This document shows positions 1 through 64,000 of a stretch of DNA of 64,000 nt, one piece after another (the stretch's first letter is position 1; each line of letters begins with the position of its first letter). Location: IMG/VR virus record IMGVR_UViG_3300008259_000057, positions 4,572-68,571 of that record. One strand, written 5' to 3'. The position numbers were made by a program, and so were the translations under genes. This stretch comes from a virus. The notes beneath the pieces were generated by a model. The model was not told the origin of the DNA, did not search any database, and saw only the letters and a list, made by a program, of their open reading frames with translations.

Positions 1-244
1 TGAGAAATCAGCTTGCGCCACATATTGTGTTGTGTCAACATTCAATTTCTATGAATAAAAAATTCATCCATCTCGGATGCGAAGTAACCATCGAAGGCAA
101 TCGTGTTGCCATTAGAAAACCAGACGGAGCAAAGGTAGAAATACTCACGCTTTCGTTTATCAAGGACTATGACCGTGCAGAGGAATTTGTGCGGGAGTAT
201 ATCGACCTGAACCTCTCCGAAACCCTGACTACTGTTTAACAATA

Positions 245-499
245 ATGAACCTCAAAGAAAAACTAGACGAGCATATCGGAGACGACTATTCGATTTTGCT
301 TGCAGACGGGCTAGACGAAGCATTCATCGGCATCGGCTGGCAGTTCAACACTCCACTTGCTGTGTATGATCGTGACAAGTGTATCGAGATTTTAGAGTCG
401 CAAGGCATGACTCCAGAAGAAGCGCAAGAATATTTTTACTACAATACGCAGGGCGCGTATGTTGGTGAGCAAACCCCAATATTTCTCGAAAGAATATGA
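245..499 (+). CDS. conserved phage hypothetical protein
   Basis: 84-aa ORF with ADGLDEAFIG...EYFYYNTQGAYVGEQTP pattern typical of aquatic phage hypotheticals. Confidence 0.7.
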   Translation: MNLKEKLDEHIGDDYSILLADGLDEAFIGIGWQFNTPLAVYDRDKCIEILESQGMTPEEAQEYFYYNTQGAYVGEQTPIFLERI

Positions 500-669
500 A
501 ACCAGAAGATCAGATCAAAACCTACCTAGAAGAATCAATGCGGTTCATCGAATCTGCAATGATCTATATGACGCGTGACGATATAGGATATGCCGCCGAC
601 GAGATTGATCTAGCTAACGAGAAGCTGATGCAAGCATACGCAATCGCACGGGAGTATTCCGACCTATGA
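496..669 (+). CDS. hypothetical protein (57 aa)
   Basis: MKPEDQIKTYLEE...; ATGA overlaps with both neighbours; below ORF-track cutoff. Confidence 0.6.
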   Translation: MKPEDQIKTYLEESMRFIESAMIYMTRDDIGYAADEIDLANEKLMQAYAIAREYSDL

Positions 670-998
670 GCCACCATGATTCACAACTACTGAAAGACCT
701 GAACGAGTCCTACCGCGAACTCGCTAGGCTATCCGAAGCTCTAGCTGAGATGCGGGAGCAGAGAGATGGACTGCAAGCGGAGCTAGAAGAGAACTACATT
801 ATCTCAGGACGCAGCGCGAATCGAGAATGGAAGCTCATCACCGAGCTTAACCAAGCGAAGAAGCTGGCTGAAGACTGGGAGGAATGCGCGAATCAATTCT
901 TTTGGTGCGCTGGCAAGGACAAGACCGCAAGCTGGGAGCAGTTTGAAAAGGCTGCTACGACATACCAGTTCCTTAAGAATAAAGGCGCGGAATGCTGA
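666..998 (+). CDS. hypothetical coiled-coil protein
   Basis: 110-aa ORF coupled to neighbours. Confidence 0.6.
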   Translation: MSHHDSQLLKDLNESYRELARLSEALAEMREQRDGLQAELEENYIISGRSANREWKLITELNQAKKLAEDWEECANQFFWCAGKDKTASWEQFEKAATTYQFLKNKGAEC

Positions 999-1178
999 AG
1001 TCATACTGGGATCATTCCGGCAAGCCTTCCGTATTCGTCGTGACAGAGGATGGCAAGGAGATTTATCGCGGCCCGTTCAAGGAAGGATATGAGTTATACA
1101 GCAAAAAAATATCGCTCATGTTTAAGAATTGCCAAATAAATCAAGCCGCACTTGAAGTGCAGAACAAAACCTAAACAA

Positions 1179-1973
1179 ATGAACATACAAAAACCATTAG
1201 TTGTCGCCTACGGAGGCGGAACAAATTCAGTTGCCATGCTCTGCGGTTTCCTTGATCGCGGAATTAAACCAGACCTCATCGTATTCGCTGATACAGGAGG
1301 CGAGCTTCCGACAACTTATGCTCACATTGATTTAATGAGCGAGAAAACCAAGGAATGGTGGGGATTGGAGATTGAGAAGGTTTATGCGACCTACAAAGGA
1401 GAACGAGAGAACTTGTATGATGAATGCCACCGAAAGAAAATACTTCCTTCATTGGCTTATGGATTTAAGGCTTGCTCATTGAAGCATAAAGTTGATCCGC
1501 AGAATAAGATGATAAAGAAATGGATGAAAGATAATGGTCATTCAGAAATTATTCGTGCAATAGGATACGATGCTGGAGAAGGGCATAGGGCAATCAGCAT
1601 TGAATATGTTCAGCTTTCAAAAACTCAAAAAGCAGAAAATTGGTTCCCTCTCATTGAATGGATGTGGACACGCCGAGAGTGCATTGAAACAATCAAAGCT
1701 CATGGACTTCCCCTACCGGGCAAATCCTCCTGCTACTTCTGCCCGGCAATGAAGAATAGTGAGATACTGCGATTGAGAAATGAGTATCCAGAATACTTTG
1801 AGCGAGCGATTGCGATGGAGAAAAACATGATTGTCAAAGGCCGAGTCCGTGGATTGAATTTTGGGGTTCCGTGGAGTGAGATTGTTGAAGCGGATGATGA
1901 CCAGTTGAAACTTTTCGATTGGCTTGATAAGCATGACCCGCATCCTATACCTTGTGGTTGCTACGATGGATAA
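1179..1973 (+). CDS. PAPS reductase-family (PP-loop, Fe-S) protein
   Basis: VVAYGGGTNS PP-loop, VFADTGGE, FPLIEW, KSSCYFCP and terminal CGC. Confidence 0.8.
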   Translation: MNIQKPLVVAYGGGTNSVAMLCGFLDRGIKPDLIVFADTGGELPTTYAHIDLMSEKTKEWWGLEIEKVYATYKGERENLYDECHRKKILPSLAYGFKACSLKHKVDPQNKMIKKWMKDNGHSEIIRAIGYDAGEGHRAISIEYVQLSKTQKAENWFPLIEWMWTRRECIETIKAHGLPLPGKSSCYFCPAMKNSEILRLRNEYPEYFERAIAMEKNMIVKGRVRGLNFGVPWSEIVEADDDQLKLFDWLDKHDPHPIPCGCYDG

Positions 1974-2116
1974 TTTTGCAGGCAGTATGAGAACCGTGAC
2001 AAGCTCCTCTCCGTATTATCGGCGGACCAGAAATCCGTCCGATAAATGCGTGACCGAGCGGCGGCATATTGAAAAGGGATCGCGACCCGTTCCTGCATTT
2101 ATTTCTAAACAAAAGT

Positions 2117-2144
2117 TTGACACTACACCGAGCGAGTGTAGAGT
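2117..2144 (+). promoter_or_regulatory. sigma70-type promoter
   Basis: TTGACA-16 nt-TAGAGT. Confidence 0.6.
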
Positions 2145-2149
2145 CCATC

Positions 2150-2293
2150 TCGCTGTAGCAATACAGCCGTCTGCGTGAAGAACAGACGCAAATCAAAAGA
2201 AGTAAATTGAAAAACAAACAATACAAATCACCCACTTTCTAGCGGAATTCTTCACCGGTCATTTCGCCCGTCTTTTGCCGCTAGGAAGGGGTG
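2150..2293 (+). ncRNA. C4/CI-like structured leader RNA upstream of the replication genes
   Basis: hairpins GCTGTA-GCAA-TACAGC and CGTCTG-CGTGAAGAA-CAGACG; the second loop is complementary to TTCTTCAC (2248-2255) inside a long downstream stem-loop (2229-2293). Confidence 0.5.
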
Positions 2294-2306
2294 GCCCCTC
2301 CAAAAT

Positions 2307-2588
2307 ATGAAATATACCTGTTGTCCCGTAGTGTCGAAAGGAGGGATTCTTGTGAGTAGAGCAATACTGAAAGCTAGAATCCTCAATTCTCGTGACAAAT
2401 TTTTACTAGCTTACATTGAGAACTGCGATGATGGATGCAGCGTCAGCAATGAATACTTAGCAGAGTTATTGGATTGCTCGGAAACTCAAGTTTCAAATGC
2501 CATCCACATTCTTTCGTTTCTAAAGTTTGTCGTAGTCAGAGATGGCAAGATGTATGTCAACCCTCACTCGGAGGCATGGGGTAAATGA
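2307..2588 (+). CDS. HTH DNA-binding protein
   Basis: SNEYLAELLDCSETQVSNAI helix-turn-helix. Confidence 0.65.
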   Translation: MKYTCCPVVSKGGILVSRAILKARILNSRDKFLLAYIENCDDGCSVSNEYLAELLDCSETQVSNAIHILSFLKFVVVRDGKMYVNPHSEAWGK

Positions 2589-3433
2589 GTAAGAATATTT
2601 TTCGTCAGAAAAGAACAAGGAACTTTACCGTTGTTCCAAACGAGTTCCTGCATTCAAGAACGCTTTCGTTTAAGTCTAAAGGTATCCTGACATATCTATT
2701 GTCACTGCCTTCCGACTGGGAGCTTCATGTATCGCACTTGGCTACCATTTCAACGGATGGTCGAGATAGTGTGTATAACGGCATTCAAGAGCTTATAGAG
2801 GCTAAATACATTTGGAGAAGGCCAAGGTCAGGAATAGAGCCGGGGGGCTGGGAGTATTTCGTTTACGATGCTCCTGAATTAGATTGCCCGTTTGGCGAAA
2901 AGCCGCATACGGAAAACCCGCATACGGAAAAGCCGGATACGGAAAATCCCGAATCGGGAAAACCCGCAACTACTAAATACTATCTTAGTAAAGAAAGAAC
3001 TAAAGGAGAACAAAGGCCTGAAGAGCAAACTGCCGATAGTGAATTTGAATCCTTCTATTCTTCCTATCCTCGGAAGGTAGCCAAACCCCAAGCAAAGAAA
3101 GCGTGGAGCAAAAACAAATGTGTATTGGCAGAAGTCCTACCGGCACTAGAGCAGCACAAGAAGACTTGGAAAGACCCGCAGTTTGTTCCCTACCCTGCGA
3201 CATGGCTGAACCAACGCAGGTGGGAGGACGAGACTATTGTTAAACAAGAGTCAAGTGTGTTTACCAAACAAGAGTCACCAGTCGAGACGATCAAGAACAA
3301 CGAGTGGGTTGATGACTTCTGGACATGGCTACACCAAGAGCAAGGCCGGACTGACATAGAGCGTGACTACCTCGGAAGCGTAGAAGATCGCTGGCTAGTC
3401 GAGTTCATCAAATCCAAGGAAGATTTATTCTAA
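2585..3433 (+). CDS. phage replication initiator (lambda O-like architecture)
   Basis: N-terminal winged HTH (NFTVVPN...LSFKSKGIL.YLLS), repeat linker, C-terminal FESFYSSYPRK...KKAW...YPATWLNQRRWED. Confidence 0.8.
   Translation: MSKNIFRQKRTRNFTVVPNEFLHSRTLSFKSKGILTYLLSLPSDWELHVSHLATISTDGRDSVYNGIQELIEAKYIWRRPRSGIEPGGWEYFVYDAPELDCPFGEKPHTENPHTEKPDTENPESGKPATTKYYLSKERTKGEQRPEEQTADSEFESFYSSYPRKVAKPQAKKAWSKNKCVLAEVLPALEQHKKTWKDPQFVPYPATWLNQRRWEDETIVKQESSVFTKQESPVETIKNNEWVDDFWTWLHQEQGRTDIERDYLGSVEDRWLVEFIKSKEDLF
2896..2970. repeat. about five 15-bp direct repeats inside the initiator gene (iteron-like origin)
   Basis: GGAAAA(C/G)CCG(C/G)ATAC units at 2896, 2911, 2926, 2941, 2956. Confidence 0.65.
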
Positions 3434-3744
3434 AAACTTTTTTAAGAATTTCTCTTGACCGAAACGAAAACCTGTCGAATTATTCAATACCTAGTGAACC
3501 CAAATACCAACCATGAAATACCACCTACAACTGACGCTCCTCTACACCAAGAGAGAGTGGCTAACACTTCAACTGATGCTCGTCCTGCTACTGGACAACA
3601 TCCTGTCCGCTATTCGCCGAGAATGATCGACAGGCTTTTCAAGCTAGAAACAATCCTTCTAGTTATCCTTTCACTATTCCTAATCGGATGCGCTTGGAAG
3701 GAAGTAACCAAACCAAACACACAAATCTGCCCACTCTGCAACAA

Positions 3745-4107
3745 ATGAAAGACACACCTGAAACAGATAAAGCTGAACGCATGGCATTCTCGCAGGAACA
3801 CATGGTTCCAACCGAGTTCGCTAGACAGTTAGAGCGTGAGAGAAACGAACTGCAAGTAATCGTGCAACAACGCCTGCTGGCTGGAGCAATCATCCACCAA
3901 AAGGCCGAAGACCTTCACAAAAAATGCGAGCAGTATGAGGCGTTCTTCGTTGATTCAAAGAAGATGCTTTACAGTTTTTCTAAAAAACTAGACCTCGCGT
4001 TGTTTGAACTAAACGAAATTGATTGGCGATTTGATTTAGAGACGCCAGCAAAAATTAACAGAAGAATTAAGAAAATAATAAAACAACTAGAACGCAAAAA
4101 TAAATGA
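3745..4107 (+). CDS. hypothetical protein (TPETD...LERER family)
   Basis: MKDTPETD...FARQLERERNE; similar motifs in the ORF at 19120-19533. Confidence 0.6.
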   Translation: MKDTPETDKAERMAFSQEHMVPTEFARQLERERNELQVIVQQRLLAGAIIHQKAEDLHKKCEQYEAFFVDSKKMLYSFSKKLDLALFELNEIDWRFDLETPAKINRRIKKIIKQLERKNK

Positions 4108-4862
4108 AAGACACAGGACATTATTACGACATCAACGGCAAAGCAGTCTTTGAAGTTCCCAACAAAAGCAAGGGCGGTATGCGCCCGACAACGCTGCGAG
4201 ATTGCAAGGCACTCGGCCTTTTTCCGAGTGTTACGACAATCTTCAAGGCATTGGCATCGCCAGAACTAGACCGCTGGAAACAACAGCAGGTTCTGATGGC
4301 AAGCCTGACTCTGCCTCGTAACCCAGACGAGAGCGACGAGGACTACTGCTCGCGCATTATGACAGATGCTTTCAAGCAAGTAGAGCAAGCGGCAGACCTC
4401 GGCACACAGATTCACAAGGCACTAGAGATGCACTTCCAAGGCGAGGCATACGACCCTGTGATGGAAGAGTATGTCGCGCCAGTTAAGAAGTGGGTCGAGC
4501 ATAACAGGGTCAAGTTCCTTCAACACGAACTGCGATTGGTCAACCCTGAAGTCGGCTACGCGGGAACGACTGACGCTCTCATCGAGAAGGACGGAGTGCT
4601 TCATGTGCTGGACTACAAGAGCCGCAAGACCAAACCAGAATACGACATCGAGCCTTGGTCGAAAGAACCAATGCAGATCGCGGCCTATGCCAAGGTCGCA
4701 GGAGCCAAGCGTGGAGTTAATCTTTATATCTCAACAACAGAACCCGGCAGGATCGGTGAAGCGTGGTATGACGAGAAGACTCTCGACTCAAACTACGAAG
4801 CCTTCACCCATGTCTGCAAGTATTGGCAGTTCGCAAACAAATACCAACCGAAAACAAAATGA
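4104..4862 (+). CDS. PD-(D/E)XK exonuclease
   Basis: PSVTTI, GTQIH, YAGTTDAL, DYKS, QIAAY; adjacent to ERF. Confidence 0.85.
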   Translation: MKDTGHYYDINGKAVFEVPNKSKGGMRPTTLRDCKALGLFPSVTTIFKALASPELDRWKQQQVLMASLTLPRNPDESDEDYCSRIMTDAFKQVEQAADLGTQIHKALEMHFQGEAYDPVMEEYVAPVKKWVEHNRVKFLQHELRLVNPEVGYAGTTDALIEKDGVLHVLDYKSRKTKPEYDIEPWSKEPMQIAAYAKVAGAKRGVNLYISTTEPGRIGEAWYDEKTLDSNYEAFTHVCKYWQFANKYQPKTK

Positions 4863-5167
4863 CAAAAGAACAAGCACTTCTGGAGCAGATGGACGAGATC
4901 ATGGACTCTTTCGAGTTCGACAAGGTTGCTTCAGTAATGCAGCACCTCAACTGGGAATGGAAAGACGCTGGAGTCCCAGATGAATACGAAATTCGCAAGT
5001 CAGCAAGGCGCACGATCAAGTCTGCCATCGAATGCAACGGGTATTCAGGCACAGGCGGATTCACCGCAGTCGTTGACGACAACCCAGAGGAAGGATGGGT
5101 TCGATTGAACCTGTATTTCGGATTCGACACGATCCATGATGGCGTTGAATACGAAAAAAAATCTTAA
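4859..5167 (+). CDS. hypothetical protein
   Basis: MTKEQALLEQMDEIMDSFEFDKV...; ATGA overlap. Confidence 0.65.
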   Translation: MTKEQALLEQMDEIMDSFEFDKVASVMQHLNWEWKDAGVPDEYEIRKSARRTIKSAIECNGYSGTGGFTAVVDDNPEEGWVRLNLYFGFDTIHDGVEYEKKS

Positions 5168-5174
5168 AATAATT

Positions 5175-5202
5175 TTGACACAACCGAAAAACCTAGTAGA
5201 AT
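5175..5202 (+). promoter_or_regulatory. sigma70-type promoter, near-leaderless
   Basis: TTGACA-16 nt-TAGAAT, 9 nt before the erf ATG. Confidence 0.7.
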
Positions 5203-5211
5203 TATAGCCCA

Positions 5212-5946
5212 ATGAACACACAATCTGACAACATCGACGCCCTAGCAGCCGCACTGGCAAAGGCGCAGTCTGAAATGGGAAGCGTCCACAAAGATGCAGC
5301 AAATCCTTATTTCCGCTCCGCCTACTCCAGCTTGGCGAATGTATGGGAGACAGTAAAGCCATCGCTCACCAAGAACGGACTAAGCATCGTTCAACTTCCA
5401 AGCTCCGACGAGCGCGGATACTTCGTGCAAACACAACTCATGCACTCATCGGGTCAATGGATTCGTTCCTCCACCTACATGAAACCTGCAAAGGAAGACC
5501 CACAAGGGATCGGCAGTCTCATCTCGTATGCTCGCCGCTACGCTTTAATGGCAATGGTCATGGCCTGCCCAGATGATGACGATGGCGAGGCAGCAATGGG
5601 TAGGAATAACAACGCTCCACAAAAGCCCGTAGAATCGCCGAAGCCTGCCGTTAAGGTAGAGCCAGCCAAGCCAGTAGAAAAGCCAGCTACAGAGACTCCT
5701 AAGGCAAAAGAAACGGCATCCAAATTCAACGGAGAGAATCACCAAGCGTTATTCCAAGAATTGATGAGGGCTGGATACACTCCCGAAGAGTTTATCGGCG
5801 CCTGTCACTTCGCTAAAGACGAGCGCATTCCAGCAAAGGCTAAAGACTTTTACAAGATGTCAGACAACACGGCATCTCTATTCCTCTTCGATGGCATCGA
5901 CGCCATCAAGAAAAACATCATAGCTTACAAGGCTATCGCAGAATAA
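5212..5946 (+). CDS. erf: ERF-family ssDNA annealing protein
   Basis: NPYFRSAYSSL, T.LMHSSGQW, DPQGIGSLISYARRYAL, DDDG. Confidence 0.9.
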   Translation: MNTQSDNIDALAAALAKAQSEMGSVHKDAANPYFRSAYSSLANVWETVKPSLTKNGLSIVQLPSSDERGYFVQTQLMHSSGQWIRSSTYMKPAKEDPQGIGSLISYARRYALMAMVMACPDDDDGEAAMGRNNNAPQKPVESPKPAVKVEPAKPVEKPATETPKAKETASKFNGENHQALFQELMRAGYTPEEFIGACHFAKDERIPAKAKDFYKMSDNTASLFLFDGIDAIKKNIIAYKAIAE

Positions 5947-5965
5947 CACCAACCAAATCAATAAT

Positions 5966-6157
5966 ATGGCTAAAGAAAACAGCGGATTCCTCAGTAAAAA
6001 CAAATACAAAAAAGAGGAGAAACACCCAGATGTGAAGGGTAAAATCAATGTCAACGGCAAGGACTACGAGATTGCTGGCTGGCAAAAGACTAACGAGCAG
6101 GGTTCCTACTACTCGCTCAAAGTTTCCGAACCTCGCGTTAAAGAGGAAGCATTCTAA
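5966..6157 (+). CDS. small ssDNA-binding-like protein (DUF736-like)
   Basis: HPDVKGKINVNGKDYEIAGW...YYSL, downstream of erf. Confidence 0.6.
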   Translation: MAKENSGFLSKNKYKKEEKHPDVKGKINVNGKDYEIAGWQKTNEQGSYYSLKVSEPRVKEEAF

Positions 6158-6227
6158 TTTGTCATAGGCGACAGGAGGGGGCTGGTTTTTCATGGTTCCC
6201 CAGCCTCCTCCAACTCCTACAAACTAT

Positions 6228-6473
6228 ATGGAATACCTAGTCCTGACCAAGCCGCTCAACAAAGAGCATTACGACTTCGCCAAGTTCTTTCGTGACGAGG
6301 ATGAAGTAGTCGAATACATTCGCGCAACTCCGCACGAAGGGTTCCAACGGGACATTAGGGTTATTTCTGGAGACAACTGCAAACAGACAACAGACTTCGA
6401 CGACGAAGATTTGCTGGATACCTATGTTGAGCTAACGGCTATCGCCGAACACACAAATGAAGAAGTTGAATAA
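6228..6473 (+). CDS. hypothetical acidic protein
   Basis: ORF from ATG 6228. Confidence 0.5.
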   Translation: MEYLVLTKPLNKEHYDFAKFFRDEDEVVEYIRATPHEGFQRDIRVISGDNCKQTTDFDDEDLLDTYVELTAIAEHTNEEVE

Positions 6474-6612
6474 CAACAATACTTTCCTTGGACTTTACCT
6501 TCCTGCTACCTGCAAGAAGAAGCTGGAGACTCTCGCAAAGTCCCAGCAACGATCAGTTTCCGGCCTTGTTCGCGTTATTGTCGAACAATACCTGAATAAA
6601 AAACTAAAATAA
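6457..6612 (+). CDS. ribbon-helix-helix DNA-binding protein (51 aa)
   Basis: TFLGLYLPATCKKKLETLAKSQQRSVSGLVRVIVEQYL fits the CopG/Arc pattern; not in ORF track. Confidence 0.7.
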   Translation: MKKLNNNNTFLGLYLPATCKKKLETLAKSQQRSVSGLVRVIVEQYLNKKLK

Positions 6613-6625
6613 AACCTAAATACCT

Positions 6626-7690
6626 ATGACACAAACACTCAAGGGGTCATTCAATACCCCAAAAGGCATGATCACTCGCATGGATTTGGCAGAAATGCTG
6701 TCCATTAAGCACAAGACTGATGTAAAGACGGCACTCAAACTCATCAAGTGCTGTGAGCAGGACGACGAGATCGACGAGGATAGTCCGGCAAACCACTTTG
6801 AATTGCTGGAAGAAGCCTGCGCTATCCTTGCTTTTGATCGAGGTGAGATAGACGCAAAGGAACTGAAGTTCTCCATAGTTAAAGCAGAAGCACAACTCGG
6901 CACAGAGCAGAGCATCCTTGAGGCAGCCGTTAATACAGGTATGCACAATGGATATACTGCCCTCGCAGAGAAGTATGATTTTGCTAACCTAACGCAGTTC
7001 GTTCCGAAGGCTGGTGTTATCCCTTGCCCAGAGGATTACGCTGCCGCTATCGGACTCGGTGTGGATATGTCTAGCAAGGGAATGTGGATCGCTGGTGAGG
7101 GTATCAGACACCTTTACGCACTCGGTTTCGAGAATGTCGTCACACAGATCGCCGCATCTCTCAAGCTGTCTTACTCTCATGTGTCCGGCTGGCATCGTGC
7201 AGCCCAGCGTGTGCCTCTCAAGTATCGCGCCGAGATTTCCCCAACCGTAGCAGTTGAGATTGCCTGCTCTAAATACTCTGACGACGAAGCGGCCAACAAC
7301 AAGAAGGTTATCGAGTTAGTCGAGCAAGCCTGTAAGGAAGGCTGGACTGCACTAGAAGCTCGCAGCCATGTGCGTATGGAACAGGGCAAGGAACCGCTTG
7401 CAAAGACTCCTAAAGGCGCGAACTCATGGGTAGGAGACATGGGCGGAACAGACGAACTGCTAATCCTCGCTAGTCAATGGAGCATCGGTGGAGGAGCGGG
7501 AGAGTTGGATCAATACCACTTCATCGGGAAACTGGTGAAGATTTTCAACCGCTTGAAAGTTGAAACGCAATCCACGATCCGCCTCATCATCAATGACCGC
7601 ATGAAACAGCATCACAAGTTGGAAGAGTCCGGCCAAGCTGGACTGTTCGACGAAGACACAATGCAAGACCTGATCAAAATCGCTAAATAA
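6626..7690 (+). CDS. hypothetical protein (354 aa)
   Basis: long ORF with phage-like codon usage; no recognised family. Confidence 0.7.
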   Translation: MTQTLKGSFNTPKGMITRMDLAEMLSIKHKTDVKTALKLIKCCEQDDEIDEDSPANHFELLEEACAILAFDRGEIDAKELKFSIVKAEAQLGTEQSILEAAVNTGMHNGYTALAEKYDFANLTQFVPKAGVIPCPEDYAAAIGLGVDMSSKGMWIAGEGIRHLYALGFENVVTQIAASLKLSYSHVSGWHRAAQRVPLKYRAEISPTVAVEIACSKYSDDEAANNKKVIELVEQACKEGWTALEARSHVRMEQGKEPLAKTPKGANSWVGDMGGTDELLILASQWSIGGGAGELDQYHFIGKLVKIFNRLKVETQSTIRLIINDRMKQHHKLEESGQAGLFDEDTMQDLIKIAK

Positions 7691-7691
7691 T

Positions 7692-7964
7692 ATGGAACAA
7701 GAAAATCAAATCGTATCTCTCAAGGAGATCGCAGACGGCATTCAGAAAACAATCGACCTCAACGACAGCAATCTTGAGGATAAGGACGGAACACCACTAG
7801 GCTTCCAGTTCCCGAAGCAGATCGTCGAGAAGCTGGACGAGGCTCGCTTTCTTTGTCTCTTGACTGATGCTTACCTAACGACATTCGGTGAGTTCTTTGA
7901 AGGTGACATGAGCATTACGGCATTCCTTGAGAAGCTGGACAAAGCTAAAGCCGCTTTGAAATAA
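7692..7964 (+). CDS. hypothetical protein
   Basis: 90-aa coupled ORF. Confidence 0.6.
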   Translation: MEQENQIVSLKEIADGIQKTIDLNDSNLEDKDGTPLGFQFPKQIVEKLDEARFLCLLTDAYLTTFGEFFEGDMSITAFLEKLDKAKAALK

Positions 7965-8581
7965 TGCACTACACGCAGAACGCTTCTGTTCCGCAACACA
8001 TTTACGGGTATGTACAGAAGGATATTCTGCATGGGCTGACAGGCGTGAAGGGCTACGAGCCTTGCGTCATTACAGGCATCACCTCGGTTCCGAGTAGAGC
8101 ATTCTACTTCTCCATCTTGTGTGAGTCTGGAGCGCAATGGGCAAGGATACCGATCCACTACCTGCATCACGAAAAGCCAGACCCCGAACGGCAATGGTTC
8201 TGGCAGGCACATGACCTTCAGTTGTGGGATGCAATGGGCTGGGAGTTCTCGGTTGTGCAATACAACTACTTCCGAGAGATGGCTTGCACATTCAGAACTA
8301 GATCAGGCAAGGACATTCCTGCGAGGTATTGGTTTACATTAGATCACACAGACAACGGCTTCTCGCTTTGTCCGAGTCAGCACAAATGTTATCACATTCT
8401 GCTATTAGATGACGGGTCTGGACAGATCGCGGCCATGCCGAACAATCGTATAGTCTGGAATGATCCATCGTTTTGCCGTGGAGAGTTGCCGAGATACAAG
8501 GTGATGCCGAATAAGACTTGGCATTGCGAGAGATTTGATTTAGAAAATCCTCAAGATACAGCTATTACACAAGATGCCTAA
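7964..8581 (+). CDS. conserved phage hypothetical protein
   Basis: GAQWARIPIH, LQLWD, QHKC, AAMPNNRI motifs. Confidence 0.65.
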   Translation: MHYTQNASVPQHIYGYVQKDILHGLTGVKGYEPCVITGITSVPSRAFYFSILCESGAQWARIPIHYLHHEKPDPERQWFWQAHDLQLWDAMGWEFSVVQYNYFREMACTFRTRSGKDIPARYWFTLDHTDNGFSLCPSQHKCYHILLLDDGSGQIAAMPNNRIVWNDPSFCRGELPRYKVMPNKTWHCERFDLENPQDTAITQDA

Positions 8582-9077
8582 ACGAAAGAACGGAGAACTG
8601 ACAGAAGGAGAGAAGCGTTACTGCATGGAGCGAGTCCGAGGCAAGTCGCTCGCTAAAGCGTACGAGGCATCTGGATATGCCGCAACACACAGCAAGTATG
8701 CGGCAATTCGTGGTGCGAAGATAGAGAACAGACCCCATGTCCAGAAGTATATGGAGGAACTGAAAGAGTCCGTATGGGTGCAGAATGCAATGTCGATTGC
8801 CGAGAAGCGTTCCCTGCTTGCAGATGTGGCAAGAGCAAAGCCAGCAGACATTACCGAGGAGTCTCCAATCGCTAGTCTTTCCGTTGATGGTGAGGGCAAT
8901 CGCAGTCTGCAAGGCCCGAAGGTTGGAGATAAGCTGAAGGCAATCGAGTTGGATAGCAGGCTTTCTGGCGAGCTATCTGGTGATGATTCCAAGAACCAAG
9001 TTTTGATTCAGTTAGTCAATGATAGGCTGGAAATCCCTAGCCTAGACGCGAAGGAGGTGAATCACATTGAAGAGTAA
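8574..9077 (+). CDS. terS: terminase small subunit
   Basis: LTEGEKRYC...KAYEASGY...VQKYMEEL...DKLKAIEL, TerS-like. Confidence 0.7.
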   Translation: MPKRKNGELTEGEKRYCMERVRGKSLAKAYEASGYAATHSKYAAIRGAKIENRPHVQKYMEELKESVWVQNAMSIAEKRSLLADVARAKPADITEESPIASLSVDGEGNRSLQGPKVGDKLKAIELDSRLSGELSGDDSKNQVLIQLVNDRLEIPSLDAKEVNHIEE

Positions 9078-9216
9078 AGGTTTGTATGCTGCGATCCACG
9101 CCAAGCAGGAGCGCATTAAAGCAGGTTCCGGTGAGCGTATGCGTAAGATTGGAAGCAAAGGCGCCCCAACAGCAAAGGCATTTAAGCAATCCGCCAAGAC
9201 AGCAAAAAAGGGCTAG
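9067..9216 (+). CDS. small basic phage protein
   Basis: KGLYAAIHAKQERIKAGSGERMRK.GSKGAPTAKAF, a recurring phage peptide; TTG start. Confidence 0.65.
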   Translation: MKSKGLYAAIHAKQERIKAGSGERMRKIGSKGAPTAKAFKQSAKTAKKG

Positions 9217-9236
9217 GTAATCCTAGCCCCGTTTTG
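9203..9236. terminator. bidirectional intrinsic terminator
   Basis: A-tract, GGGCTAGG-TAAT-CCTAGCCC, T-tract, between convergent operons. Confidence 0.7.
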
Positions 9237-9570
9237 CAGAGTGTTGTTTTATTGTTCAACAAGCATTCGCGTAGTTCCTCAATAAGCGAATGACTCGTTG
9301 CGCTTCCGTGTTCGTGTAGTGCCAGATGTTCCCAACTGGCAGACCAACCTGCGTCTTGAGCTTAACGATTAGCTCAAGCTGGCGTTTCGATGCGGTCTTG
9401 CTTTCGGATTCGTGTGAAAACATTGTCTCCTCCTTTCCGTTTGAAGGCCAGCACCCGTCCGTCTTCAGTAAGGATGCAGCAGTTGTCGATTATGTTCTCG
9501 CACCCGTAAATTTCGGCGAGTGTTAAAGAATCAAAGGCGCGATTCTCGTAGGTTGTTGATAAGATAACCA

Positions 9571-9732
9571 TTACTTCGATCCTTTCTTCTTCGCTAACTT
9601 CTTCGGTTGTTGTGCTTTTGGATACACGGATGACATGAATTTCGGCGGGTTCTGATTTTCGCAAGAGCGAATGATTCGGATATAAGCCTCTGGCGGGAGG
9701 CAGGTCTGATATGTTTTTTCTAGTGCGCTCAT
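9571..9732 (-). CDS. small early hypothetical protein
   Basis: MSALEKTYQ... after ACACAACAAA leader. Confidence 0.5.
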   Translation of the reverse strand: MSALEKTYQTCLPPEAYIRIIRSCENQNPPKFMSSVYPKAQQPKKLAKKKGSK

Positions 9733-9755
9733 TTTGTTGTGTGTTTTTGTTTGAT

Positions 9756-10028
9756 TTAGAAGCAAATGCGCCTGCTTCGATAGCGGAGATTGTCGTCTAG
9801 GTATGCGGCATCGCCATCTTCAAAGCCAATGTCGTATAGCAACTGATCGTCGGAGTAGGTGAATGGGTTGTAATACTCCCTGCCATCGTATCCATCGTCG
9901 AAGCCGCGAATGTAAGCGGGATGTTTGTAATAGACGGAGTGGCGGAGTTCTGTTTTGCAATGTGTTTTTGCGTGGATAGGCGCGAAGGTGAATAGCAACG
10001 CTCCTGCGAGTGTAGCGATGCGTTTCAT
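9756..10028 (-). CDS. secreted/membrane-anchored hypothetical protein
   Basis: signal-peptide-like N-terminus; Y..GF.DG repeats. Confidence 0.55.
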   Translation of the reverse strand: MKRIATLAGALLFTFAPIHAKTHCKTELRHSVYYKHPAYIRGFDDGYDGREYYNPFTYSDDQLLYDIGFEDGDAAYLDDNLRYRSRRICF

Positions 10029-10339
10029 TTCGTCCTCCCTTCTGCTTTAGCGATTGCGGCTTTGCATTGATCGATCAACAGGCTGTTTTGATCTCCGAAT
10101 GCGTCAACGATGGCTTGCAGCGCTTGAAACATATCTGGAGCGGATGAGATTAGATGGGCATTTGATTTTCCCGCTGGAGTTCTCCAGTTGAAGAAGCAAA
10201 TGTCTTGAGGCTTGTCCGCATATCTTGTTCTTTGGGTGCTGTAGACTGCCCAAATGTCGTAATCGTGAGGCGTCTTGTCCGCCATCGTGTGGATTCTCTC
10301 GACATACCAATTCCCGCCTGTGTGTTGTGTTGTTGTCAT
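10025..10339 (-). CDS. early protein, HT.G.W...NA.LI.AAP family
   Basis: QHTGGNW...NAHLISSAPDM...AIAKAEG. Confidence 0.65.
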   Translation of the reverse strand: MTTTQHTGGNWYVERIHTMADKTPHDYDIWAVYSTQRTRYADKPQDICFFNWRTPAGKSNAHLISSAPDMFQALQAIVDAFGDQNSLLIDQCKAAIAKAEGRTK

Positions 10340-10354
10340 GGTTTTGTTGTGTAT

Positions 10355-10567
10355 TTATTCGTTAGTCAATTGTAGCAATAGCAGATCGCACATTTGATCG
10401 TGCGCTCGGCTCCAATCCATATCGTTCTCGATCCATTCTGATTCCGCCTCCCAAGATTCGTCATCTTCTTTTCCAAATAGTTCAGCTTTCCAATATGCGA
10501 AGACGATGCTTTTTGTGCCGGATTTTTGCTCTTGTTGAAGCATTTCGATTGCTTTTTCGATTTTCAT
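10355..10567 (-). CDS. early hypothetical protein
   Basis: 70-aa ORF with A/C-rich leader. Confidence 0.55.
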   Translation of the reverse strand: MKIEKAIEMLQQEQKSGTKSIVFAYWKAELFGKEDDESWEAESEWIENDMDWSRAHDQMCDLLLLQLTNE

Positions 10568-10585
10568 ATGTGTTTTGTTGTGTGT

Positions 10586-10735
10586 TTATTGTTTAACGAT
10601 TTGTTGGAGTGTTTTCTGCATCTCTTTTTCGAGGTAGTCTGCATCATCTTCTCCGTTGTATTCACGGATTATGTCGATTGCTTGTGAGAGCAAGGCTACG
10701 AGTTCGGCGATTGTGTTTTTATCTTGTGGTTTCAT
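10586..10735 (-). CDS. early hypothetical protein
   Basis: MKPQDKNTIAEL... after ACACAACAAAACCAAAACC leader. Confidence 0.5.
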   Translation of the reverse strand: MKPQDKNTIAELVALLSQAIDIIREYNGEDDADYLEKEMQKTLQQIVKQ

Positions 10736-10779
10736 GGTTTTGGTTTTGTTGTGTGTTGTTGGTTTATTGTTTAACAGGA

Positions 10780-11004
10780 TTACTTCCAAGCGGGGCCAAG
10801 CGATTCGCAATGCCGGAACATTGGCGTGTTGCGTGGAATGTTGCGGATTTGTCCATCTTTTCTGATCCATTCGGCGTCGAAGATTGAGCCGTCAGCGAGG
10901 AACCAAGCCGAGCATTTTCCTGTGAATCGACCAGTTATCTTGTGCAGAACGAATGAGTTGCGTTCAAAGACGCCTCCAGAGAATGTTTGTTTTTGGATTT
11001 TCAT
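10780..11004 (-). CDS. early hypothetical protein
   Basis: 74-aa ORF with A/C-rich leader. Confidence 0.55.
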   Translation of the reverse strand: MKIQKQTFSGGVFERNSFVLHKITGRFTGKCSAWFLADGSIFDAEWIRKDGQIRNIPRNTPMFRHCESLGPAWK

Positions 11005-11011
11005 GTGTGTT

Positions 11012-11245
11012 TTATTCGCAGATCAATCTTTTGAGTTCTTCAATTTCTGTATCATATAAGCGAGTCTTGGAAACATCTCCAAGATAGGATGATTGAATAA
11101 TTGTTAAGTCTCCATCGCTGTCCTTAATTATTGCCGTTGTATCTCCATCGCATTCGCAAATTGAGATTGCGTTTGTCCCTGTATGTATTATGGTATCAAG
11201 GATTTCCAACGCTAGTTTTGTGTTATTTTGTTTTGTGGTTTTCAT
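11012..11245 (-). CDS. early hypothetical protein
   Basis: MKTTKQNN... with A/C-rich leader. Confidence 0.55.
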   Translation of the reverse strand: MKTTKQNNTKLALEILDTIIHTGTNAISICECDGDTTAIIKDSDGDLTIIQSSYLGDVSKTRLYDTEIEELKRLICE

Positions 11246-11338
11246 GTGTGTTTTATGGTTTAACAATAGGTTGTTTTGTGTTTCGGAGCTTTTCACTCCA
11301 TGCCGCCCTCCCGTAGAAGAGCGGTTGTGGAATGCATA

Positions 11339-11353
11339 GCAGGAAGTGTGCCA
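11339..11353 (-). promoter_or_regulatory. sigma54 (-24/-12) promoter
   Basis: TGGCACACTTCCTGC, GG-N10-GC. Confidence 0.6.
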
Positions 11354-11354
11354 G

Positions 11355-11675
11355 CTACAGGTTAGAGATTGCTTTCTCTAAATCTCGGATTAGTGAGGCG
11401 CGGATTTGCGCGGAGTGTTTTTCAGCGTCTTGAATCATGCGGTCTGCTTTGTCTTTCGCCTGTTTCAAGAGGAATTCCGCTTGTGTTTTCGCGTTTGCGA
11501 GGTGCTGGTCTTGAATGCGGCGTGATTCCGTCCAAGTAACCTGCGGGAAGAAATCCGAGCGGATATCCTGCTCGATTTGCGGGAGTTGATCCAATAGCCA
11601 CGGGCCGCAGTAGGAGTTCGCGCCTAGTTTTTCGGCGGTTTTTCGGAGTGTTTCAAGTTCGTCTTGTTTGTTCAT
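11355..11675 (-). CDS. early hypothetical protein
   Basis: 106-aa ORF. Confidence 0.6.
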   Translation of the reverse strand: MNKQDELETLRKTAEKLGANSYCGPWLLDQLPQIEQDIRSDFFPQVTWTESRRIQDQHLANAKTQAEFLLKQAKDKADRMIQDAEKHSAQIRASLIRDLEKAISNL

Positions 11676-12310
11676 GGTATTATTTCTGTTTTTTAGTGTG
11701 TTATTTGTTGTTTAAAAATGGGATAAATGATTTCAAGCAATGGTATTTCCATTCCCATGTTCCATCCTCGTATGTCACCAAATATTTGGTGCTGAAACCA
11801 TAGTGAATCTCTTCAACGCTTTTGATTTTCATTATTTCTGTTTTTTAGTGTGTTGTTGTTTTAGTTTGTCGATTTTCTCCTCGATTTCGCGTCCTTCGCG
11901 GATTAGTTTTCTGGCCTTTTCCAAGGTGAGATTGTGATATTCTGCAAAGAATTCGGTAGACAGGAATTCTTCAAACCAGATTCGGTAGGCGGTATGTGCG
12001 GTCATATTTTTCGGTGTGTTTTATTGTGTGAGGATGTTGATGATTTGCACGGCTAGGATTGTCAGAATCACGATTAGGGCGCAGGATCGGTGGAAGAAGG
12101 TTTCCCGTTCGCGTGTGTGTTTTCGGAGTGTTTTCATTTCTTCCCCTTATTAAATTGCCAAGCATATCCGCTAGCGTTTGCTTTTCTAATTAGCAGGAAA
12201 GCATTTTCTCGCGTGATGTTTAAATATGTGACCGATCCGCCGATTTGGTGAATGGTGAGGCTGTAGTTTTTCATGTGTTTTTTGTGTTGTGTTGTGTTGT
12301 CTGTTGGGAA

Positions 12311-12991
12311 TTAAGATTGAATCACAAAGCCGCTTGTGTCTTTTTTGGCTTTTCCTTTGGCTTTAAGCGCGACGACAACCCCCTTCGGATCGAGAAAGCG
12401 GAGGTCGCTTTGATCTCCATCGAATGTGGGGCGGTTTGCATAGGATTCTGGAATGCTTGAAAAAACCGCCGCGACATTTCCCCCACGCGCTAGAACCGCC
12501 TCGCATTCGCTTTGATTATTTTCTTTGCGTGAGAATGTGAGCGAATAATTCGCGGGAAGCTTTCCGTCCAAGAATTCCTGCATTCGGGAAAAGTTCGGAG
12601 TATAGTCATAAAAGGGAACCTCCGCGAATTCTTCCATGATTCCGAACTTGTGAAAAGGGAGATCACTAGTGCCATTCAAGCGGACACATGGGAGCATTCC
12701 AGCTTTCTTTGCTTTCTTTACTAGTGCGGCAATATCGGCGCGAAGGTCGCGAAGGAATGCTTCGCGGTCGCGCAGGAAATAGTGCGATTTTTTAAGGCGG
12801 GCATTTTTCACGGAATCAAATGCGCCGCGACCAGCGGAGAATAAGCAAGCCGCTTTGCAACCGACGGAGGCATGAGGGCAAAAATTGCGACCAGATAAAT
12901 CAGCAGGGGCAAGATAGAGGATTCCGGTCAAATATCCTTTGGCTTGGCCTTTTTTAGTTTTGGCGTTCGTGTCGATAGATAGAAGGTTCAT
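12311..12991 (-). CDS. gp88-like protein (Cys-cluster, radical-SAM-like)
   Basis: CPHASVGCKAAC, VRLNGTSD, FYDYT, Y.LTFS, GD.SDLRFLD. Confidence 0.75.
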   Translation of the reverse strand: MNLLSIDTNAKTKKGQAKGYLTGILYLAPADLSGRNFCPHASVGCKAACLFSAGRGAFDSVKNARLKKSHYFLRDREAFLRDLRADIAALVKKAKKAGMLPCVRLNGTSDLPFHKFGIMEEFAEVPFYDYTPNFSRMQEFLDGKLPANYSLTFSRKENNQSECEAVLARGGNVAAVFSSIPESYANRPTFDGDQSDLRFLDPKGVVVALKAKGKAKKDTSGFVIQS

Positions 12992-13038
12992 TTTAGTTTT
13001 AGGTTTTTCGCGGCTTTATTACCGCACCTTCAGACATA

Positions 13039-13053
13039 GCAAGACCTGTGCCA
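13039..13053 (-). promoter_or_regulatory. sigma54 promoter, consensus match
   Basis: TGGCACAGGTCTTGC, 48 bp upstream of the gp88-like start. Confidence 0.75.
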
Positions 13054-13093
13054 TGTTCGCGACACTAGGTAAAGACACGCGAAAAGATGCACA

Positions 13094-13108
13094 GCATTTT
13101 CTATGCCA
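13094..13108 (-). promoter_or_regulatory. sigma54-like promoter
   Basis: TGGCATAGAAAATGC. Confidence 0.45.
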
Positions 13109-13208
13109 TGGCATTTCTTGCCTAGTAAACGGGAAGATTTTGCCGGAGATGGGCAGGATTTGCCGGATTGGTATTGTTGAACAGGAACGCGCCAAGAGGG
13201 AATGATGT

Positions 13209-13223
13209 TGGCATAGTAGATGC
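13209..13223 (+). promoter_or_regulatory. sigma54-like promoter
   Basis: TGGCATAGTAGATGC upstream of ORF 13283. Confidence 0.55.
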
Positions 13224-13282
13224 TATGCAGAGAGGCGAGGGAAGGCACGAAGCCAGCCCGCAAACCATAACACAAAAAACCA

Positions 13283-13564
13283 ATGACACTACAAGCCACA
13301 CAAGAACCAAAGCACACAAGCGGCCCTTGGGGAATCTCACTAAATAGCAAGACGGGCGCGAAAATTATCAGCTTTAAAGAGGGGGAGATTATCGCGAAGG
13401 TTAACAAGCTCACCGATTCACGAAAACTAGAATATGATGCCCGTTTAATTTCGGCTGCGCCCGTGATGCTCGAAGCATTGCAAGCCGTAGCTGATAGCAT
13501 GATCGGAAGCGATAGCTTTATAGCTCGACAAGTGAGAGTGGCAATAGTCAAAGCCACACAATAG
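13283..13564 (+). CDS. early protein, HT.GPW...ARLI.AAP family
   Basis: KHTSGPW...DARLISAAPVMLEAL. Confidence 0.7.
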   Translation: MTLQATQEPKHTSGPWGISLNSKTGAKIISFKEGEIIAKVNKLTDSRKLEYDARLISAAPVMLEALQAVADSMIGSDSFIARQVRVAIVKATQ

Positions 13565-13589
13565 GACAAGCCACAAGCTAACAAGACAA

Positions 13590-13620
13590 GCCCCGCTTTA
13601 ATCGGCGGGGTTTTTCTTTT
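13590..13620 (+). terminator. intrinsic terminator
   Basis: CCCCGCT-TTAATC-GGCGGGG followed by T-tract. Confidence 0.75.
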
Positions 13621-14162
13621 GCCGATTTTCAGGGGAACATATCTAGGTATTCGAATATGTGGATATGTGAGAAGTGGAAAGCAAGCGCACGGAAAAGCGC
13701 ACGGGTCGGCAAGCCAGATTTTCCCATGTGGCCGTCCGCCCTCTTTCCATCAAGTGGCCTACAGCCCACACGCTCGGCGATTCTTCCCGCATCATTCCCC
13801 TTGCCAATCCATCAAACGCAATCTAGCGGCATCCTAGCGCAAAGGTTTCCCACTATCTTCTAGTGCTGTTATGAGAAGTTATATTGCAAACCAATTACTT
13901 ATAAAAGGCGAAACGCATTTAATCCTCCGGCCTCCGCATGACATAGGCTAGTGATGCGGGAGGATAGACAAGCGGTGAGGCTATACACTAGCGGGAGGGA
14001 GGGAGGGAGGGACAGACAGCGGGACGGATGAGCGGCCAGACAGACAGACCCCCGCCACGGGTAGGGGGAGGGGAGGGGACGGCGCGTGTGCATGTCGCGT
14101 AAAAGAAGACCCTAGGAAAAATATAAAAAATAAAATTATATTATCTCGCCTTCTCAAGCACT

Positions 14163-14211
14163 TACCCCTAGCTGGAATCGAACCAGCAACCTAGAGATTA
14201 GAAATCTCTCG
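14163..14211 (-). pseudogene. 3' part of interrupted tRNA-Arg(TCT)
   Basis: AGAGA-TTTCTAA-TCTCT anticodon arm, GCTGG-TTCGATT-CCAGC T arm, TAGGGGT-A acceptor strand. Confidence 0.85.
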
Positions 14212-14276
14212 ACTAGGATTTGAACCTAGACAAGAAGCTTAGAAGGCTTCTGTGCTTTCCGTTACACTATCGAGAG
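14205..14276 (-). tRNA. tRNA-Arg(TCT), intact replacement copy (72 nt, CCA not encoded)
   Basis: CTCTCGA/TCGAGAG acceptor, GTGT/GCAC D stem with A20, GAAGC-CTTCTAA-GCTTC, CTAGG-TTCAAAT-CCTAG. Confidence 0.9.
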
Positions 14277-14628
14277 ATATAACTCCTGCATGAACCTCCA
14301 TGTGGCAATTAGCGCAAAGTAATACGCATTTATCCAGTTCCCTTGTGGCTCTTTCATCCCAAGTTGTTAATTTGATTTTACTGATCGAAAAATCCTTCTT
14401 GCTTGGGTCTAAGTGATGAAACTGTAATGCGCCTTGGTATTTAGAGTATCCACAGTAACAACATTTATTTCCCTTATATTCAATCGACTTGCGCTTGAAT
14501 AAACGCTGTCTTTCTATTGTCTGATCTTTGTGACATGGCTTACAATATGGCGAGTTTCCGACTCCATTTCTTCTATCGTAAAACTCTGTTAACCCTTTCT
14601 CGGTATTGCATCTGGGGCATTTCTTCAT
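14239..14628 (-). CDS. HNH (homing) endonuclease with N-terminal Zn finger
   Basis: KKCPRC..K...FY..CKPC; CCYCGY...LQFHHLDP..K...ELDKCVLLCANCHMEVH. Confidence 0.85.
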   Translation of the reverse strand: MKKCPRCNTEKGLTEFYDRRNGVGNSPYCKPCHKDQTIERQRLFKRKSIEYKGNKCCYCGYSKYQGALQFHHLDPSKKDFSISKIKLTTWDERATRELDKCVLLCANCHMEVHAGVISLDSVTESTEAF

Positions 14629-14635
14629 GTTCAGT

Positions 14636-14663
14636 ATTATGCACATTGTGGATAATATGTCAA
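14636..14663 (-). promoter_or_regulatory. sigma70-type promoter inside the cassette (leaderless HNH)
   Basis: TTGACA-16 nt-CATAAT, 7 nt before ATG 14628. Confidence 0.65.
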
Positions 14664-14674
14664 ACTTAATCCGC

Positions 14675-14703
14675 CTCGCTCTGTCCTGTTGAGCTATAGG
14701 GGC
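14675..14703 (-). pseudogene. 5' part of interrupted tRNA-Arg(TCT)
   Basis: GCCCCTA-TA-GCTC-AACAGGACA-GAGC-GAG; GCCCCTA pairs with TAGGGGT at 14164-14170. Confidence 0.85.
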
Positions 14704-14906
14704 GTCTTTTGCGTTTATTTGCCCGTTAAACGAGTTTTCCTGCCTTACTGCGGCAATGTAGCGTTTCTCTGCTTATCTTCGCTTATACGGGCTTATACGC
14801 TAATCTAGCGGCATCTCTTGAGGAATTGATAGTAGTCCTGCTGGGTTTACCGTAAAAAGGGTAAATTGGTTTATGCTCCATCATCTCGGTTCTACTCCTC
14901 CTTTAG

Positions 14907-15113
14907 GTGTGCGACAAACATCCGTTTTTAATATCTCTGACTAGGTATGACCTCTCAAATCCCTTATATGTGTGCGACATGTTTTTGATGTTTATACCTA
15001 CTACCTCCCTACCGCCCCCCATACTGGGATATGTGTGCGCTAAAATCACTTTTTTTGTCATCTCTATGGGCAGGAGAATCTAAATCCCTATAATGTGTGC
15101 GCTGCTTTTTTGG
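14907..15113. repeat. phased GTGTGCG array (period 63/63/62 bp)
   Basis: GTGTGCG at 14907, 14970, 15033, 15095, each followed by a T-tract. Confidence 0.7.
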
Positions 15114-15120
15114 CAATTCG

Positions 15121-15450
15121 CTATTTGGATTTCTTGACCTTCTTGGCGATGTCGGACCTTGTGACGATATACGACATGTCGATCCCGCTCTTTTTCATAA
15201 ACTCTAGGATGATCTGGATGTCTACCTGCATGATTTCGTTTTCCTCGACTAGGGCATCTACCGCTTCTTCCATATCGTCTAGCTCTGCCTCTAGGTCTTC
15301 CTTCTCTTTAGCGTTTTGCTCGATTATCCCGACTAGGAACTTGCAGGCTTTGTTTACGGTATCGCAGGTTTTCTGCAAATTGAAGTTGGGCTTATCCAGA
15401 CTAGCTAGTGCTTTGTCTAGGTCTATTAGGATTTTGTCTGCTTGTGTCAT
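15121..15450 (-). CDS. hypothetical coiled-coil protein
   Basis: 109-aa ORF at the end of the operon. Confidence 0.6.
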   Translation of the reverse strand: MTQADKILIDLDKALASLDKPNFNLQKTCDTVNKACKFLVGIIEQNAKEKEDLEAELDDMEEAVDALVEENEIMQVDIQIILEFMKKSGIDMSYIVTRSDIAKKVKKSK

Positions 15451-15965
15451 TTCTTAATTCCCCAGAAATACAAATCGCATGGGTTGTTATTTGTTTTGAA
15501 CTCAAACTCGGAGAACATTTTTTCTATCGGGAGATTTTTCATAGCCAAACCTTCGTTTAGATTCATGTAGTAGTCGTTTGTAAACGGAGATGAAAAGCTA
15601 TCCGTTCTGCTTGTGCCGTGTTCAGGTCTTCCGTCGGCAGCACAAGTAAATAAGTAAAGACCTCCGCTCTTTAGGTGAATCCAAGAATTGAAGATTGTCG
15701 CTACCCAGAATTTATCATGCTCAAAACATTCTGTTGAAATCACAACATCAAACTCCTTTTCGCTTCTAAAGAAATTACCCGGACACACAATATCAACATT
15801 GCGTCCCTCCCCAATATCAATTCCTAAATAATCGCAATTGTCGAACAAGTATCTGTTGTTTCCATTAATGTCCATCGAGCCTATATCCAGAACACTACCT
15901 TCAAACAAATGCGGAAATCTATTTTTAACTGACTTGCAATATTCTTGTTGGGCGTGATGTGCCAT
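15447..15965 (-). CDS. class I SAM-dependent methyltransferase
   Basis: VLDIGS.DING, FDVVISTECFEHD, LKSGG. Confidence 0.85.
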   Translation of the reverse strand: MAHHAQQEYCKSVKNRFPHLFEGSVLDIGSMDINGNNRYLFDNCDYLGIDIGEGRNVDIVCPGNFFRSEKEFDVVISTECFEHDKFWVATIFNSWIHLKSGGLYLFTCAADGRPEHGTSRTDSFSSPFTNDYYMNLNEGLAMKNLPIEKMFSEFEFKTNNNPCDLYFWGIKK

Positions 15966-15967
15966 AT

Positions 15968-16723
15968 TTATGTGTAAAAATTAATATAATCTGGTTTTGA
16001 ATTTGCTATTTTAAGAAGCACCTCGTCACACATTGGATTAGATGCTCTCGCCAATCCTAATGGTTCTTCTCCAAATTCACAAATCAATCTTTCATATTTC
16101 GCTTTAATCATATTCGCCTCTTCAGAGTCAGACCCATAAAACCAAGGCTTTCTAGCCCAGTATTGTTTCATATTCGCAATTTCTGAATCGTGAATGATGT
16201 TCTGGCTCGCATTTAATCTAACCTCTTGACTTGGGGAAAAATTAGGAACCTCCCAAAACATATACTTTGAATACCCGGTCAGGGAATCTGTTAGATACAA
16301 TTCCGCATTAGATGATGTTGAATTGACGGCATTTATCCTGAATGCCGTGTCTTTATATTGACCAAGATTGTAATTCAAGAACTTGGACAACTCGTAAGTC
16401 ATCACAAAGTCTGCATCCCACTTGAACTTCCACTTCATGCTGCACCTAGACAAGCACCAGTTCAGATAGCTTGGAAGGCTGTGCGGCGAGCTGGAATCCG
16501 TGCATAGCATCTCATACCCGGCCCTAGACACGGGATAGTCATATTGTTCAACAATAATCAACCTGCCCTCTGATTGCAGCCGCCTTACTATCTCGGCAGA
16601 ACCATCAGTGCATTGGTGGAGTATAACAATTATCTCATGCGGGATTGTTAATAAATCCAAAGACCTAATACTCCTCTCAATCGTTGCCTCCTCATTGTGG
16701 ACCCTAACCAAGAACGAGATCAT
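15968..16723 (-). CDS. glycosyltransferase family 2
   Basis: ISFLVRVHNEE, CTDGS, KWDADF (DxD). Confidence 0.8.
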   Translation of the reverse strand: MISFLVRVHNEEATIERSIRSLDLLTIPHEIIVILHQCTDGSAEIVRRLQSEGRLIIVEQYDYPVSRAGYEMLCTDSSSPHSLPSYLNWCLSRCSMKWKFKWDADFVMTYELSKFLNYNLGQYKDTAFRINAVNSTSSNAELYLTDSLTGYSKYMFWEVPNFSPSQEVRLNASQNIIHDSEIANMKQYWARKPWFYGSDSEEANMIKAKYERLICEFGEEPLGLARASNPMCDEVLLKIANSKPDYINFYT

Positions 16724-17358
16724 AATTTAGCCCACTCCAAGATGTCATTTTTTATCACTTTATTAAATGATTCGCATCCAGATGTTGTTGACATACTTGT
16801 TTCGATTATTCGATTGGACCTCAACTTCATTACGCTAAGTCCCCGCATTTCACAGGTTCTTGCAATCCAGTTATCGCCAAACCATACCTTGATATTCTCT
16901 GGTATCTGAACCCAATTTGATTTCTTTACAAAGATCAAGCATCCCCAGCCTAGACCTATATCATTTCCGTCTTCAAGACAAATCTCGCTTGCTGCATTCC
17001 CGAAATTAAAGTGAGACATCCCTATTGCCCCGAAGTTATCCAATTTAGATACAAATGAAAACATGTCGTCTGGCTCAAAGAGTATATCGTCATTCGATAT
17101 TGCGACAAGCTCATTCCTTGCCTGATATACGCCAATATTCCACGATGGATTCACATATAGGTTCTCGTAGCTCTCGATAAGCGTCAACTTCTGTATGGTG
17201 TTTAAGTTTTCTGGCCTACTATCCTTATCGTTATCAATTACAATAACTTCATCAATAAATTCACACTTATCGTATAGATGCAAAAGATCAAGCGTGACTA
17301 TGGATTTCCACATAGTCGGAATAACAACGCTGAATTTGCGATACTCAGGACCGTTCAT
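16720..17358 (-). CDS. glycosyltransferase family 2
   Basis: FSVVIPTMW, VIVIDN, WNIG, ISNDDI. Confidence 0.8.
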   Translation of the reverse strand: MNGPEYRKFSVVIPTMWKSIVTLDLLHLYDKCEFIDEVIVIDNDKDSRPENLNTIQKLTLIESYENLYVNPSWNIGVYQARNELVAISNDDILFEPDDMFSFVSKLDNFGAIGMSHFNFGNAASEICLEDGNDIGLGWGCLIFVKKSNWVQIPENIKVWFGDNWIARTCEMRGLSVMKLRSNRIIETSMSTTSGCESFNKVIKNDILEWAKL

Positions 17359-17995
17359 TTATTCTTTTTATGAACTCAAATAGGTTCCCAATAAACTTCT
17401 TCATTCCCACATGTCCGCAAGTCATGTGAGGGTCCAGCCAAATATCAAATCCTGCCTTACGCAATTTATCGCAAAGAATAATATCTTCAGACCAAATCTC
17501 TCCATCAACAACCTTTACATCGAAAACCATCCTGTTTTCGCCTCTTTGGCACATATACGGCTCACTGGATTCCCATACAGCGTTAATCGCCTTCTTGCTT
17601 AATTTAAGAAACCCAGTTCCAATTCCCTCGCATTTGATGAGGCCGTTTTCGTGAATTGTTGTATCGCTGACCTTGGCTGCGTATAACTCGGCATTATCAG
17701 TCTTTTTTCTAGCTGTGCCGCCAACAACATCTTCTTCTCTGCGGATTAAACTAATAACCCATTCTGGATTCCACTCCATATCGGCGTCGATGAAGATCAT
17801 TGCGTCAACATCGCACTCAATCGCCATCTTTACTAGGTCATTTCTGCATCTCTGAATTAAAGCATCGTTGCCGATAAATACTGGGTAAATCCCGATCCCT
17901 CTCTGCTCTCCGAGTCTAACCGTCTCAACAACAGAAGAAACATATTCGATGTCCGCCTTGTTATACGCACATGGCGTTGCGATCATTATTTTCAT
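17345..17995 (-). CDS. GT-A fold glycosyltransferase-like protein
   Basis: IMIATP, RN.LV, FIDADM, GTGF, SED..LC, CGHVG. Confidence 0.75.
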   Translation of the reverse strand: MKIMIATPCAYNKADIEYVSSVVETVRLGEQRGIGIYPVFIGNDALIQRCRNDLVKMAIECDVDAMIFIDADMEWNPEWVISLIRREEDVVGGTARKKTDNAELYAAKVSDTTIHENGLIKCEGIGTGFLKLSKKAINAVWESSEPYMCQRGENRMVFDVKVVDGEIWSEDIILCDKLRKAGFDIWLDPHMTCGHVGMKKFIGNLFEFIKRINERS

Positions 17996-18004
17996 ATATT
18001 ATTG

Positions 18005-19117
18005 TTAAACATAATCACGCTTCATTGCGTCTAGTCCGTTTCCTTCGGAATACCAGCCTTTGCCTGTATAGACATCAAGGACATCCTCGAAATACTTCTC
18101 ATACATCGGGGCTACCTTCTCTAGCGTGAAGTTCTCTCCGAACTTGCGGCAGTCGGCGGGTTTGATCTGGTCAATATTTTTGATCGCATCTACGAAGTCT
18201 CCCATAGTCCGGCAGCGATAACCTGTCTTCCCGTGGATATTGTTCTCCGCGAAGCTGCCCCAGTCAGTCGTTATTGTTGGTGTTCCAGACAGGAGGTTCT
18301 CGATCTGCACTCCTCCAAACGGCTCGACATACATACTCGGCAGGAAACTAGCCTTGGCTTTCGACATAAGACGCTTGCGAGTCTCGACATCTGCGTATCC
18401 GATATACTCTACATGATCCGGCAGCTTGTAGCCCTCTTCTTTCTGTCCTGCGATAATTAGCTTAACGCCAGCAATTTCCGTAGCTTGGATAGCAACATTA
18501 ACTCCCTTGCCGTTATAGACTCGCCCCATATACAGGAAGTAGTCTTCTTTGTCTGCGGAATATGTAAAATCTTCTGGATCGAAATAGTTAGGAATAACTA
18601 CATCATACCAGTCTTGGCGGCATTGTCCTACATTCTGCAACCCACAGAAGGCGTGATAGATCGCATAGGACTCAAATACTTTCCACCTAGCCCAGTGTCC
18701 ACCTGCGTATCCGATACCCGGCTCTACGACGATCATATCAGGATGAGCATCGCATATCGGTCTTACTCCGCTACCCCAGAATGGGAGTAGGAAATCGTTC
18801 TTCTGCTTACGCTTACCGATCTCACGGATAGCGTTCTTATAGAATGTTTGATACGCATCATCCTGTGTATTGTATGTAAAGAACTTACTGCGCCAGTCGT
18901 GCGTTCCATACACTCGCATGAAGTCGTCATTCGTGAGGACCGATACATGTTCTGTGCAGGGAAGGTCGCTATCTTCGTGTCCGTAGTGGATTACTGTATG
19001 TCCACGCTCGGTCATCATCTTCCCGAACTTCACCACTTTTTGTGAGTAAGCGCACGCGTTGAACACTTTACTACTAACTGTGTGAGGTAATCCTAAAATA
19101 TGGTATGTGTGTTTCAT
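18005..19117 (-). CDS. glycosyltransferase family 4 (GT-B)
   Basis: LYMGRV..GKG, EPFGGVQIE, GTPTITTDWG; likely start MKHTYH. Confidence 0.85.
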   Translation of the reverse strand: MKHTYHILGLPHTVSSKVFNACAYSQKVVKFGKMMTERGHTVIHYGHEDSDLPCTEHVSVLTNDDFMRVYGTHDWRSKFFTYNTQDDAYQTFYKNAIREIGKRKQKNDFLLPFWGSGVRPICDAHPDMIVVEPGIGYAGGHWARWKVFESYAIYHAFCGLQNVGQCRQDWYDVVIPNYFDPEDFTYSADKEDYFLYMGRVYNGKGVNVAIQATEIAGVKLIIAGQKEEGYKLPDHVEYIGYADVETRKRLMSKAKASFLPSMYVEPFGGVQIENLLSGTPTITTDWGSFAENNIHGKTGYRCRTMGDFVDAIKNIDQIKPADCRKFGENFTLEKVAPMYEKYFEDVLDVYTGKGWYSEGNGLDAMKRDYV

Positions 19118-19119
19118 AA

Positions 19120-19533
19120 TTATTTCCAGTCTGGAACTACTGATTTCAGTTTTGCTAATGTGCAATTGTCTCCGTCTGCTAGGTGACGATTCTCTTCTAG
19201 TGTGAGGATTATGGCTTGCGTCACATCCATAAGCCTGCATTGAGTCTGGATTAGTTCTGCGTGGGTGCGATGGTGAAACTTTTTTTCTTCCTCCAAATCC
19301 TCCAATGCCTCGTCGCGTTCACTTCTTGCTTTATTAAATAGTTGATCTTGAACCTTGTAAAGACCCCGCCGAAATTCCAAATCCTCCCGCGCCTCGTCGC
19401 GCTCGCGTTCAAGTTTCTCGCATTTCACTGTTAGCGTAGCTGCCAGCCGAGTCATCGGGTGATCTGCGGTAGCTGCGTTTCGGACGATTGCATCCGTCTC
19501 TGGTGTTGGTCGCTCGCTCATTTCTTCTTCCAA
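19120..19533 (-). CDS. hypothetical protein (TPETD...LERERDEAR family)
   Basis: PTPETD...LERERDEAR coiled coil. Confidence 0.6.
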   Translation of the reverse strand: MEEEMSERPTPETDAIVRNAATADHPMTRLAATLTVKCEKLERERDEAREDLEFRRGLYKVQDQLFNKARSERDEALEDLEEEKKFHHRTHAELIQTQCRLMDVTQAIILTLEENRHLADGDNCTLAKLKSVVPDWK

Positions 19534-19664
19534 TCTATTTGGTCGTAGTTATCCCAATACTTCTTCGTAATAGGGCGAGGTCTATCGCCCTTCCCTGCTC
19601 CGGTGGTTTGCGACTTCACGCTTTGAATGCGAGCAGCCCTATCTTCTGCGTTCTTTAGTTTCAT
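19518..19664 (-). CDS. small phage protein
   Basis: GAGKGDRPRP...YWDNYDQIDW; below ORF-track cutoff. Confidence 0.55.
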   Translation of the reverse strand: MKLKNAEDRAARIQSVKSQTTGAGKGDRPRPITKKYWDNYDQIDWKKK

Positions 19665-19745
19665 AGGATTGTTATTGTATTCCTTCTCGGTAATATCGCC
19701 AGCCTTTTTTTACTATTCCTGATAATTATTACCGATCAGTAAATT

Positions 19746-20980
19746 TTATTGTTGAACAATTCTCTGCTCAAACCTCGCTTGATGCTTGATAAACTTCATC
19801 GGTATGGAAATCGCGGCGCCATGCCTGTTGTGCGTAATCTGCATCAAGTAGTCTTCTGGATTCTTCGACTCTTCGTCTTGAATGATTCGCGTGAAGGAAT
19901 CGCAGTCCATGTAGAATGTCCTCGATTCACGGACGGCTCCCTGCTCGTTTAGCTGCGCGAGAAGGACGATGCAGACATTCAGTTCCTTTGCGACGATCTT
20001 CGCTGTTCTGGATACCTCTGCTACCTCACGCTCGCGGTTCTTGGGATCGCTGCCTTCCATTAGCTGGGCATAGTCCACCATGATGATCTCGACCTTATGC
20101 TCGGCGACTAGCCTCCTGCACCTAGCACGGAATTGGTTCACATTCATGCAAGCCTCGTCAACGATGTGGATCGGACGATTCATAGTCTCAGATATAGCTT
20201 TTGAAAGTCTCATGTGATCCTCCTTACGCAGCTTGCCGTCTAGCAGGTCTGAGAGAGCTATGTTTGAGATGCAGGCGATATGCTTGTCCATGATCTCCTC
20301 GGCGGACATCTCCATCGAAATGATAGCAACAGGAACATTGCTTTGAATGACTGGATTCGTCACCATCTGCAACGCAGAGGTTGTCTTTCCTGCCTTCGCA
20401 GCACCAGCGATTACATGCAGCGTCTTGGGCCTAAAAGCCCGTGTAGCCTTGTCCCACTTGCTTATGCCTGATGGATGCCCTCGGTTGATCTCTCCGTTCG
20501 TTCTAGCGGCATCCTCCCACCGAGAACATCGGTCTTGGTGGATACCATTCCGGTGATCTCTTTGCTAGCTGTTTCCTGTAGAGTTTCTGGATCAATCGTC
20601 CTGTCGAACGCATCCACAAAAATCTGCTTGCAGGTTAGAAGAATCCTCCTGCGGATCATCACATCTTCCATAGTCTGGAGATAGACATCCCAGTTGGCGG
20701 ATGTAGGAACAACCGTGTATATCTCGGTGATCCCTTGCTCTCCGCCTGCTTCTTCCAGCAGACCCTTATTCCGCAACTCGCAGGTTAGCGTCAGAAGGTC
20801 GATGGCTTTTTTTTCATACCACATATCCACAATCGTCTGCCAAATGTGCTTGTTGGCGTCGAAGTGGAAGTGGTCCTTGTTCACGCGATCAACTGTTTTA
20901 GAGATGATCTTGTTGCTGTTCATTGCAGAGCAAAGGAATCCTTGCTCCGCATTTATATCATGCGGTAGTTCACGCTTCAT
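19746..20980 (-). CDS. dnaB: replicative DnaB helicase, split by a frameshift near 20520
   Basis: N-domain LPHDINAEQ..IDLLTL; in another frame Walker A GAAKAGKTT, SMEM, VDYAQL, LAQLN. Confidence 0.85.
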
Positions 20981-20991
20981 AGGCAGCGTCG

Positions 20992-21019
20992 ATTTTATGT
21001 AGGAACGCTAGCCCGTCAA
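20992..21019 (-). promoter_or_regulatory. sigma70-type promoter for dnaB
   Basis: TTGACG-16 nt-TAAAAT, 11 nt before ATG. Confidence 0.6.
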
Positions 21020-21021
21020 TA

Positions 21022-21267
21022 CTATTTTCGCATTCCGAAAAGATTTAGTAGTTCATCTATTGAACTAGAGCTGCTGGGTGGAGGAATGTAATCGTCTTCC
21101 TCGACATCCGGCTCTTGATTGAATCCCTGTTTATAGCCTTCGTCGTAGGTAGTGTTGAAGAACTTTCTAAACCCCGAAGCAGTAAGCGTCACCTTTCCGT
21201 TTTCCAGTTGTTCGCGTAGTGCTGGATTCTTGGACAGGTAGTAAGCAAACAATTTGTCTTTACACAT
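21022..21267 (-). CDS. hypothetical protein
   Basis: 81-aa ORF. Confidence 0.5.
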   Translation of the reverse strand: MCKDKLFAYYLSKNPALREQLENGKVTLTASGFRKFFNTTYDEGYKQGFNQEPDVEEDDYIPPPSSSSSIDELLNLFGMRK

Positions 21268-21296
21268 AAAAAAGAGTATTTATATTAAGCACATAC

Positions 21297-21449
21297 ATGA
21301 AAAAATACAACTCATTAAAATCATTTTACGATCAGCCGAAAGACGGCAAGAAGATCACGAAAGAGCAACAGCAGGCTCGCAAGGGTTTTACGAAGAATCG
21401 TGAGACTGGAAAAGTTACTGGAAAGCAACTCGGCAAACTAAATTACTGA
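21297..21449 (+). CDS. small basic hypothetical protein
   Basis: 50-aa ORF MKKYNSLKSF..., coupled to 21451. Confidence 0.5.
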   Translation: MKKYNSLKSFYDQPKDGKKITKEQQQARKGFTKNRETGKVTGKQLGKLNY

Positions 21450-21450
21450 T

Positions 21451-21831
21451 ATGGCTAAAATCGGACAATACAACTGGAGTCCTCGTCAGATGGAGCGCAT
21501 CAACGCTCGTCGTGAAGCTAGAGGTCGTGAATCTTTGGTGAATCTAAAGAATATCAAGACTGAGGAAGATTTGCAGAAGGCTCAGAATTTGGTTGCTAGC
21601 TCTAAGGACACGCGCAAGCCAGTCACTATGCAGGCTAAAGCTGGAGTCACCGACATGGAAAAAGAAGCTGAAGAGCGCACTAGAAAGTTTAGAGAGAAGT
21701 TTAAGCCTAAAGGTTCGATGGCTGCTGAGTATGGATACAAGAGCAGTTTTCCTACACCGATCAGTAAGGGACTCCGCGAGACTGCTGGTAAGCCTCTTAT
21801 TCGGAAATCGTGGGATGAGATGAATACTTGA
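21451..21831 (+). CDS. hypothetical basic protein
   Basis: 126-aa ORF. Confidence 0.55.
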   Translation: MAKIGQYNWSPRQMERINARREARGRESLVNLKNIKTEEDLQKAQNLVASSKDTRKPVTMQAKAGVTDMEKEAEERTRKFREKFKPKGSMAAEYGYKSSFPTPISKGLRETAGKPLIRKSWDEMNT

Positions 21832-22210
21832 TTAGGTTTATCCCAAACCTGTCAGCTATCTCAATCGCAGTATCGTCGTGAGCATAATGTTCCCGATACA
21901 CAACTTCAGTTATACCGTAGGCTGAAATCATTCTTAAGCAGTTCCCGCAAGGGAGCAATGTGCAGGCTAGTAGTCTGCATTCGTTTGGCCTGACATACCG
22001 CAGCGCATTCTGTTCTGCGTGAATAACGAACTTCCTGCGTTCATCTCTACTTGACCAGTATTCGTCAACATTAGGAGGAAAGCCGTTGTAGCCTACCGAG
22101 GCAACTGAGTTGTCGTGTCGCAGCAATACGCAGCCAACCTTCTTCCACGGGTCTTTAGACTTCCGTGCTACTACTTCAGCGATGCTTAACGCATATTCGT
22201 TCCAGTTCAT
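21797..22210 (-). CDS. dCMP deaminase
   Basis: SKDP..KVG, GYNG, HAEQNA, PC.NC. Confidence 0.9.
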   Translation of the reverse strand: MNWNEYALSIAEVVARKSKDPWKKVGCVLLRHDNSVASVGYNGFPPNVDEYWSSRDERRKFVIHAEQNALRYVRPNECRLLACTLLPCGNCLRMISAYGITEVVYREHYAHDDTAIEIADRFGINLIKYSSHPTISE

Positions 22211-22218
22211 ATCGTATA

Positions 22219-22548
22219 TTACTTGAAATATCCCTTTTTTAATTTGCTGTGAATAGCTGGCATTTTCTTAACCCCATTAGTTAAAGGGGTCCAGTTTTGA
22301 TATTTCTCAACCATTCTTCTAACTTCATCTTCATTTAATGAAAACCATTCACCAGACTGATGTCTTGATATGCAAAATGAATGAAGGCATCTCTCCTTCA
22401 GCTTGCTCCCATCCATCTTTGCCTCAATTCTCAACTTAAATGGACATGATCCTTTTAGAGATTTAAGTCTTACATCTAATGTTTTATTGCTCTTGCTAAA
22501 TCCTATTTTAACAAAATTACTTCCAACTGCTCTTATCACATAAATCAT
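22219..22548 (-). CDS. T5orf172/GIY-YIG-like nuclease-domain protein
   Basis: IYVI..VKIGFS..RL..L...E..LH...GEWF. Confidence 0.75.
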   Translation of the reverse strand: MIYVIRAVGSNFVKIGFSKSNKTLDVRLKSLKGSCPFKLRIEAKMDGSKLKERCLHSFCISRHQSGEWFSLNEDEVRRMVEKYQNWTPLTNGVKKMPAIHSKLKKGYFK

Positions 22549-22624
22549 AAAAATCCTTTCTAAATAAAAAACACAATTTGTGGTTCTTTATTACGGTTCT
22601 TTATTACGGTTCATATTAGATGGG

Positions 22625-22697
22625 GTGAACGGGTTCACCCCTACCTACCAGTGAACGCATTCACCCCTACCATACCGTGAACGGGTTCACCCCTACC
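22625..22697. repeat. three 26-bp-period palindromic repeats plus 12-bp tandem AT-rich repeats (origin-like)
   Basis: GGTAGGG-GTGAAC-N2-GTTCAC x3 on the minus strand, followed by (GAACCGTAATAAA)x2. Confidence 0.7.
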
Positions 22698-23035
22698 CCA
22701 TCATGCTTCTTGCTTTTAGGTATGACGGAATACAGGATTTTTTTACTCAATTTATCAGCCCCAAGTTGCTCTATATTTATATTGTAGATGTTTGAAGTTC
22801 GCCTTCCCTTGCGATCAAATCTTTCTTCAATTTCAATTAGGCCGATAGCCTCAAAGGCATGAAGATATTTCTTTGCTGTCTGTTCAGATACTTTGGACAT
22901 CTTGGCTATCCTTTTTATCGAAGGCCAACAAGCCCCGTCGTCGCTGGCGCAATCAGCTAACGCAATCAACACCAATCTAGCATTACCGCTAGTTTCGCTT
23001 TTCTCGAAAACTTCCGAGAGGATTCTTACACTCAT
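22667..23035 (-). CDS. HTH replication-initiator-like protein
   Basis: ARLVLIALAD.A.DDG.CWPS...IA....SE.T....L...E..GLI...SNIY. Confidence 0.75.
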   Translation of the reverse strand: MSVRILSEVFEKSETSGNARLVLIALADCASDDGACWPSIKRIAKMSKVSEQTAKKYLHAFEAIGLIEIEERFDRKGRRTSNIYNINIEQLGADKLSKKILYSVIPKSKKHDGVGVNPFTVW

Positions 23036-23047
23036 AACAATAAATAA

Positions 23048-23222
23048 ACCCCTCTGTTGGCGCATCTGGAGGTATAGAGAGTTTAAGCAAACAACGAGTG
23101 TTGCTCCAGAATACGCCAAAAGAAGGGTCTTGTTTATTATTCATTGTTGTTTGCTTTTATTTAACTCAAGGCTCTCTAGTTCCTCGATAGGACAACAATA
23201 TGCTACAGCATTCATATGTCAA
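23048..23222 (-). ncRNA. promoter plus C4-like structured leader
   Basis: TTGACA-16-TATTGT; hairpin loop TAGAGAG complementary to CTCTCTA (23075-23081) in a long downstream stem-loop. Confidence 0.5.
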
Positions 23223-23236
23223 GCCTGTATAAAATC

Positions 23237-23293
23237 AAAAACCCGTCTCAATAGGTTAGTATCAAGACGGGCATTTCGGGCGGGTGAAAGATG
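23237..23293 (-). ncRNA. candidate small RNA (~55-60 nt)
   Basis: TTGACG-16-TATTGT promoter (23299-23326) followed directly by terminator CCCGTCTTGATA/TATTGAGACGGG-TTTTT. Confidence 0.5.
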
Positions 23294-23383
23294 AAAATAC
23301 AATACACTATTTTCAACAAGCGTCAAGTGATTTGAAAGAAAAACTGCCTTGAATTTCTTTCAATATTGTTCAACAATAACTCG

Positions 23384-24250
23384 GTGAACGCATTTCATTC
23401 CGGTTGCATCGGAGATATTATCTACTCCATTCCTACGATGAAGGCATTAGGTGTAACGAACCTTTATGTCGATGATCGTCCGTGGACAAAGCCAATCGTG
23501 CATCGTATTGACGCATTCAAAAGGCTGATCGAATCGCAGGGAATCGAGGTCAAGAAGCATGAAGACGAAAATATCGACTTCGATTTGTCCACCTACCGCA
23601 ACGGGGGAATGATCTACGGTGACACTATCGCTAACCGAGTAGCAAGATGGATTGGAGTTAAGATCGACTTGTCCAAACCTTGGATGCAGATTGACGAGAA
23701 GAATCCAGCAACGAAAGGCAAGATCGTCGTAAGCCGTGGTGCTAGGTGGCACGGAGAGTTCTTTCCGTGGAACAGGCTAACTAGCGAGCTAGGTCACAAG
23801 ATGGTATTCGTTGGACTACCGGAGGAGCATCAGGACTTCTGTTCGCTATTCGGGAATATCGAATATTTGCCCACAATCGACCTATACGATGTCGCAACAG
23901 CTATTGCGGGTGCTGACCTATTCATAGGCAATCAAAGCTCGCCTAACGCCATTGCAAACGGAATACACAAGGAATCTATTATCGAGACTTGCCTATATGC
24001 CTTTGACTGCATCTACGACAGACCGAATACAACATTCTGCCACGATGGGATACTAAAGGTTAGATTTGACGGAATGACGGTTATCTCGGACAATCCTTCG
24101 CCAAAACACGGTTGGAAAATCGACATCTTTGGAAGAACGCTAAAGGCTCAAGACAGGCATATTTGTATTGCATTAGCTAGAGCGGATTGCTATCTTCGTG
24201 GAATTTACTACAATGTTGATCAGCTGACAGAACTTGCGGAGAAATACTAA
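23384..24250 (+). CDS. GT9 (heptosyltransferase)-like glycosyltransferase
   Basis: HSGCIGDIIYSIP, FVGLPEE, IAGADLFIGNQS. Confidence 0.7.
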   Translation: MNAFHSGCIGDIIYSIPTMKALGVTNLYVDDRPWTKPIVHRIDAFKRLIESQGIEVKKHEDENIDFDLSTYRNGGMIYGDTIANRVARWIGVKIDLSKPWMQIDEKNPATKGKIVVSRGARWHGEFFPWNRLTSELGHKMVFVGLPEEHQDFCSLFGNIEYLPTIDLYDVATAIAGADLFIGNQSSPNAIANGIHKESIIETCLYAFDCIYDRPNTTFCHDGILKVRFDGMTVISDNPSPKHGWKIDIFGRTLKAQDRHICIALARADCYLRGIYYNVDQLTELAEKY

Positions 24251-24664
24251 ATGGCTAACATCGCAATAAAGAATGGTAATGTTATATTGAAGGGTGGATT
24301 GGTTAGTTGCACTTGCTGCGCGGCTGGACCATGTCCTTCTTTCTCTAATCTCTGCGTTAATGGATTGCCATTGTTTGGTCCTACATATAGCGAAAATAAC
24401 GGAGGAGTATGCACTTGGCAAACAGATAGCACCCAATGCTTGGATAATATTTTCACATGCTATGGGCTAAGTTATTATTTTACATTCCCTGATCCAAGTG
24501 TTGGTTGCGTTGGATCAGGATGGATTATTGTCTTTTTTGCAGACATGGGTGGAGGCGTTATCTCTGCTGCTGGAGCATATAAATGTGGCGACGATCCCTA
24601 TGGAACTTATACGCTATTCCCCGGATCACCCGGACTAGCTCCAACAATAAGCTCTTGTTCGTAA
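24251..24664 (+). CDS. Cys-rich hypothetical protein
   Basis: VSCTCC N-terminus, multiple Cys. Confidence 0.55.
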   Translation: MANIAIKNGNVILKGGLVSCTCCAAGPCPSFSNLCVNGLPLFGPTYSENNGGVCTWQTDSTQCLDNIFTCYGLSYYFTFPDPSVGCVGSGWIIVFFADMGGGVISAAGAYKCGDDPYGTYTLFPGSPGLAPTISSCS

Positions 24665-24930
24665 TGAATCCAAGCATCCACGCCACAGCAATAGAAAGAA
24701 TGCGTATGCTCTCAGAGGCGGCTAGTAAATTTATTGGTTCTGGATTCAAATTACCAACATCAGAAATTTTAATGGAACGAGAATCTATTTGCCGTGCCTG
24801 CGATCAATGGGATGCACAAGCAATTAATGGAACTGGTCGCTGCAAGAAATGCGGATGCAGCACATGGGCTAAATTACGCATGGCAACAGAAAGATGCCCC
24901 CTCGGAAAGTGGGAAGCTGTTAGCGTTTAG
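24664..24930 (+). CDS. Cys-rich Zn-binding protein
   Basis: R.SIC.AC...C.KCGC...K...ATE.CP.GKW. Confidence 0.7.
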   Translation: MNPSIHATAIERMRMLSEAASKFIGSGFKLPTSEILMERESICRACDQWDAQAINGTGRCKKCGCSTWAKLRMATERCPLGKWEAVSV

Positions 24931-24990
24931 GAAGGCAAGCAGTAGATTATTGTTGAACAACAGTATTGATAATAATATAGTTCCCGATTT

Positions 24991-27075
24991 ATGCAGCCGA
25001 TCAAGACAACAAACGCTATGAACCCCGCGCCAGCAAAGGGGATCGAATCATTTCCAACTCCGGTAATAGATGATGTTGTTATCTCGGAGATCGTCAATTC
25101 GTGGAAGGGAGATTACCAACCGCTGGAATACGGAACGCTGTGGAAAGATGTTCCTCACGCACCGAATCAAGGCAGCTTCCCAGAGCATAAGCTAGTTTAC
25201 CAGCAACCGACCAGCGAAGACGGACAATGGATAAAGCGTATCTGGGTTAATGATCGTGTAAATCAGGACAGCTACAACTACGCAATTAAGTATAGCGCAG
25301 GATCGCAGGATCACCCGATATACATCAGGACATATATTGTTCCACGCGAAGGATACGCTCCACTGCCAGACGGAACGCCTGATCCGCTATTCCCGACAGC
25401 GGTATTGGTTGATGAGGAGGTTACTCGAAACGAAGGCGAGTTAGATTCTAAATACATCACCGTAACACGAGTCTACGAGACGCTTCCCGGTCCAGCGGTT
25501 CCTACGAGACGCTACAACGAACGAGGAGACTTGGAGACTGTAATCGTTCAGACTGTTCCTCCCAATACTCCTCCGACCGCAGACGGCTTGCTTGTTACTC
25601 AATCGCAAGTAGAGCAAGTAGAGACAGGTAAGGGCGTAAAGACAACTGCAACTGTTACAGATCATGCACTGCTTCAGATTAAAGAAAAGAAAGAAGGGTT
25701 GCTTGGGGAGACGATCACGACCGACGACATCGTTGATCCATCTACAAATCCAGATGCTTTATCTCAAACCGTAGTCGCATCTACTGTTGAACAATACACG
25801 GCAACAAAAGCAAGGAAGCGGACAACTACCGCCAGCGGGCCAACAAGCCTCAGTCAAAAGAGTAAAGATGGGAAATTACTTGGAGATACTACAGCAACAG
25901 AAAGCATTGTAGCGCCAAGCACTAATCCAGATGCAGTAAGCTCTACAATTCTTGCAAGCGAAGTAAAACAGGTTGATTCCGGTAAGGCTATCAAACGGAA
26001 TGTTGTTCTTAACAGCACTCCTACGCTTTCGGGCGGGCAGACCGGAGAGGGATTACTTGGAACCAAAACCACCACTGAATCTATTGTCGCCGCAGGAACA
26101 GCGCCAGATGGTGTATCGCTTACTGTTATATCTTCGCAAGTAGAGCCTATTGATTCTGTAAGAAGCAGGAAAGCAACCATTGAATCTAGTGGACCAACAT
26201 CCTTGCAAGCTACATCGCTTGTAGATAGTGCCGTTGGTCAAGTTCCAGCAACGGTATCTCAAAGCATTGTTACTCCAAGCACAACTCCCGCTGGAGGGAA
26301 ATTTGTATTGCAGGATCAAATCAGTTCAATTGACGAAGCGAAAGCAAGAAGAGAAACGGTTACTGTTTCATCATATCCAAATCTAACAACATACGATTTG
26401 GACGAACAGCTTAATGTCGTAGTAATAAACGAGAGAACTGTAATAGATCACAACACGCCGTATGTTGCCCCACCGCTCGTTTTAACATCAAACGACAGGC
26501 CGATTGACCAATGGAAGACGCTTAGAATCACAAGCAGGATGGCGAATCTTCCGCCAACTAGAACTGAATATAAAACTCAGCAATTTACATTTCCAGCAAT
26601 TCTTGACAATGTTATTCCTAACTCATTAAATCTTGGATTTGGAAGAGTGCCGATTAATGACACGGAAAGTTCTTTCGAGACTGGAATAAATCAATATGCT
26701 TCAGTTCAACCAGTATTAAGACCAGCATTAAGCATTCCAACTCAAATTAAAATTGTCACAACATTTTATTCTTCACAGCCAACTCCTGATGCAATTTTTC
26801 AAATAACAACTCAAAATGTATCATTTAACGGATCGTTAATTTCATTTAACTTTGGAGATGTCATATTAAATGCCCTAACAGTTGGTCCATTTGTCGCAAG
26901 CGATGATGATATGAGATATTCTGGATTAAGTGAATCTATTTCATTTCCAGCATCTATTCCAAATAGAACAACATACAACTCACTTATTGGAACAGAGGTT
27001 GTTACATTTTCTGATGTTGAATATTATAGAGCGGGAATTTGGTTTAAGAGAACTGGATATGTTACATTGAGATGA
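24991..27075 (+). CDS. putative virion structural protein with internal repeats
   Basis: 694 aa, Thr/Ser/Val-rich, repeated LLG.T.TT.SIV...PD units. Confidence 0.6.
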   Translation: MQPIKTTNAMNPAPAKGIESFPTPVIDDVVISEIVNSWKGDYQPLEYGTLWKDVPHAPNQGSFPEHKLVYQQPTSEDGQWIKRIWVNDRVNQDSYNYAIKYSAGSQDHPIYIRTYIVPREGYAPLPDGTPDPLFPTAVLVDEEVTRNEGELDSKYITVTRVYETLPGPAVPTRRYNERGDLETVIVQTVPPNTPPTADGLLVTQSQVEQVETGKGVKTTATVTDHALLQIKEKKEGLLGETITTDDIVDPSTNPDALSQTVVASTVEQYTATKARKRTTTASGPTSLSQKSKDGKLLGDTTATESIVAPSTNPDAVSSTILASEVKQVDSGKAIKRNVVLNSTPTLSGGQTGEGLLGTKTTTESIVAAGTAPDGVSLTVISSQVEPIDSVRSRKATIESSGPTSLQATSLVDSAVGQVPATVSQSIVTPSTTPAGGKFVLQDQISSIDEAKARRETVTVSSYPNLTTYDLDEQLNVVVINERTVIDHNTPYVAPPLVLTSNDRPIDQWKTLRITSRMANLPPTRTEYKTQQFTFPAILDNVIPNSLNLGFGRVPINDTESSFETGINQYASVQPVLRPALSIPTQIKIVTTFYSSQPTPDAIFQITTQNVSFNGSLISFNFGDVILNALTVGPFVASDDDMRYSGLSESISFPASIPNRTTYNSLIGTEVVTFSDVEYYRAGIWFKRTGYVTLR

Positions 27076-27560
27076 TAGACGATTATCAATATCAACCACA
27101 GCCATTACCTCCCAAGAATGAGGGGCTGTTTGGATATGGAGGAAAACCAAACGAAGGCTCTCGCGGATTTCAAGGAGATATAGTCGATTACGGTGGAACT
27201 GGTGGTGGTGGAGGTTTAGGGCAAGAAGGGCAACAGGGACCACAGGGACCACAGGGACCACAGGGACCACCGGGAACACTCGTAAATGGTGTTCAGGGTG
27301 ACATGCTTTACCATAATGGAACAGACTGGGTTACATTTTCAAAGCCATTATCAGACGGCATATTAACAATCACAGCAGGAGTTCCAAGCTGGATTGTTGC
27401 AAGCACTAAATCTTTAATATTCTATGATCCATCTCTTGCAAATTGGTCAACATTGGGCGCTCCAGCAAACACCGGAACATTTGTTCTTGGTTATGTTGAT
27501 GGAGTTTTAGAATGGATGCAAACCACAGATTGCGGAGCGACAGGAGCAACTGGCCCTTAA
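27072..27560 (+). CDS. collagen-like virion protein
   Basis: (GPQ)n repeats. Confidence 0.65.
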   Translation: MIDDYQYQPQPLPPKNEGLFGYGGKPNEGSRGFQGDIVDYGGTGGGGGLGQEGQQGPQGPQGPQGPPGTLVNGVQGDMLYHNGTDWVTFSKPLSDGILTITAGVPSWIVASTKSLIFYDPSLANWSTLGAPANTGTFVLGYVDGVLEWMQTTDCGATGATGP

Positions 27561-27618
27561 AGCACAGAAACATTTTATTATTTACTTTTCCAGCTTAACA
27601 TATAAATATAACTAAATT

Positions 27619-27984
27619 ATGGCAACCACACCAGCAACATCAATAGGGTCATCATATCAAAGACTAGGGGGATCAACTACTGTAATCAAGCAGGGAGCAG
27701 CAGGGCCAGCATTAAGTGCATCTACTAGACAACGCTTAGACCTTGCTGAACAACGCAAGCTAGAAGAGGAGAAGGCGGCTGCAGATCGCAGAAAGCTGTC
27801 AGCAATGACCCCGTATGAATTGGCAGAGGAAATGGGAAAAAGGTATCAAGAGCAGCAGACAAGAAGCAATGAGGCATTGCAGAGAATGGCCGCTTCTCGC
27901 GGAGGAGCAACACCGCATTTCAGACCAACACCTAGTGCGAATATGTCTGGGTCAAACTTCAATCCGTTACTTCGATTAAAATAA
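27619..27984 (+). CDS. hypothetical protein
   Basis: 121-aa ORF. Confidence 0.55.
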   Translation: MATTPATSIGSSYQRLGGSTTVIKQGAAGPALSASTRQRLDLAEQRKLEEEKAAADRRKLSAMTPYELAEEMGKRYQEQQTRSNEALQRMAASRGGATPHFRPTPSANMSGSNFNPLLRLK

Positions 27985-28965
27985 ATGCGAATAACACTTG
28001 GGGAGGCTAGACCTCAATTATATCAAGCAATTGTTCCTTCGATTGATAGCCAATCGAATATAGATCGCTTTAATTCATATCTTAATCTCGCGCAGGAAAG
28101 ATTGATTAACAGCGGGAAGTGGAACGGAACAATCCTCCCAGTTCGTTTTTATTCGCCTAGTGGGATGATTACGCTTCCTCGCAGATTCGTTTCCGCGCTT
28201 GCTGCCAAATGGCACAAGAATACAGGAACGGATAGCTGGGCTACTGGACCAATTAAGATTCGTAACGGATGGTTCTCATATCTCAATCCAATCTCTGATT
28301 TGTGGACAGCTTCGTATTGGCCTAGATACGGCTACAACGAAACATTCTTTGACGATCTCGGAGATGGATTCGTGACATTCGCTAATACTACATTTGAGAC
28401 ATATACGCTCAAGCTGGAGATCGAGAATGCTAGTGACGCAGGCGAATCTGTTGTTATTAAAGGCAAGGACGCGAATAACAATGATGTAACAATCCAAGTA
28501 ACGCTTGCAAATCCGACTGCAACAAACGCTCAAATATTCAAGGGGCCAATTACATTTTTCAGCAAGCCAATGACTGTTGGCAATGTTAACCTTTTTGCTG
28601 TTAACGGAGTAAACGAAGAGCAGATCGGAGCATACGAGGCAACAGAGACAACTGCTAGCTATCATCGCTATGCAGTCCCCAACGAGCCTACAATTAATTA
28701 CCTAGATGTTCTCTGCAAGATTCGCTTCGTTCCATGTGTTTACGATACAGACGAAGTTATCGTATCAAACCTCGGCGCACTCAAGAATATGCTGATGTCC
28801 TTGAAGTGGGAGGATGAAGGTGATATGGAACGATCTGAAATGTATTTTATGAAAGCATTGCAATTACTAAACGGAGAAAACCGAGAGGTTCGCGGAGGAT
28901 CGCAATGGAAATTGAATATAGATCGAGCTGCAATGCAGTTTGAAAACCTTTGGCCCGGAAGATAA
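27985..28965 (+). CDS. putative head-tail adaptor/tail tubular protein
   Basis: ITLGEAR...YLNLAQERLI..GKW helical N-terminus and gene context. Confidence 0.45.
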   Translation: MRITLGEARPQLYQAIVPSIDSQSNIDRFNSYLNLAQERLINSGKWNGTILPVRFYSPSGMITLPRRFVSALAAKWHKNTGTDSWATGPIKIRNGWFSYLNPISDLWTASYWPRYGYNETFFDDLGDGFVTFANTTFETYTLKLEIENASDAGESVVIKGKDANNNDVTIQVTLANPTATNAQIFKGPITFFSKPMTVGNVNLFAVNGVNEEQIGAYEATETTASYHRYAVPNEPTINYLDVLCKIRFVPCVYDTDEVIVSNLGALKNMLMSLKWEDEGDMERSEMYFMKALQLLNGENREVRGGSQWKLNIDRAAMQFENLWPGR

Positions 28966-28968
28966 ACT

Positions 28969-29982
28969 ATGCCTACATTTTCTCAGACGCCCGGAGAGTT
29001 GAATATCGAATCAGTTGTAGGAACTGATTTTCTTTGCACTCTTAATTTCGATATAAATATTTCATCGTATGATTTTGAGGCTGGGATTGTATTAAATGAA
29101 TTTCCGTCAAAGGTAATATATCCTATTACAGCAACAAAGTCTGGGACAAATATTGTAAACCTCTCATTAAGTAAAATCCAGTCATCTGAAATCGGTGCTA
29201 TTTCAAAAAGAAAATGGTATCTAAATCGGCTTTTTAATGGGACTAGGCAAACGCTTATTTCTGGCAGATTTGAATTATCAGATATTCCAATTGGTCAAAA
29301 TAACGGATTGGATAACAATGTTATTGTTTCAACATACAACATTAACATATACGCTTCAGCAATTTCTGCAATGGGTGCAACTGGAGCTACCGGACCTCAA
29401 GGTGTATCTGGAACTACTGGAGCTACTGGTGCTACAGGATCAGGAGCAACTGGTGCAACTGGAGTTCAAGGGGCTACTGGTGAACAATCTCCAGCAGGCG
29501 GTATTAGGTGGCCTTATGTATCTGATGGCTCGACATTGGTTTACAATATATCTGGGGCATTATCAACTTTATCAACAGCATACATAGTTGCATTTGATGG
29601 TGTTATTCAAGACCCAATTTATTACACGATTAGCTCTGGATCGCCATATACAATTACTTTATCAACCGCCCCAGCGAGCGGAGTAAATATAATTATTGTT
29701 TCGCTTAATGGCGTTGCTGGCCCGCTTGGGGCAACAGGCGCTACTGGAATTGGGTCTACTGGAGCCACGGGATTGACTGGCCCTACAGGCCCAAGCGGAG
29801 GTCCAACAGGAGCTACTGGTCCTCAGGGCGCGACTGGTCCTCAGGGCGCGACTGGTCCTCAGGGCGCTACTGGCGTTGGAGCTACTGGCGCGACTGGCCC
29901 TGCAATAACATTACCAGCAGGTAGCGGTATTCTTGCAATAGATAATGGGATTTTATACATTGTCGGAACAACCGGATGTTAA
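28969..29982 (+). CDS. collagen-like fibre protein
   Basis: GAT/GPQ triplets flanking a DG..Q...YTI...T.S.P beta domain. Confidence 0.7.
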
Positions 29983-30063
29983 TATTAGTTAGAACTAACT
30001 TGTTTGTAATTGTGAATGGATAGAATTACTGATAATACTGTTAAACAATAAACGACTAAAGAT

Positions 30064-31332
30064 ATGGCAACAATCCCTTCACGAAAGGCTACATTTACAG
30101 AGGAAGAGAAGCGGAAGCTCGTCGAGGGAACTGACGCGCAAGGAAAGCCATTGAGTGAATCGGAGAAGATGAAGCTCTCCAAGATGCACACTGCTAGAAC
30201 GCTGGGTGCTGATTGGCGCGAGAGAGGCGCTGAAAGGATGAAAGCTGAAGAGCCTGCTAGAGCGCAGCAAGCGTTAGCAGAAAGAGCCGCTGCAAACAGA
30301 AAGACGCAATACGAATCTCCACTTCAAGAAACCGTTACTAAGGCAGAGATTGATCTTCCCGGTGGAGGCAAGGTAAAGTATGGCATCGACACGCTCGCTA
30401 GGATGCGCGATTTCGAGACAAAACAAGCTGAAGAAAAAGCTGCGCTACAAGCCAAGAGGGAAGGTGCGCTTTCTGCAATGCGTCAGAAGGCTGGAACTGC
30501 GCTTAGACAGAGATACGAGGACGAGTTAGCTTCTCGCGGATTTGCGCCACCTAAGACTAGGCAGGATCAGGAGGCTATTGATAGGGCTAGGATGGATGAA
30601 TTTAGAACAATCTCGGACGCAAAGGAGATTGCTAGAGAAAAATCTAATACAGCATTAAAGGATTACAAATACTTTGATGCTCTCGCCAAACAAGCCGCCG
30701 TTTCAGGCAGAACAAAGGAAGCCGAGGATTTGGCTGAGATGGCTAGAGAAACTGGCGGACTTATTAAAAACTCATCAGCTAGAAGGAAGTTCATTGAAGA
30801 TCAAGAGATGAACAAGGCTAGGGCATTGATTAGCGAAAAGACAAAGGCTCGCATTTCTAAAACGCAGGCGCAGAATACTTCTAATCCAGAGGCAACTGTT
30901 AGCGGATACAGAGATTTTGTTGCTGGAGTTAATCAAGAACCATTGTCTACTCCGCCTCCTACTTTGTATCAAGTCTTTGCTGGGAAATATGGCAAGGGAG
31001 CGTCTGGAAGATATGTAAAGCCAGAAGGCCCAACAGCGCGATCAATTAAAGAGAAATCTAAGGCCAAAGCAGAAACTAAAGTTAAGGAAGAATCAACTCC
31101 TCTCAGTGCAGGCATTAAGAAACTCCAAGAGCAAGAAGCGGCTAAAAATTTAGAATCAAATAAGAAAAAGATACAAGAATACGAACGCGAGATTGATGCT
31201 TTATCAAATCCATCAACAAGACCAATTGGATCAGAATTACCATTCCGATCTAAGACTTTAAGGGAGTTGAAGCGTGACGAAAATAGAATTATAGAAATTC
31301 GGAAGAAAATAAAATCCCTAAAGGAATCCTAA
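30064..31332 (+). CDS. putative internal virion protein
   Basis: helical, charged; precedes the giant protein. Confidence 0.45.
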   Translation: MATIPSRKATFTEEEKRKLVEGTDAQGKPLSESEKMKLSKMHTARTLGADWRERGAERMKAEEPARAQQALAERAAANRKTQYESPLQETVTKAEIDLPGGGKVKYGIDTLARMRDFETKQAEEKAALQAKREGALSAMRQKAGTALRQRYEDELASRGFAPPKTRQDQEAIDRARMDEFRTISDAKEIAREKSNTALKDYKYFDALAKQAAVSGRTKEAEDLAEMARETGGLIKNSSARRKFIEDQEMNKARALISEKTKARISKTQAQNTSNPEATVSGYRDFVAGVNQEPLSTPPPTLYQVFAGKYGKGASGRYVKPEGPTARSIKEKSKAKAETKVKEESTPLSAGIKKLQEQEAAKNLESNKKKIQEYEREIDALSNPSTRPIGSELPFRSKTLRELKRDENRIIEIRKKIKSLKES

Positions 31333-31356
31333 TTATACCGCTTACTTTTTATTAAA

Positions 31357-32226
31357 ATGGCAAACAGAAGATACAGATCATATCGGCAAGAACCAAGGGA
31401 CGAGTATTCTCCTGATTTCTCAAGTAGGGGATATGAATTAGAAATGAAGGCATTGCAGAGGCAACCTTCATTTAGCAAGTTTGATTACTCAAAGCTAGAA
31501 GAAGACTATCCAGTTACAACGATAGCTGAAGACTTTATGATTAAAGAGAGGAAGCGTCAGGAGCAAAAAGGTCTTCAGGAGGAGATCAATTACAGAAAGT
31601 CGCTCATCGAAGATAGAGCTTCCCAGCTTGAGCTAAAGAAAGCCGCTAGAGACTTGGATATGTATGAGTCTCAGATCAACCGAGAAGACGCAATGCTGGA
31701 GCAGATTCCTATCGCTAGGCAGAAGTTAGCTGATTTGGATGTCCGTGATCCTAACTTCATCAACAAAGCATACGACATTCAAGACGAGCATCCGATGGCT
31801 TTCGAGAGCCAAGAGTTTCAGAAGTATGTATTCCAGCCAATGCTGAATCGCAACTCGCGTCTGTCAGGTCGCAAGCAAGAGGGCGTTATCACTCCAGATG
31901 ACGCAAAGAAAGCGATGGATGAGATTATGAAGTATGAGACGCTGAAAGAGCAGGAGTATCCAGACGAGGATCATCCTGAACAGCTTCGGAATTATCTCGG
32001 CATTCAGCAAAACACGCTAAACCAATTTTATTCTCAAAGAGGAATGGCTAATCCGATGGGAGCAACTGCACCACAGCAAGGCGGAATTGCGCCACAACCT
32101 GCGTTGGCTCCATCAGTTGAAGATTCAGATACTACTACTGCGAGAAGATTAATTTCGAGAAGACCTGAATTGAAGGACGAGATAAATAGAAGATTGATTT
32201 CGGCGGGGAAACCTCCTATTGAATAG
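31357..32226 (+). CDS. putative internal virion protein
   Basis: helical, charged; abuts the giant protein. Confidence 0.45.
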   Translation: MANRRYRSYRQEPRDEYSPDFSSRGYELEMKALQRQPSFSKFDYSKLEEDYPVTTIAEDFMIKERKRQEQKGLQEEINYRKSLIEDRASQLELKKAARDLDMYESQINREDAMLEQIPIARQKLADLDVRDPNFINKAYDIQDEHPMAFESQEFQKYVFQPMLNRNSRLSGRKQEGVITPDDAKKAMDEIMKYETLKEQEYPDEDHPEQLRNYLGIQQNTLNQFYSQRGMANPMGATAPQQGGIAPQPALAPSVEDSDTTTARRLISRRPELKDEINRRLISAGKPPIE

Positions 32227-32228
32227 TT

Positions 32229-35200
32229 ATGGGACTTTTCGATGATCTTCTTGAAGAAGATGAATTAACTCAGCAACCCGTCCAACCTCAAAGCCAAAGC
32301 CGCCAAGGTGGACTTTTTGACGATCTTCTTGAAGAGGATGATATCGCGCCAGCAACTCAACAGCCAGCGGCACAACCTGCATATCAGTATGATCATAGTG
32401 GATTCCGCAGGAAGAAACCTGTAGCAGCAGAGCCAAAACCAGAAGAGCAAGGCATCCTTCGCCAAGTAGCAGACATCCCGCTAGGAATCGCCCGTGGTGG
32501 AGTTACAGGCATTAAGATGATGACTGACATCTTGGGGGCAGATAACGCTGTGTCGAAATCACTCGCTGGAGTTGAGGGATACATGGCTGATTTGATGTCG
32601 GCGCAAGCTAAAGAAGACCAGCAAGAGATTTCTCGCATTATGAAGGATGCCGAGGACAAGGGATTCGGCGAGCAGGTTAAGGCTGGTATCAAAGCATTCA
32701 GTATCGCCCCAGTCGATATTATGTCGCAAGCCTTAGGAACGATGGCTCCGGTTATCGCTACAGGTCTTGCAGGTAGTGCAGCCAAACTGGGTGCATTGGG
32801 TATGCGAGCAGTTCAAGCTGGCGTTGGTGCTGGCATGGGTGCTGGTATGATTAAGGGCGAGATTTACAACGAGGTTAAGAACGAGCTAGTCAACTCAGGT
32901 ATCGCAGAAGACGCAGCGGAGAAAGCTGCTGTAGATGCTCAGTCTTACGGAGGCAAGAACCTAGATCAGATTCTCCTTGGAGCAGGACTTGGCGCAGCAT
33001 CTACGCTTGGCGCTGAAGGCATCATTACCAGAATCCTTACGAAGCAAGGAACCGCTCCTGCTGCTGGTGTAGTCTCTCGCGTATTGAAGGGCGGACTTAC
33101 TGAAGCTGCCCCTGAAGCAGCGCAGGCAGCACAAGAGCAACTTGCAAAGAATGTCGCACTCCAGAGAGAAGGCTTCGATATTGATCCTTCTCGCGGAGTC
33201 GTTGCCGCTGCTACGATGGAAGCCGTTGCCGCCGCACCGCTGGGTGGTATTGCTGGTGCAGTTGAAAGACCAGCGCCTATCAAGACTCTCGCTGAAGAGA
33301 ACCTTGAGCAGACTAACGAGATCGCTAGGAAGGTTGCAGAGAACGGCGCACCGCTTACCGCATCCGCTATTCAGGACCAAGCAGCAACCAATCTCAGACA
33401 GGACGAACTAGCCAAGCAACTAGAGGCACAGCTTGAAGAGGAGCTTGTCGCAGTTAAAGAACCTACCGCCGCACCTCCAGCGATTAAGTCTAAAGAAGAA
33501 TTTACAGCTATCTACTCGCAGGTAGCCCCAGAAGAACTAGACGCAGCAGAGGCAGGCTTTACGAATACCATAGCTACCGCCGCTACAGAAGAGGCCCGTG
33601 CTAACGCACAGAACGCCCTAGAAGCGATTAAAGAGGTTAAGGCTACCGTTACACCTCCTGCGCCTACAGTAAGCGCCATTGAGAGAATTAATGAAAAAAG
33701 AATAGAACTTGATAGCCGAGCCAAGAAATTTGGATCAGATAGCGTAAGGCAATTTAACACGCAAAACGCATTAAGAGAAGATTTACCAGAAGACCAGAAT
33801 ACCCTTCTAAATGATTATGCAAATCTAAACGCAGAGATTAAAGGTCTCCCGTGGAGAGATGCTTCTCAATTATCGCCTGAACAATTTTCGATATGGGAAA
33901 AGCCAAGGTTTACAGAAAAGGCGCAACAAGAACAAGATTTAACGGACCTTGGTAAATTATCTTTAGCCTATGATTCTCGTGGAGATACCCAAAAAGCAGA
34001 AAAAACAAATAGCATAATTGAAGAAAGTAAACGCAAATCTGATTGGACTATAGATTTATGGGCTGAAAGATTTGACGAATCAAAAACTCAAGAAGAAATC
34101 AATGAAATCAATTCAGAAAATATTGATTGGAATGACAGTGTTGATTCTGTTTTAGAAATAATTAAACAAAGAAAAAAGCCAGTTACACCCGCAGTTCCGA
34201 CTGCACAACCACCAATAACAGATGCCACTCAAGAAATCATCCAGCCAGAAGGCGTTCGTCAAGAACCTCAAGACAGAGTTGAAGGCGAAACGCCCGATGA
34301 AACAATCGCTCGCAATCGCATATTCGGTGCAGCGCGAGGCCAAGAAGAAGGGCAAGTAGCCCCGACTCCAGAACCTATTATCTCGGAAATTCCTGCAACT
34401 TCCGAGTTAGTAGGTGCAGAACCAACGCAACCTACTATCAGAGAAGTTCCTGAGATTTCTCCAATCGTAGGTGCGGAGCCTGCCGCTATTGTTGAACAAG
34501 AGCCTGTTGCGCCAACCGAAGCAGCCACCGCCCCTGTAACGACTCCTCCTGTAACAGAAGCCGTTACACCAGAGGTTGCGCCTGCAAATCCTCCCAAGGT
34601 AAATGAGGTTATTGCTGTAGATAGAAAAAATAATACAGAGTTCGCTTTGGTAAAAGGATTGCTTCCAGAAAGACCAGATATGTTCTCAATCGGTATTCGA
34701 TTGATTGGGTCAACTCAACCATTTGAAAGCGGTGGATATGGACACAATACAAACAAAGATCGCATCATGCAGCGATTCTTTGAAAAAGAAAGAACAAGAT
34801 TGCAGGACATTGAAGTTAAAAATCAATACTTCAAAAACATTCTTTCTGAAGAGGAAGCCAAAGTTTCTGAAATAGAAACCCAAAAAGCAGCAGATAAAAT
34901 TGCTCAAGAGGAACAACAGCGTGTATTCAATGAGCAAAAATCAAGCTACGAAGAAGCCATATCTAAAGTAAAACTTCCTACTGGTAAGTCCGAAACAATG
35001 CGATTTACCGCGCCCGATGGATCAGAGCAGGCGTTAGATTCTACACGATATGGAAACATTGGAATACGAAAGGTTACATCTGGAAAAAAACCTCTCTATA
35101 ATGTCGATCATTGGCACTCTGGGTTAAGAATTACACAAGTTGCTTCATTGTCTGAAGCTAAAAAATTAGCCCAAGCAATCATTGCATCAGGAGCAGATAT

Positions 35201-38200
35201 ATCTTCAAAAGAAATTAAAGAATCTGAACTTGAAAAGATGCGTCCTGTTGTGAGGTATTTTTTAAGGGGCGAATCAGTCCCACAACTGCCCACCCCCGCA
35301 GTATCGGAAACAATAACACCCGCCGCAGAACCCGAAGGTAAAGCAGTAACTCCAGCGCAAGAAGATGTGAAGGTTAGCAGGTATCGTAAATTCCTTGGAG
35401 AAAGTGCGCCACAAGCAATATCTGAAGCAAAAAATGCTCTATCTACATTCAAGACTACAATGCTTGGCAAGCGCGGTGATAGCCCATTTCAAGCAGAACC
35501 AAGATTGCGTGAACTTAAAAATGTAATTTCGCTATTCGTTGCAAATAGATTGAATGTAACAAATCAAAACGCAGATCAAATTGCGGAGCAAATCATTCTT
35601 GGTAAGCCAAACATAGTTGATAAGGTAACGGAGCTAAAGCCTATCAAGGCTAAAGAGCTTGATGATATTGAAGCAAATCGCTCTGCAATCATGCGATTCG
35701 GATATGAGTTAGATGACAAGAAAACATATCGTCATCCGCGAGAAGCTGAAGTAATCGCAGCAACACCCGCCGCAGAACCAGCAGGTATCTCCGTAGGCAA
35801 CCGCATCAAGCTAGGCAAGTCCCCGCAGACATACACTATCGAAGAAGTCATCCCGCAGTCCGCAACAGAGCGTGAGCTAGGCGAGCAGTATTACTCTGTA
35901 AAGAACGAGAGGACAGGCGAGACGCAGGTTGTCGAGGCGAGAGATTTGCGACAGGTAAAGGGCAAGGGAGCTAGGAAGATTGCTGCCGCTACTCGTAACG
36001 AAGAGTATATGCGCCTCGCTCAAGACCCAGAGGCTAACCGCGAGCAGTTGCAGAGGATGGTGGATGAGGCGGCGAAGAATGCGGGGTATACTGTTGATGG
36101 GTGGCATCGAACGGATGCCGATTTCACAATCTTCAAACCATCTCCTGATTCCCAAATGATTTACTTTGGGTTGGACGAAAAGGGAGTTGATGCTTTCTTG
36201 GAGCGATACGCTGGGCGGAAGGTTAAGGCATATCTGCGTTCAGCAAAACCGCTAAACACAAAAGACACGCCGATTCCTTACCGTGAGGCAGATAGGAATA
36301 GACCTCTGGCAAATACCGATTACGACTCTGTTTTTGTCAGAGATGAAACTGGGTTAAGTATCGCTGTAAAAGACCCATCCCAAATCAAATCCGCCGACCC
36401 CGTAACATACGATGACGAAGGCAACATCATTCCGCTTGAAGAAAGATTCCAGCCAACATCTCCAGACATTCGCCGCCAAGCAATCGACACTACTCCAGAA
36501 GGCATCTTAATCACGCCTCCAGACCAGCAATACACTTTCAATGAAGTCTTCGATGTCGCATACGATATGTTCGGCGGGGAAATCCCAGAAGGCTTTACAA
36601 TCGTCAACGACAGCAAGGATAAAGACTTTGAGTTCAAGGCAGCGTATATCCCAGAGTCGGGAGAGATCATCGTCAACCTCGCTTACCTGAATAAGAACGA
36701 CGACATCCGCGATACGATTACTCACGAACTCGGCCACTACATCTACGGCGATCCAAAGTTCCGCGCAGCATTCGATCAGTTTATTGCATCGCTCTCTCCA
36801 GAGGCTAGAGCCGACTTGGATGCGTATGTCGATACGGCATACAACAAAGAGACAGGCGAAATCCGCTTGGAGGAGAAGATGGTCAGAGCTTTCGTGGATC
36901 AGTTCATTAACGAAGAGCAGGCTCCCGCTTGGCGCAGTATGCTGGACGCTATTAAGCGATTCCTGAACAAGCTAGGCTTTAAGTTCAACATCAGCGATAG
37001 AGACGCTATCTCGGTCTTTACCGCAGCACTTGACCGATACAAGGCAGGAGAGGCTATCTCGCGTGAAGGCGGGGCTAGAAAGATAATCGACGATCTGACT
37101 GCGATGGATGGAGAGTATCTTGCAGCGGTAGAGGAAGCCAAAAAGACTGGCGACCTTACCAAGGTGCAGAGGATGGTGGATGAGGCGGCGAAGACGGCAA
37201 TGCCCAAGTCAGTAGTTACTGAACCAATGATTTCCTCAAAGGAGAAGCTGGCAGATAAACCGCTTTTAAAGGTTTACCACGGAACAGATGCCCAGTTTAA
37301 TGTGTTTGAGAGGGGCAGAAAAGGTGTAACAGACTTTGGGTTCCTTGGGGTTATAGAAGGTGAGAGGAACGGCATTTTCTTTGCTGAGAATAAAGACTTT
37401 GCGAAGACTTTTGCAAAGTCCAAGGGTGGGGATCGTGTTGTTCCAGCATTCCTAAACATCGCCATGCCTTTCGAGCTTCAAGATGCCCAAAGCATCATTG
37501 AATCTCGTGAACTTGGGAGTGAGTTTAGTATTGACTACAACATGGCTCGCTGGTTTTTCAGCAGGTCAAACAAATGGGAGGCTTTTGACGACGCTGACGG
37601 AAAAGCATTTGTTGATTGGCTTGAATCAAAGGGGTTTGATGGAGCGCGCATACAGGAAGAAGGAATTGGTTTGCCAGATGAGCCTACACAAGATGTGTGG
37701 GTTGCTCTCAGCCCATTCCAAATAAAATCCGCAGACCCTGTAACCTTTGATGACGCAGGCAATGTAATCCCTCTCTCGCAGAGGTTCCGCCCAACCTCGC
37801 CTGATATTCGCAGGATGGCAGTGGAGCCAGCACCTAAACGCCGCAAGGAGCAGGTCGGTGGAGCAGAGCGTGAAGAGACAAGATACATCACGACACCTAA
37901 AGGTATCTTGAGCATGAACACCGATGTTCTGCGAGAGAAGTTCTTCGACGGAACTAGCGTATCTCCTGAGAAGACAACGCAGGCGTGGGGATATATTTCA
38001 AGACTGCTAGACATTAAGAGCGGTAACGCGAATGAGCTTGCTGGAGAGATTAACGATACGGTTGACGCTGACCTTTTAGCAAAACGAGAGGCAGCAATAG
38101 CTGCTGGCGAGAAGGTTGATCCAGAAGAAGATGTTAGCAAGCGAATTGGCGCAGCGATGTTTAGCGTTGAGTTGATGAACTACGCAGGCAGATTGGCAGA

Positions 38201-41069
38201 ACAAGGCGACACACGGATGCTCAAGTTTATGATCCGCAATGTAAACTCCATGCCTACCGATAAATACGCTGGAGACATTAGCGATGCAGCAAGAGCTTTG
38301 CGGACACGACTTGAATACGATGTATCTGGATTCTCTGCATACACAACTGAGCAGAAAGCTAAAGTTGATCGCACTGCTGCCGTAATGTTTGGAACAAATA
38401 AACCAAGCAAAGAACAATCTGACGCAGTAAAGGATGCTATTGATGAATCTGAGAAGACAGAACTTGGAAATGCTGGCGAGGTGGCTGGAGAAGTTGAGAA
38501 AGTAGAGAAAAGAACAAAGCGTAAAATTACCGATAAGATCGAGAAGGTTATCGGCAAAGGTTCTCTTAAAGGAATGATCCAAGCCGTTAAAGACACTCCG
38601 CTTGAGAAACAGCAAGAGCGTGGATGGATCGAGAAGGTTGTAAATGATTTTCTAATCAACGCTGGCCTTTCACCTGAAGCTGCATCTACTGCATCTAAAC
38701 TTTACGAGAGCCTAATCGCAGAACGCTTCGCTGCTGCAAAGCAAAAGGCATTTGAAGACAATCTTAAAAAGGCAGCACCTTGGAAAAACTACGCAGCTAG
38801 AAATAGCCGACTTGCAAAGGATGCACTAAATAAAGTTCAGGCTGCTATTAGAACTGGCGTTCTTGATCCAGAGAAAAACACTGAAAGCATTATTGCTGCT
38901 GAAAGCGGATGGAGCGGATTCACCAAGGATCAATACCAGAGAATCGTCCAACTAGACAGCATCATCAACGATCCGAAGCAGGACGATGTGACGAGACGCG
39001 AGGCAATGGCTGATCTGAATAAAGTCATATCGGATGCCAAGCTGCCAGTTAGATTCAAGGATGCTCTCGGAGCTTACTATGTAGGAAATGCACTGATGGG
39101 TATTCCCACATTGACGGTGAACATTGCTTCCCCGATTGGATTCACGGTTAGAAACCTAATGACCGATGTCAGCAAGTTTGCCTTTACTGATCCAGCTAGA
39201 ATTCCAGTCGCATTTGAGACTTTCATGGAGAGCATGAGGTCTTGGTATGACCAGACATCTTACGCATTCAAAAATCAAATTTACTTGAACGATGTCGTTG
39301 AATACCTGCAAGGCCAGAATGTATTGCGTGAGCTTTTCGATAAAGGCAAGAAGCAATGGGCTGAAGGCAAGTATGCAGAAGGATTCGTGAACATGGCAGT
39401 CGGCATGACGCAGATCACAGGACGAGTTCTTTCATCGCTTGATCAAGGCGCAATCTCCATGCTGGAGAATCAGAACATTACCAGATATGCGCTAGAAGCT
39501 CTTGCTAATACTAAAGGCAAGGTTCCAAAGGATAAGCTGAAAGAGTTTGCGAACATGGTTATTGATACTCGCAGGAAGACAATAGCTGAGAATATCGCTA
39601 ACGGGATGTCCCGTGATAGAGCTGGCGTTCTCGCTGACTTGGCTGTGAAGTCTGAGGTTATTTCTGCATTGGCTCAATACGATGTTAATCCAATGAATGT
39701 GCTGGACGCATCAATCAACGATGCGTTGCAGTCTGTTGGTAGAAATAAAACGCTAACGATTAAAGGCATCGAGCAATCTCAGAAGAATATTTCAGACGAA
39801 GGCTTCATGTCATATTGGCCGATCAAACTTCTTGAAATGGTTTCTGCTGGTGCAGGACGAGAAGGATCGTCAATGCAGATTTTCGCTAAGATGCTTTACG
39901 GATTCGCGCTGGTTCCAGCTAGAGTGTTCCATAATGTCGCTTGGTTCTCTCCGTATGGTTTCATTCGTCTTGGAATCGACAAGTATAAGAAGAACAAAGG
40001 AGAAGACTCGCCTTATGCCATGTCTCTTCAGACTGAAGCTCAATACAAGCAGAGGCTAACTGATGCAATCGCTGGTTCTGTTGCAATGCTTGGACTAGCT
40101 GCACTTAGCTCTGCATCAACTGATGAAGATGAAGACAAGAAGTTCAAGATCGTTATTACCGGAAACGGCCCTAGCGCAACTACAGATAAGCAATACTTTG
40201 ATTCTTGGATGAAGAAGTGGAAGCCATACAGCGTCCACATTGTCGTTAACGGAAACATTATCCCGATCAACATTGGTCGAGGTGGTGAAGCATTGTTCTT
40301 CCCAATCATGCTTGCTGGAGCGTTGGACGACTGGAAGATTAAGCAGAAGCAGAATCTCACTAAGAAAGAGCCAGAAGACTTGAGCGCGATTGCTCAGATG
40401 CTTGGTTCTTCGTTCTTCGCTTTAGCTCAAAGAGGTCCGTATGCCGCATTCACAAAGCCATTGTTCGACGCATCTAAAGACGGACGAGTTACTGAAGAGC
40501 TTGCTAGTCAGGCTGGATTCTTTGGAAAGACATTCATTCCGGTCATCGGTTCGTCGCTCTCTAGAAACATATCTGACTTGTTTAACGATCCGGTTGATAG
40601 GTCTTCTATCGAGGGTGCAATCTACGCTAATACGCCAGTTGTTGGGCCTTGGCTTGGAACGAAAGCATTGAACGCTCTAGGCCAACCAATCCGCGCTGAT
40701 GACTGGGGCGATAAGTTATTCAAGCTAGGCGTTCCAGTTGTATTCTCCTTCCCGAAAGAAACTCCGATGAATGAACTGAACGAGCTTATCCTAAAGCAAG
40801 GCAGCGGACCTACGATCCCAACTAGAGCTAACGCGCAGAAAAGATTCGGAGATGTCCTCACAGACAAAGAGTTTGAAGCGTATGTCCGTGAATACGGAAA
40901 GGTTATGTCTGACAAGATGTTCAAGAGCAGAACTAAACTTGCAAACTTAAAGCCAGCAGATTATGATGATGAGCTTGAAAAATACGCAAGGGGATATTCT
41001 ATCGACGGCATTAAGATTAAAGGTGCGTCAGATTCGGCAGTCCTTGCGGTCAAGCGCATGAGACAATGA
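32229..41069 (+). CDS. large polyvalent/internal virion protein with two ART-like domains and a zincin motif
   Basis: 2946 aa; GLFDDLLEED x2; WHRT/YHGT..F..F ART-PolyVal-like modules ending QIKSADPVT; THELGH. Confidence 0.8.
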   Translation: MGLFDDLLEEDELTQQPVQPQSQSRQGGLFDDLLEEDDIAPATQQPAAQPAYQYDHSGFRRKKPVAAEPKPEEQGILRQVADIPLGIARGGVTGIKMMTDILGADNAVSKSLAGVEGYMADLMSAQAKEDQQEISRIMKDAEDKGFGEQVKAGIKAFSIAPVDIMSQALGTMAPVIATGLAGSAAKLGALGMRAVQAGVGAGMGAGMIKGEIYNEVKNELVNSGIAEDAAEKAAVDAQSYGGKNLDQILLGAGLGAASTLGAEGIITRILTKQGTAPAAGVVSRVLKGGLTEAAPEAAQAAQEQLAKNVALQREGFDIDPSRGVVAAATMEAVAAAPLGGIAGAVERPAPIKTLAEENLEQTNEIARKVAENGAPLTASAIQDQAATNLRQDELAKQLEAQLEEELVAVKEPTAAPPAIKSKEEFTAIYSQVAPEELDAAEAGFTNTIATAATEEARANAQNALEAIKEVKATVTPPAPTVSAIERINEKRIELDSRAKKFGSDSVRQFNTQNALREDLPEDQNTLLNDYANLNAEIKGLPWRDASQLSPEQFSIWEKPRFTEKAQQEQDLTDLGKLSLAYDSRGDTQKAEKTNSIIEESKRKSDWTIDLWAERFDESKTQEEINEINSENIDWNDSVDSVLEIIKQRKKPVTPAVPTAQPPITDATQEIIQPEGVRQEPQDRVEGETPDETIARNRIFGAARGQEEGQVAPTPEPIISEIPATSELVGAEPTQPTIREVPEISPIVGAEPAAIVEQEPVAPTEAATAPVTTPPVTEAVTPEVAPANPPKVNEVIAVDRKNNTEFALVKGLLPERPDMFSIGIRLIGSTQPFESGGYGHNTNKDRIMQRFFEKERTRLQDIEVKNQYFKNILSEEEAKVSEIETQKAADKIAQEEQQRVFNEQKSSYEEAISKVKLPTGKSETMRFTAPDGSEQALDSTRYGNIGIRKVTSGKKPLYNVDHWHSGLRITQVASLSEAKKLAQAIIASGADISSKEIKESELEKMRPVVRYFLRGESVPQLPTPAVSETITPAAEPEGKAVTPAQEDVKVSRYRKFLGESAPQAISEAKNALSTFKTTMLGKRGDSPFQAEPRLRELKNVISLFVANRLNVTNQNADQIAEQIILGKPNIVDKVTELKPIKAKELDDIEANRSAIMRFGYELDDKKTYRHPREAEVIAATPAAEPAGISVGNRIKLGKSPQTYTIEEVIPQSATERELGEQYYSVKNERTGETQVVEARDLRQVKGKGARKIAAATRNEEYMRLAQDPEANREQLQRMVDEAAKNAGYTVDGWHRTDADFTIFKPSPDSQMIYFGLDEKGVDAFLERYAGRKVKAYLRSAKPLNTKDTPIPYREADRNRPLANTDYDSVFVRDETGLSIAVKDPSQIKSADPVTYDDEGNIIPLEERFQPTSPDIRRQAIDTTPEGILITPPDQQYTFNEVFDVAYDMFGGEIPEGFTIVNDSKDKDFEFKAAYIPESGEIIVNLAYLNKNDDIRDTITHELGHYIYGDPKFRAAFDQFIASLSPEARADLDAYVDTAYNKETGEIRLEEKMVRAFVDQFINEEQAPAWRSMLDAIKRFLNKLGFKFNISDRDAISVFTAALDRYKAGEAISREGGARKIIDDLTAMDGEYLAAVEEAKKTGDLTKVQRMVDEAAKTAMPKSVVTEPMISSKEKLADKPLLKVYHGTDAQFNVFERGRKGVTDFGFLGVIEGERNGIFFAENKDFAKTFAKSKGGDRVVPAFLNIAMPFELQDAQSIIESRELGSEFSIDYNMARWFFSRSNKWEAFDDADGKAFVDWLESKGFDGARIQEEGIGLPDEPTQDVWVALSPFQIKSADPVTFDDAGNVIPLSQRFRPTSPDIRRMAVEPAPKRRKEQVGGAEREETRYITTPKGILSMNTDVLREKFFDGTSVSPEKTTQAWGYISRLLDIKSGNANELAGEINDTVDADLLAKREAAIAAGEKVDPEEDVSKRIGAAMFSVELMNYAGRLAEQGDTRMLKFMIRNVNSMPTDKYAGDISDAARALRTRLEYDVSGFSAYTTEQKAKVDRTAAVMFGTNKPSKEQSDAVKDAIDESEKTELGNAGEVAGEVEKVEKRTKRKITDKIEKVIGKGSLKGMIQAVKDTPLEKQQERGWIEKVVNDFLINAGLSPEAASTASKLYESLIAERFAAAKQKAFEDNLKKAAPWKNYAARNSRLAKDALNKVQAAIRTGVLDPEKNTESIIAAESGWSGFTKDQYQRIVQLDSIINDPKQDDVTRREAMADLNKVISDAKLPVRFKDALGAYYVGNALMGIPTLTVNIASPIGFTVRNLMTDVSKFAFTDPARIPVAFETFMESMRSWYDQTSYAFKNQIYLNDVVEYLQGQNVLRELFDKGKKQWAEGKYAEGFVNMAVGMTQITGRVLSSLDQGAISMLENQNITRYALEALANTKGKVPKDKLKEFANMVIDTRRKTIAENIANGMSRDRAGVLADLAVKSEVISALAQYDVNPMNVLDASINDALQSVGRNKTLTIKGIEQSQKNISDEGFMSYWPIKLLEMVSAGAGREGSSMQIFAKMLYGFALVPARVFHNVAWFSPYGFIRLGIDKYKKNKGEDSPYAMSLQTEAQYKQRLTDAIAGSVAMLGLAALSSASTDEDEDKKFKIVITGNGPSATTDKQYFDSWMKKWKPYSVHIVVNGNIIPINIGRGGEALFFPIMLAGALDDWKIKQKQNLTKKEPEDLSAIAQMLGSSFFALAQRGPYAAFTKPLFDASKDGRVTEELASQAGFFGKTFIPVIGSSLSRNISDLFNDPVDRSSIEGAIYANTPVVGPWLGTKALNALGQPIRADDWGDKLFKLGVPVVFSFPKETPMNELNELILKQGSGPTIPTRANAQKRFGDVLTDKEFEAYVREYGKVMSDKMFKSRTKLANLKPADYDDELEKYARGYSIDGIKIKGASDSAVLAVKRMRQ

Positions 41070-41698
41070 TCGAATACGAGTTTATAGATATGTCAGACTC
41101 TCCTCCCGGCGGATGGAAGATTAAAGTTCCAAAGACCGGAGTTGAGTTTAAGCACTACGACTTCCGCGCTATCAGCAACGCATACAAGTCACACTGCAAT
41201 GCTAACGGGATATTGCTTTCTCCTAACTGGCAGGAAGAGTTCCTATCTGAGATGTGCAAGCAGAACCAGCATTGGGGCAGGAAGTGCAGACCAGCGGTAG
41301 CCAATAGCCTGAAGAGAAGGCGACTCTCTTTAACTGCTGTATTATCATTCCTGAACATGCTTAGAGCTTGGGCGCAATCAACGCTATCAGGCAAAGACGC
41401 ATTCGTTCCTCAAGAGGAGGCAGAGAGAAGGGCTGGCATTTGCGCTAATTGCCCGTTTAACACAACTCTACAGTTCTCCTGCGGTGCTTGCATGGGAGCA
41501 GTCTTAACGCTGATACACGGCATCCTCGGCAAAAGAAAGACGGAATACGACAGCAGCCTTGGAGCTTGCTTAATCTGTTCCTGTTCGCTTAAAGCTGCGG
41601 TGCATGTCCCGGTTGATGTGCAACGCGAGGGATTGAGCGATGAATTGAAGAACGACTTTGACGAAATCAAATACTGCTGGAAGAGAGTTGAGAAATGA
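41066..41698 (+). CDS. Cys-rich hypothetical protein
   Basis: PPGGW N-terminus; RA.IC.NC, C..C, C.IC.C, CWK. Confidence 0.65.
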   Translation: MIEYEFIDMSDSPPGGWKIKVPKTGVEFKHYDFRAISNAYKSHCNANGILLSPNWQEEFLSEMCKQNQHWGRKCRPAVANSLKRRRLSLTAVLSFLNMLRAWAQSTLSGKDAFVPQEEAERRAGICANCPFNTTLQFSCGACMGAVLTLIHGILGKRKTEYDSSLGACLICSCSLKAAVHVPVDVQREGLSDELKNDFDEIKYCWKRVEK

Positions 41699-42642
41699 AT
41701 TTTCTACATGAACGAGACTTTGGCGACATCATACTAAGCCTATCGGTGGTTCAAGCTGCTGGTGGAGGCAACTACTACATTCAAAACAATCCGAATGCAG
41801 TTAGGATGCTCAAGCCTCTGATAGAACTGCAACCATATATCAACAAGTGTAGCGAAAAGAATCTGCTGAGAATAGACAAGTCGTTCGTTGAATTTAGGAG
41901 TCAGGGATTACCTTGGGGTGTTCAGCTAGCAGAGCTTCACGCTAGATGGGTTAAACAGCCTACAGATTTCTCCAAGCCTTGGCTATCCGTTCCAAAAGAC
42001 AACAAGTTCAATGGCAGGATTATTGTTAACAAGACACAGCGATACGCTAACCCAATATTCCCTTGGACAGAACTTGTGAAGTTAATCGGAAGCAGGATGC
42101 TATTCGTTGGACACGATCACGAATACGAGCTGTTCTGCAAGAGATTCGGAAGAGTCGAAAGACTCATCATCAAAGACTACCTAGAGCTTGCTATTGCCAT
42201 CAATAGCTCGGACTGCTTCATCGGGAATCAAAGCTCCTCGAACTGCGTTGCGGAGGGACTAAAGCACAGAACGATTCAAGAAGTATGCTTGTGGCAACCG
42301 GATTGTATCTATAAACGAGACAACGCTACATTCTGCTACGATGGCACGATCAATACGAATGTTGCAGGAACTAGTATAAAACTGCAAAGTGGCCTATTGG
42401 TTACAAACATTAACAAAGCTCAAACCCCTGCTGGCAACTGGAGACTGACAGTCAACGGCAAGACGCTTAAGAGTTATGCGATAGATGCGCTAGTCATCGA
42501 GGCGCAAAGCAAAGGCGTTATAGGAACAAAGCTGGAGATCGAAGATATGATCGTAAAAGAGACGCTTCCAAGCATCACTGGAAACAATGTATCTGAACGA
42601 CTGGCTCACGACATTCAAAGAGTTAGAGACTTAATAGGATGA
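41695..42642 (+). CDS. GT9-like glycosyltransferase
   Basis: DFGDIILSL, FVG, FIGNQSS; paralog of 23384. Confidence 0.7.
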   Translation: MNFLHERDFGDIILSLSVVQAAGGGNYYIQNNPNAVRMLKPLIELQPYINKCSEKNLLRIDKSFVEFRSQGLPWGVQLAELHARWVKQPTDFSKPWLSVPKDNKFNGRIIVNKTQRYANPIFPWTELVKLIGSRMLFVGHDHEYELFCKRFGRVERLIIKDYLELAIAINSSDCFIGNQSSSNCVAEGLKHRTIQEVCLWQPDCIYKRDNATFCYDGTINTNVAGTSIKLQSGLLVTNINKAQTPAGNWRLTVNGKTLKSYAIDALVIEAQSKGVIGTKLEIEDMIVKETLPSITGNNVSERLAHDIQRVRDLIG

Positions 42643-43217
42643 ACGAAGCCAGCAAGGCAATGCGCCGAAGACTGATTGAGGATGAACTAGGAATCTTCAA
42701 CTGGAGCGAGATATTCACAGGTAACGGGATTGATGTAGGCTGCGGTCCTGACAAGATTTGGTATGATAGTTGCAGGGCATTCGATCTTGAACACGGAGAC
42801 GCGAATGTTATCTCGAAATACTTCTCCAACAAGTTCGACTATCTCCACGCCTCGCAGTGCTTGGAACACATGCACAATCCGTTTGAGGCTATCGTAGAGT
42901 GGCTGAAGATCGTTAAGACTGGTGGACACGCAGTTGTATCAATTCCAGACTGGGTTCTCTACGAAGGCAGAGTATGGCCCTCACGCTACAATCCAGACCA
43001 CAAAAGCACATGGAGCTTCACGCATGAGTCAAGCCCGGCAAAGCATCATGTCTATATCCCAAAGTTCTTGGAACACATCAAGCCATACGCATACGCGAAG
43101 AGGGCTATGCTGATTGACAATAATTACAACTACACACTAAGCAAAGACACCGACCAGACATTTGTAGAAGCAAATGGAGTTGAGGCATTTATCGAGTTAG
43201 TTCTATGCAAGCTGTAA
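42639..43217 (+). CDS. class I SAM-dependent methyltransferase
   Basis: GIDVGCG, FDYLHASQCLEH, KTGG. Confidence 0.85.
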   Translation: MNEASKAMRRRLIEDELGIFNWSEIFTGNGIDVGCGPDKIWYDSCRAFDLEHGDANVISKYFSNKFDYLHASQCLEHMHNPFEAIVEWLKIVKTGGHAVVSIPDWVLYEGRVWPSRYNPDHKSTWSFTHESSPAKHHVYIPKFLEHIKPYAYAKRAMLIDNNYNYTLSKDTDQTFVEANGVEAFIELVLCKL

Positions 43218-43762
43218 TAGTTCGCGCTAAACGGCAAGCAAAGGAAGTCGATAAACTTGTTAAGCACTGCAAGAGATTGGATGGAACGAGAGTCCTAGTC
43301 ATTGACGCTTGCGACAAAGTTACTTCATACCCAGAACGGAATAATCACGCGCTGCATCAGGCATTCGGAGTGATGAAGGATAAGCCTTTCGTTTGGCTGG
43401 AGCCTGACAGCATTCCGATAAAGAAAGACTGGATGCGAGAGTTGGAAGCTGAATACATCAAGCTAAGAAAACCAATCATGCTATCCAGCGACTCCAATCC
43501 TCCACATGATCTTATCGGAGGCATCGGGGTGTATGGAGGAATAGCTCGCAAGTTGATTCCTGTTGGCATCGAAAAGATCGGATGGGATGGATGGATTATC
43601 AATCACATCAAACCGCTGGTATCATTCACCTCACTGATCCAGCACTCATACGGAGATTATTCAAGAGGATGCCAGCCTCACATGTTCCCTAGAGACAATA
43701 GGATGATACGAAGTAATTCCGTGATCTTTCACAGAGACAAGTTTCAAGGATTAATTAATTAA
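43205..43762 (+). CDS. glycosyltransferase-like protein (W.EPD family)
   Basis: FVWLEPD, HDLIGGIGVY, LIQHS, FHRDK. Confidence 0.5.
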   Translation: MQAVIVRAKRQAKEVDKLVKHCKRLDGTRVLVIDACDKVTSYPERNNHALHQAFGVMKDKPFVWLEPDSIPIKKDWMRELEAEYIKLRKPIMLSSDSNPPHDLIGGIGVYGGIARKLIPVGIEKIGWDGWIINHIKPLVSFTSLIQHSYGDYSRGCQPHMFPRDNRMIRSNSVIFHRDKFQGLIN

Positions 43763-44395
43763 ATGGAAGTGTTTATACATGTATGTAAAAAAGACGAATA
43801 TCTTTTTAATAAATGGCTTAAATTTACAAGATCATTAGGAGATTTGCCTGAAATGATAGTTTGGGCAGAAGATGATGTTAATTTAGATTGCAAAATAGAT
43901 AAGTTTTTTAAATCAAAATATCCATATCCAACAGCCTGCTCTCATGTTTGGTATGAAGCTATTACAACAATTAATAAGCCAGTTTTATATCTAGAGCCAG
44001 ATGCATGGGTTTGTAATAAAAATTGGTATGAAATATTAAAAAAAGAATATAATTCATGTGGATGCCCCGGAGCATTAGTTACTTCTTCAGAAAATCCACC
44101 ACATGATATGGTTGGTGGAATTGGAATATATGACGCTTCTAAACTTCCGCTTCCATCATTTGATGATTTATTAAAACAAATACCAGAAAACGCTGCATTT
44201 GATTTATGGATAGGAAATTTAAATAATAATCATGTTTCAAAAACAAAATTAATAAGACATTCTTTTGGGATTTATTTAAATAATGTTCTTTCAGGTTTTC
44301 ATGTTTTTACAAATAAAGAACAATTTGAGTCAATTTGCTCTGGTGCAGCCTTATTTCATAAAGATGCTTTTGGAAGTGTAAGTAAATTTGTTTAA
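43763..44395 (+). CDS. glycosyltransferase-like protein (W.EPD family), AT-rich
   Basis: YLEPD, HDMVGGIGIY, LIRHS, FHKD. Confidence 0.5.
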   Translation: MEVFIHVCKKDEYLFNKWLKFTRSLGDLPEMIVWAEDDVNLDCKIDKFFKSKYPYPTACSHVWYEAITTINKPVLYLEPDAWVCNKNWYEILKKEYNSCGCPGALVTSSENPPHDMVGGIGIYDASKLPLPSFDDLLKQIPENAAFDLWIGNLNNNHVSKTKLIRHSFGIYLNNVLSGFHVFTNKEQFESICSGAALFHKDAFGSVSKFV

Positions 44396-46188
44396 CGGTA
44401 AATCGCCTTAAACTTACTGAAGCATTGCTTCCATCCCTTGCTCTCCGACTTGTTATTAGGATTAAGAGCCTTTGTTGCAGTTGTGCTATCTAGGTTCAGA
44501 CGCTCCCTTGCAAGAGCTAGAAGCCCCATCCCTGCGTCCGCAATGTCAGGAGAGATACCGAACCGCTGTTTCATCTCAGACTTAGGTAGAACCTTGATGC
44601 GTAATGCGAGATTCTTTTCTCCGTTGGGATCAAGTTTCCGCATACACATCTCTCGCATCAGATCGTCACCGATACCCTTTACCTGACCAGTCCGCATATA
44701 TTCCTTCGCGGAATACCAAATCTCAGAGACAGAGTTGACATATCTATCGTGAGACGGGGTTGGATCGTAGGCCGATACTGGCTTATCAGATGCCCTGCCA
44801 CCGAACTGCAAGCCGTAAACATCCTTCGACCAAGCTACCGAGATGAAGTCGCCTAGAGGTCCACCAGCACCAGACTTGTCGTAGCCTGCATTTCTAGGCT
44901 GAACTCCCCTAGCCAAGCATTCATTACGGAACCATTGCACAACCTGCTGCGATCTCGTCATAGACTGATCGGTGACATCTTCTTGGAAGATCAGATACTC
45001 GTCATACTCCAGCCCCTTGTATCCATGTGGTTCTGCCAGCTTACCTACAGTCCCGAAGTAGAGAACCGTTCTATCGCCACCATTCGTGAATGATGGATCG
45101 AGGAACGCAACCTTAACCTTATCGTTATCCAGCCATACAGCCTTATCAGTTGCCTTAGAATTTAGTATCTCTATTTCTGAGTAAATCTGATCGGTAATGC
45201 CTGCTGGACACCAGAAACCGCGATACATCCGCCAAAACGATGCTGTATTCCTAGCTTCCTCAGGAATCTTCTCAAAGTCTGCCGGACCCTCCATCCAAGA
45301 ATAAATCTTCTTCTTGGCAATCATGTTCGGGTTCTTGACACCATCGAAGTGCAAGCAGACTCCGCGAACCGTATCCCACTGATCGTCTTCAACAGTAATG
45401 GACTCCCAGCCATCCTTAGGCTTGGCGAACTTGCCGAATGCGTCCACATACGAGGCGGGGTTAGAGATGCCGATGAACTGGAAGCGTTCGCAACCTTTGG
45501 ACAAGTTGAAGAACGCAACCTCGGTGATAGCCTCAGATAGCTCTGAAAGCTCGTCAGCAACGAAGATAACATTCTTGTTGTGGATACCCTGCATCTTGCC
45601 TGTAGCGTCACGCTCCTTCTTCTTCTCACCGGGGATGAGGACGATGCCTGATAGGTCGGAACGCTTGCCGTCTTTAGCTACAAAGCTGATCTTGTTCTCT
45701 GAATCAACCAGCTTGCCGGGCAGTCCTAGTTGCTCGCAGACCCCCCAGTATTTCGTGATCTTACCCCAGATACGCTGCTTGGATGCCTTGATCGTTGTGG
45801 AGGTAGCGAGGACCGTTGTATTCTCAGGATCGGCTAGGTAATTCACAATAGCCCAGATTGCGTAAGCCTCCGACTTACCGCAGCCACCAGAGCCAGCAAT
45901 AGCTAGGTATTCGTGATCGCAGGCTGCTCGGATCATTCGCTCTGCCCAAGGATGCCAGATGAAATTAACTGCTGCCTTGCTGTCTTTCTCAGGCCAAAGA
46001 GCAATGGCAATTCGCTTGAAGTGATGGAATATATCGTATCCGCCAGTATCCTTCGGAATCCTGCCCTTAATCTTTTCACGGAACATCGCAAGCTCGATAG
46101 CTATTTGATGTGTTCCTTTCTTCCAGTTGAACCCGTATAAATGAAGATAACCCTCGATTGGATCACCGTAAATTGGTGCTGAAGTCAT
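44392..46188 (-). CDS. terL: terminase large subunit
   Basis: Walker A GSGGCGKS, Walker B FVADE, ISNP, nuclease FLDPS..GGD and SPDIADA. Confidence 0.85.
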   Translation of the reverse strand: MTSAPIYGDPIEGYLHLYGFNWKKGTHQIAIELAMFREKIKGRIPKDTGGYDIFHHFKRIAIALWPEKDSKAAVNFIWHPWAERMIRAACDHEYLAIAGSGGCGKSEAYAIWAIVNYLADPENTTVLATSTTIKASKQRIWGKITKYWGVCEQLGLPGKLVDSENKISFVAKDGKRSDLSGIVLIPGEKKKERDATGKMQGIHNKNVIFVADELSELSEAITEVAFFNLSKGCERFQFIGISNPASYVDAFGKFAKPKDGWESITVEDDQWDTVRGVCLHFDGVKNPNMIAKKKIYSWMEGPADFEKIPEEARNTASFWRMYRGFWCPAGITDQIYSEIEILNSKATDKAVWLDNDKVKVAFLDPSFTNGGDRTVLYFGTVGKLAEPHGYKGLEYDEYLIFQEDVTDQSMTRSQQVVQWFRNECLARGVQPRNAGYDKSGAGGPLGDFISVAWSKDVYGLQFGGRASDKPVSAYDPTPSHDRYVNSVSEIWYSAKEYMRTGQVKGIGDDLMREMCMRKLDPNGEKNLALRIKVLPKSEMKQRFGISPDIADAGMGLLALARERLNLDSTTATKALNPNNKSESKGWKQCFSKFKAIYR

Positions 46189-46196
46189 TCCTGTTT

Positions 46197-46259
46197 ATTT
46201 TACAAAAATATAAAACTCTTTCAATTATTTCTTGCAAATAAGTCATCTTATAGTAATCT
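46197..46259. promoter_or_regulatory. divergent sigma70-type promoter pair
   Basis: minus TTGAAA-16-TAAAAT (terL); plus TTGCAA-16-TAATCT. Confidence 0.55.
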
Positions 46260-46269
46260 CGATTTAGTG

Positions 46270-46623
46270 ATGAACATACTTGGTGATTTTCTTTTCAAGA
46301 AAACAAACGCAGAACTTTATATTGACGAGCATCGTCCGTCCGTTGTATTTGATATAACTGTTAGACCTGAAGATTATGTCAATGGAACAAACAATCACCC
46401 TACAAAGTCTCCTCTTGCTTTGGCTCTACAAAGGTCACTTGACGGAACTTCGTATCGGGTGGAAAGGGCGGGTCTTAAAGCTCTCGTTATTTCTCGCGGT
46501 ATTTACCAGTTTGCTTTCTTTATGCCTCGGCGGGTGTGGAGGAAGGTAAGTTGCCTAGAGTTCGGCGATAATCCGCCATCCTCGCCTATCAAGTTCACTG
46601 CTGAATTTGAGATGATTTTTTAA
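46270..46623 (+). CDS. hypothetical protein
   Basis: 117-aa ORF. Confidence 0.55.
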   Translation: MNILGDFLFKKTNAELYIDEHRPSVVFDITVRPEDYVNGTNNHPTKSPLALALQRSLDGTSYRVERAGLKALVISRGIYQFAFFMPRRVWRKVSCLEFGDNPPSSPIKFTAEFEMIF

Positions 46624-46627
46624 TTCT

Positions 46628-47593
46628 ATGAAGCTAGTTATACCTGTATCCAAGCACGACCGTCATTTGATCCCCAGCTTTGTCAAATGCCTAGATAAAT
46701 TCCCGATGGGAACTGAGCATGATCTTTTGATTATCGGCTCAAAGGAAAACGAAGAAGTCATCCTAGATTTCGAGAAGCAGATCAAGCACCTGTTCGACTC
46801 CTCTGAAACTCACATCATTGCAGACACGATGCTGGGTTGGCCGATGTCCTGTAACTTCTACTTCCAGCAGGCTTGCGCTCATATCCGCAAGGACAAAGAG
46901 CTGGATGCCTTCATGTGGTTTGAGTTGGACACTGTTCCTGTCAAGGAGGGCTGGCTTGATCTAATCTCTTTCGAGTATTACTCGGACACAACTAGGGCCG
47001 TTAAGGAGAAGCGCGATCCGATGATTTACATGGGAGCCAAGGAACGAGTCTATGAAGGCAGGAATGGCGAGCTAGTTCCTGAGTCAGTAGCAGGACACAA
47101 GATGGCGCAGGTCGGAGTGTATTCCACAGAAATATGCGATTCGCCTGTATTGAATTCCTTGTCCATGACTACACGGCATTGGACACATGTAATACAATGG
47201 TATGTCGTTAAGGAGTTAAAGGATTCTCCGCTGATTCAAAACAACTGGCGAACAAAAAATTATCGCTATTCTAGCGGACAAATAGTATGTGATTCGGTAG
47301 CCAATTTAGCTTGGGATGTTCATTGGAACAAAGCCGTAAACGAGGACGCAGTTATCGTTCACGGATGTAAAGATGACTCGCTTGTTAAGTTGTTGTTGAA
47401 CAATAATAGCAATGAGGATATGAAGATTGCAACGAACTTGACAGTTGAGGAAGCAGAAGAGATCGCCGATGACATTGAGGATAAGGTTGAAATAACCGAA
47501 TCTGAACTTGATAGGAAACTAAAGATTTACCAAAAGCGACTCGCCAACTTAAAGTTCTTCCAAAAGAAAACCCCACAGGAAGAAAATAAATGA
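46628..47593 (+). CDS. glycosyltransferase-like protein (W.E.D family)
   Basis: LVIPV, FMWFELD, VGVY, LIQNNW, VHGCKD. Confidence 0.5.
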   Translation: MKLVIPVSKHDRHLIPSFVKCLDKFPMGTEHDLLIIGSKENEEVILDFEKQIKHLFDSSETHIIADTMLGWPMSCNFYFQQACAHIRKDKELDAFMWFELDTVPVKEGWLDLISFEYYSDTTRAVKEKRDPMIYMGAKERVYEGRNGELVPESVAGHKMAQVGVYSTEICDSPVLNSLSMTTRHWTHVIQWYVVKELKDSPLIQNNWRTKNYRYSSGQIVCDSVANLAWDVHWNKAVNEDAVIVHGCKDDSLVKLLLNNNSNEDMKIATNLTVEEAEEIADDIEDKVEITESELDRKLKIYQKRLANLKFFQKKTPQEENK

Positions 47594-49899
47594 GCGATAG
47601 ACTAGAAACACTTTCAGCTAACGGGAAGCCTCCGGTATCCCGCATTAAAGACGCTAAATCAGCCTATGAGATTTGGGAGACTCTACGACGAGCGGATGCC
47701 GTATCGGCATTTGACCGCAGCAAAATTGATGCTGCATACGACAATGAAAGACCTTACGACGAACGCGCCCTCATCAATGCTGGGCAGTCTTATCGGGTTA
47801 ATGTATCGTGGGGCTTTGCAAAGCAAGTATTGGATACTGCGCTTGCTGGTTATGTAGATGTTATTAACGCACCGCAGACATTCTTCCGGTGTCCTACACT
47901 TTACGGCACTCAGACGGAGCGTGACGAACTAGAGCAAGTCGTAGCCCAAGAGGTAACGGCGGCTATCCGTTCTTGGCGTAACTTCTTCCCGACCTACCTC
48001 AAGCTCTGCAATAGCTTCATCAAGCATGGAGTTGGCATTGCCCTATTCAACGACGAATGGGATTGGCGTTGGAAGGCTACCGATATGTCCGACTTTAAGA
48101 TTCCCCGCAAGACGGAGATCGGTCAGGACAACATTGATGTAGCCGCCTGCTTGCGCTTCTACAGCCCTACACAGCTTTATCAGTTGATTAAGGACGAAGA
48201 GACGGCAAGGATCAACGGATTCAACATCGAGGCTTGCCGCAGGGCTATCATCTCCTCTGTAAATAATAACAACAATTATTACAATTTCCGCCAGTATGAC
48301 TGGGAGAAGCTGGAGATGGAGCTTCGCAACAACGATCTGTTCTTCACGACTCAAGCTGCGAACCAGCAGTCAATTCGCGTTGTCCACCTGTGGGTAACTG
48401 AGTTCGACAACCGTGTATCGCACTACATGATCAACGACGACAACGGAGTGCAAGACTTCTTGTTTAAGAAGATCGGTAGATTTGAGAACGCCTACCAAGC
48501 CTACACTGTATTCACCTACGGAGTTGGAACTAACGGATACTATCACGGTGTTCGCGGCCAAGGCTATGATGTATTCGCTATCAACGGTGCGTTAAACCGT
48601 GCGTATTGCTCATTGCTGGAGATTGCATCCTTCGGCAGTGCGCCTACATTCCAACCTAAAGACGAGACTGCTTTGCAGGAAATGCAGTTCATCCCGAATG
48701 GAGTCTATAATTTGCTTTCTCCGGGAATTGATGTCATTAAGGATACTATAGTTCCCAATGTATCTAACGGAACTCTGCCGATTGTCAGTGCATTCACACA
48801 GTTGTTCCGCGAAAGAACATCTGCATACAATACGGAATCTCTTATCAATACATCCGTAGAGAAGTCAGCTACACAAGTGCGCGCTGAACTTAGCAATATT
48901 GCTAAAATGAGCGTGTCAGCTTTGAATCTTTTCTTCGATCCTTGGGAATCTTTGGTTCGTGAGATGATCCGCCGAATGAAGCGGAAAGACTACGATGCTC
49001 AAGAGCCGGGAGGCAAGTATATCATCGAGCTTCATAAGCGTCTCCTGCAAAGGGGTGCTGAAGGATTCGGTGCTAAAGATCGTTACCTCCAAGCGTTCTT
49101 CGCTCTGGATGCGGACCGTCTTCGCGTTACGAAGCCCGTAGGAGCGGGATCAGAAGCAGCCCGCATGGTTGCCTTTGATCGCCTCATGGGAATCTTTGGA
49201 AGCCTTCCTGACTACGGCAAGCAGAACCTCATTTGGGACATTGCTTCCGAGACTGCTGGATACGAGAACGCAGCTAGGTATGCGATCCAGCCCGGCGAGT
49301 CTGATAAGCCAACGGTTGACGCTTCTATCGCTCAACTCGAAAACAACTCTCTATTGGCAGGCGGTCAAGTTGCAGTGCTGGATGGACAGAACGATCTCGT
49401 CCACGCCAAGATTCACCTTGAAGTTCTCACTCCAATGGTTACGCAGGCTCAAGAGTTGCTTGAGCTTGATCCTATGCAGTTGGCTCCGATGCTTGAAGGA
49501 ATCAACGCACTTAACGGACATGTCGCACAGCATGTCGAAAAACTCTCGCAAGACCCAGCGATGCGTCAAGAAGCAGCGTTCTATCGTAAGACGCTCCAAA
49601 ACGCAGACGAAATCTTGCATAACGGAACGCTAAAAGTTCAGAAACTTATGGCGCAACAACAGCAGTCTGCTATGATGGGGCAGATGCAAGGAGAGGATTT
49701 GGCGCAAGGTCCACAGATTGACCCAGCCACGCTTGCTAAAATCGAGGCGCAACGAGCCGAGCGGCAGGCGAAACTTGAGATGGATGTGCAGATACATCAG
49801 CAGAAGATGGTTATGCGCCAGCAGGAAGCATCTCAAAAACTAGCAATCCGTGATGCGGAAGCTGCTAGCAAAATCCAATCGCAGGGTATTAGAATATGA
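47590..49899 (+). CDS. portal protein
   Basis: 769 aa, SATQV motif, Gln-rich tail, position before scaffold and capsid. Confidence 0.7.
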   Translation: MSDRLETLSANGKPPVSRIKDAKSAYEIWETLRRADAVSAFDRSKIDAAYDNERPYDERALINAGQSYRVNVSWGFAKQVLDTALAGYVDVINAPQTFFRCPTLYGTQTERDELEQVVAQEVTAAIRSWRNFFPTYLKLCNSFIKHGVGIALFNDEWDWRWKATDMSDFKIPRKTEIGQDNIDVAACLRFYSPTQLYQLIKDEETARINGFNIEACRRAIISSVNNNNNYYNFRQYDWEKLEMELRNNDLFFTTQAANQQSIRVVHLWVTEFDNRVSHYMINDDNGVQDFLFKKIGRFENAYQAYTVFTYGVGTNGYYHGVRGQGYDVFAINGALNRAYCSLLEIASFGSAPTFQPKDETALQEMQFIPNGVYNLLSPGIDVIKDTIVPNVSNGTLPIVSAFTQLFRERTSAYNTESLINTSVEKSATQVRAELSNIAKMSVSALNLFFDPWESLVREMIRRMKRKDYDAQEPGGKYIIELHKRLLQRGAEGFGAKDRYLQAFFALDADRLRVTKPVGAGSEAARMVAFDRLMGIFGSLPDYGKQNLIWDIASETAGYENAARYAIQPGESDKPTVDASIAQLENNSLLAGGQVAVLDGQNDLVHAKIHLEVLTPMVTQAQELLELDPMQLAPMLEGINALNGHVAQHVEKLSQDPAMRQEAAFYRKTLQNADEILHNGTLKVQKLMAQQQQSAMMGQMQGEDLAQGPQIDPATLAKIEAQRAERQAKLEMDVQIHQQKMVMRQQEASQKLAIRDAEAASKIQSQGIRI

Positions 49900-50231
49900 C
49901 ACAAAGACAACTATTCCAACTGAACGCAGACAAGGTATCGCAATTAGAGCAACTGCTGGATAATCCAGTTCTTAGAGAAGCATTCGTTATTGTTAGACAA
50001 GAATGCACTCCTAAAGCTCCTACCGATATTGAAGCTGCGAAGTCTATTGGAGCAGAAGAATTTCAAAGCAAATTAACTTCACTGACCAAAGTAAATCAGA
50101 AGAAGTTGAACGACTTGGATAAAGAATATATTATCCAAGCTCGCAGAAAACTTTTGTCCACGGGGTTATACACCGAGGATGAAATCATGGAAGCTGAGAG
50201 GCTTTCGCAGTCAAACAATCAACAGGAGTAA
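49896..50231 (+). CDS. hypothetical protein
   Basis: small gene between portal and scaffold. Confidence 0.6.
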   Translation: MTQRQLFQLNADKVSQLEQLLDNPVLREAFVIVRQECTPKAPTDIEAAKSIGAEEFQSKLTSLTKVNQKKLNDLDKEYIIQARRKLLSTGLYTEDEIMEAERLSQSNNQQE

Positions 50232-50374
50232 TATTATGAAAATGGCAACCGAGAAACGCATTGCACCAGCAGCAGTTAAAGCAAAGCCCGTAGTTGGCAA
50301 GAAGACAGCATCCACAGGTAAATCTTGGGGCGCTCGTCATCGCGCCAAGATCAAGTAAGCATTAGAAAGAATTT

Positions 50375-51553
50375 ATGTCAGAACAAGCAACAACACCGAC
50401 ACCAACAGAACCAACATCCACGAACGCTGCGATCACAAACCTTCGCAGCGCCTTGGATTCCATTGCAACAAATGATCTCAGCATCCAGCCTCCAAAGGAA
50501 GAGCCAAAGGTTAATCCAACTCAGCCTACTCCAGAGCCTCCAAAACAAGAGGAAGTCAAAGCTGAACCTGCGAAAGAAGGAGAAGGACAGGTCGAGGAAA
50601 CTAAGGAACCTGCTAACGATGTTTCTTCCGAGCCAGAGCCAACCGGAGAAAAAGAGAAGGTCCGCTGGAAAGAACTGAAGCAGGCAGAGAAAGACCTTAA
50701 GCTCGCACAGAAAGAGCTTGCCGATCTTAAAGCTAAAGGCAGCGAATACGAGCAAACATCTAAAGAGGTTCAAGACCTAAAATCACAGATCGAAGAGATC
50801 AAGAAAGAGCGTGAGGCTATCGACGGAGAGCTTTACATGACTCGCGTTACTGCAACGAAAGAGTATAAGCAATATGTTACCGAGCCTCTGAACGAGATTA
50901 TCGAAGGCGCAGAGTTCTTCGCTGCTCGTAACAAGATTGACACAGGCGATCTCATCGACGCATTGCAGGCAGATACCAACGGTGATCCAGCTAAACTTGA
51001 TGCACTCATGGCCGACTGGTCTGAGCGCGACAAGAGCAAGGTGTGGACTCTTGCCGATAATCTACTTCAAATCGAGAAGCGCAAAGGTGAATTGGAGCAA
51101 CATTCCAAAGAAGCCTACGAGCTTTCGATGGAACGAACGAAGAAAGAAGAGCAAGAGCAGTATCAACAATATATCGCGCAACGCGAGTCTGCTGTTAGCG
51201 AAGTTCTTCCTAAAATCAGCGAGAAGGTATTCAATATCCTTCCCGAAGATAAGCGTCCCGACATCAACAAACTTCAGCAAGAAGTTATGAACTACGACGA
51301 GTGGCCTGAGAACCTCAAGGTTTACGGAATCCTCGGAGCTACAGTTCTTCCTGACTTGCTGGATACAGTTAAGTCATTGCAGACAGAGTTGAGCGAGACT
51401 AAGGCAGCTAACATTAAGCTCCGTGGTGGAGTTCCTGCCGCTGCTGGCGGAACATCTCCCAAGTCTCCCGCTGATGCAGCGAAACCTGTTGATTACACCA
51501 AGATGGACACGGATGATTTCGTGAAGAACTTGGTTGGTCGAATGGGCGTTTAA
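50375..51553 (+). CDS. capsid scaffolding protein
   Basis: acidic Pro/Glu N-terminus and coiled coil, directly upstream of the capsid gene. Confidence 0.65.
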   Translation: MSEQATTPTPTEPTSTNAAITNLRSALDSIATNDLSIQPPKEEPKVNPTQPTPEPPKQEEVKAEPAKEGEGQVEETKEPANDVSSEPEPTGEKEKVRWKELKQAEKDLKLAQKELADLKAKGSEYEQTSKEVQDLKSQIEEIKKEREAIDGELYMTRVTATKEYKQYVTEPLNEIIEGAEFFAARNKIDTGDLIDALQADTNGDPAKLDALMADWSERDKSKVWTLADNLLQIEKRKGELEQHSKEAYELSMERTKKEEQEQYQQYIAQRESAVSEVLPKISEKVFNILPEDKRPDINKLQQEVMNYDEWPENLKVYGILGATVLPDLLDTVKSLQTELSETKAANIKLRGGVPAAAGGTSPKSPADAAKPVDYTKMDTDDFVKNLVGRMGV

Positions 51554-51572
51554 GATTCCCCTCCATCCCCAA

Positions 51573-51608
51573 GAAGGCTGCGTGTAAAAAGCGCAGCCTT
51601 TTTTGTTT
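51573..51608 (+). terminator. intrinsic terminator
   Basis: AAGGCTGCGT-GTAAAAA-GCGCAGCCTT followed by T-tract. Confidence 0.7.
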
Positions 51609-51856
51609 CAAATAATACTTGAAAATTATAGCTACTTGCGCTAACCCTCAAGGTGCAGCATAACTAAGCTGTTGAAAAAAATGTTAGTGGATCGCTGATT
51701 CCAAAACATCAGTAACAAAATAAACACCGAGCTTAAAAACACCGAAAGGCTTTTACAGTGGCTCAGTAAAGGAAAATCAAACCGAGTTTAAGTTGGGCAA
51801 CTAAACGACAACTTGGATTCTCAAACTAAATTTAACTTAAATAGAAAGATAATTAT

Positions 51857-53044
51857 ATGGCACAATATGATATTGCTGATGTAAACAATCAGCTCCAACA
51901 AGAAGCAGGCCGAATCGGCGAAATGATCGCCGCCAAGCTCATCGCAACCGACCCTTGGAACCGCCTCATCAAGCAGGACACTTTTCCTGCTGGCATGGGT
52001 GAGTCCATCCAAACGCTCATTCAAGAGCGCACGACTGTTCCTAACGCTAGCTCGACTGCGTGGGAAGATGTCGGCACTAACGACGGCACTGGCAACAACT
52101 GCAACCCGACCCCTCAGGTTGTTGATTTTGCTCGCACACTCCGTTCTTACAACCTCCAACAGGCTGCTATCCGTTCGCCCGGTTTCTGCGTGAACGATCT
52201 CCGCACTGCGTGGAAGGCTGAAGAGCAGCTCGCTGGCGAAGTCAAAGTTCTCAAAGAGAACAGCCAATGGTTCTGGAGCAACCGCTACCGTGACGAGTTT
52301 TCTCGCCTCGCTGGCAACAAGGTTGTCCTCGATGTGCCTGATACGCTTGCAATGTCCACCAGCGGAACTGGCGCTGCCTTCCCCGCTGTGGCTCCTGCTT
52401 ATGCGCTCGATCAAGGTATCCTCGATCAGTTCTACCTCGACCTCTCCCGTGATGCCGCTGAAGGTCATTACGCAATGGTTGACGGTGAGCCTCAATACGC
52501 TCTCATCTGCTCGCCTGAAACGAGCAACTACCTGAAGAAGCAAAACGCTGACATCCGTCAAGACCTCCGCTTCTCCTCGCAAGTTGATGAGCTTATCAAG
52601 CCCTTCGGTGCTGCGTTCAGCTACAGCGGATTCGTCCACTTGGTTGATCGTCAGGCTCCTCGCTACAACTTCGTCGGTGGACAGTTTGTGCGTGTTCCGT
52701 TCTTTACCACCAGCCCTGCCTCCACTGGCAACAAGGCTATCGTGAATCCGGCCTACCGCTCCGCTGCCTACGAGGTCAGCTTCATCTACAACCCACATGT
52801 CTACACCAGCCGTGTTGCTCAGGTCATCACCAGCCCCGGTTCGGGACTGAAGTTCGATCCAGTCAACTACCGTGGTGAGTTCATGTGGATCAACAACAAG
52901 GACAACGCCAACAACATCTTGGGTGTTAATGGCTACTTCTATGCCTTGTTCATGCAAGGTTCGCAGCCGAAGCGTGTTGAGTGGGGTTATGCCCTCATGC
53001 ACCTCCGTTGCAGCCCTGCAACCCTCTATCAGTCCTGCTCCTAA
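51857..53044 (+). CDS. major capsid protein
   Basis: 395 aa, strongest codon bias in the window, after the scaffold and followed by a hairpin. Confidence 0.75.
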   Translation: MAQYDIADVNNQLQQEAGRIGEMIAAKLIATDPWNRLIKQDTFPAGMGESIQTLIQERTTVPNASSTAWEDVGTNDGTGNNCNPTPQVVDFARTLRSYNLQQAAIRSPGFCVNDLRTAWKAEEQLAGEVKVLKENSQWFWSNRYRDEFSRLAGNKVVLDVPDTLAMSTSGTGAAFPAVAPAYALDQGILDQFYLDLSRDAAEGHYAMVDGEPQYALICSPETSNYLKKQNADIRQDLRFSSQVDELIKPFGAAFSYSGFVHLVDRQAPRYNFVGGQFVRVPFFTTSPASTGNKAIVNPAYRSAAYEVSFIYNPHVYTSRVAQVITSPGSGLKFDPVNYRGEFMWINNKDNANNILGVNGYFYALFMQGSQPKRVEWGYALMHLRCSPATLYQSCS

Positions 53045-53070
53045 TAGCAGGTAACTGTTAAACAATAACA

Positions 53071-53103
53071 AGTGCGGTGGAGGTTCTATCCCTCTACCGC
53101 ACT
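53071..53103 (+). terminator. stem-loop after the capsid gene
   Basis: AGTGCGGTGGAGG...CCTCTACCGCACT; no T-tract. Confidence 0.5.
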
Positions 53104-53119
53104 AAACCTAAGAAAAGTA

Positions 53120-55548
<2,429 letters not shown>

Positions 55549-55582
55549 AAAACAAAAACAACAATTAAAACTAACTAAAATT

Positions 55583-56722
55583 ATGCCACTCACTAAAGCG
55601 ACAACTAATGTAGTCAACCTCGACAAAGACACGCTTATCAATGGACTTACTGTAGGTAGAGGTGGGGGGAATGATCTATACAGCACGGCATTAGGAGATA
55701 ATGCACTGCAAGCAAATACAACAGGTATTTTGAATGTAGCCGTTGGTTCTGACGCAATGCTTAAAAATACAGCAGGAAGTTATTGTGTTGCTGTAGGAAG
55801 GGCTGCGCTTACTGAAAACACAATTGGAAACAACAATACGGCAGTTGGAAGCGGTTCACTTTTTTCAAATACAATTGGAGCGGCTAACACAGCAGTTGGT
55901 TTTAGCGCATTAAGTCAAAACACAACTGGTTTTGACAACACAGCGGTTGGAGTAAATGCGCTAGCCAACTCACTTGGAGATAGAAACACAGCAGTTGGAT
56001 TAAACACACTTAGTCAAAACACAACTGGAAGCAATAATACAGCAATTGGTTTAGCAGCACTTCAAGCCAACACAACTGGAAGCAATAATACAGCAATTGG
56101 TTATATTGCACTTGCAAGCAACACAACATTCTCAAATGTTGGTGGGTTTGGATACAATGCTCAAGTATCTGGAAGTAACCAAATTAGAATTGGTGACACC
56201 AATATTACAAGTGTTACCTGCCAAACTAATGCTTGGTCTGATGAACGAGACAAAGCTGATATTCGTGATACTGTTCTTGGCCTTGATTTCATCAAAGAAC
56301 TTCGTCCAGTTGATTACAAGTGGGACTACCGCGAAGATTATCGTCCAGAAGCTCCTGCCTCTGTAAGTAAACCAGTAGAACTTAAAGAAGACGCTTCTGA
56401 TGAAGAGAAGGCGAAATACGCTGAAGAACTTGCCGCATACAACGCTTACAAAGTTAAACTTGATAAATGGCTTGAAGATTGCAAATGGTCTAATCTGGTT
56501 CACGATGGAACTCACAAGCGCACTCGCTTCCATCATGGCTTGATTGCTCAAGAGGTCAAAGCTGTTATTGAAAAAACCGGAGTTGATTTTGGCGGATTCC
56601 AAGATCATACGATTAAAGGTGGAGATGCAGTTATGACCATTGGTTATACTGAGTTGATTGGGCCACTTATTAAGGCAGTTCAAGAACTCTCTGCTAAAGT
56701 AGCTGAATTGGAAGCTAAATAA
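55583..56722 (+). CDS. tail fibre with S74 intramolecular chaperone
   Basis: NTAVG..AL..NTTG repeats; WSDERDK.DI, GLIAQEV, LIKAVQEL. Confidence 0.85.
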   Translation: MPLTKATTNVVNLDKDTLINGLTVGRGGGNDLYSTALGDNALQANTTGILNVAVGSDAMLKNTAGSYCVAVGRAALTENTIGNNNTAVGSGSLFSNTIGAANTAVGFSALSQNTTGFDNTAVGVNALANSLGDRNTAVGLNTLSQNTTGSNNTAIGLAALQANTTGSNNTAIGYIALASNTTFSNVGGFGYNAQVSGSNQIRIGDTNITSVTCQTNAWSDERDKADIRDTVLGLDFIKELRPVDYKWDYREDYRPEAPASVSKPVELKEDASDEEKAKYAEELAAYNAYKVKLDKWLEDCKWSNLVHDGTHKRTRFHHGLIAQEVKAVIEKTGVDFGGFQDHTIKGGDAVMTIGYTELIGPLIKAVQELSAKVAELEAK

Positions 56723-61560
<4,838 letters not shown>

Positions 61561-61593
61561 ATATTGTTAAACAATTAAATTATGTTCGCTTAA

Positions 61594-61794
61594 ATGAATT
61601 TCGATCCTCAGTCAGCGCCACATCATCCCGGTATTATGGGTTCCGTAACAAGCCTTCTAGCAGTTATCGTTTCAGTGCTGCCTCATGTTGAGCAGTGGCT
61701 GCGGATTACATCTCTTGCTTTCGGCACTATTGCAGCGATAGTTTCTATTATTGTAATGATTGAGAAACGCAGCAACGACAAAGATAAAAAATGA
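61594..61794 (+). CDS. holin-like membrane protein
   Basis: two hydrophobic helices, charged C-terminus, start of lysis block. Confidence 0.5.
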   Translation: MNFDPQSAPHHPGIMGSVTSLLAVIVSVLPHVEQWLRITSLAFGTIAAIVSIIVMIEKRSNDKDKK

Positions 61795-62084
61795 AAACAC
61801 TACTTGTTAAAGCCATCTCCGCTATTACCGGAGCATCCAAATCAGTTATCGAATTCATCATTCCTATCCTCCGCGATTCGGCTAGTTCCCTGTTGAAGGA
61901 ACTGCTTCCTATCGCATTGGAAGTTGTGTCTTCATTGCTCACTTCGGATAAGAGCGGAGACGAGAAGCGTAAGATTGCCGTGGATAAGATTAAAGATGCA
62001 GCAACCCGCGAGGGAATCAACGCATCTAATCGTGCAGTCAACCTCGCTATCGAGCTTGCTCTTGCAAAGCTGACAGATAAATGA
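61791..62084 (+). CDS. holin-like protein
   Basis: SGDEKR..A.....IE.A pattern; lysis block. Confidence 0.45.
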   Translation: MKTLLVKAISAITGASKSVIEFIIPILRDSASSLLKELLPIALEVVSSLLTSDKSGDEKRKIAVDKIKDAATREGINASNRAVNLAIELALAKLTDK

Positions 62085-62545
62085 ACGACGAGAAGGCATG
62101 GTGGCAGAGCAGGACGATTATCGGAATCGTCGTTATGCTACTTGCTCAAGTGCTGAAGTGGCTCAATGTTGATATAGTCAACGAGGAGTTGACAGACATC
62201 GTTACTCTAGCGATGGAAAGCATCGGTGCGGGACTGGCTATTTACGGACGCGTAAAGGCCCGTAAAACGATTCGCAGGACTAAACCCGGTGGTCAGTTCA
62301 ATCCGAATGCAGAAGTGCGTAAAGCCAAGCCTGTGCGAAGCAAGCTGCTCGGTTTGTTTATTCTCCTTCTTTCCTTCAACTGCTACGCTCAAGCATATCC
62401 TTCGCATGTGTGGTATGAGAACCCTATCAGAGTAATGCCAATCGTTGACGATAGACACTTTCTAATCCGCTTGCTGGATAGCCTGTGGGTCAGCGTTAGC
62501 GTTCTTCCAATCAAGGGTGAGATTAAGGGTTCGGCTGATTTCTAG
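62081..62545 (+). CDS. holin-like protein
   Basis: KAWWQSRTIIG...AIYGR.KA. Confidence 0.55.
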   Translation: MNDEKAWWQSRTIIGIVVMLLAQVLKWLNVDIVNEELTDIVTLAMESIGAGLAIYGRVKARKTIRRTKPGGQFNPNAEVRKAKPVRSKLLGLFILLLSFNCYAQAYPSHVWYENPIRVMPIVDDRHFLIRLLDSLWVSVSVLPIKGEIKGSADF

Positions 62546-62546
62546 T

Positions 62547-63116
62547 ATGGCTACCGAGGCAGAGCGACTAGAAATGGGAGACTTCATCCTGAAGTCAGAG
62601 GCTCGTAGGGACAAGCTCGGCAGGCTCAAGGTTTATCCGTTACCTAAAGCAGACGGTGGCGGCACATTTGAAATTGCTGGTATCAACGATAGGTATCATC
62701 CAAAGGCTGCTACGCATCTAAAGAATCTTATAGACAGCAACCGTCATTCACAGGCAGAGGCATACGCTAAGAAGTATCTTGTTGAATACACCGATGTCGT
62801 TAAGAACTGGACTGAACTGGCTCCGCTAGAAGCATTCCTCCGTGATACTGCATTTAACCGAGGACCGAAAGGCGCCTTGCGAATCTTGCAGATTGCGTTG
62901 GGTATTGCTGATGACGGAAAGTTTGGACCTGTAACAAAGACAACTCTAGCTAAAGCGGCAAAGAATGTGGCATCACTTCTTGGCAACCTGCGAAGTGCTA
63001 GGGAAACATACGAGATTCGCGTTGCTCCACCTGTAGGAGCCAGAGCAAAGTTTTGGGCTGGCTTGCAGAACAGATGGAACAATGCGTTAGAATTCAGTAA
63101 GAAGTTTATAGTTTAA
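62547..63116 (+). CDS. endolysin, glycosyl hydrolase 108 family
   Basis: SEAR..DGGG...GIN, D.AFNRG, LQ.ALG..DDG.FGP.T, KF..GL.NR. Confidence 0.8.
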   Translation: MATEAERLEMGDFILKSEARRDKLGRLKVYPLPKADGGGTFEIAGINDRYHPKAATHLKNLIDSNRHSQAEAYAKKYLVEYTDVVKNWTELAPLEAFLRDTAFNRGPKGALRILQIALGIADDGKFGPVTKTTLAKAAKNVASLLGNLRSARETYEIRVAPPVGARAKFWAGLQNRWNNALEFSKKFIV

Positions 63117-63133
63117 CAATAGAAACAAAATAT

Positions 63134-63388
63134 ATGGACCTAGAAAATAAAGCCCTGAAAGAAGCATTTAATAAAAAGTATTCCGGCGTAAAAACTGATG
63201 AGGAAGACTACAAGCGTTTCGCTAAAAAGTATTATGGCGAGCAGCCAGAAAGCGTCTATAAAGAACCTTCATTGCTTGAGAAAGCAAAGCGCACAGTCAG
63301 TGGAGCTATTGATGTCAATGTTGGCCGCGCTAAAAGCGACTACGGCAGGATGCAGCGTGGATACCGCGAGCTTGAGAAGGGTTTCTAA
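63134..63388 (+). CDS. hypothetical protein
   Basis: 84-aa ORF. Confidence 0.55.
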   Translation: MDLENKALKEAFNKKYSGVKTDEEDYKRFAKKYYGEQPESVYKEPSLLEKAKRTVSGAIDVNVGRAKSDYGRMQRGYRELEKGF

Positions 63389-63531
63389 TCCTGCATGACC
63401 AGCAAAGAATACAAGCTGTTAATCCTAGCGATGCTGTCTATGTCAGTATCGCTAACAGCCTTTTACATGATTGCGAAGCTAGCCTTTTATGAGTGATACC
63501 GAAGCGTTGATTAAAGAGAACAAGAAGCTGC

Positions 63532-63729
63532 CATGTCGTGCTTGCTAAAGAAGGGTCAAAAGTTAAGACGATTCGCTTTGGGCAGCAGAATGTAAAAGGC
63601 TCTCCGAAGCGAGAGGGTGAATCAGAATCCGATAAGAAAAGACGAGCATCATTTAAGGCTCGCCATGCAAAGGGAATCTCCAAGGGAAAGATGTCTGGCA
63701 GTTACTGGAGTAACCGTGTGAAATGGTAG
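63532..63729 (+). CDS. basic phage protein fragment (5' end apparently missing)
   Basis: HVVLAKEG.KVKTIRFGQ...RRASFKARH...YWS..VKW without a convincing start. Confidence 0.55.
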   Translation, partial: HVVLAKEGSKVKTIRFGQQNVKGSPKREGESESDKKRRASFKARHAKGISKGKMSGSYWSNRVKW

Positions 63730-63800
63730 CAATTCAGCTACTTACACAGGCATATAAAAATATCTTTTGACTTCTTAAAAGGATCTGCCATTCTAATATC

Positions 63801-64000
63801 GTGCGATTCAAACGGCTAACAGTCCGAATCAGTGATGAGCCTTGGAAGATTATCTTCAATAAGCCTACTGAAGACGACTACATTGGTGTTGAGGATGACG
63901 ACATCGGCCTTTGTGTCGCCGAAGATCACAAGTTATTTGTTGAGCCTGATCCAGACAGCGTTCTCTCTACCGCGCTTCACGAAGTCCTACATGCTGTATT
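63801..64000 (+). CDS. HExxH metalloprotease-like protein (runs off the window)
   Basis: GTG start 6 nt after a TTGACT-16-CATTCT promoter; ...STALHEVLHAV. Confidence 0.6.
   Translation, partial: MRFKRLTVRISDEPWKIIFNKPTEDDYIGVEDDDIGLCVAEDHKLFVEPDPDSVLSTALHEVLHAV

Follow-up and report, generated by a model that had tools for sequence, protein, structure and literature searches.

The window analysed here, a 64,000-nt stretch of the viral record IMGVR_UViG_3300008259_000057, belongs to a 68.6-kb genome in which most large open reading frames (ORFs) lack a PHROG or Pfam match. A relationship to N4-like phages, suggested by a 2946-aa ORF, was rejected: this ORF has ART-PolyVal and no virion RNA polymerase signature. 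ARAGORN found only one tRNA gene in the genome, a tRNA-Arg(UCU), and this gene lies inside a second, interrupted tRNA-Arg(UCU). All features described below are on the minus strand. The 5′ fragment of the interrupted resident gene (14675 to 14703, 29 nt) comprises the 5′ acceptor strand, the D arm, and nt 26 to 28, and gave a weak nhmmer match to positions 1 to 26 of the tRNA model. The 3′ fragment (14163 to 14211, 49 nt, nt 25 to 73) comprises the anticodon arm, variable loop, T arm, 3′ acceptor strand, and discriminator, and matched model positions 27 to 73 with an E value of 2.5e-7. A reading made earlier from the sequence alone had proposed that these fragments share a CGAG and together make one tRNA-Arg(UCU). 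When joined in silico by their coordinates, they were indeed called by ARAGORN as a canonical 74-nt tRNA-Arg(tct), and the inner tRNA was called in the native sequence.

Counting one copy of CGAG, the insertion is 467 bp long (14208 to 14674) and has a GC content of 39.4%, compared with 45.7% across the window. It enters the resident tRNA after nt 28, at the junction of the D stem and anticodon stem, rather than in the anticodon loop. The left copy of the CGAG direct repeat (14675 to 14678) is nt 25 to 28 of the old tRNA, while the right copy (14208 to 14211) also serves as nt 67 to 70 in the 3′ acceptor strand of the new one; the duplication is 4 bp long and lies in the middle of a tRNA, unlike an att-type repeat of a tRNA 3′ end. 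An HNH endonuclease ORF and the inner tRNA are the sole contents of the insert, which contains no integrase or recombinase. The ORF takes up 390 bp and the tRNA 72, with 38 nt common to both, leaving about 46 nt. Inside the insert, a scan identified a putative sigma-70-like promoter, TTGACA-16-CATAAT (14636 to 14663), with 11 of 12 consensus matches. Promoter, HNH gene, and second tRNA all lie where the sequence-only reading had placed them. The putative promoter ends 7 nt ahead of the HNH ATG, and this short gap, which has no Shine-Dalgarno sequence, suggests that the HNH mRNA would be leaderless. A blastn-short search with the 46-nt promoter leader against all of the relatives' loci returned no matches.

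The HNH gene (14239 to 14628) encodes 129 aa plus a stop codon, and its product matches phrog_2255 with an E value of 1.8e-36. Nine more PHROG families match, seven of them annotated as HNH endonuclease; Pfam PF01844 scored 18.1 bits, under its cutoff of 21.4, and a search of NCBIfam yielded no matches. Residues C56, C59, H71, H72, C105, N107, H109, and H113 are invariant across 18 homologues, and C108 is nearly so. We take these conserved columns to be a Cys4 zinc site and the His-Asn-His catalytic residues. An AF2 model had a pLDDT of 87.7 overall, falling to about 50 in the C-terminal tail encoded by the tRNA. Searching the PDB with this model, Foldseek returned no matches at an E value of 0.001 or below; the best were HNH nucleases but weak (E of at least 0.06) and comprised Cap5, Gme HNH, Cas9 HNH, PacI, and McrA, and a sequence search for a solved structure of a relative found none. 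The window protein is without the helix-turn-helix-like N-terminal extension of about 50 aa present in many relatives, a short form that is common (21 loci).

The inner tRNA (14205 to 14276) is a complete tRNA-Arg(UCU) that scored 64 bits against Rfam RF00005 (E of 1.1e-12; gathering threshold, 29 bits) and was also called by ARAGORN. The final 12 sense codons and the stop codon of the HNH ORF overlap this gene, and the stop codon TAA (14241 to 14239) corresponds to nt 36 to 38 of the tRNA, in agreement with the sequence-only reading. Rfam assigns an acceptor stem of CUCUCGA/UCGAGAG and a discriminator A; ARAGORN instead extends the gene to 14277..14204 with an 8-bp acceptor. The earlier claim that CGAGAGA is one and the same DNA in the new acceptor strand and the old tRNA holds, although the acceptor register given for it was off by one relative to Rfam. 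Residues A71, G72, and A73 of the new tRNA (14207 to 14205) are unambiguously nt 29 to 31 of the old tRNA, so that target DNA completes the replacement, as had been proposed, while the CGAG at 14211 to 14208 could have come from either insert or target. Arginine tRNA identity depends on A20, C35, and a purine at position 73. The inner tRNA fits this pattern, with the D loop AACGGAAA carrying an A after GG, the anticodon UCU, and discriminator A. AGA is the commonest arginine codon in the phage (239 of 852). When INPHARED was searched by blastn with 13600 to 15500, the only matches were the tRNA-Arg of Vibrio phage helene 12B3, 83% identical to the inner tRNA, and a 51-nt stretch of the HNH gene. 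No donor or close relative of the HNH gene or new tRNA was found in IMG/VR, the JGI metagenomes, or INPHARED. For example, an exact search with 33 nt of the new tRNA yielded no match in IMG/VR, HNH peptide scans of IMG/VR and the JGI metagenomes found nothing over 61% identity, and a scan with a 68% homologue (P0004) reached 54% at the closest.

The insertion is absent from the corresponding locus of L006 and L007, two viral contigs related to the window, as the sequence-only reading had anticipated. Both carry an uninterrupted tRNA-Arg(UCU) that scores 70.8 bits against the Rfam tRNA model and is identical at 74 of 74 positions to the joined halves of the window (29 nt exactly over the 5′ fragment, and the whole of the 3′ fragment); the existence of this intact gene means that the pairing of the two halves is not due to chance. 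Alignments of both contigs to the window by blastn break exactly at the insert, with CGAG aligning on both sides, and the flanks are syntenic and about 91 to 95% identical elsewhere. The 100 nt upstream match L006 at every position and L007 at 92, while the 40 nt downstream match L007 at every position and L006 at 27, making these flanks a mosaic between the two. Within these flanks, the halves of the old tRNA have no changes in 78 nt.

Population data from two sequencing runs of different studies (X2 and X7) contain filled and empty alleles together. In both runs, a joint from 14207 to 14675 skips the 467 bp, with 4 nt common to both sides. In X2, a 523-nt contig spans 14182 to 14704 with no differences at a depth of 86, compared with 271 for the joint; in X7, the filled allele has a depth of 6.2 and the empty allele 15. 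Raw reads of a further run, X21, included none on this stretch. A third allele in the same populations is a block substitution with four compensated stem pairs in the anticodon arm, giving one locus three anticodon arms (old, block substituted, and cassette) with very similar loops. The insert is thus either precisely present or absent at a conserved site, a pattern that characterizes homing elements, and coexistence of the alleles is also expected from lineage sorting of a single old insertion.

Close homologues retain the part of the HNH protein that the inner tRNA encodes, in keeping with the link between HNH gene and tRNA that the sequence-only reading had looked for. Proteins 98, 95, and 92% identical to the window HNH have the same tRNA-encoded C-terminal tail; in P0004, which is equally long, this tail has diverged. 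Other contigs, one of them 69,081 bp long, also encode near-identical proteins with the tail, and the cassette is probably older than the copy in the window, judging from these sequences.

More distant relatives tie the HNH family to tRNA genes, and the group containing the window protein to tRNA-Arg(UCU). Of the matching loci, which exceeded 534 in viruses and 548 in genomes, 80 of each kind were examined. The HNH gene lies within a split tRNA in 46 of 84 and in 31 of 80 relatives' loci, nearly always a tRNA-Thr(UGU) split after U33. RF00028 group I introns were detected in 7 of the 10 loci submitted, and the introns detected among the relatives scored 47.8 to 86.6 bits. Relatives from Patescibacteria, 43 to 59% identical over residues ~39 to 123, are encoded in RF00028 introns, again with tRNA-Thr(UGU) interrupted after U33. 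A tree places the window HNH outside this intronic clade, next to free-standing forms adjacent to tRNA genes. Among 122 relatives of the full-length type, an intact tRNA-Arg(tct) lies no more than 150 nt from the ORF in 52, and in five further loci an interrupted tRNA-Arg(UCU) adjoins the HNH gene, for a total of 57. RF00028 was also confirmed in locus L098. In the window itself, there is no intact target beside the HNH gene, as the resident gene is the one interrupted.

Because ARAGORN was too permissive for joins made in silico, calling tRNAs even in wrong joins, a strict cloverleaf detector was written to find split tRNAs. Nested calls in the dense tRNA arrays of L156, L159, L169, L180, and L221 were rejected as false pairings of paralogous acceptor stems, demonstrated with Rfam for L156. 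Orphan 3′ fragments beside HNH genes in L090 and L181 were not complementary to the 5′ strand of the adjacent intact tRNA and were therefore left out of the count. Similar cassettes exist in other phages: three jumbo-phage contigs have an HNH gene and a tRNA nested in a tRNA-Arg gene like that of the window, with the tRNA preceding the HNH gene. In the first (L103/L252), the order is old 5′ fragment, intact tRNA-Arg, HNH gene (product 48% identical to the window protein), and old 3′ fragment; the fragments when joined fold as tRNA-Arg(tct), and a 4-nt AGCA duplication at nt 26 to 29 lies one nucleotide off the CGAG site of the window. The same order is found in L254 and a decayed copy, L253; the L254 repeat is no clean 4-nt duplication, as it extends over about 9 nt and includes 3 differences. 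Nesting is rare, with the window and these three contigs set against 57 loci in which the HNH gene merely abuts the tRNA.

We consider it probable that the insert is a homing cassette without an intron, whose nuclease cleaves tRNA-Arg(UCU) genes where the D stem meets the anticodon stem, and which carries a divergent tRNA-Arg as a substitute. During coinfection, the HNH enzyme would cut intact tRNA-Arg(UCU) DNA near nt 25 to 29, probably with a 4-nt stagger, and the break would be repaired by copying the cassette from the filled genome. First entry into a phage lineage may have been an illegitimate capture guided by microhomology, in which the break end bearing CGAGAGA annealed to the same sequence in the 3′ acceptor strand of the donor tRNA. 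The resident tRNA would be dead, since its nt 27 to 31 serve the new acceptor stem. The cassette tRNA differs across the cut region, with a GUGU/GCAC D stem, and would escape the nuclease as a substrate while supplying AGA decoding. In maturing the 5′ end of this tRNA, RNase P would deprive the HNH message of its stop codon and thereby limit nuclease expression.

With intact alleles in relatives, homologues that keep the tRNA-encoded tail, filled and empty alleles coexisting in independent assemblies, and no ribozyme detected, the sequence-only description stands: a splicing-free, mobile HNH element breaks a tRNA and brings a substitute that is completed by target DNA. Its further suggestion that the element pays for the disruption with an isoacceptor was only partly borne out: a replacement is supplied, but the frequency of tRNA-Arg(UCU) as the usual HNH neighbor speaks against a purpose-made payment. 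Most simply, the cassette is a nuclease together with its habitual tRNA-Arg(UCU) neighbor.

The same locus could have arisen if a piece of a tRNA array from a different phage, bearing an HNH gene and a tRNA-Arg, was caught once at a random break by illegitimate recombination. In that case, the HNH protein would be non-targeting or inactive and the polymorphism would be inherited variation, tolerated via the cargo tRNA. Non-homologous junctions with 4 to 7 nt of microhomology, a donor missing from the databases searched, the short form of the HNH protein, and protein divergence of up to 8% among filled alleles, as an old insertion would have, are all consistent with such a relic. We nevertheless find it unlikely, as the target is the type of gene that this HNH group habitually abuts, an unrelated contig has an HNH and tRNA-Arg insert within 1 nt of the same site with its own 4-nt duplication, the catalytic and zinc-binding columns are intact, and the old tRNA halves are undecayed beside flanks that differ from relatives by 8 to 30%. 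The cassette might also be kept for its cargo, with the new tRNA body escaping a host defense that cleaves tRNA-Arg and the HNH gene merely a vehicle. Phage tRNAs with anticodon-loop changes reportedly evade anticodon nucleases (PMC10264068, PMC11555353, PMC11464382), and the three anticodon arms at one locus in the same populations would fit. However, the loop is very similar in all three alleles of this uncultured phage, and stem variation near nt 28 to 31 is equally expected from selection for resistance to the HNH enzyme, leaving the idea very improbable.

Processing at the RNA level, by which the old tRNA would be restored and both tRNAs made, deserves attention because the insert is located within a tRNA and roughly half of the relatives collected first are encoded in group I introns in tRNA genes. 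Yet a search of positions 12000 to 17000 at an E value of 1 or below found no RF00028 ribozyme core and no other Rfam match except the inner tRNA, and the same search detects the introns of the relatives even when they contain internal ORFs. ORF and tRNA fill nearly all of the insert, and the site between nt 28 and 29 is outside the anticodon loop. Sharing of nt 27 to 31 with the new acceptor stem makes the two tRNAs mutually exclusive on one transcript, and no bulge-helix-bulge splicing pathway is known from bacteria. Any such restoration is highly improbable. That the window is an assembly chimera of two strains or phages is hardly credible, even for a metagenomic contig in which the region is polymorphic and adjoins low-complexity sequence: contigs from the two other studies (X2 record 4 and X7 record 13) reproduce both junctions with zero differences, and the tail-bearing HNH proteins recur on other contigs. 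The X2 and X7 contigs reach 26 to 30 nt into the flanks before they end, which is what a bubble in a k=31 graph would give; this overlap is below the 31-nt bridging rule, so their support for the junctions is exact continuity and not a long bridge.

The cassette is a variation on the biology of free-standing homing endonucleases. On the prevailing view, homing endonuclease genes persist in essential genes in three ways only: within self-splicing introns or inteins, next to the target, or, as fractured genes, with the help of split inteins. The locus would represent a fourth solution with its parts visible, in which the target gene is broken and a few hundred base pairs bring in a divergent version of it. 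A limited literature search found no published description of an endonuclease and tRNA cassette nested in a tRNA gene. Free-standing homing endonucleases are known from phage tRNA gene clusters, such as the F-Tfl enzymes of T5. The T4 GIY-YIG enzyme SegB is reported to recognize tRNA-gene sequence and to spread itself and surrounding tRNA genes (PMC2330249). In FelixO1, an HNH protein of the tRNA array (NP_944866.1) is 47% identical to the window protein, and an HNH ORF of this phage shares 7 nt with a tRNA gene. Both place a nuclease gene among tRNA genes, and FelixO1 is packed as tightly as the window. However, elements of this type are placed between tRNA genes that remain intact and depend on homologous flanks for their movement, while the window cassette puts nuclease and tRNA inside a tRNA gene, destroys it, and has non-homologous junctions.

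Other known systems share single aspects of this arrangement. Group I introns occur in the anticodon loops of bacterial tRNAs, including cyanobacterial tRNA-Leu and Azoarcus tRNA-Ile, and can encode HNH enzymes such as I-HmuI. The protein family and the use of a tRNA gene as target are the same here, but there is no ribozyme, the site is at nt 28/29, and a second gene instead of splicing would restore function. In fractured genes, too, a phage gene is split in two by the gene of a homing-type endonuclease that has control elements of its own, and split inteins rebuild the product; the window cassette carries a substitute gene, and the old product is not rebuilt. During intron-less homing and marker exclusion by the T4 seg and mob enzymes, a resistant allele replaces a sensitive one by co-conversion. 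There, too, an endonuclease gene travels with an adjacent and presumably resistant allele of its own target, but T-even co-conversion takes place between homologous genomes, whereas the window retains both copies, with one lying inside the other. Integrase-driven islands and prophages target tRNA genes for insertion and restore the 3′ end, so that element and target each give part of a functional tRNA at a junction, as is the case here. In contrast to these, the insert has no integrase or att logic, and its rebuilt tRNA is a different gene that takes its last 3 to 7 nt from mid-target.

One HNH family occurs in three arrangements: encoded in introns, beside its target, and nested with a replacement. 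This provides a natural series for the interconversion of mobile introns and free-standing endonucleases, and it points to enzymes that may recognize a defined tRNA gene. The empty, filled, and stem-substituted alleles are ready-made substrates for a direct test of the nuclease. A broader and more tentative reading, possible but not one we would lean on, is 'break and replace' homing, in which an HNH clade specialized on tRNA-Arg(UCU) moves with its own nuclease-immune tRNA-Arg. As the target is nearly universal and its function is carried along, such a cassette could enter unrelated phages or bacteria, and would do so without flanking homology or a ribozyme. The 4-nt duplications would then mark a staggered cut at tRNA nt 25 to 29, and nuclease expression would be tied to tRNA processing through the shared ORF and tRNA sequence. 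As invasions recur, they would cause phage tRNA-Arg genes to turn over, leave orphan tRNA halves, and select compensated anticodon-stem variants as resistant alleles, of which the third allele would be an example. The locus offers an explanation for the fast turnover and orphan fragments of phage tRNA genes, and connects the dynamics of selfish elements with current interest in phage tRNAs as counter-defense.

The resident tRNA-Arg(UCU) gene of this phage is interrupted by a precise insertion flanked by a 4-bp duplication. On the minus strand, a 5' piece (14703 to 14675; acceptor 5' strand, D arm, and first anticodon-stem nucleotides) is separated from a 3' piece (14211 to 14163; anticodon arm with UCU, variable loop, T arm, acceptor 3' strand, and discriminator), and the two pieces have CGAG in common. 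When the halves were joined by coordinates with a script, ARAGORN recognized a canonical 74-nt tRNA-Arg(tct), as the sequence-only reading had proposed; in the unjoined native sequence, the sole tRNA recognized by ARAGORN and Rfam lay within the insert. An exact search of IMG/VR with the 29-nt 5' piece returned two other contigs, the related viral contigs L006 and L007, in which the 5' piece continues directly into the 3' piece. Because these uninterrupted genes (Rfam score, 70.8 bits) are identical to the joined halves at 74 of 74 positions, the joined match is not due to chance, and the empty-site allele anticipated in related phages does exist. Both contigs are syntenic with the window, with identity mostly between 91 and 95%. 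In blastn, their alignments to the window are interrupted precisely at the insert, and CGAG can be aligned on either side, which defines an insert of 467 bp (14208 to 14674, one CGAG copy counted). Its GC content is 39.4%, versus 45.7% for the window.

The cassette contains a complete substitute tRNA and an intact nuclease gene whose family is associated with tRNA genes, both on the minus strand, and has no ribozyme. A promoter-like TTGACA-16-CATAAT site (minus strand, 11 of 12 matches) ends 7 nt before the ATG of a 129-amino-acid open reading frame (14628 to 14239), which matches PHROG HNH endonuclease families (best E value, 1.8e-36); its Pfam HNH match was under the Pfam threshold. The zinc cysteines and H-N-H residues are invariant among 18 homologs. 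An AlphaFold model (pLDDT 87.7) is confident save for the final nine residues, and its best fold neighbors in the PDB are HNH nucleases, matched weakly (E ≥ 0.06). The inner tRNA (14276 to 14205) scores 64 bits in Rfam, with acceptor strands CUCUCGA/UCGAGAG and discriminator A; the ARAGORN register is shifted by one relative to Rfam, with 8 acceptor pairs drawn. The 5' half of this tRNA is formed by the final 12 sense codons of the HNH gene together with its stop codon, which occupies nt 36 to 38, in the anticodon loop as the sequence-only reading had it. Also in line with that reading, the new tRNA is completed by target nucleotides: nt 71 to 73 (14207 to 14205) are unambiguously nt 29 to 31 of the old tRNA. 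The CGAG preceding them could originate from insert or target, and the T before CGAG belongs to the insert. The old and new tRNAs cannot both form on a single transcript.

Several alternative identities for the insert were considered. Group I intron identity was rejected, as the insert did not test as an intron and Rfam recognized only tRNA between 12000 and 17000, with no other family at E ≤ 1. Only ~46 nt of the insert is neither open reading frame nor tRNA, leaving no space for a ribozyme. An integrase-type tRNA-targeting element was also rejected, since the locus did not test as a member of that class. An assembly chimera, which the sequence-only reading had named among the outcomes that would undo its proposal, was addressed by comparing Logan contigs of runs from other studies with window positions 13700 to 15200. 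In run X2, the filled allele was present as a 523-nt contig matching 14182 to 14704 with 0 differences (depth, 86), and the empty allele as a joint skipping exactly 467 bp (depth, 271); run X7 also contained both alleles (filled depth, 6.2; empty depth, 15). Filled and empty alleles therefore coexist in nature, and a chimera was rejected. The filled-allele contigs stop 26 to 30 nt into the flanks, as contigs of a k=31 graph do at a bubble; this overlap is under the tool's 31-nt bridging rule, and support for the filled junctions consists of exact continuity, with no long bridge. Raw reads of run X21 yielded 0 on this stretch, and no RNA run was found to cover it.

The tRNA-Arg(UCU) gene of the phage has a third allele (window 14191 to 14678), detected in three runs only: X8 (depth, 4.68) and, as loose ends, X2 and X7. 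A 15-nt block is replaced and the remainder of the tRNA gene is unchanged, giving an anticodon stem of ACGCU/AGCGU versus AGAGA/UCUCU, with four pairs altered on both sides and nt 32 altered too. This substituted stem could be a cleavage-resistant target; equally, host tRNA nucleases could have selected for it. In the window, the two halves of the old tRNA have 0 changes in 78 nt, and nearby flanks differ from the relatives in a mosaic pattern: by ungapped counts, the upstream 100 nt is closer to L006 (100/100, versus 92/100 for L007), and the downstream 40 nt is closer to L007 (40/40, versus 27/40 for L006). Unchanged halves and mosaic flanks fit recent arrival or recombination at the site and leave homing unproven. 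In a large protein database, HNH proteins 98, 95, and 92% identical to the window's have an identical tRNA-encoded tail, and the tail is diverged in a 68% identical protein of the same length. These homologs form the nearest clade to the window HNH (96* and 90 SH-aLRT), and the cassette appears to predate its residence in this gene copy.

Other variation surrounds the locus. Upstream of the tRNA, the presence or absence of a 252-nt stretch (14862 to 15115), which contains a 52-amino-acid open reading frame (14903 to 15061, minus strand), is polymorphic, as shown by a joint in both X2 (depth, 141.6) and X7 (96.4), and X8 has an overlapping 262-nt replacement at 14871 to 15134. Immediately downstream of the tRNA is a C-rich low-complexity tract of short CCCTCCC and GTCT/CTGT repeats (window, 13960 to 14100; L006, 4480 to 4680; L007, 1700 to 1560) that is hypervariable among relatives and in which contigs break. 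Methyltransferase and glycosyltransferase-like genes span ~2.5 kb at 15447 to 17995, versus only 0.7 to 1.0 kb in L006 (2928 to 3622) and L007 (2344 to 3312). Most large phage open reading frames had no PHROG or Pfam match. A 2,946-amino-acid protein (32229 to 41069, plus strand) contains an ADP-ribosyltransferase "ART-PolyVal" domain (residues 1679 to 1836; 2.6e-24) and appears to be a polyvalent protein, not a virion RNA polymerase of the N4 type.

Relatives of the HNH gene are commonly found at tRNA genes. In a first set of 84 loci from IMG/VR and metagenomes (43 to 61% identical to the window HNH), 46 placed the HNH within a split tRNA, nearly all tRNA-Thr(UGU) broken after U33, and of 10 loci submitted to Rfam, 7 were confirmed to contain group I introns. 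The same arrangement occurred in 31 of 80 genome-assembly loci, mostly Patescibacteria. Alignments of these intronic proteins cover only residues ~39 to 123, and in the tree their 62 rows make up a starred clade of their own. Many of the Patescibacterial loci (within L011 to L076 and L183 to L247) are tRNA-Thr(UGU) genes, and a few are CGU, with an acceptor stem starting U1-A72; their introns are ~530 to 650 nt with the HNH open reading frame and ~225 to 250 nt without it. In Bacteroidota genomes (L242, 2298 to 2955, and L223), an antisense HNH gene lies in a ~585-nt anticodon-loop insert of a class I tRNA read as GCU; the L242 insert scored 47.8 bits for RF00028, slightly below the gathering threshold.

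Full-length-type relatives accounted for 122 of 160 loci, and in 52 of these an intact tRNA-Arg(tct) lies no more than 150 nt from the open reading frame, in four different geometries. Five more (L098, L101, L105, L108, and L172) adjoin a tRNA-Arg(UCU) whose anticodon loop is interrupted; of the two examined, RF00028 was confirmed in L098 and not detected in L108. In these five, and in the tRNA-Thr of L002 (2625 to 3483), where a group I intron was also confirmed, the insert is ~205 to 225 nt, lacks an open reading frame, and adjoins a free-standing HNH gene. This arrangement recalls models of cooperation between an intron and a neighboring endonuclease. Other HNH subgroups adjoin tRNA-Met(cat) (16 loci), tRNA-Asn(gtt) (12 loci), and tRNA-Ile(tat) (7 loci). 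Transfer RNAs of 84 to 89 nt called Asn(GUU), unusually long for tRNA-Asn, directly follow the HNH in L008 (3323 to 3409), L009 (983 to 1066), and several Solirubrobacterales loci, with Rfam scores of ~51 bits for each of two. Cultured phages also encode homologs: ORF45 of FelixO1 (47% identical to the window HNH) lies in a tRNA array, and that of PAK_P2 is 52.5% identical. Relatives' HNH genes often extend a few to ~40 nt into the adjacent tRNA, and in several loci 4 to 7 nt separate the ATG from a divergent tRNA. That the window HNH gene ends within an anticodon loop is thus a by-product of tight packing.

Nesting of an endonuclease and a tRNA inside a tRNA gene recurs. The split-tRNA detector, run on the window's own genome, found only the old tRNA-Arg. 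Orphan halves were then sought with a tRNA-Arg profile, which pointed to the 258-kb contig L103. On one strand, this contig carries, in order, a 5' fragment (model positions 2 to 29), a small open reading frame, an intact tRNA-Arg(tct), an HNH gene, and a 3' fragment (model positions 26 to 73). This HNH (117 amino acids, 48% identical to the window's) is preceded by a Shine-Dalgarno sequence, and its stop lies within the anticodon loop of the following fragment. The fragments have AGCA in common (nt 26 to 29) around a 649-bp insert and, when joined, give a tRNA-Arg(tct) fold containing a single A.G mismatch. The insertion is one nucleotide from the window's, in another phage, and is independent. 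Using the L103 HNH as a query returned 10 loci, and the same order was found again in L254 (488-kb contig, HNH 57% identical), by a relaxed detector, with a duplicated stretch of ~9 nt with 3 differences, and in L253 (100-kb contig, 68% identical), where the old tRNA has complementary acceptor strands and lacks approximately nt 24 to 35. Among the first 244 loci, no credible nonintron nesting besides L103 was found, and remaining detector hits in tRNA arrays were rejected as paralog artifacts. L103 also has a third tRNA-Arg(UCU)-like gene (2261 to 2202, minus strand), adjoined by a second HNH gene (170 amino acids; 2345 to 2857, plus strand). This tRNA-like gene has the same acceptor stem but lacks a D arm, and its variable region measures 20 nt. 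In both L103 and L253, a conserved anticodon-loop-like remnant separates the intact tRNA from the HNH gene.

A probable route to this arrangement is that the nuclease cuts tRNA-Arg(UCU) DNA at nt 25 to 29 with a 4-nt stagger, and that empty genomes would be converted by filled ones via break repair. First entry could have relied on 7 nt shared by the break end, CGAGAGA, and the 3' acceptor strand of the donor tRNA. The inner tRNA would escape cutting because its D stem and anticodon stem differ across the site. It would also supply AGA decoding that the phage probably needs, since 239 of the 852 Arg codons are AGA and the genome showed no other tRNA gene. RNase P maturation of the tRNA would strip the nuclease mRNA of its stop codon.

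The closest known systems include homing endonucleases that stand free within the tRNA clusters of phages, such as T4 SegB (PMC2330249), "fractured genes" (PMC2677866), intron-encoded HNH enzymes in tRNA genes, and tRNA-rebuilding integrative elements. Unlike SegB-type elements, this locus sits inside its target, and within the library and search terms covered, the literature yielded no description of an endonuclease and tRNA cassette nested in a tRNA. The locus would represent a fourth means by which homing endonuclease genes occupy genes that are needed. It is of interest for this reason and because the existence of empty, filled, and variant alleles opens it to direct testing.
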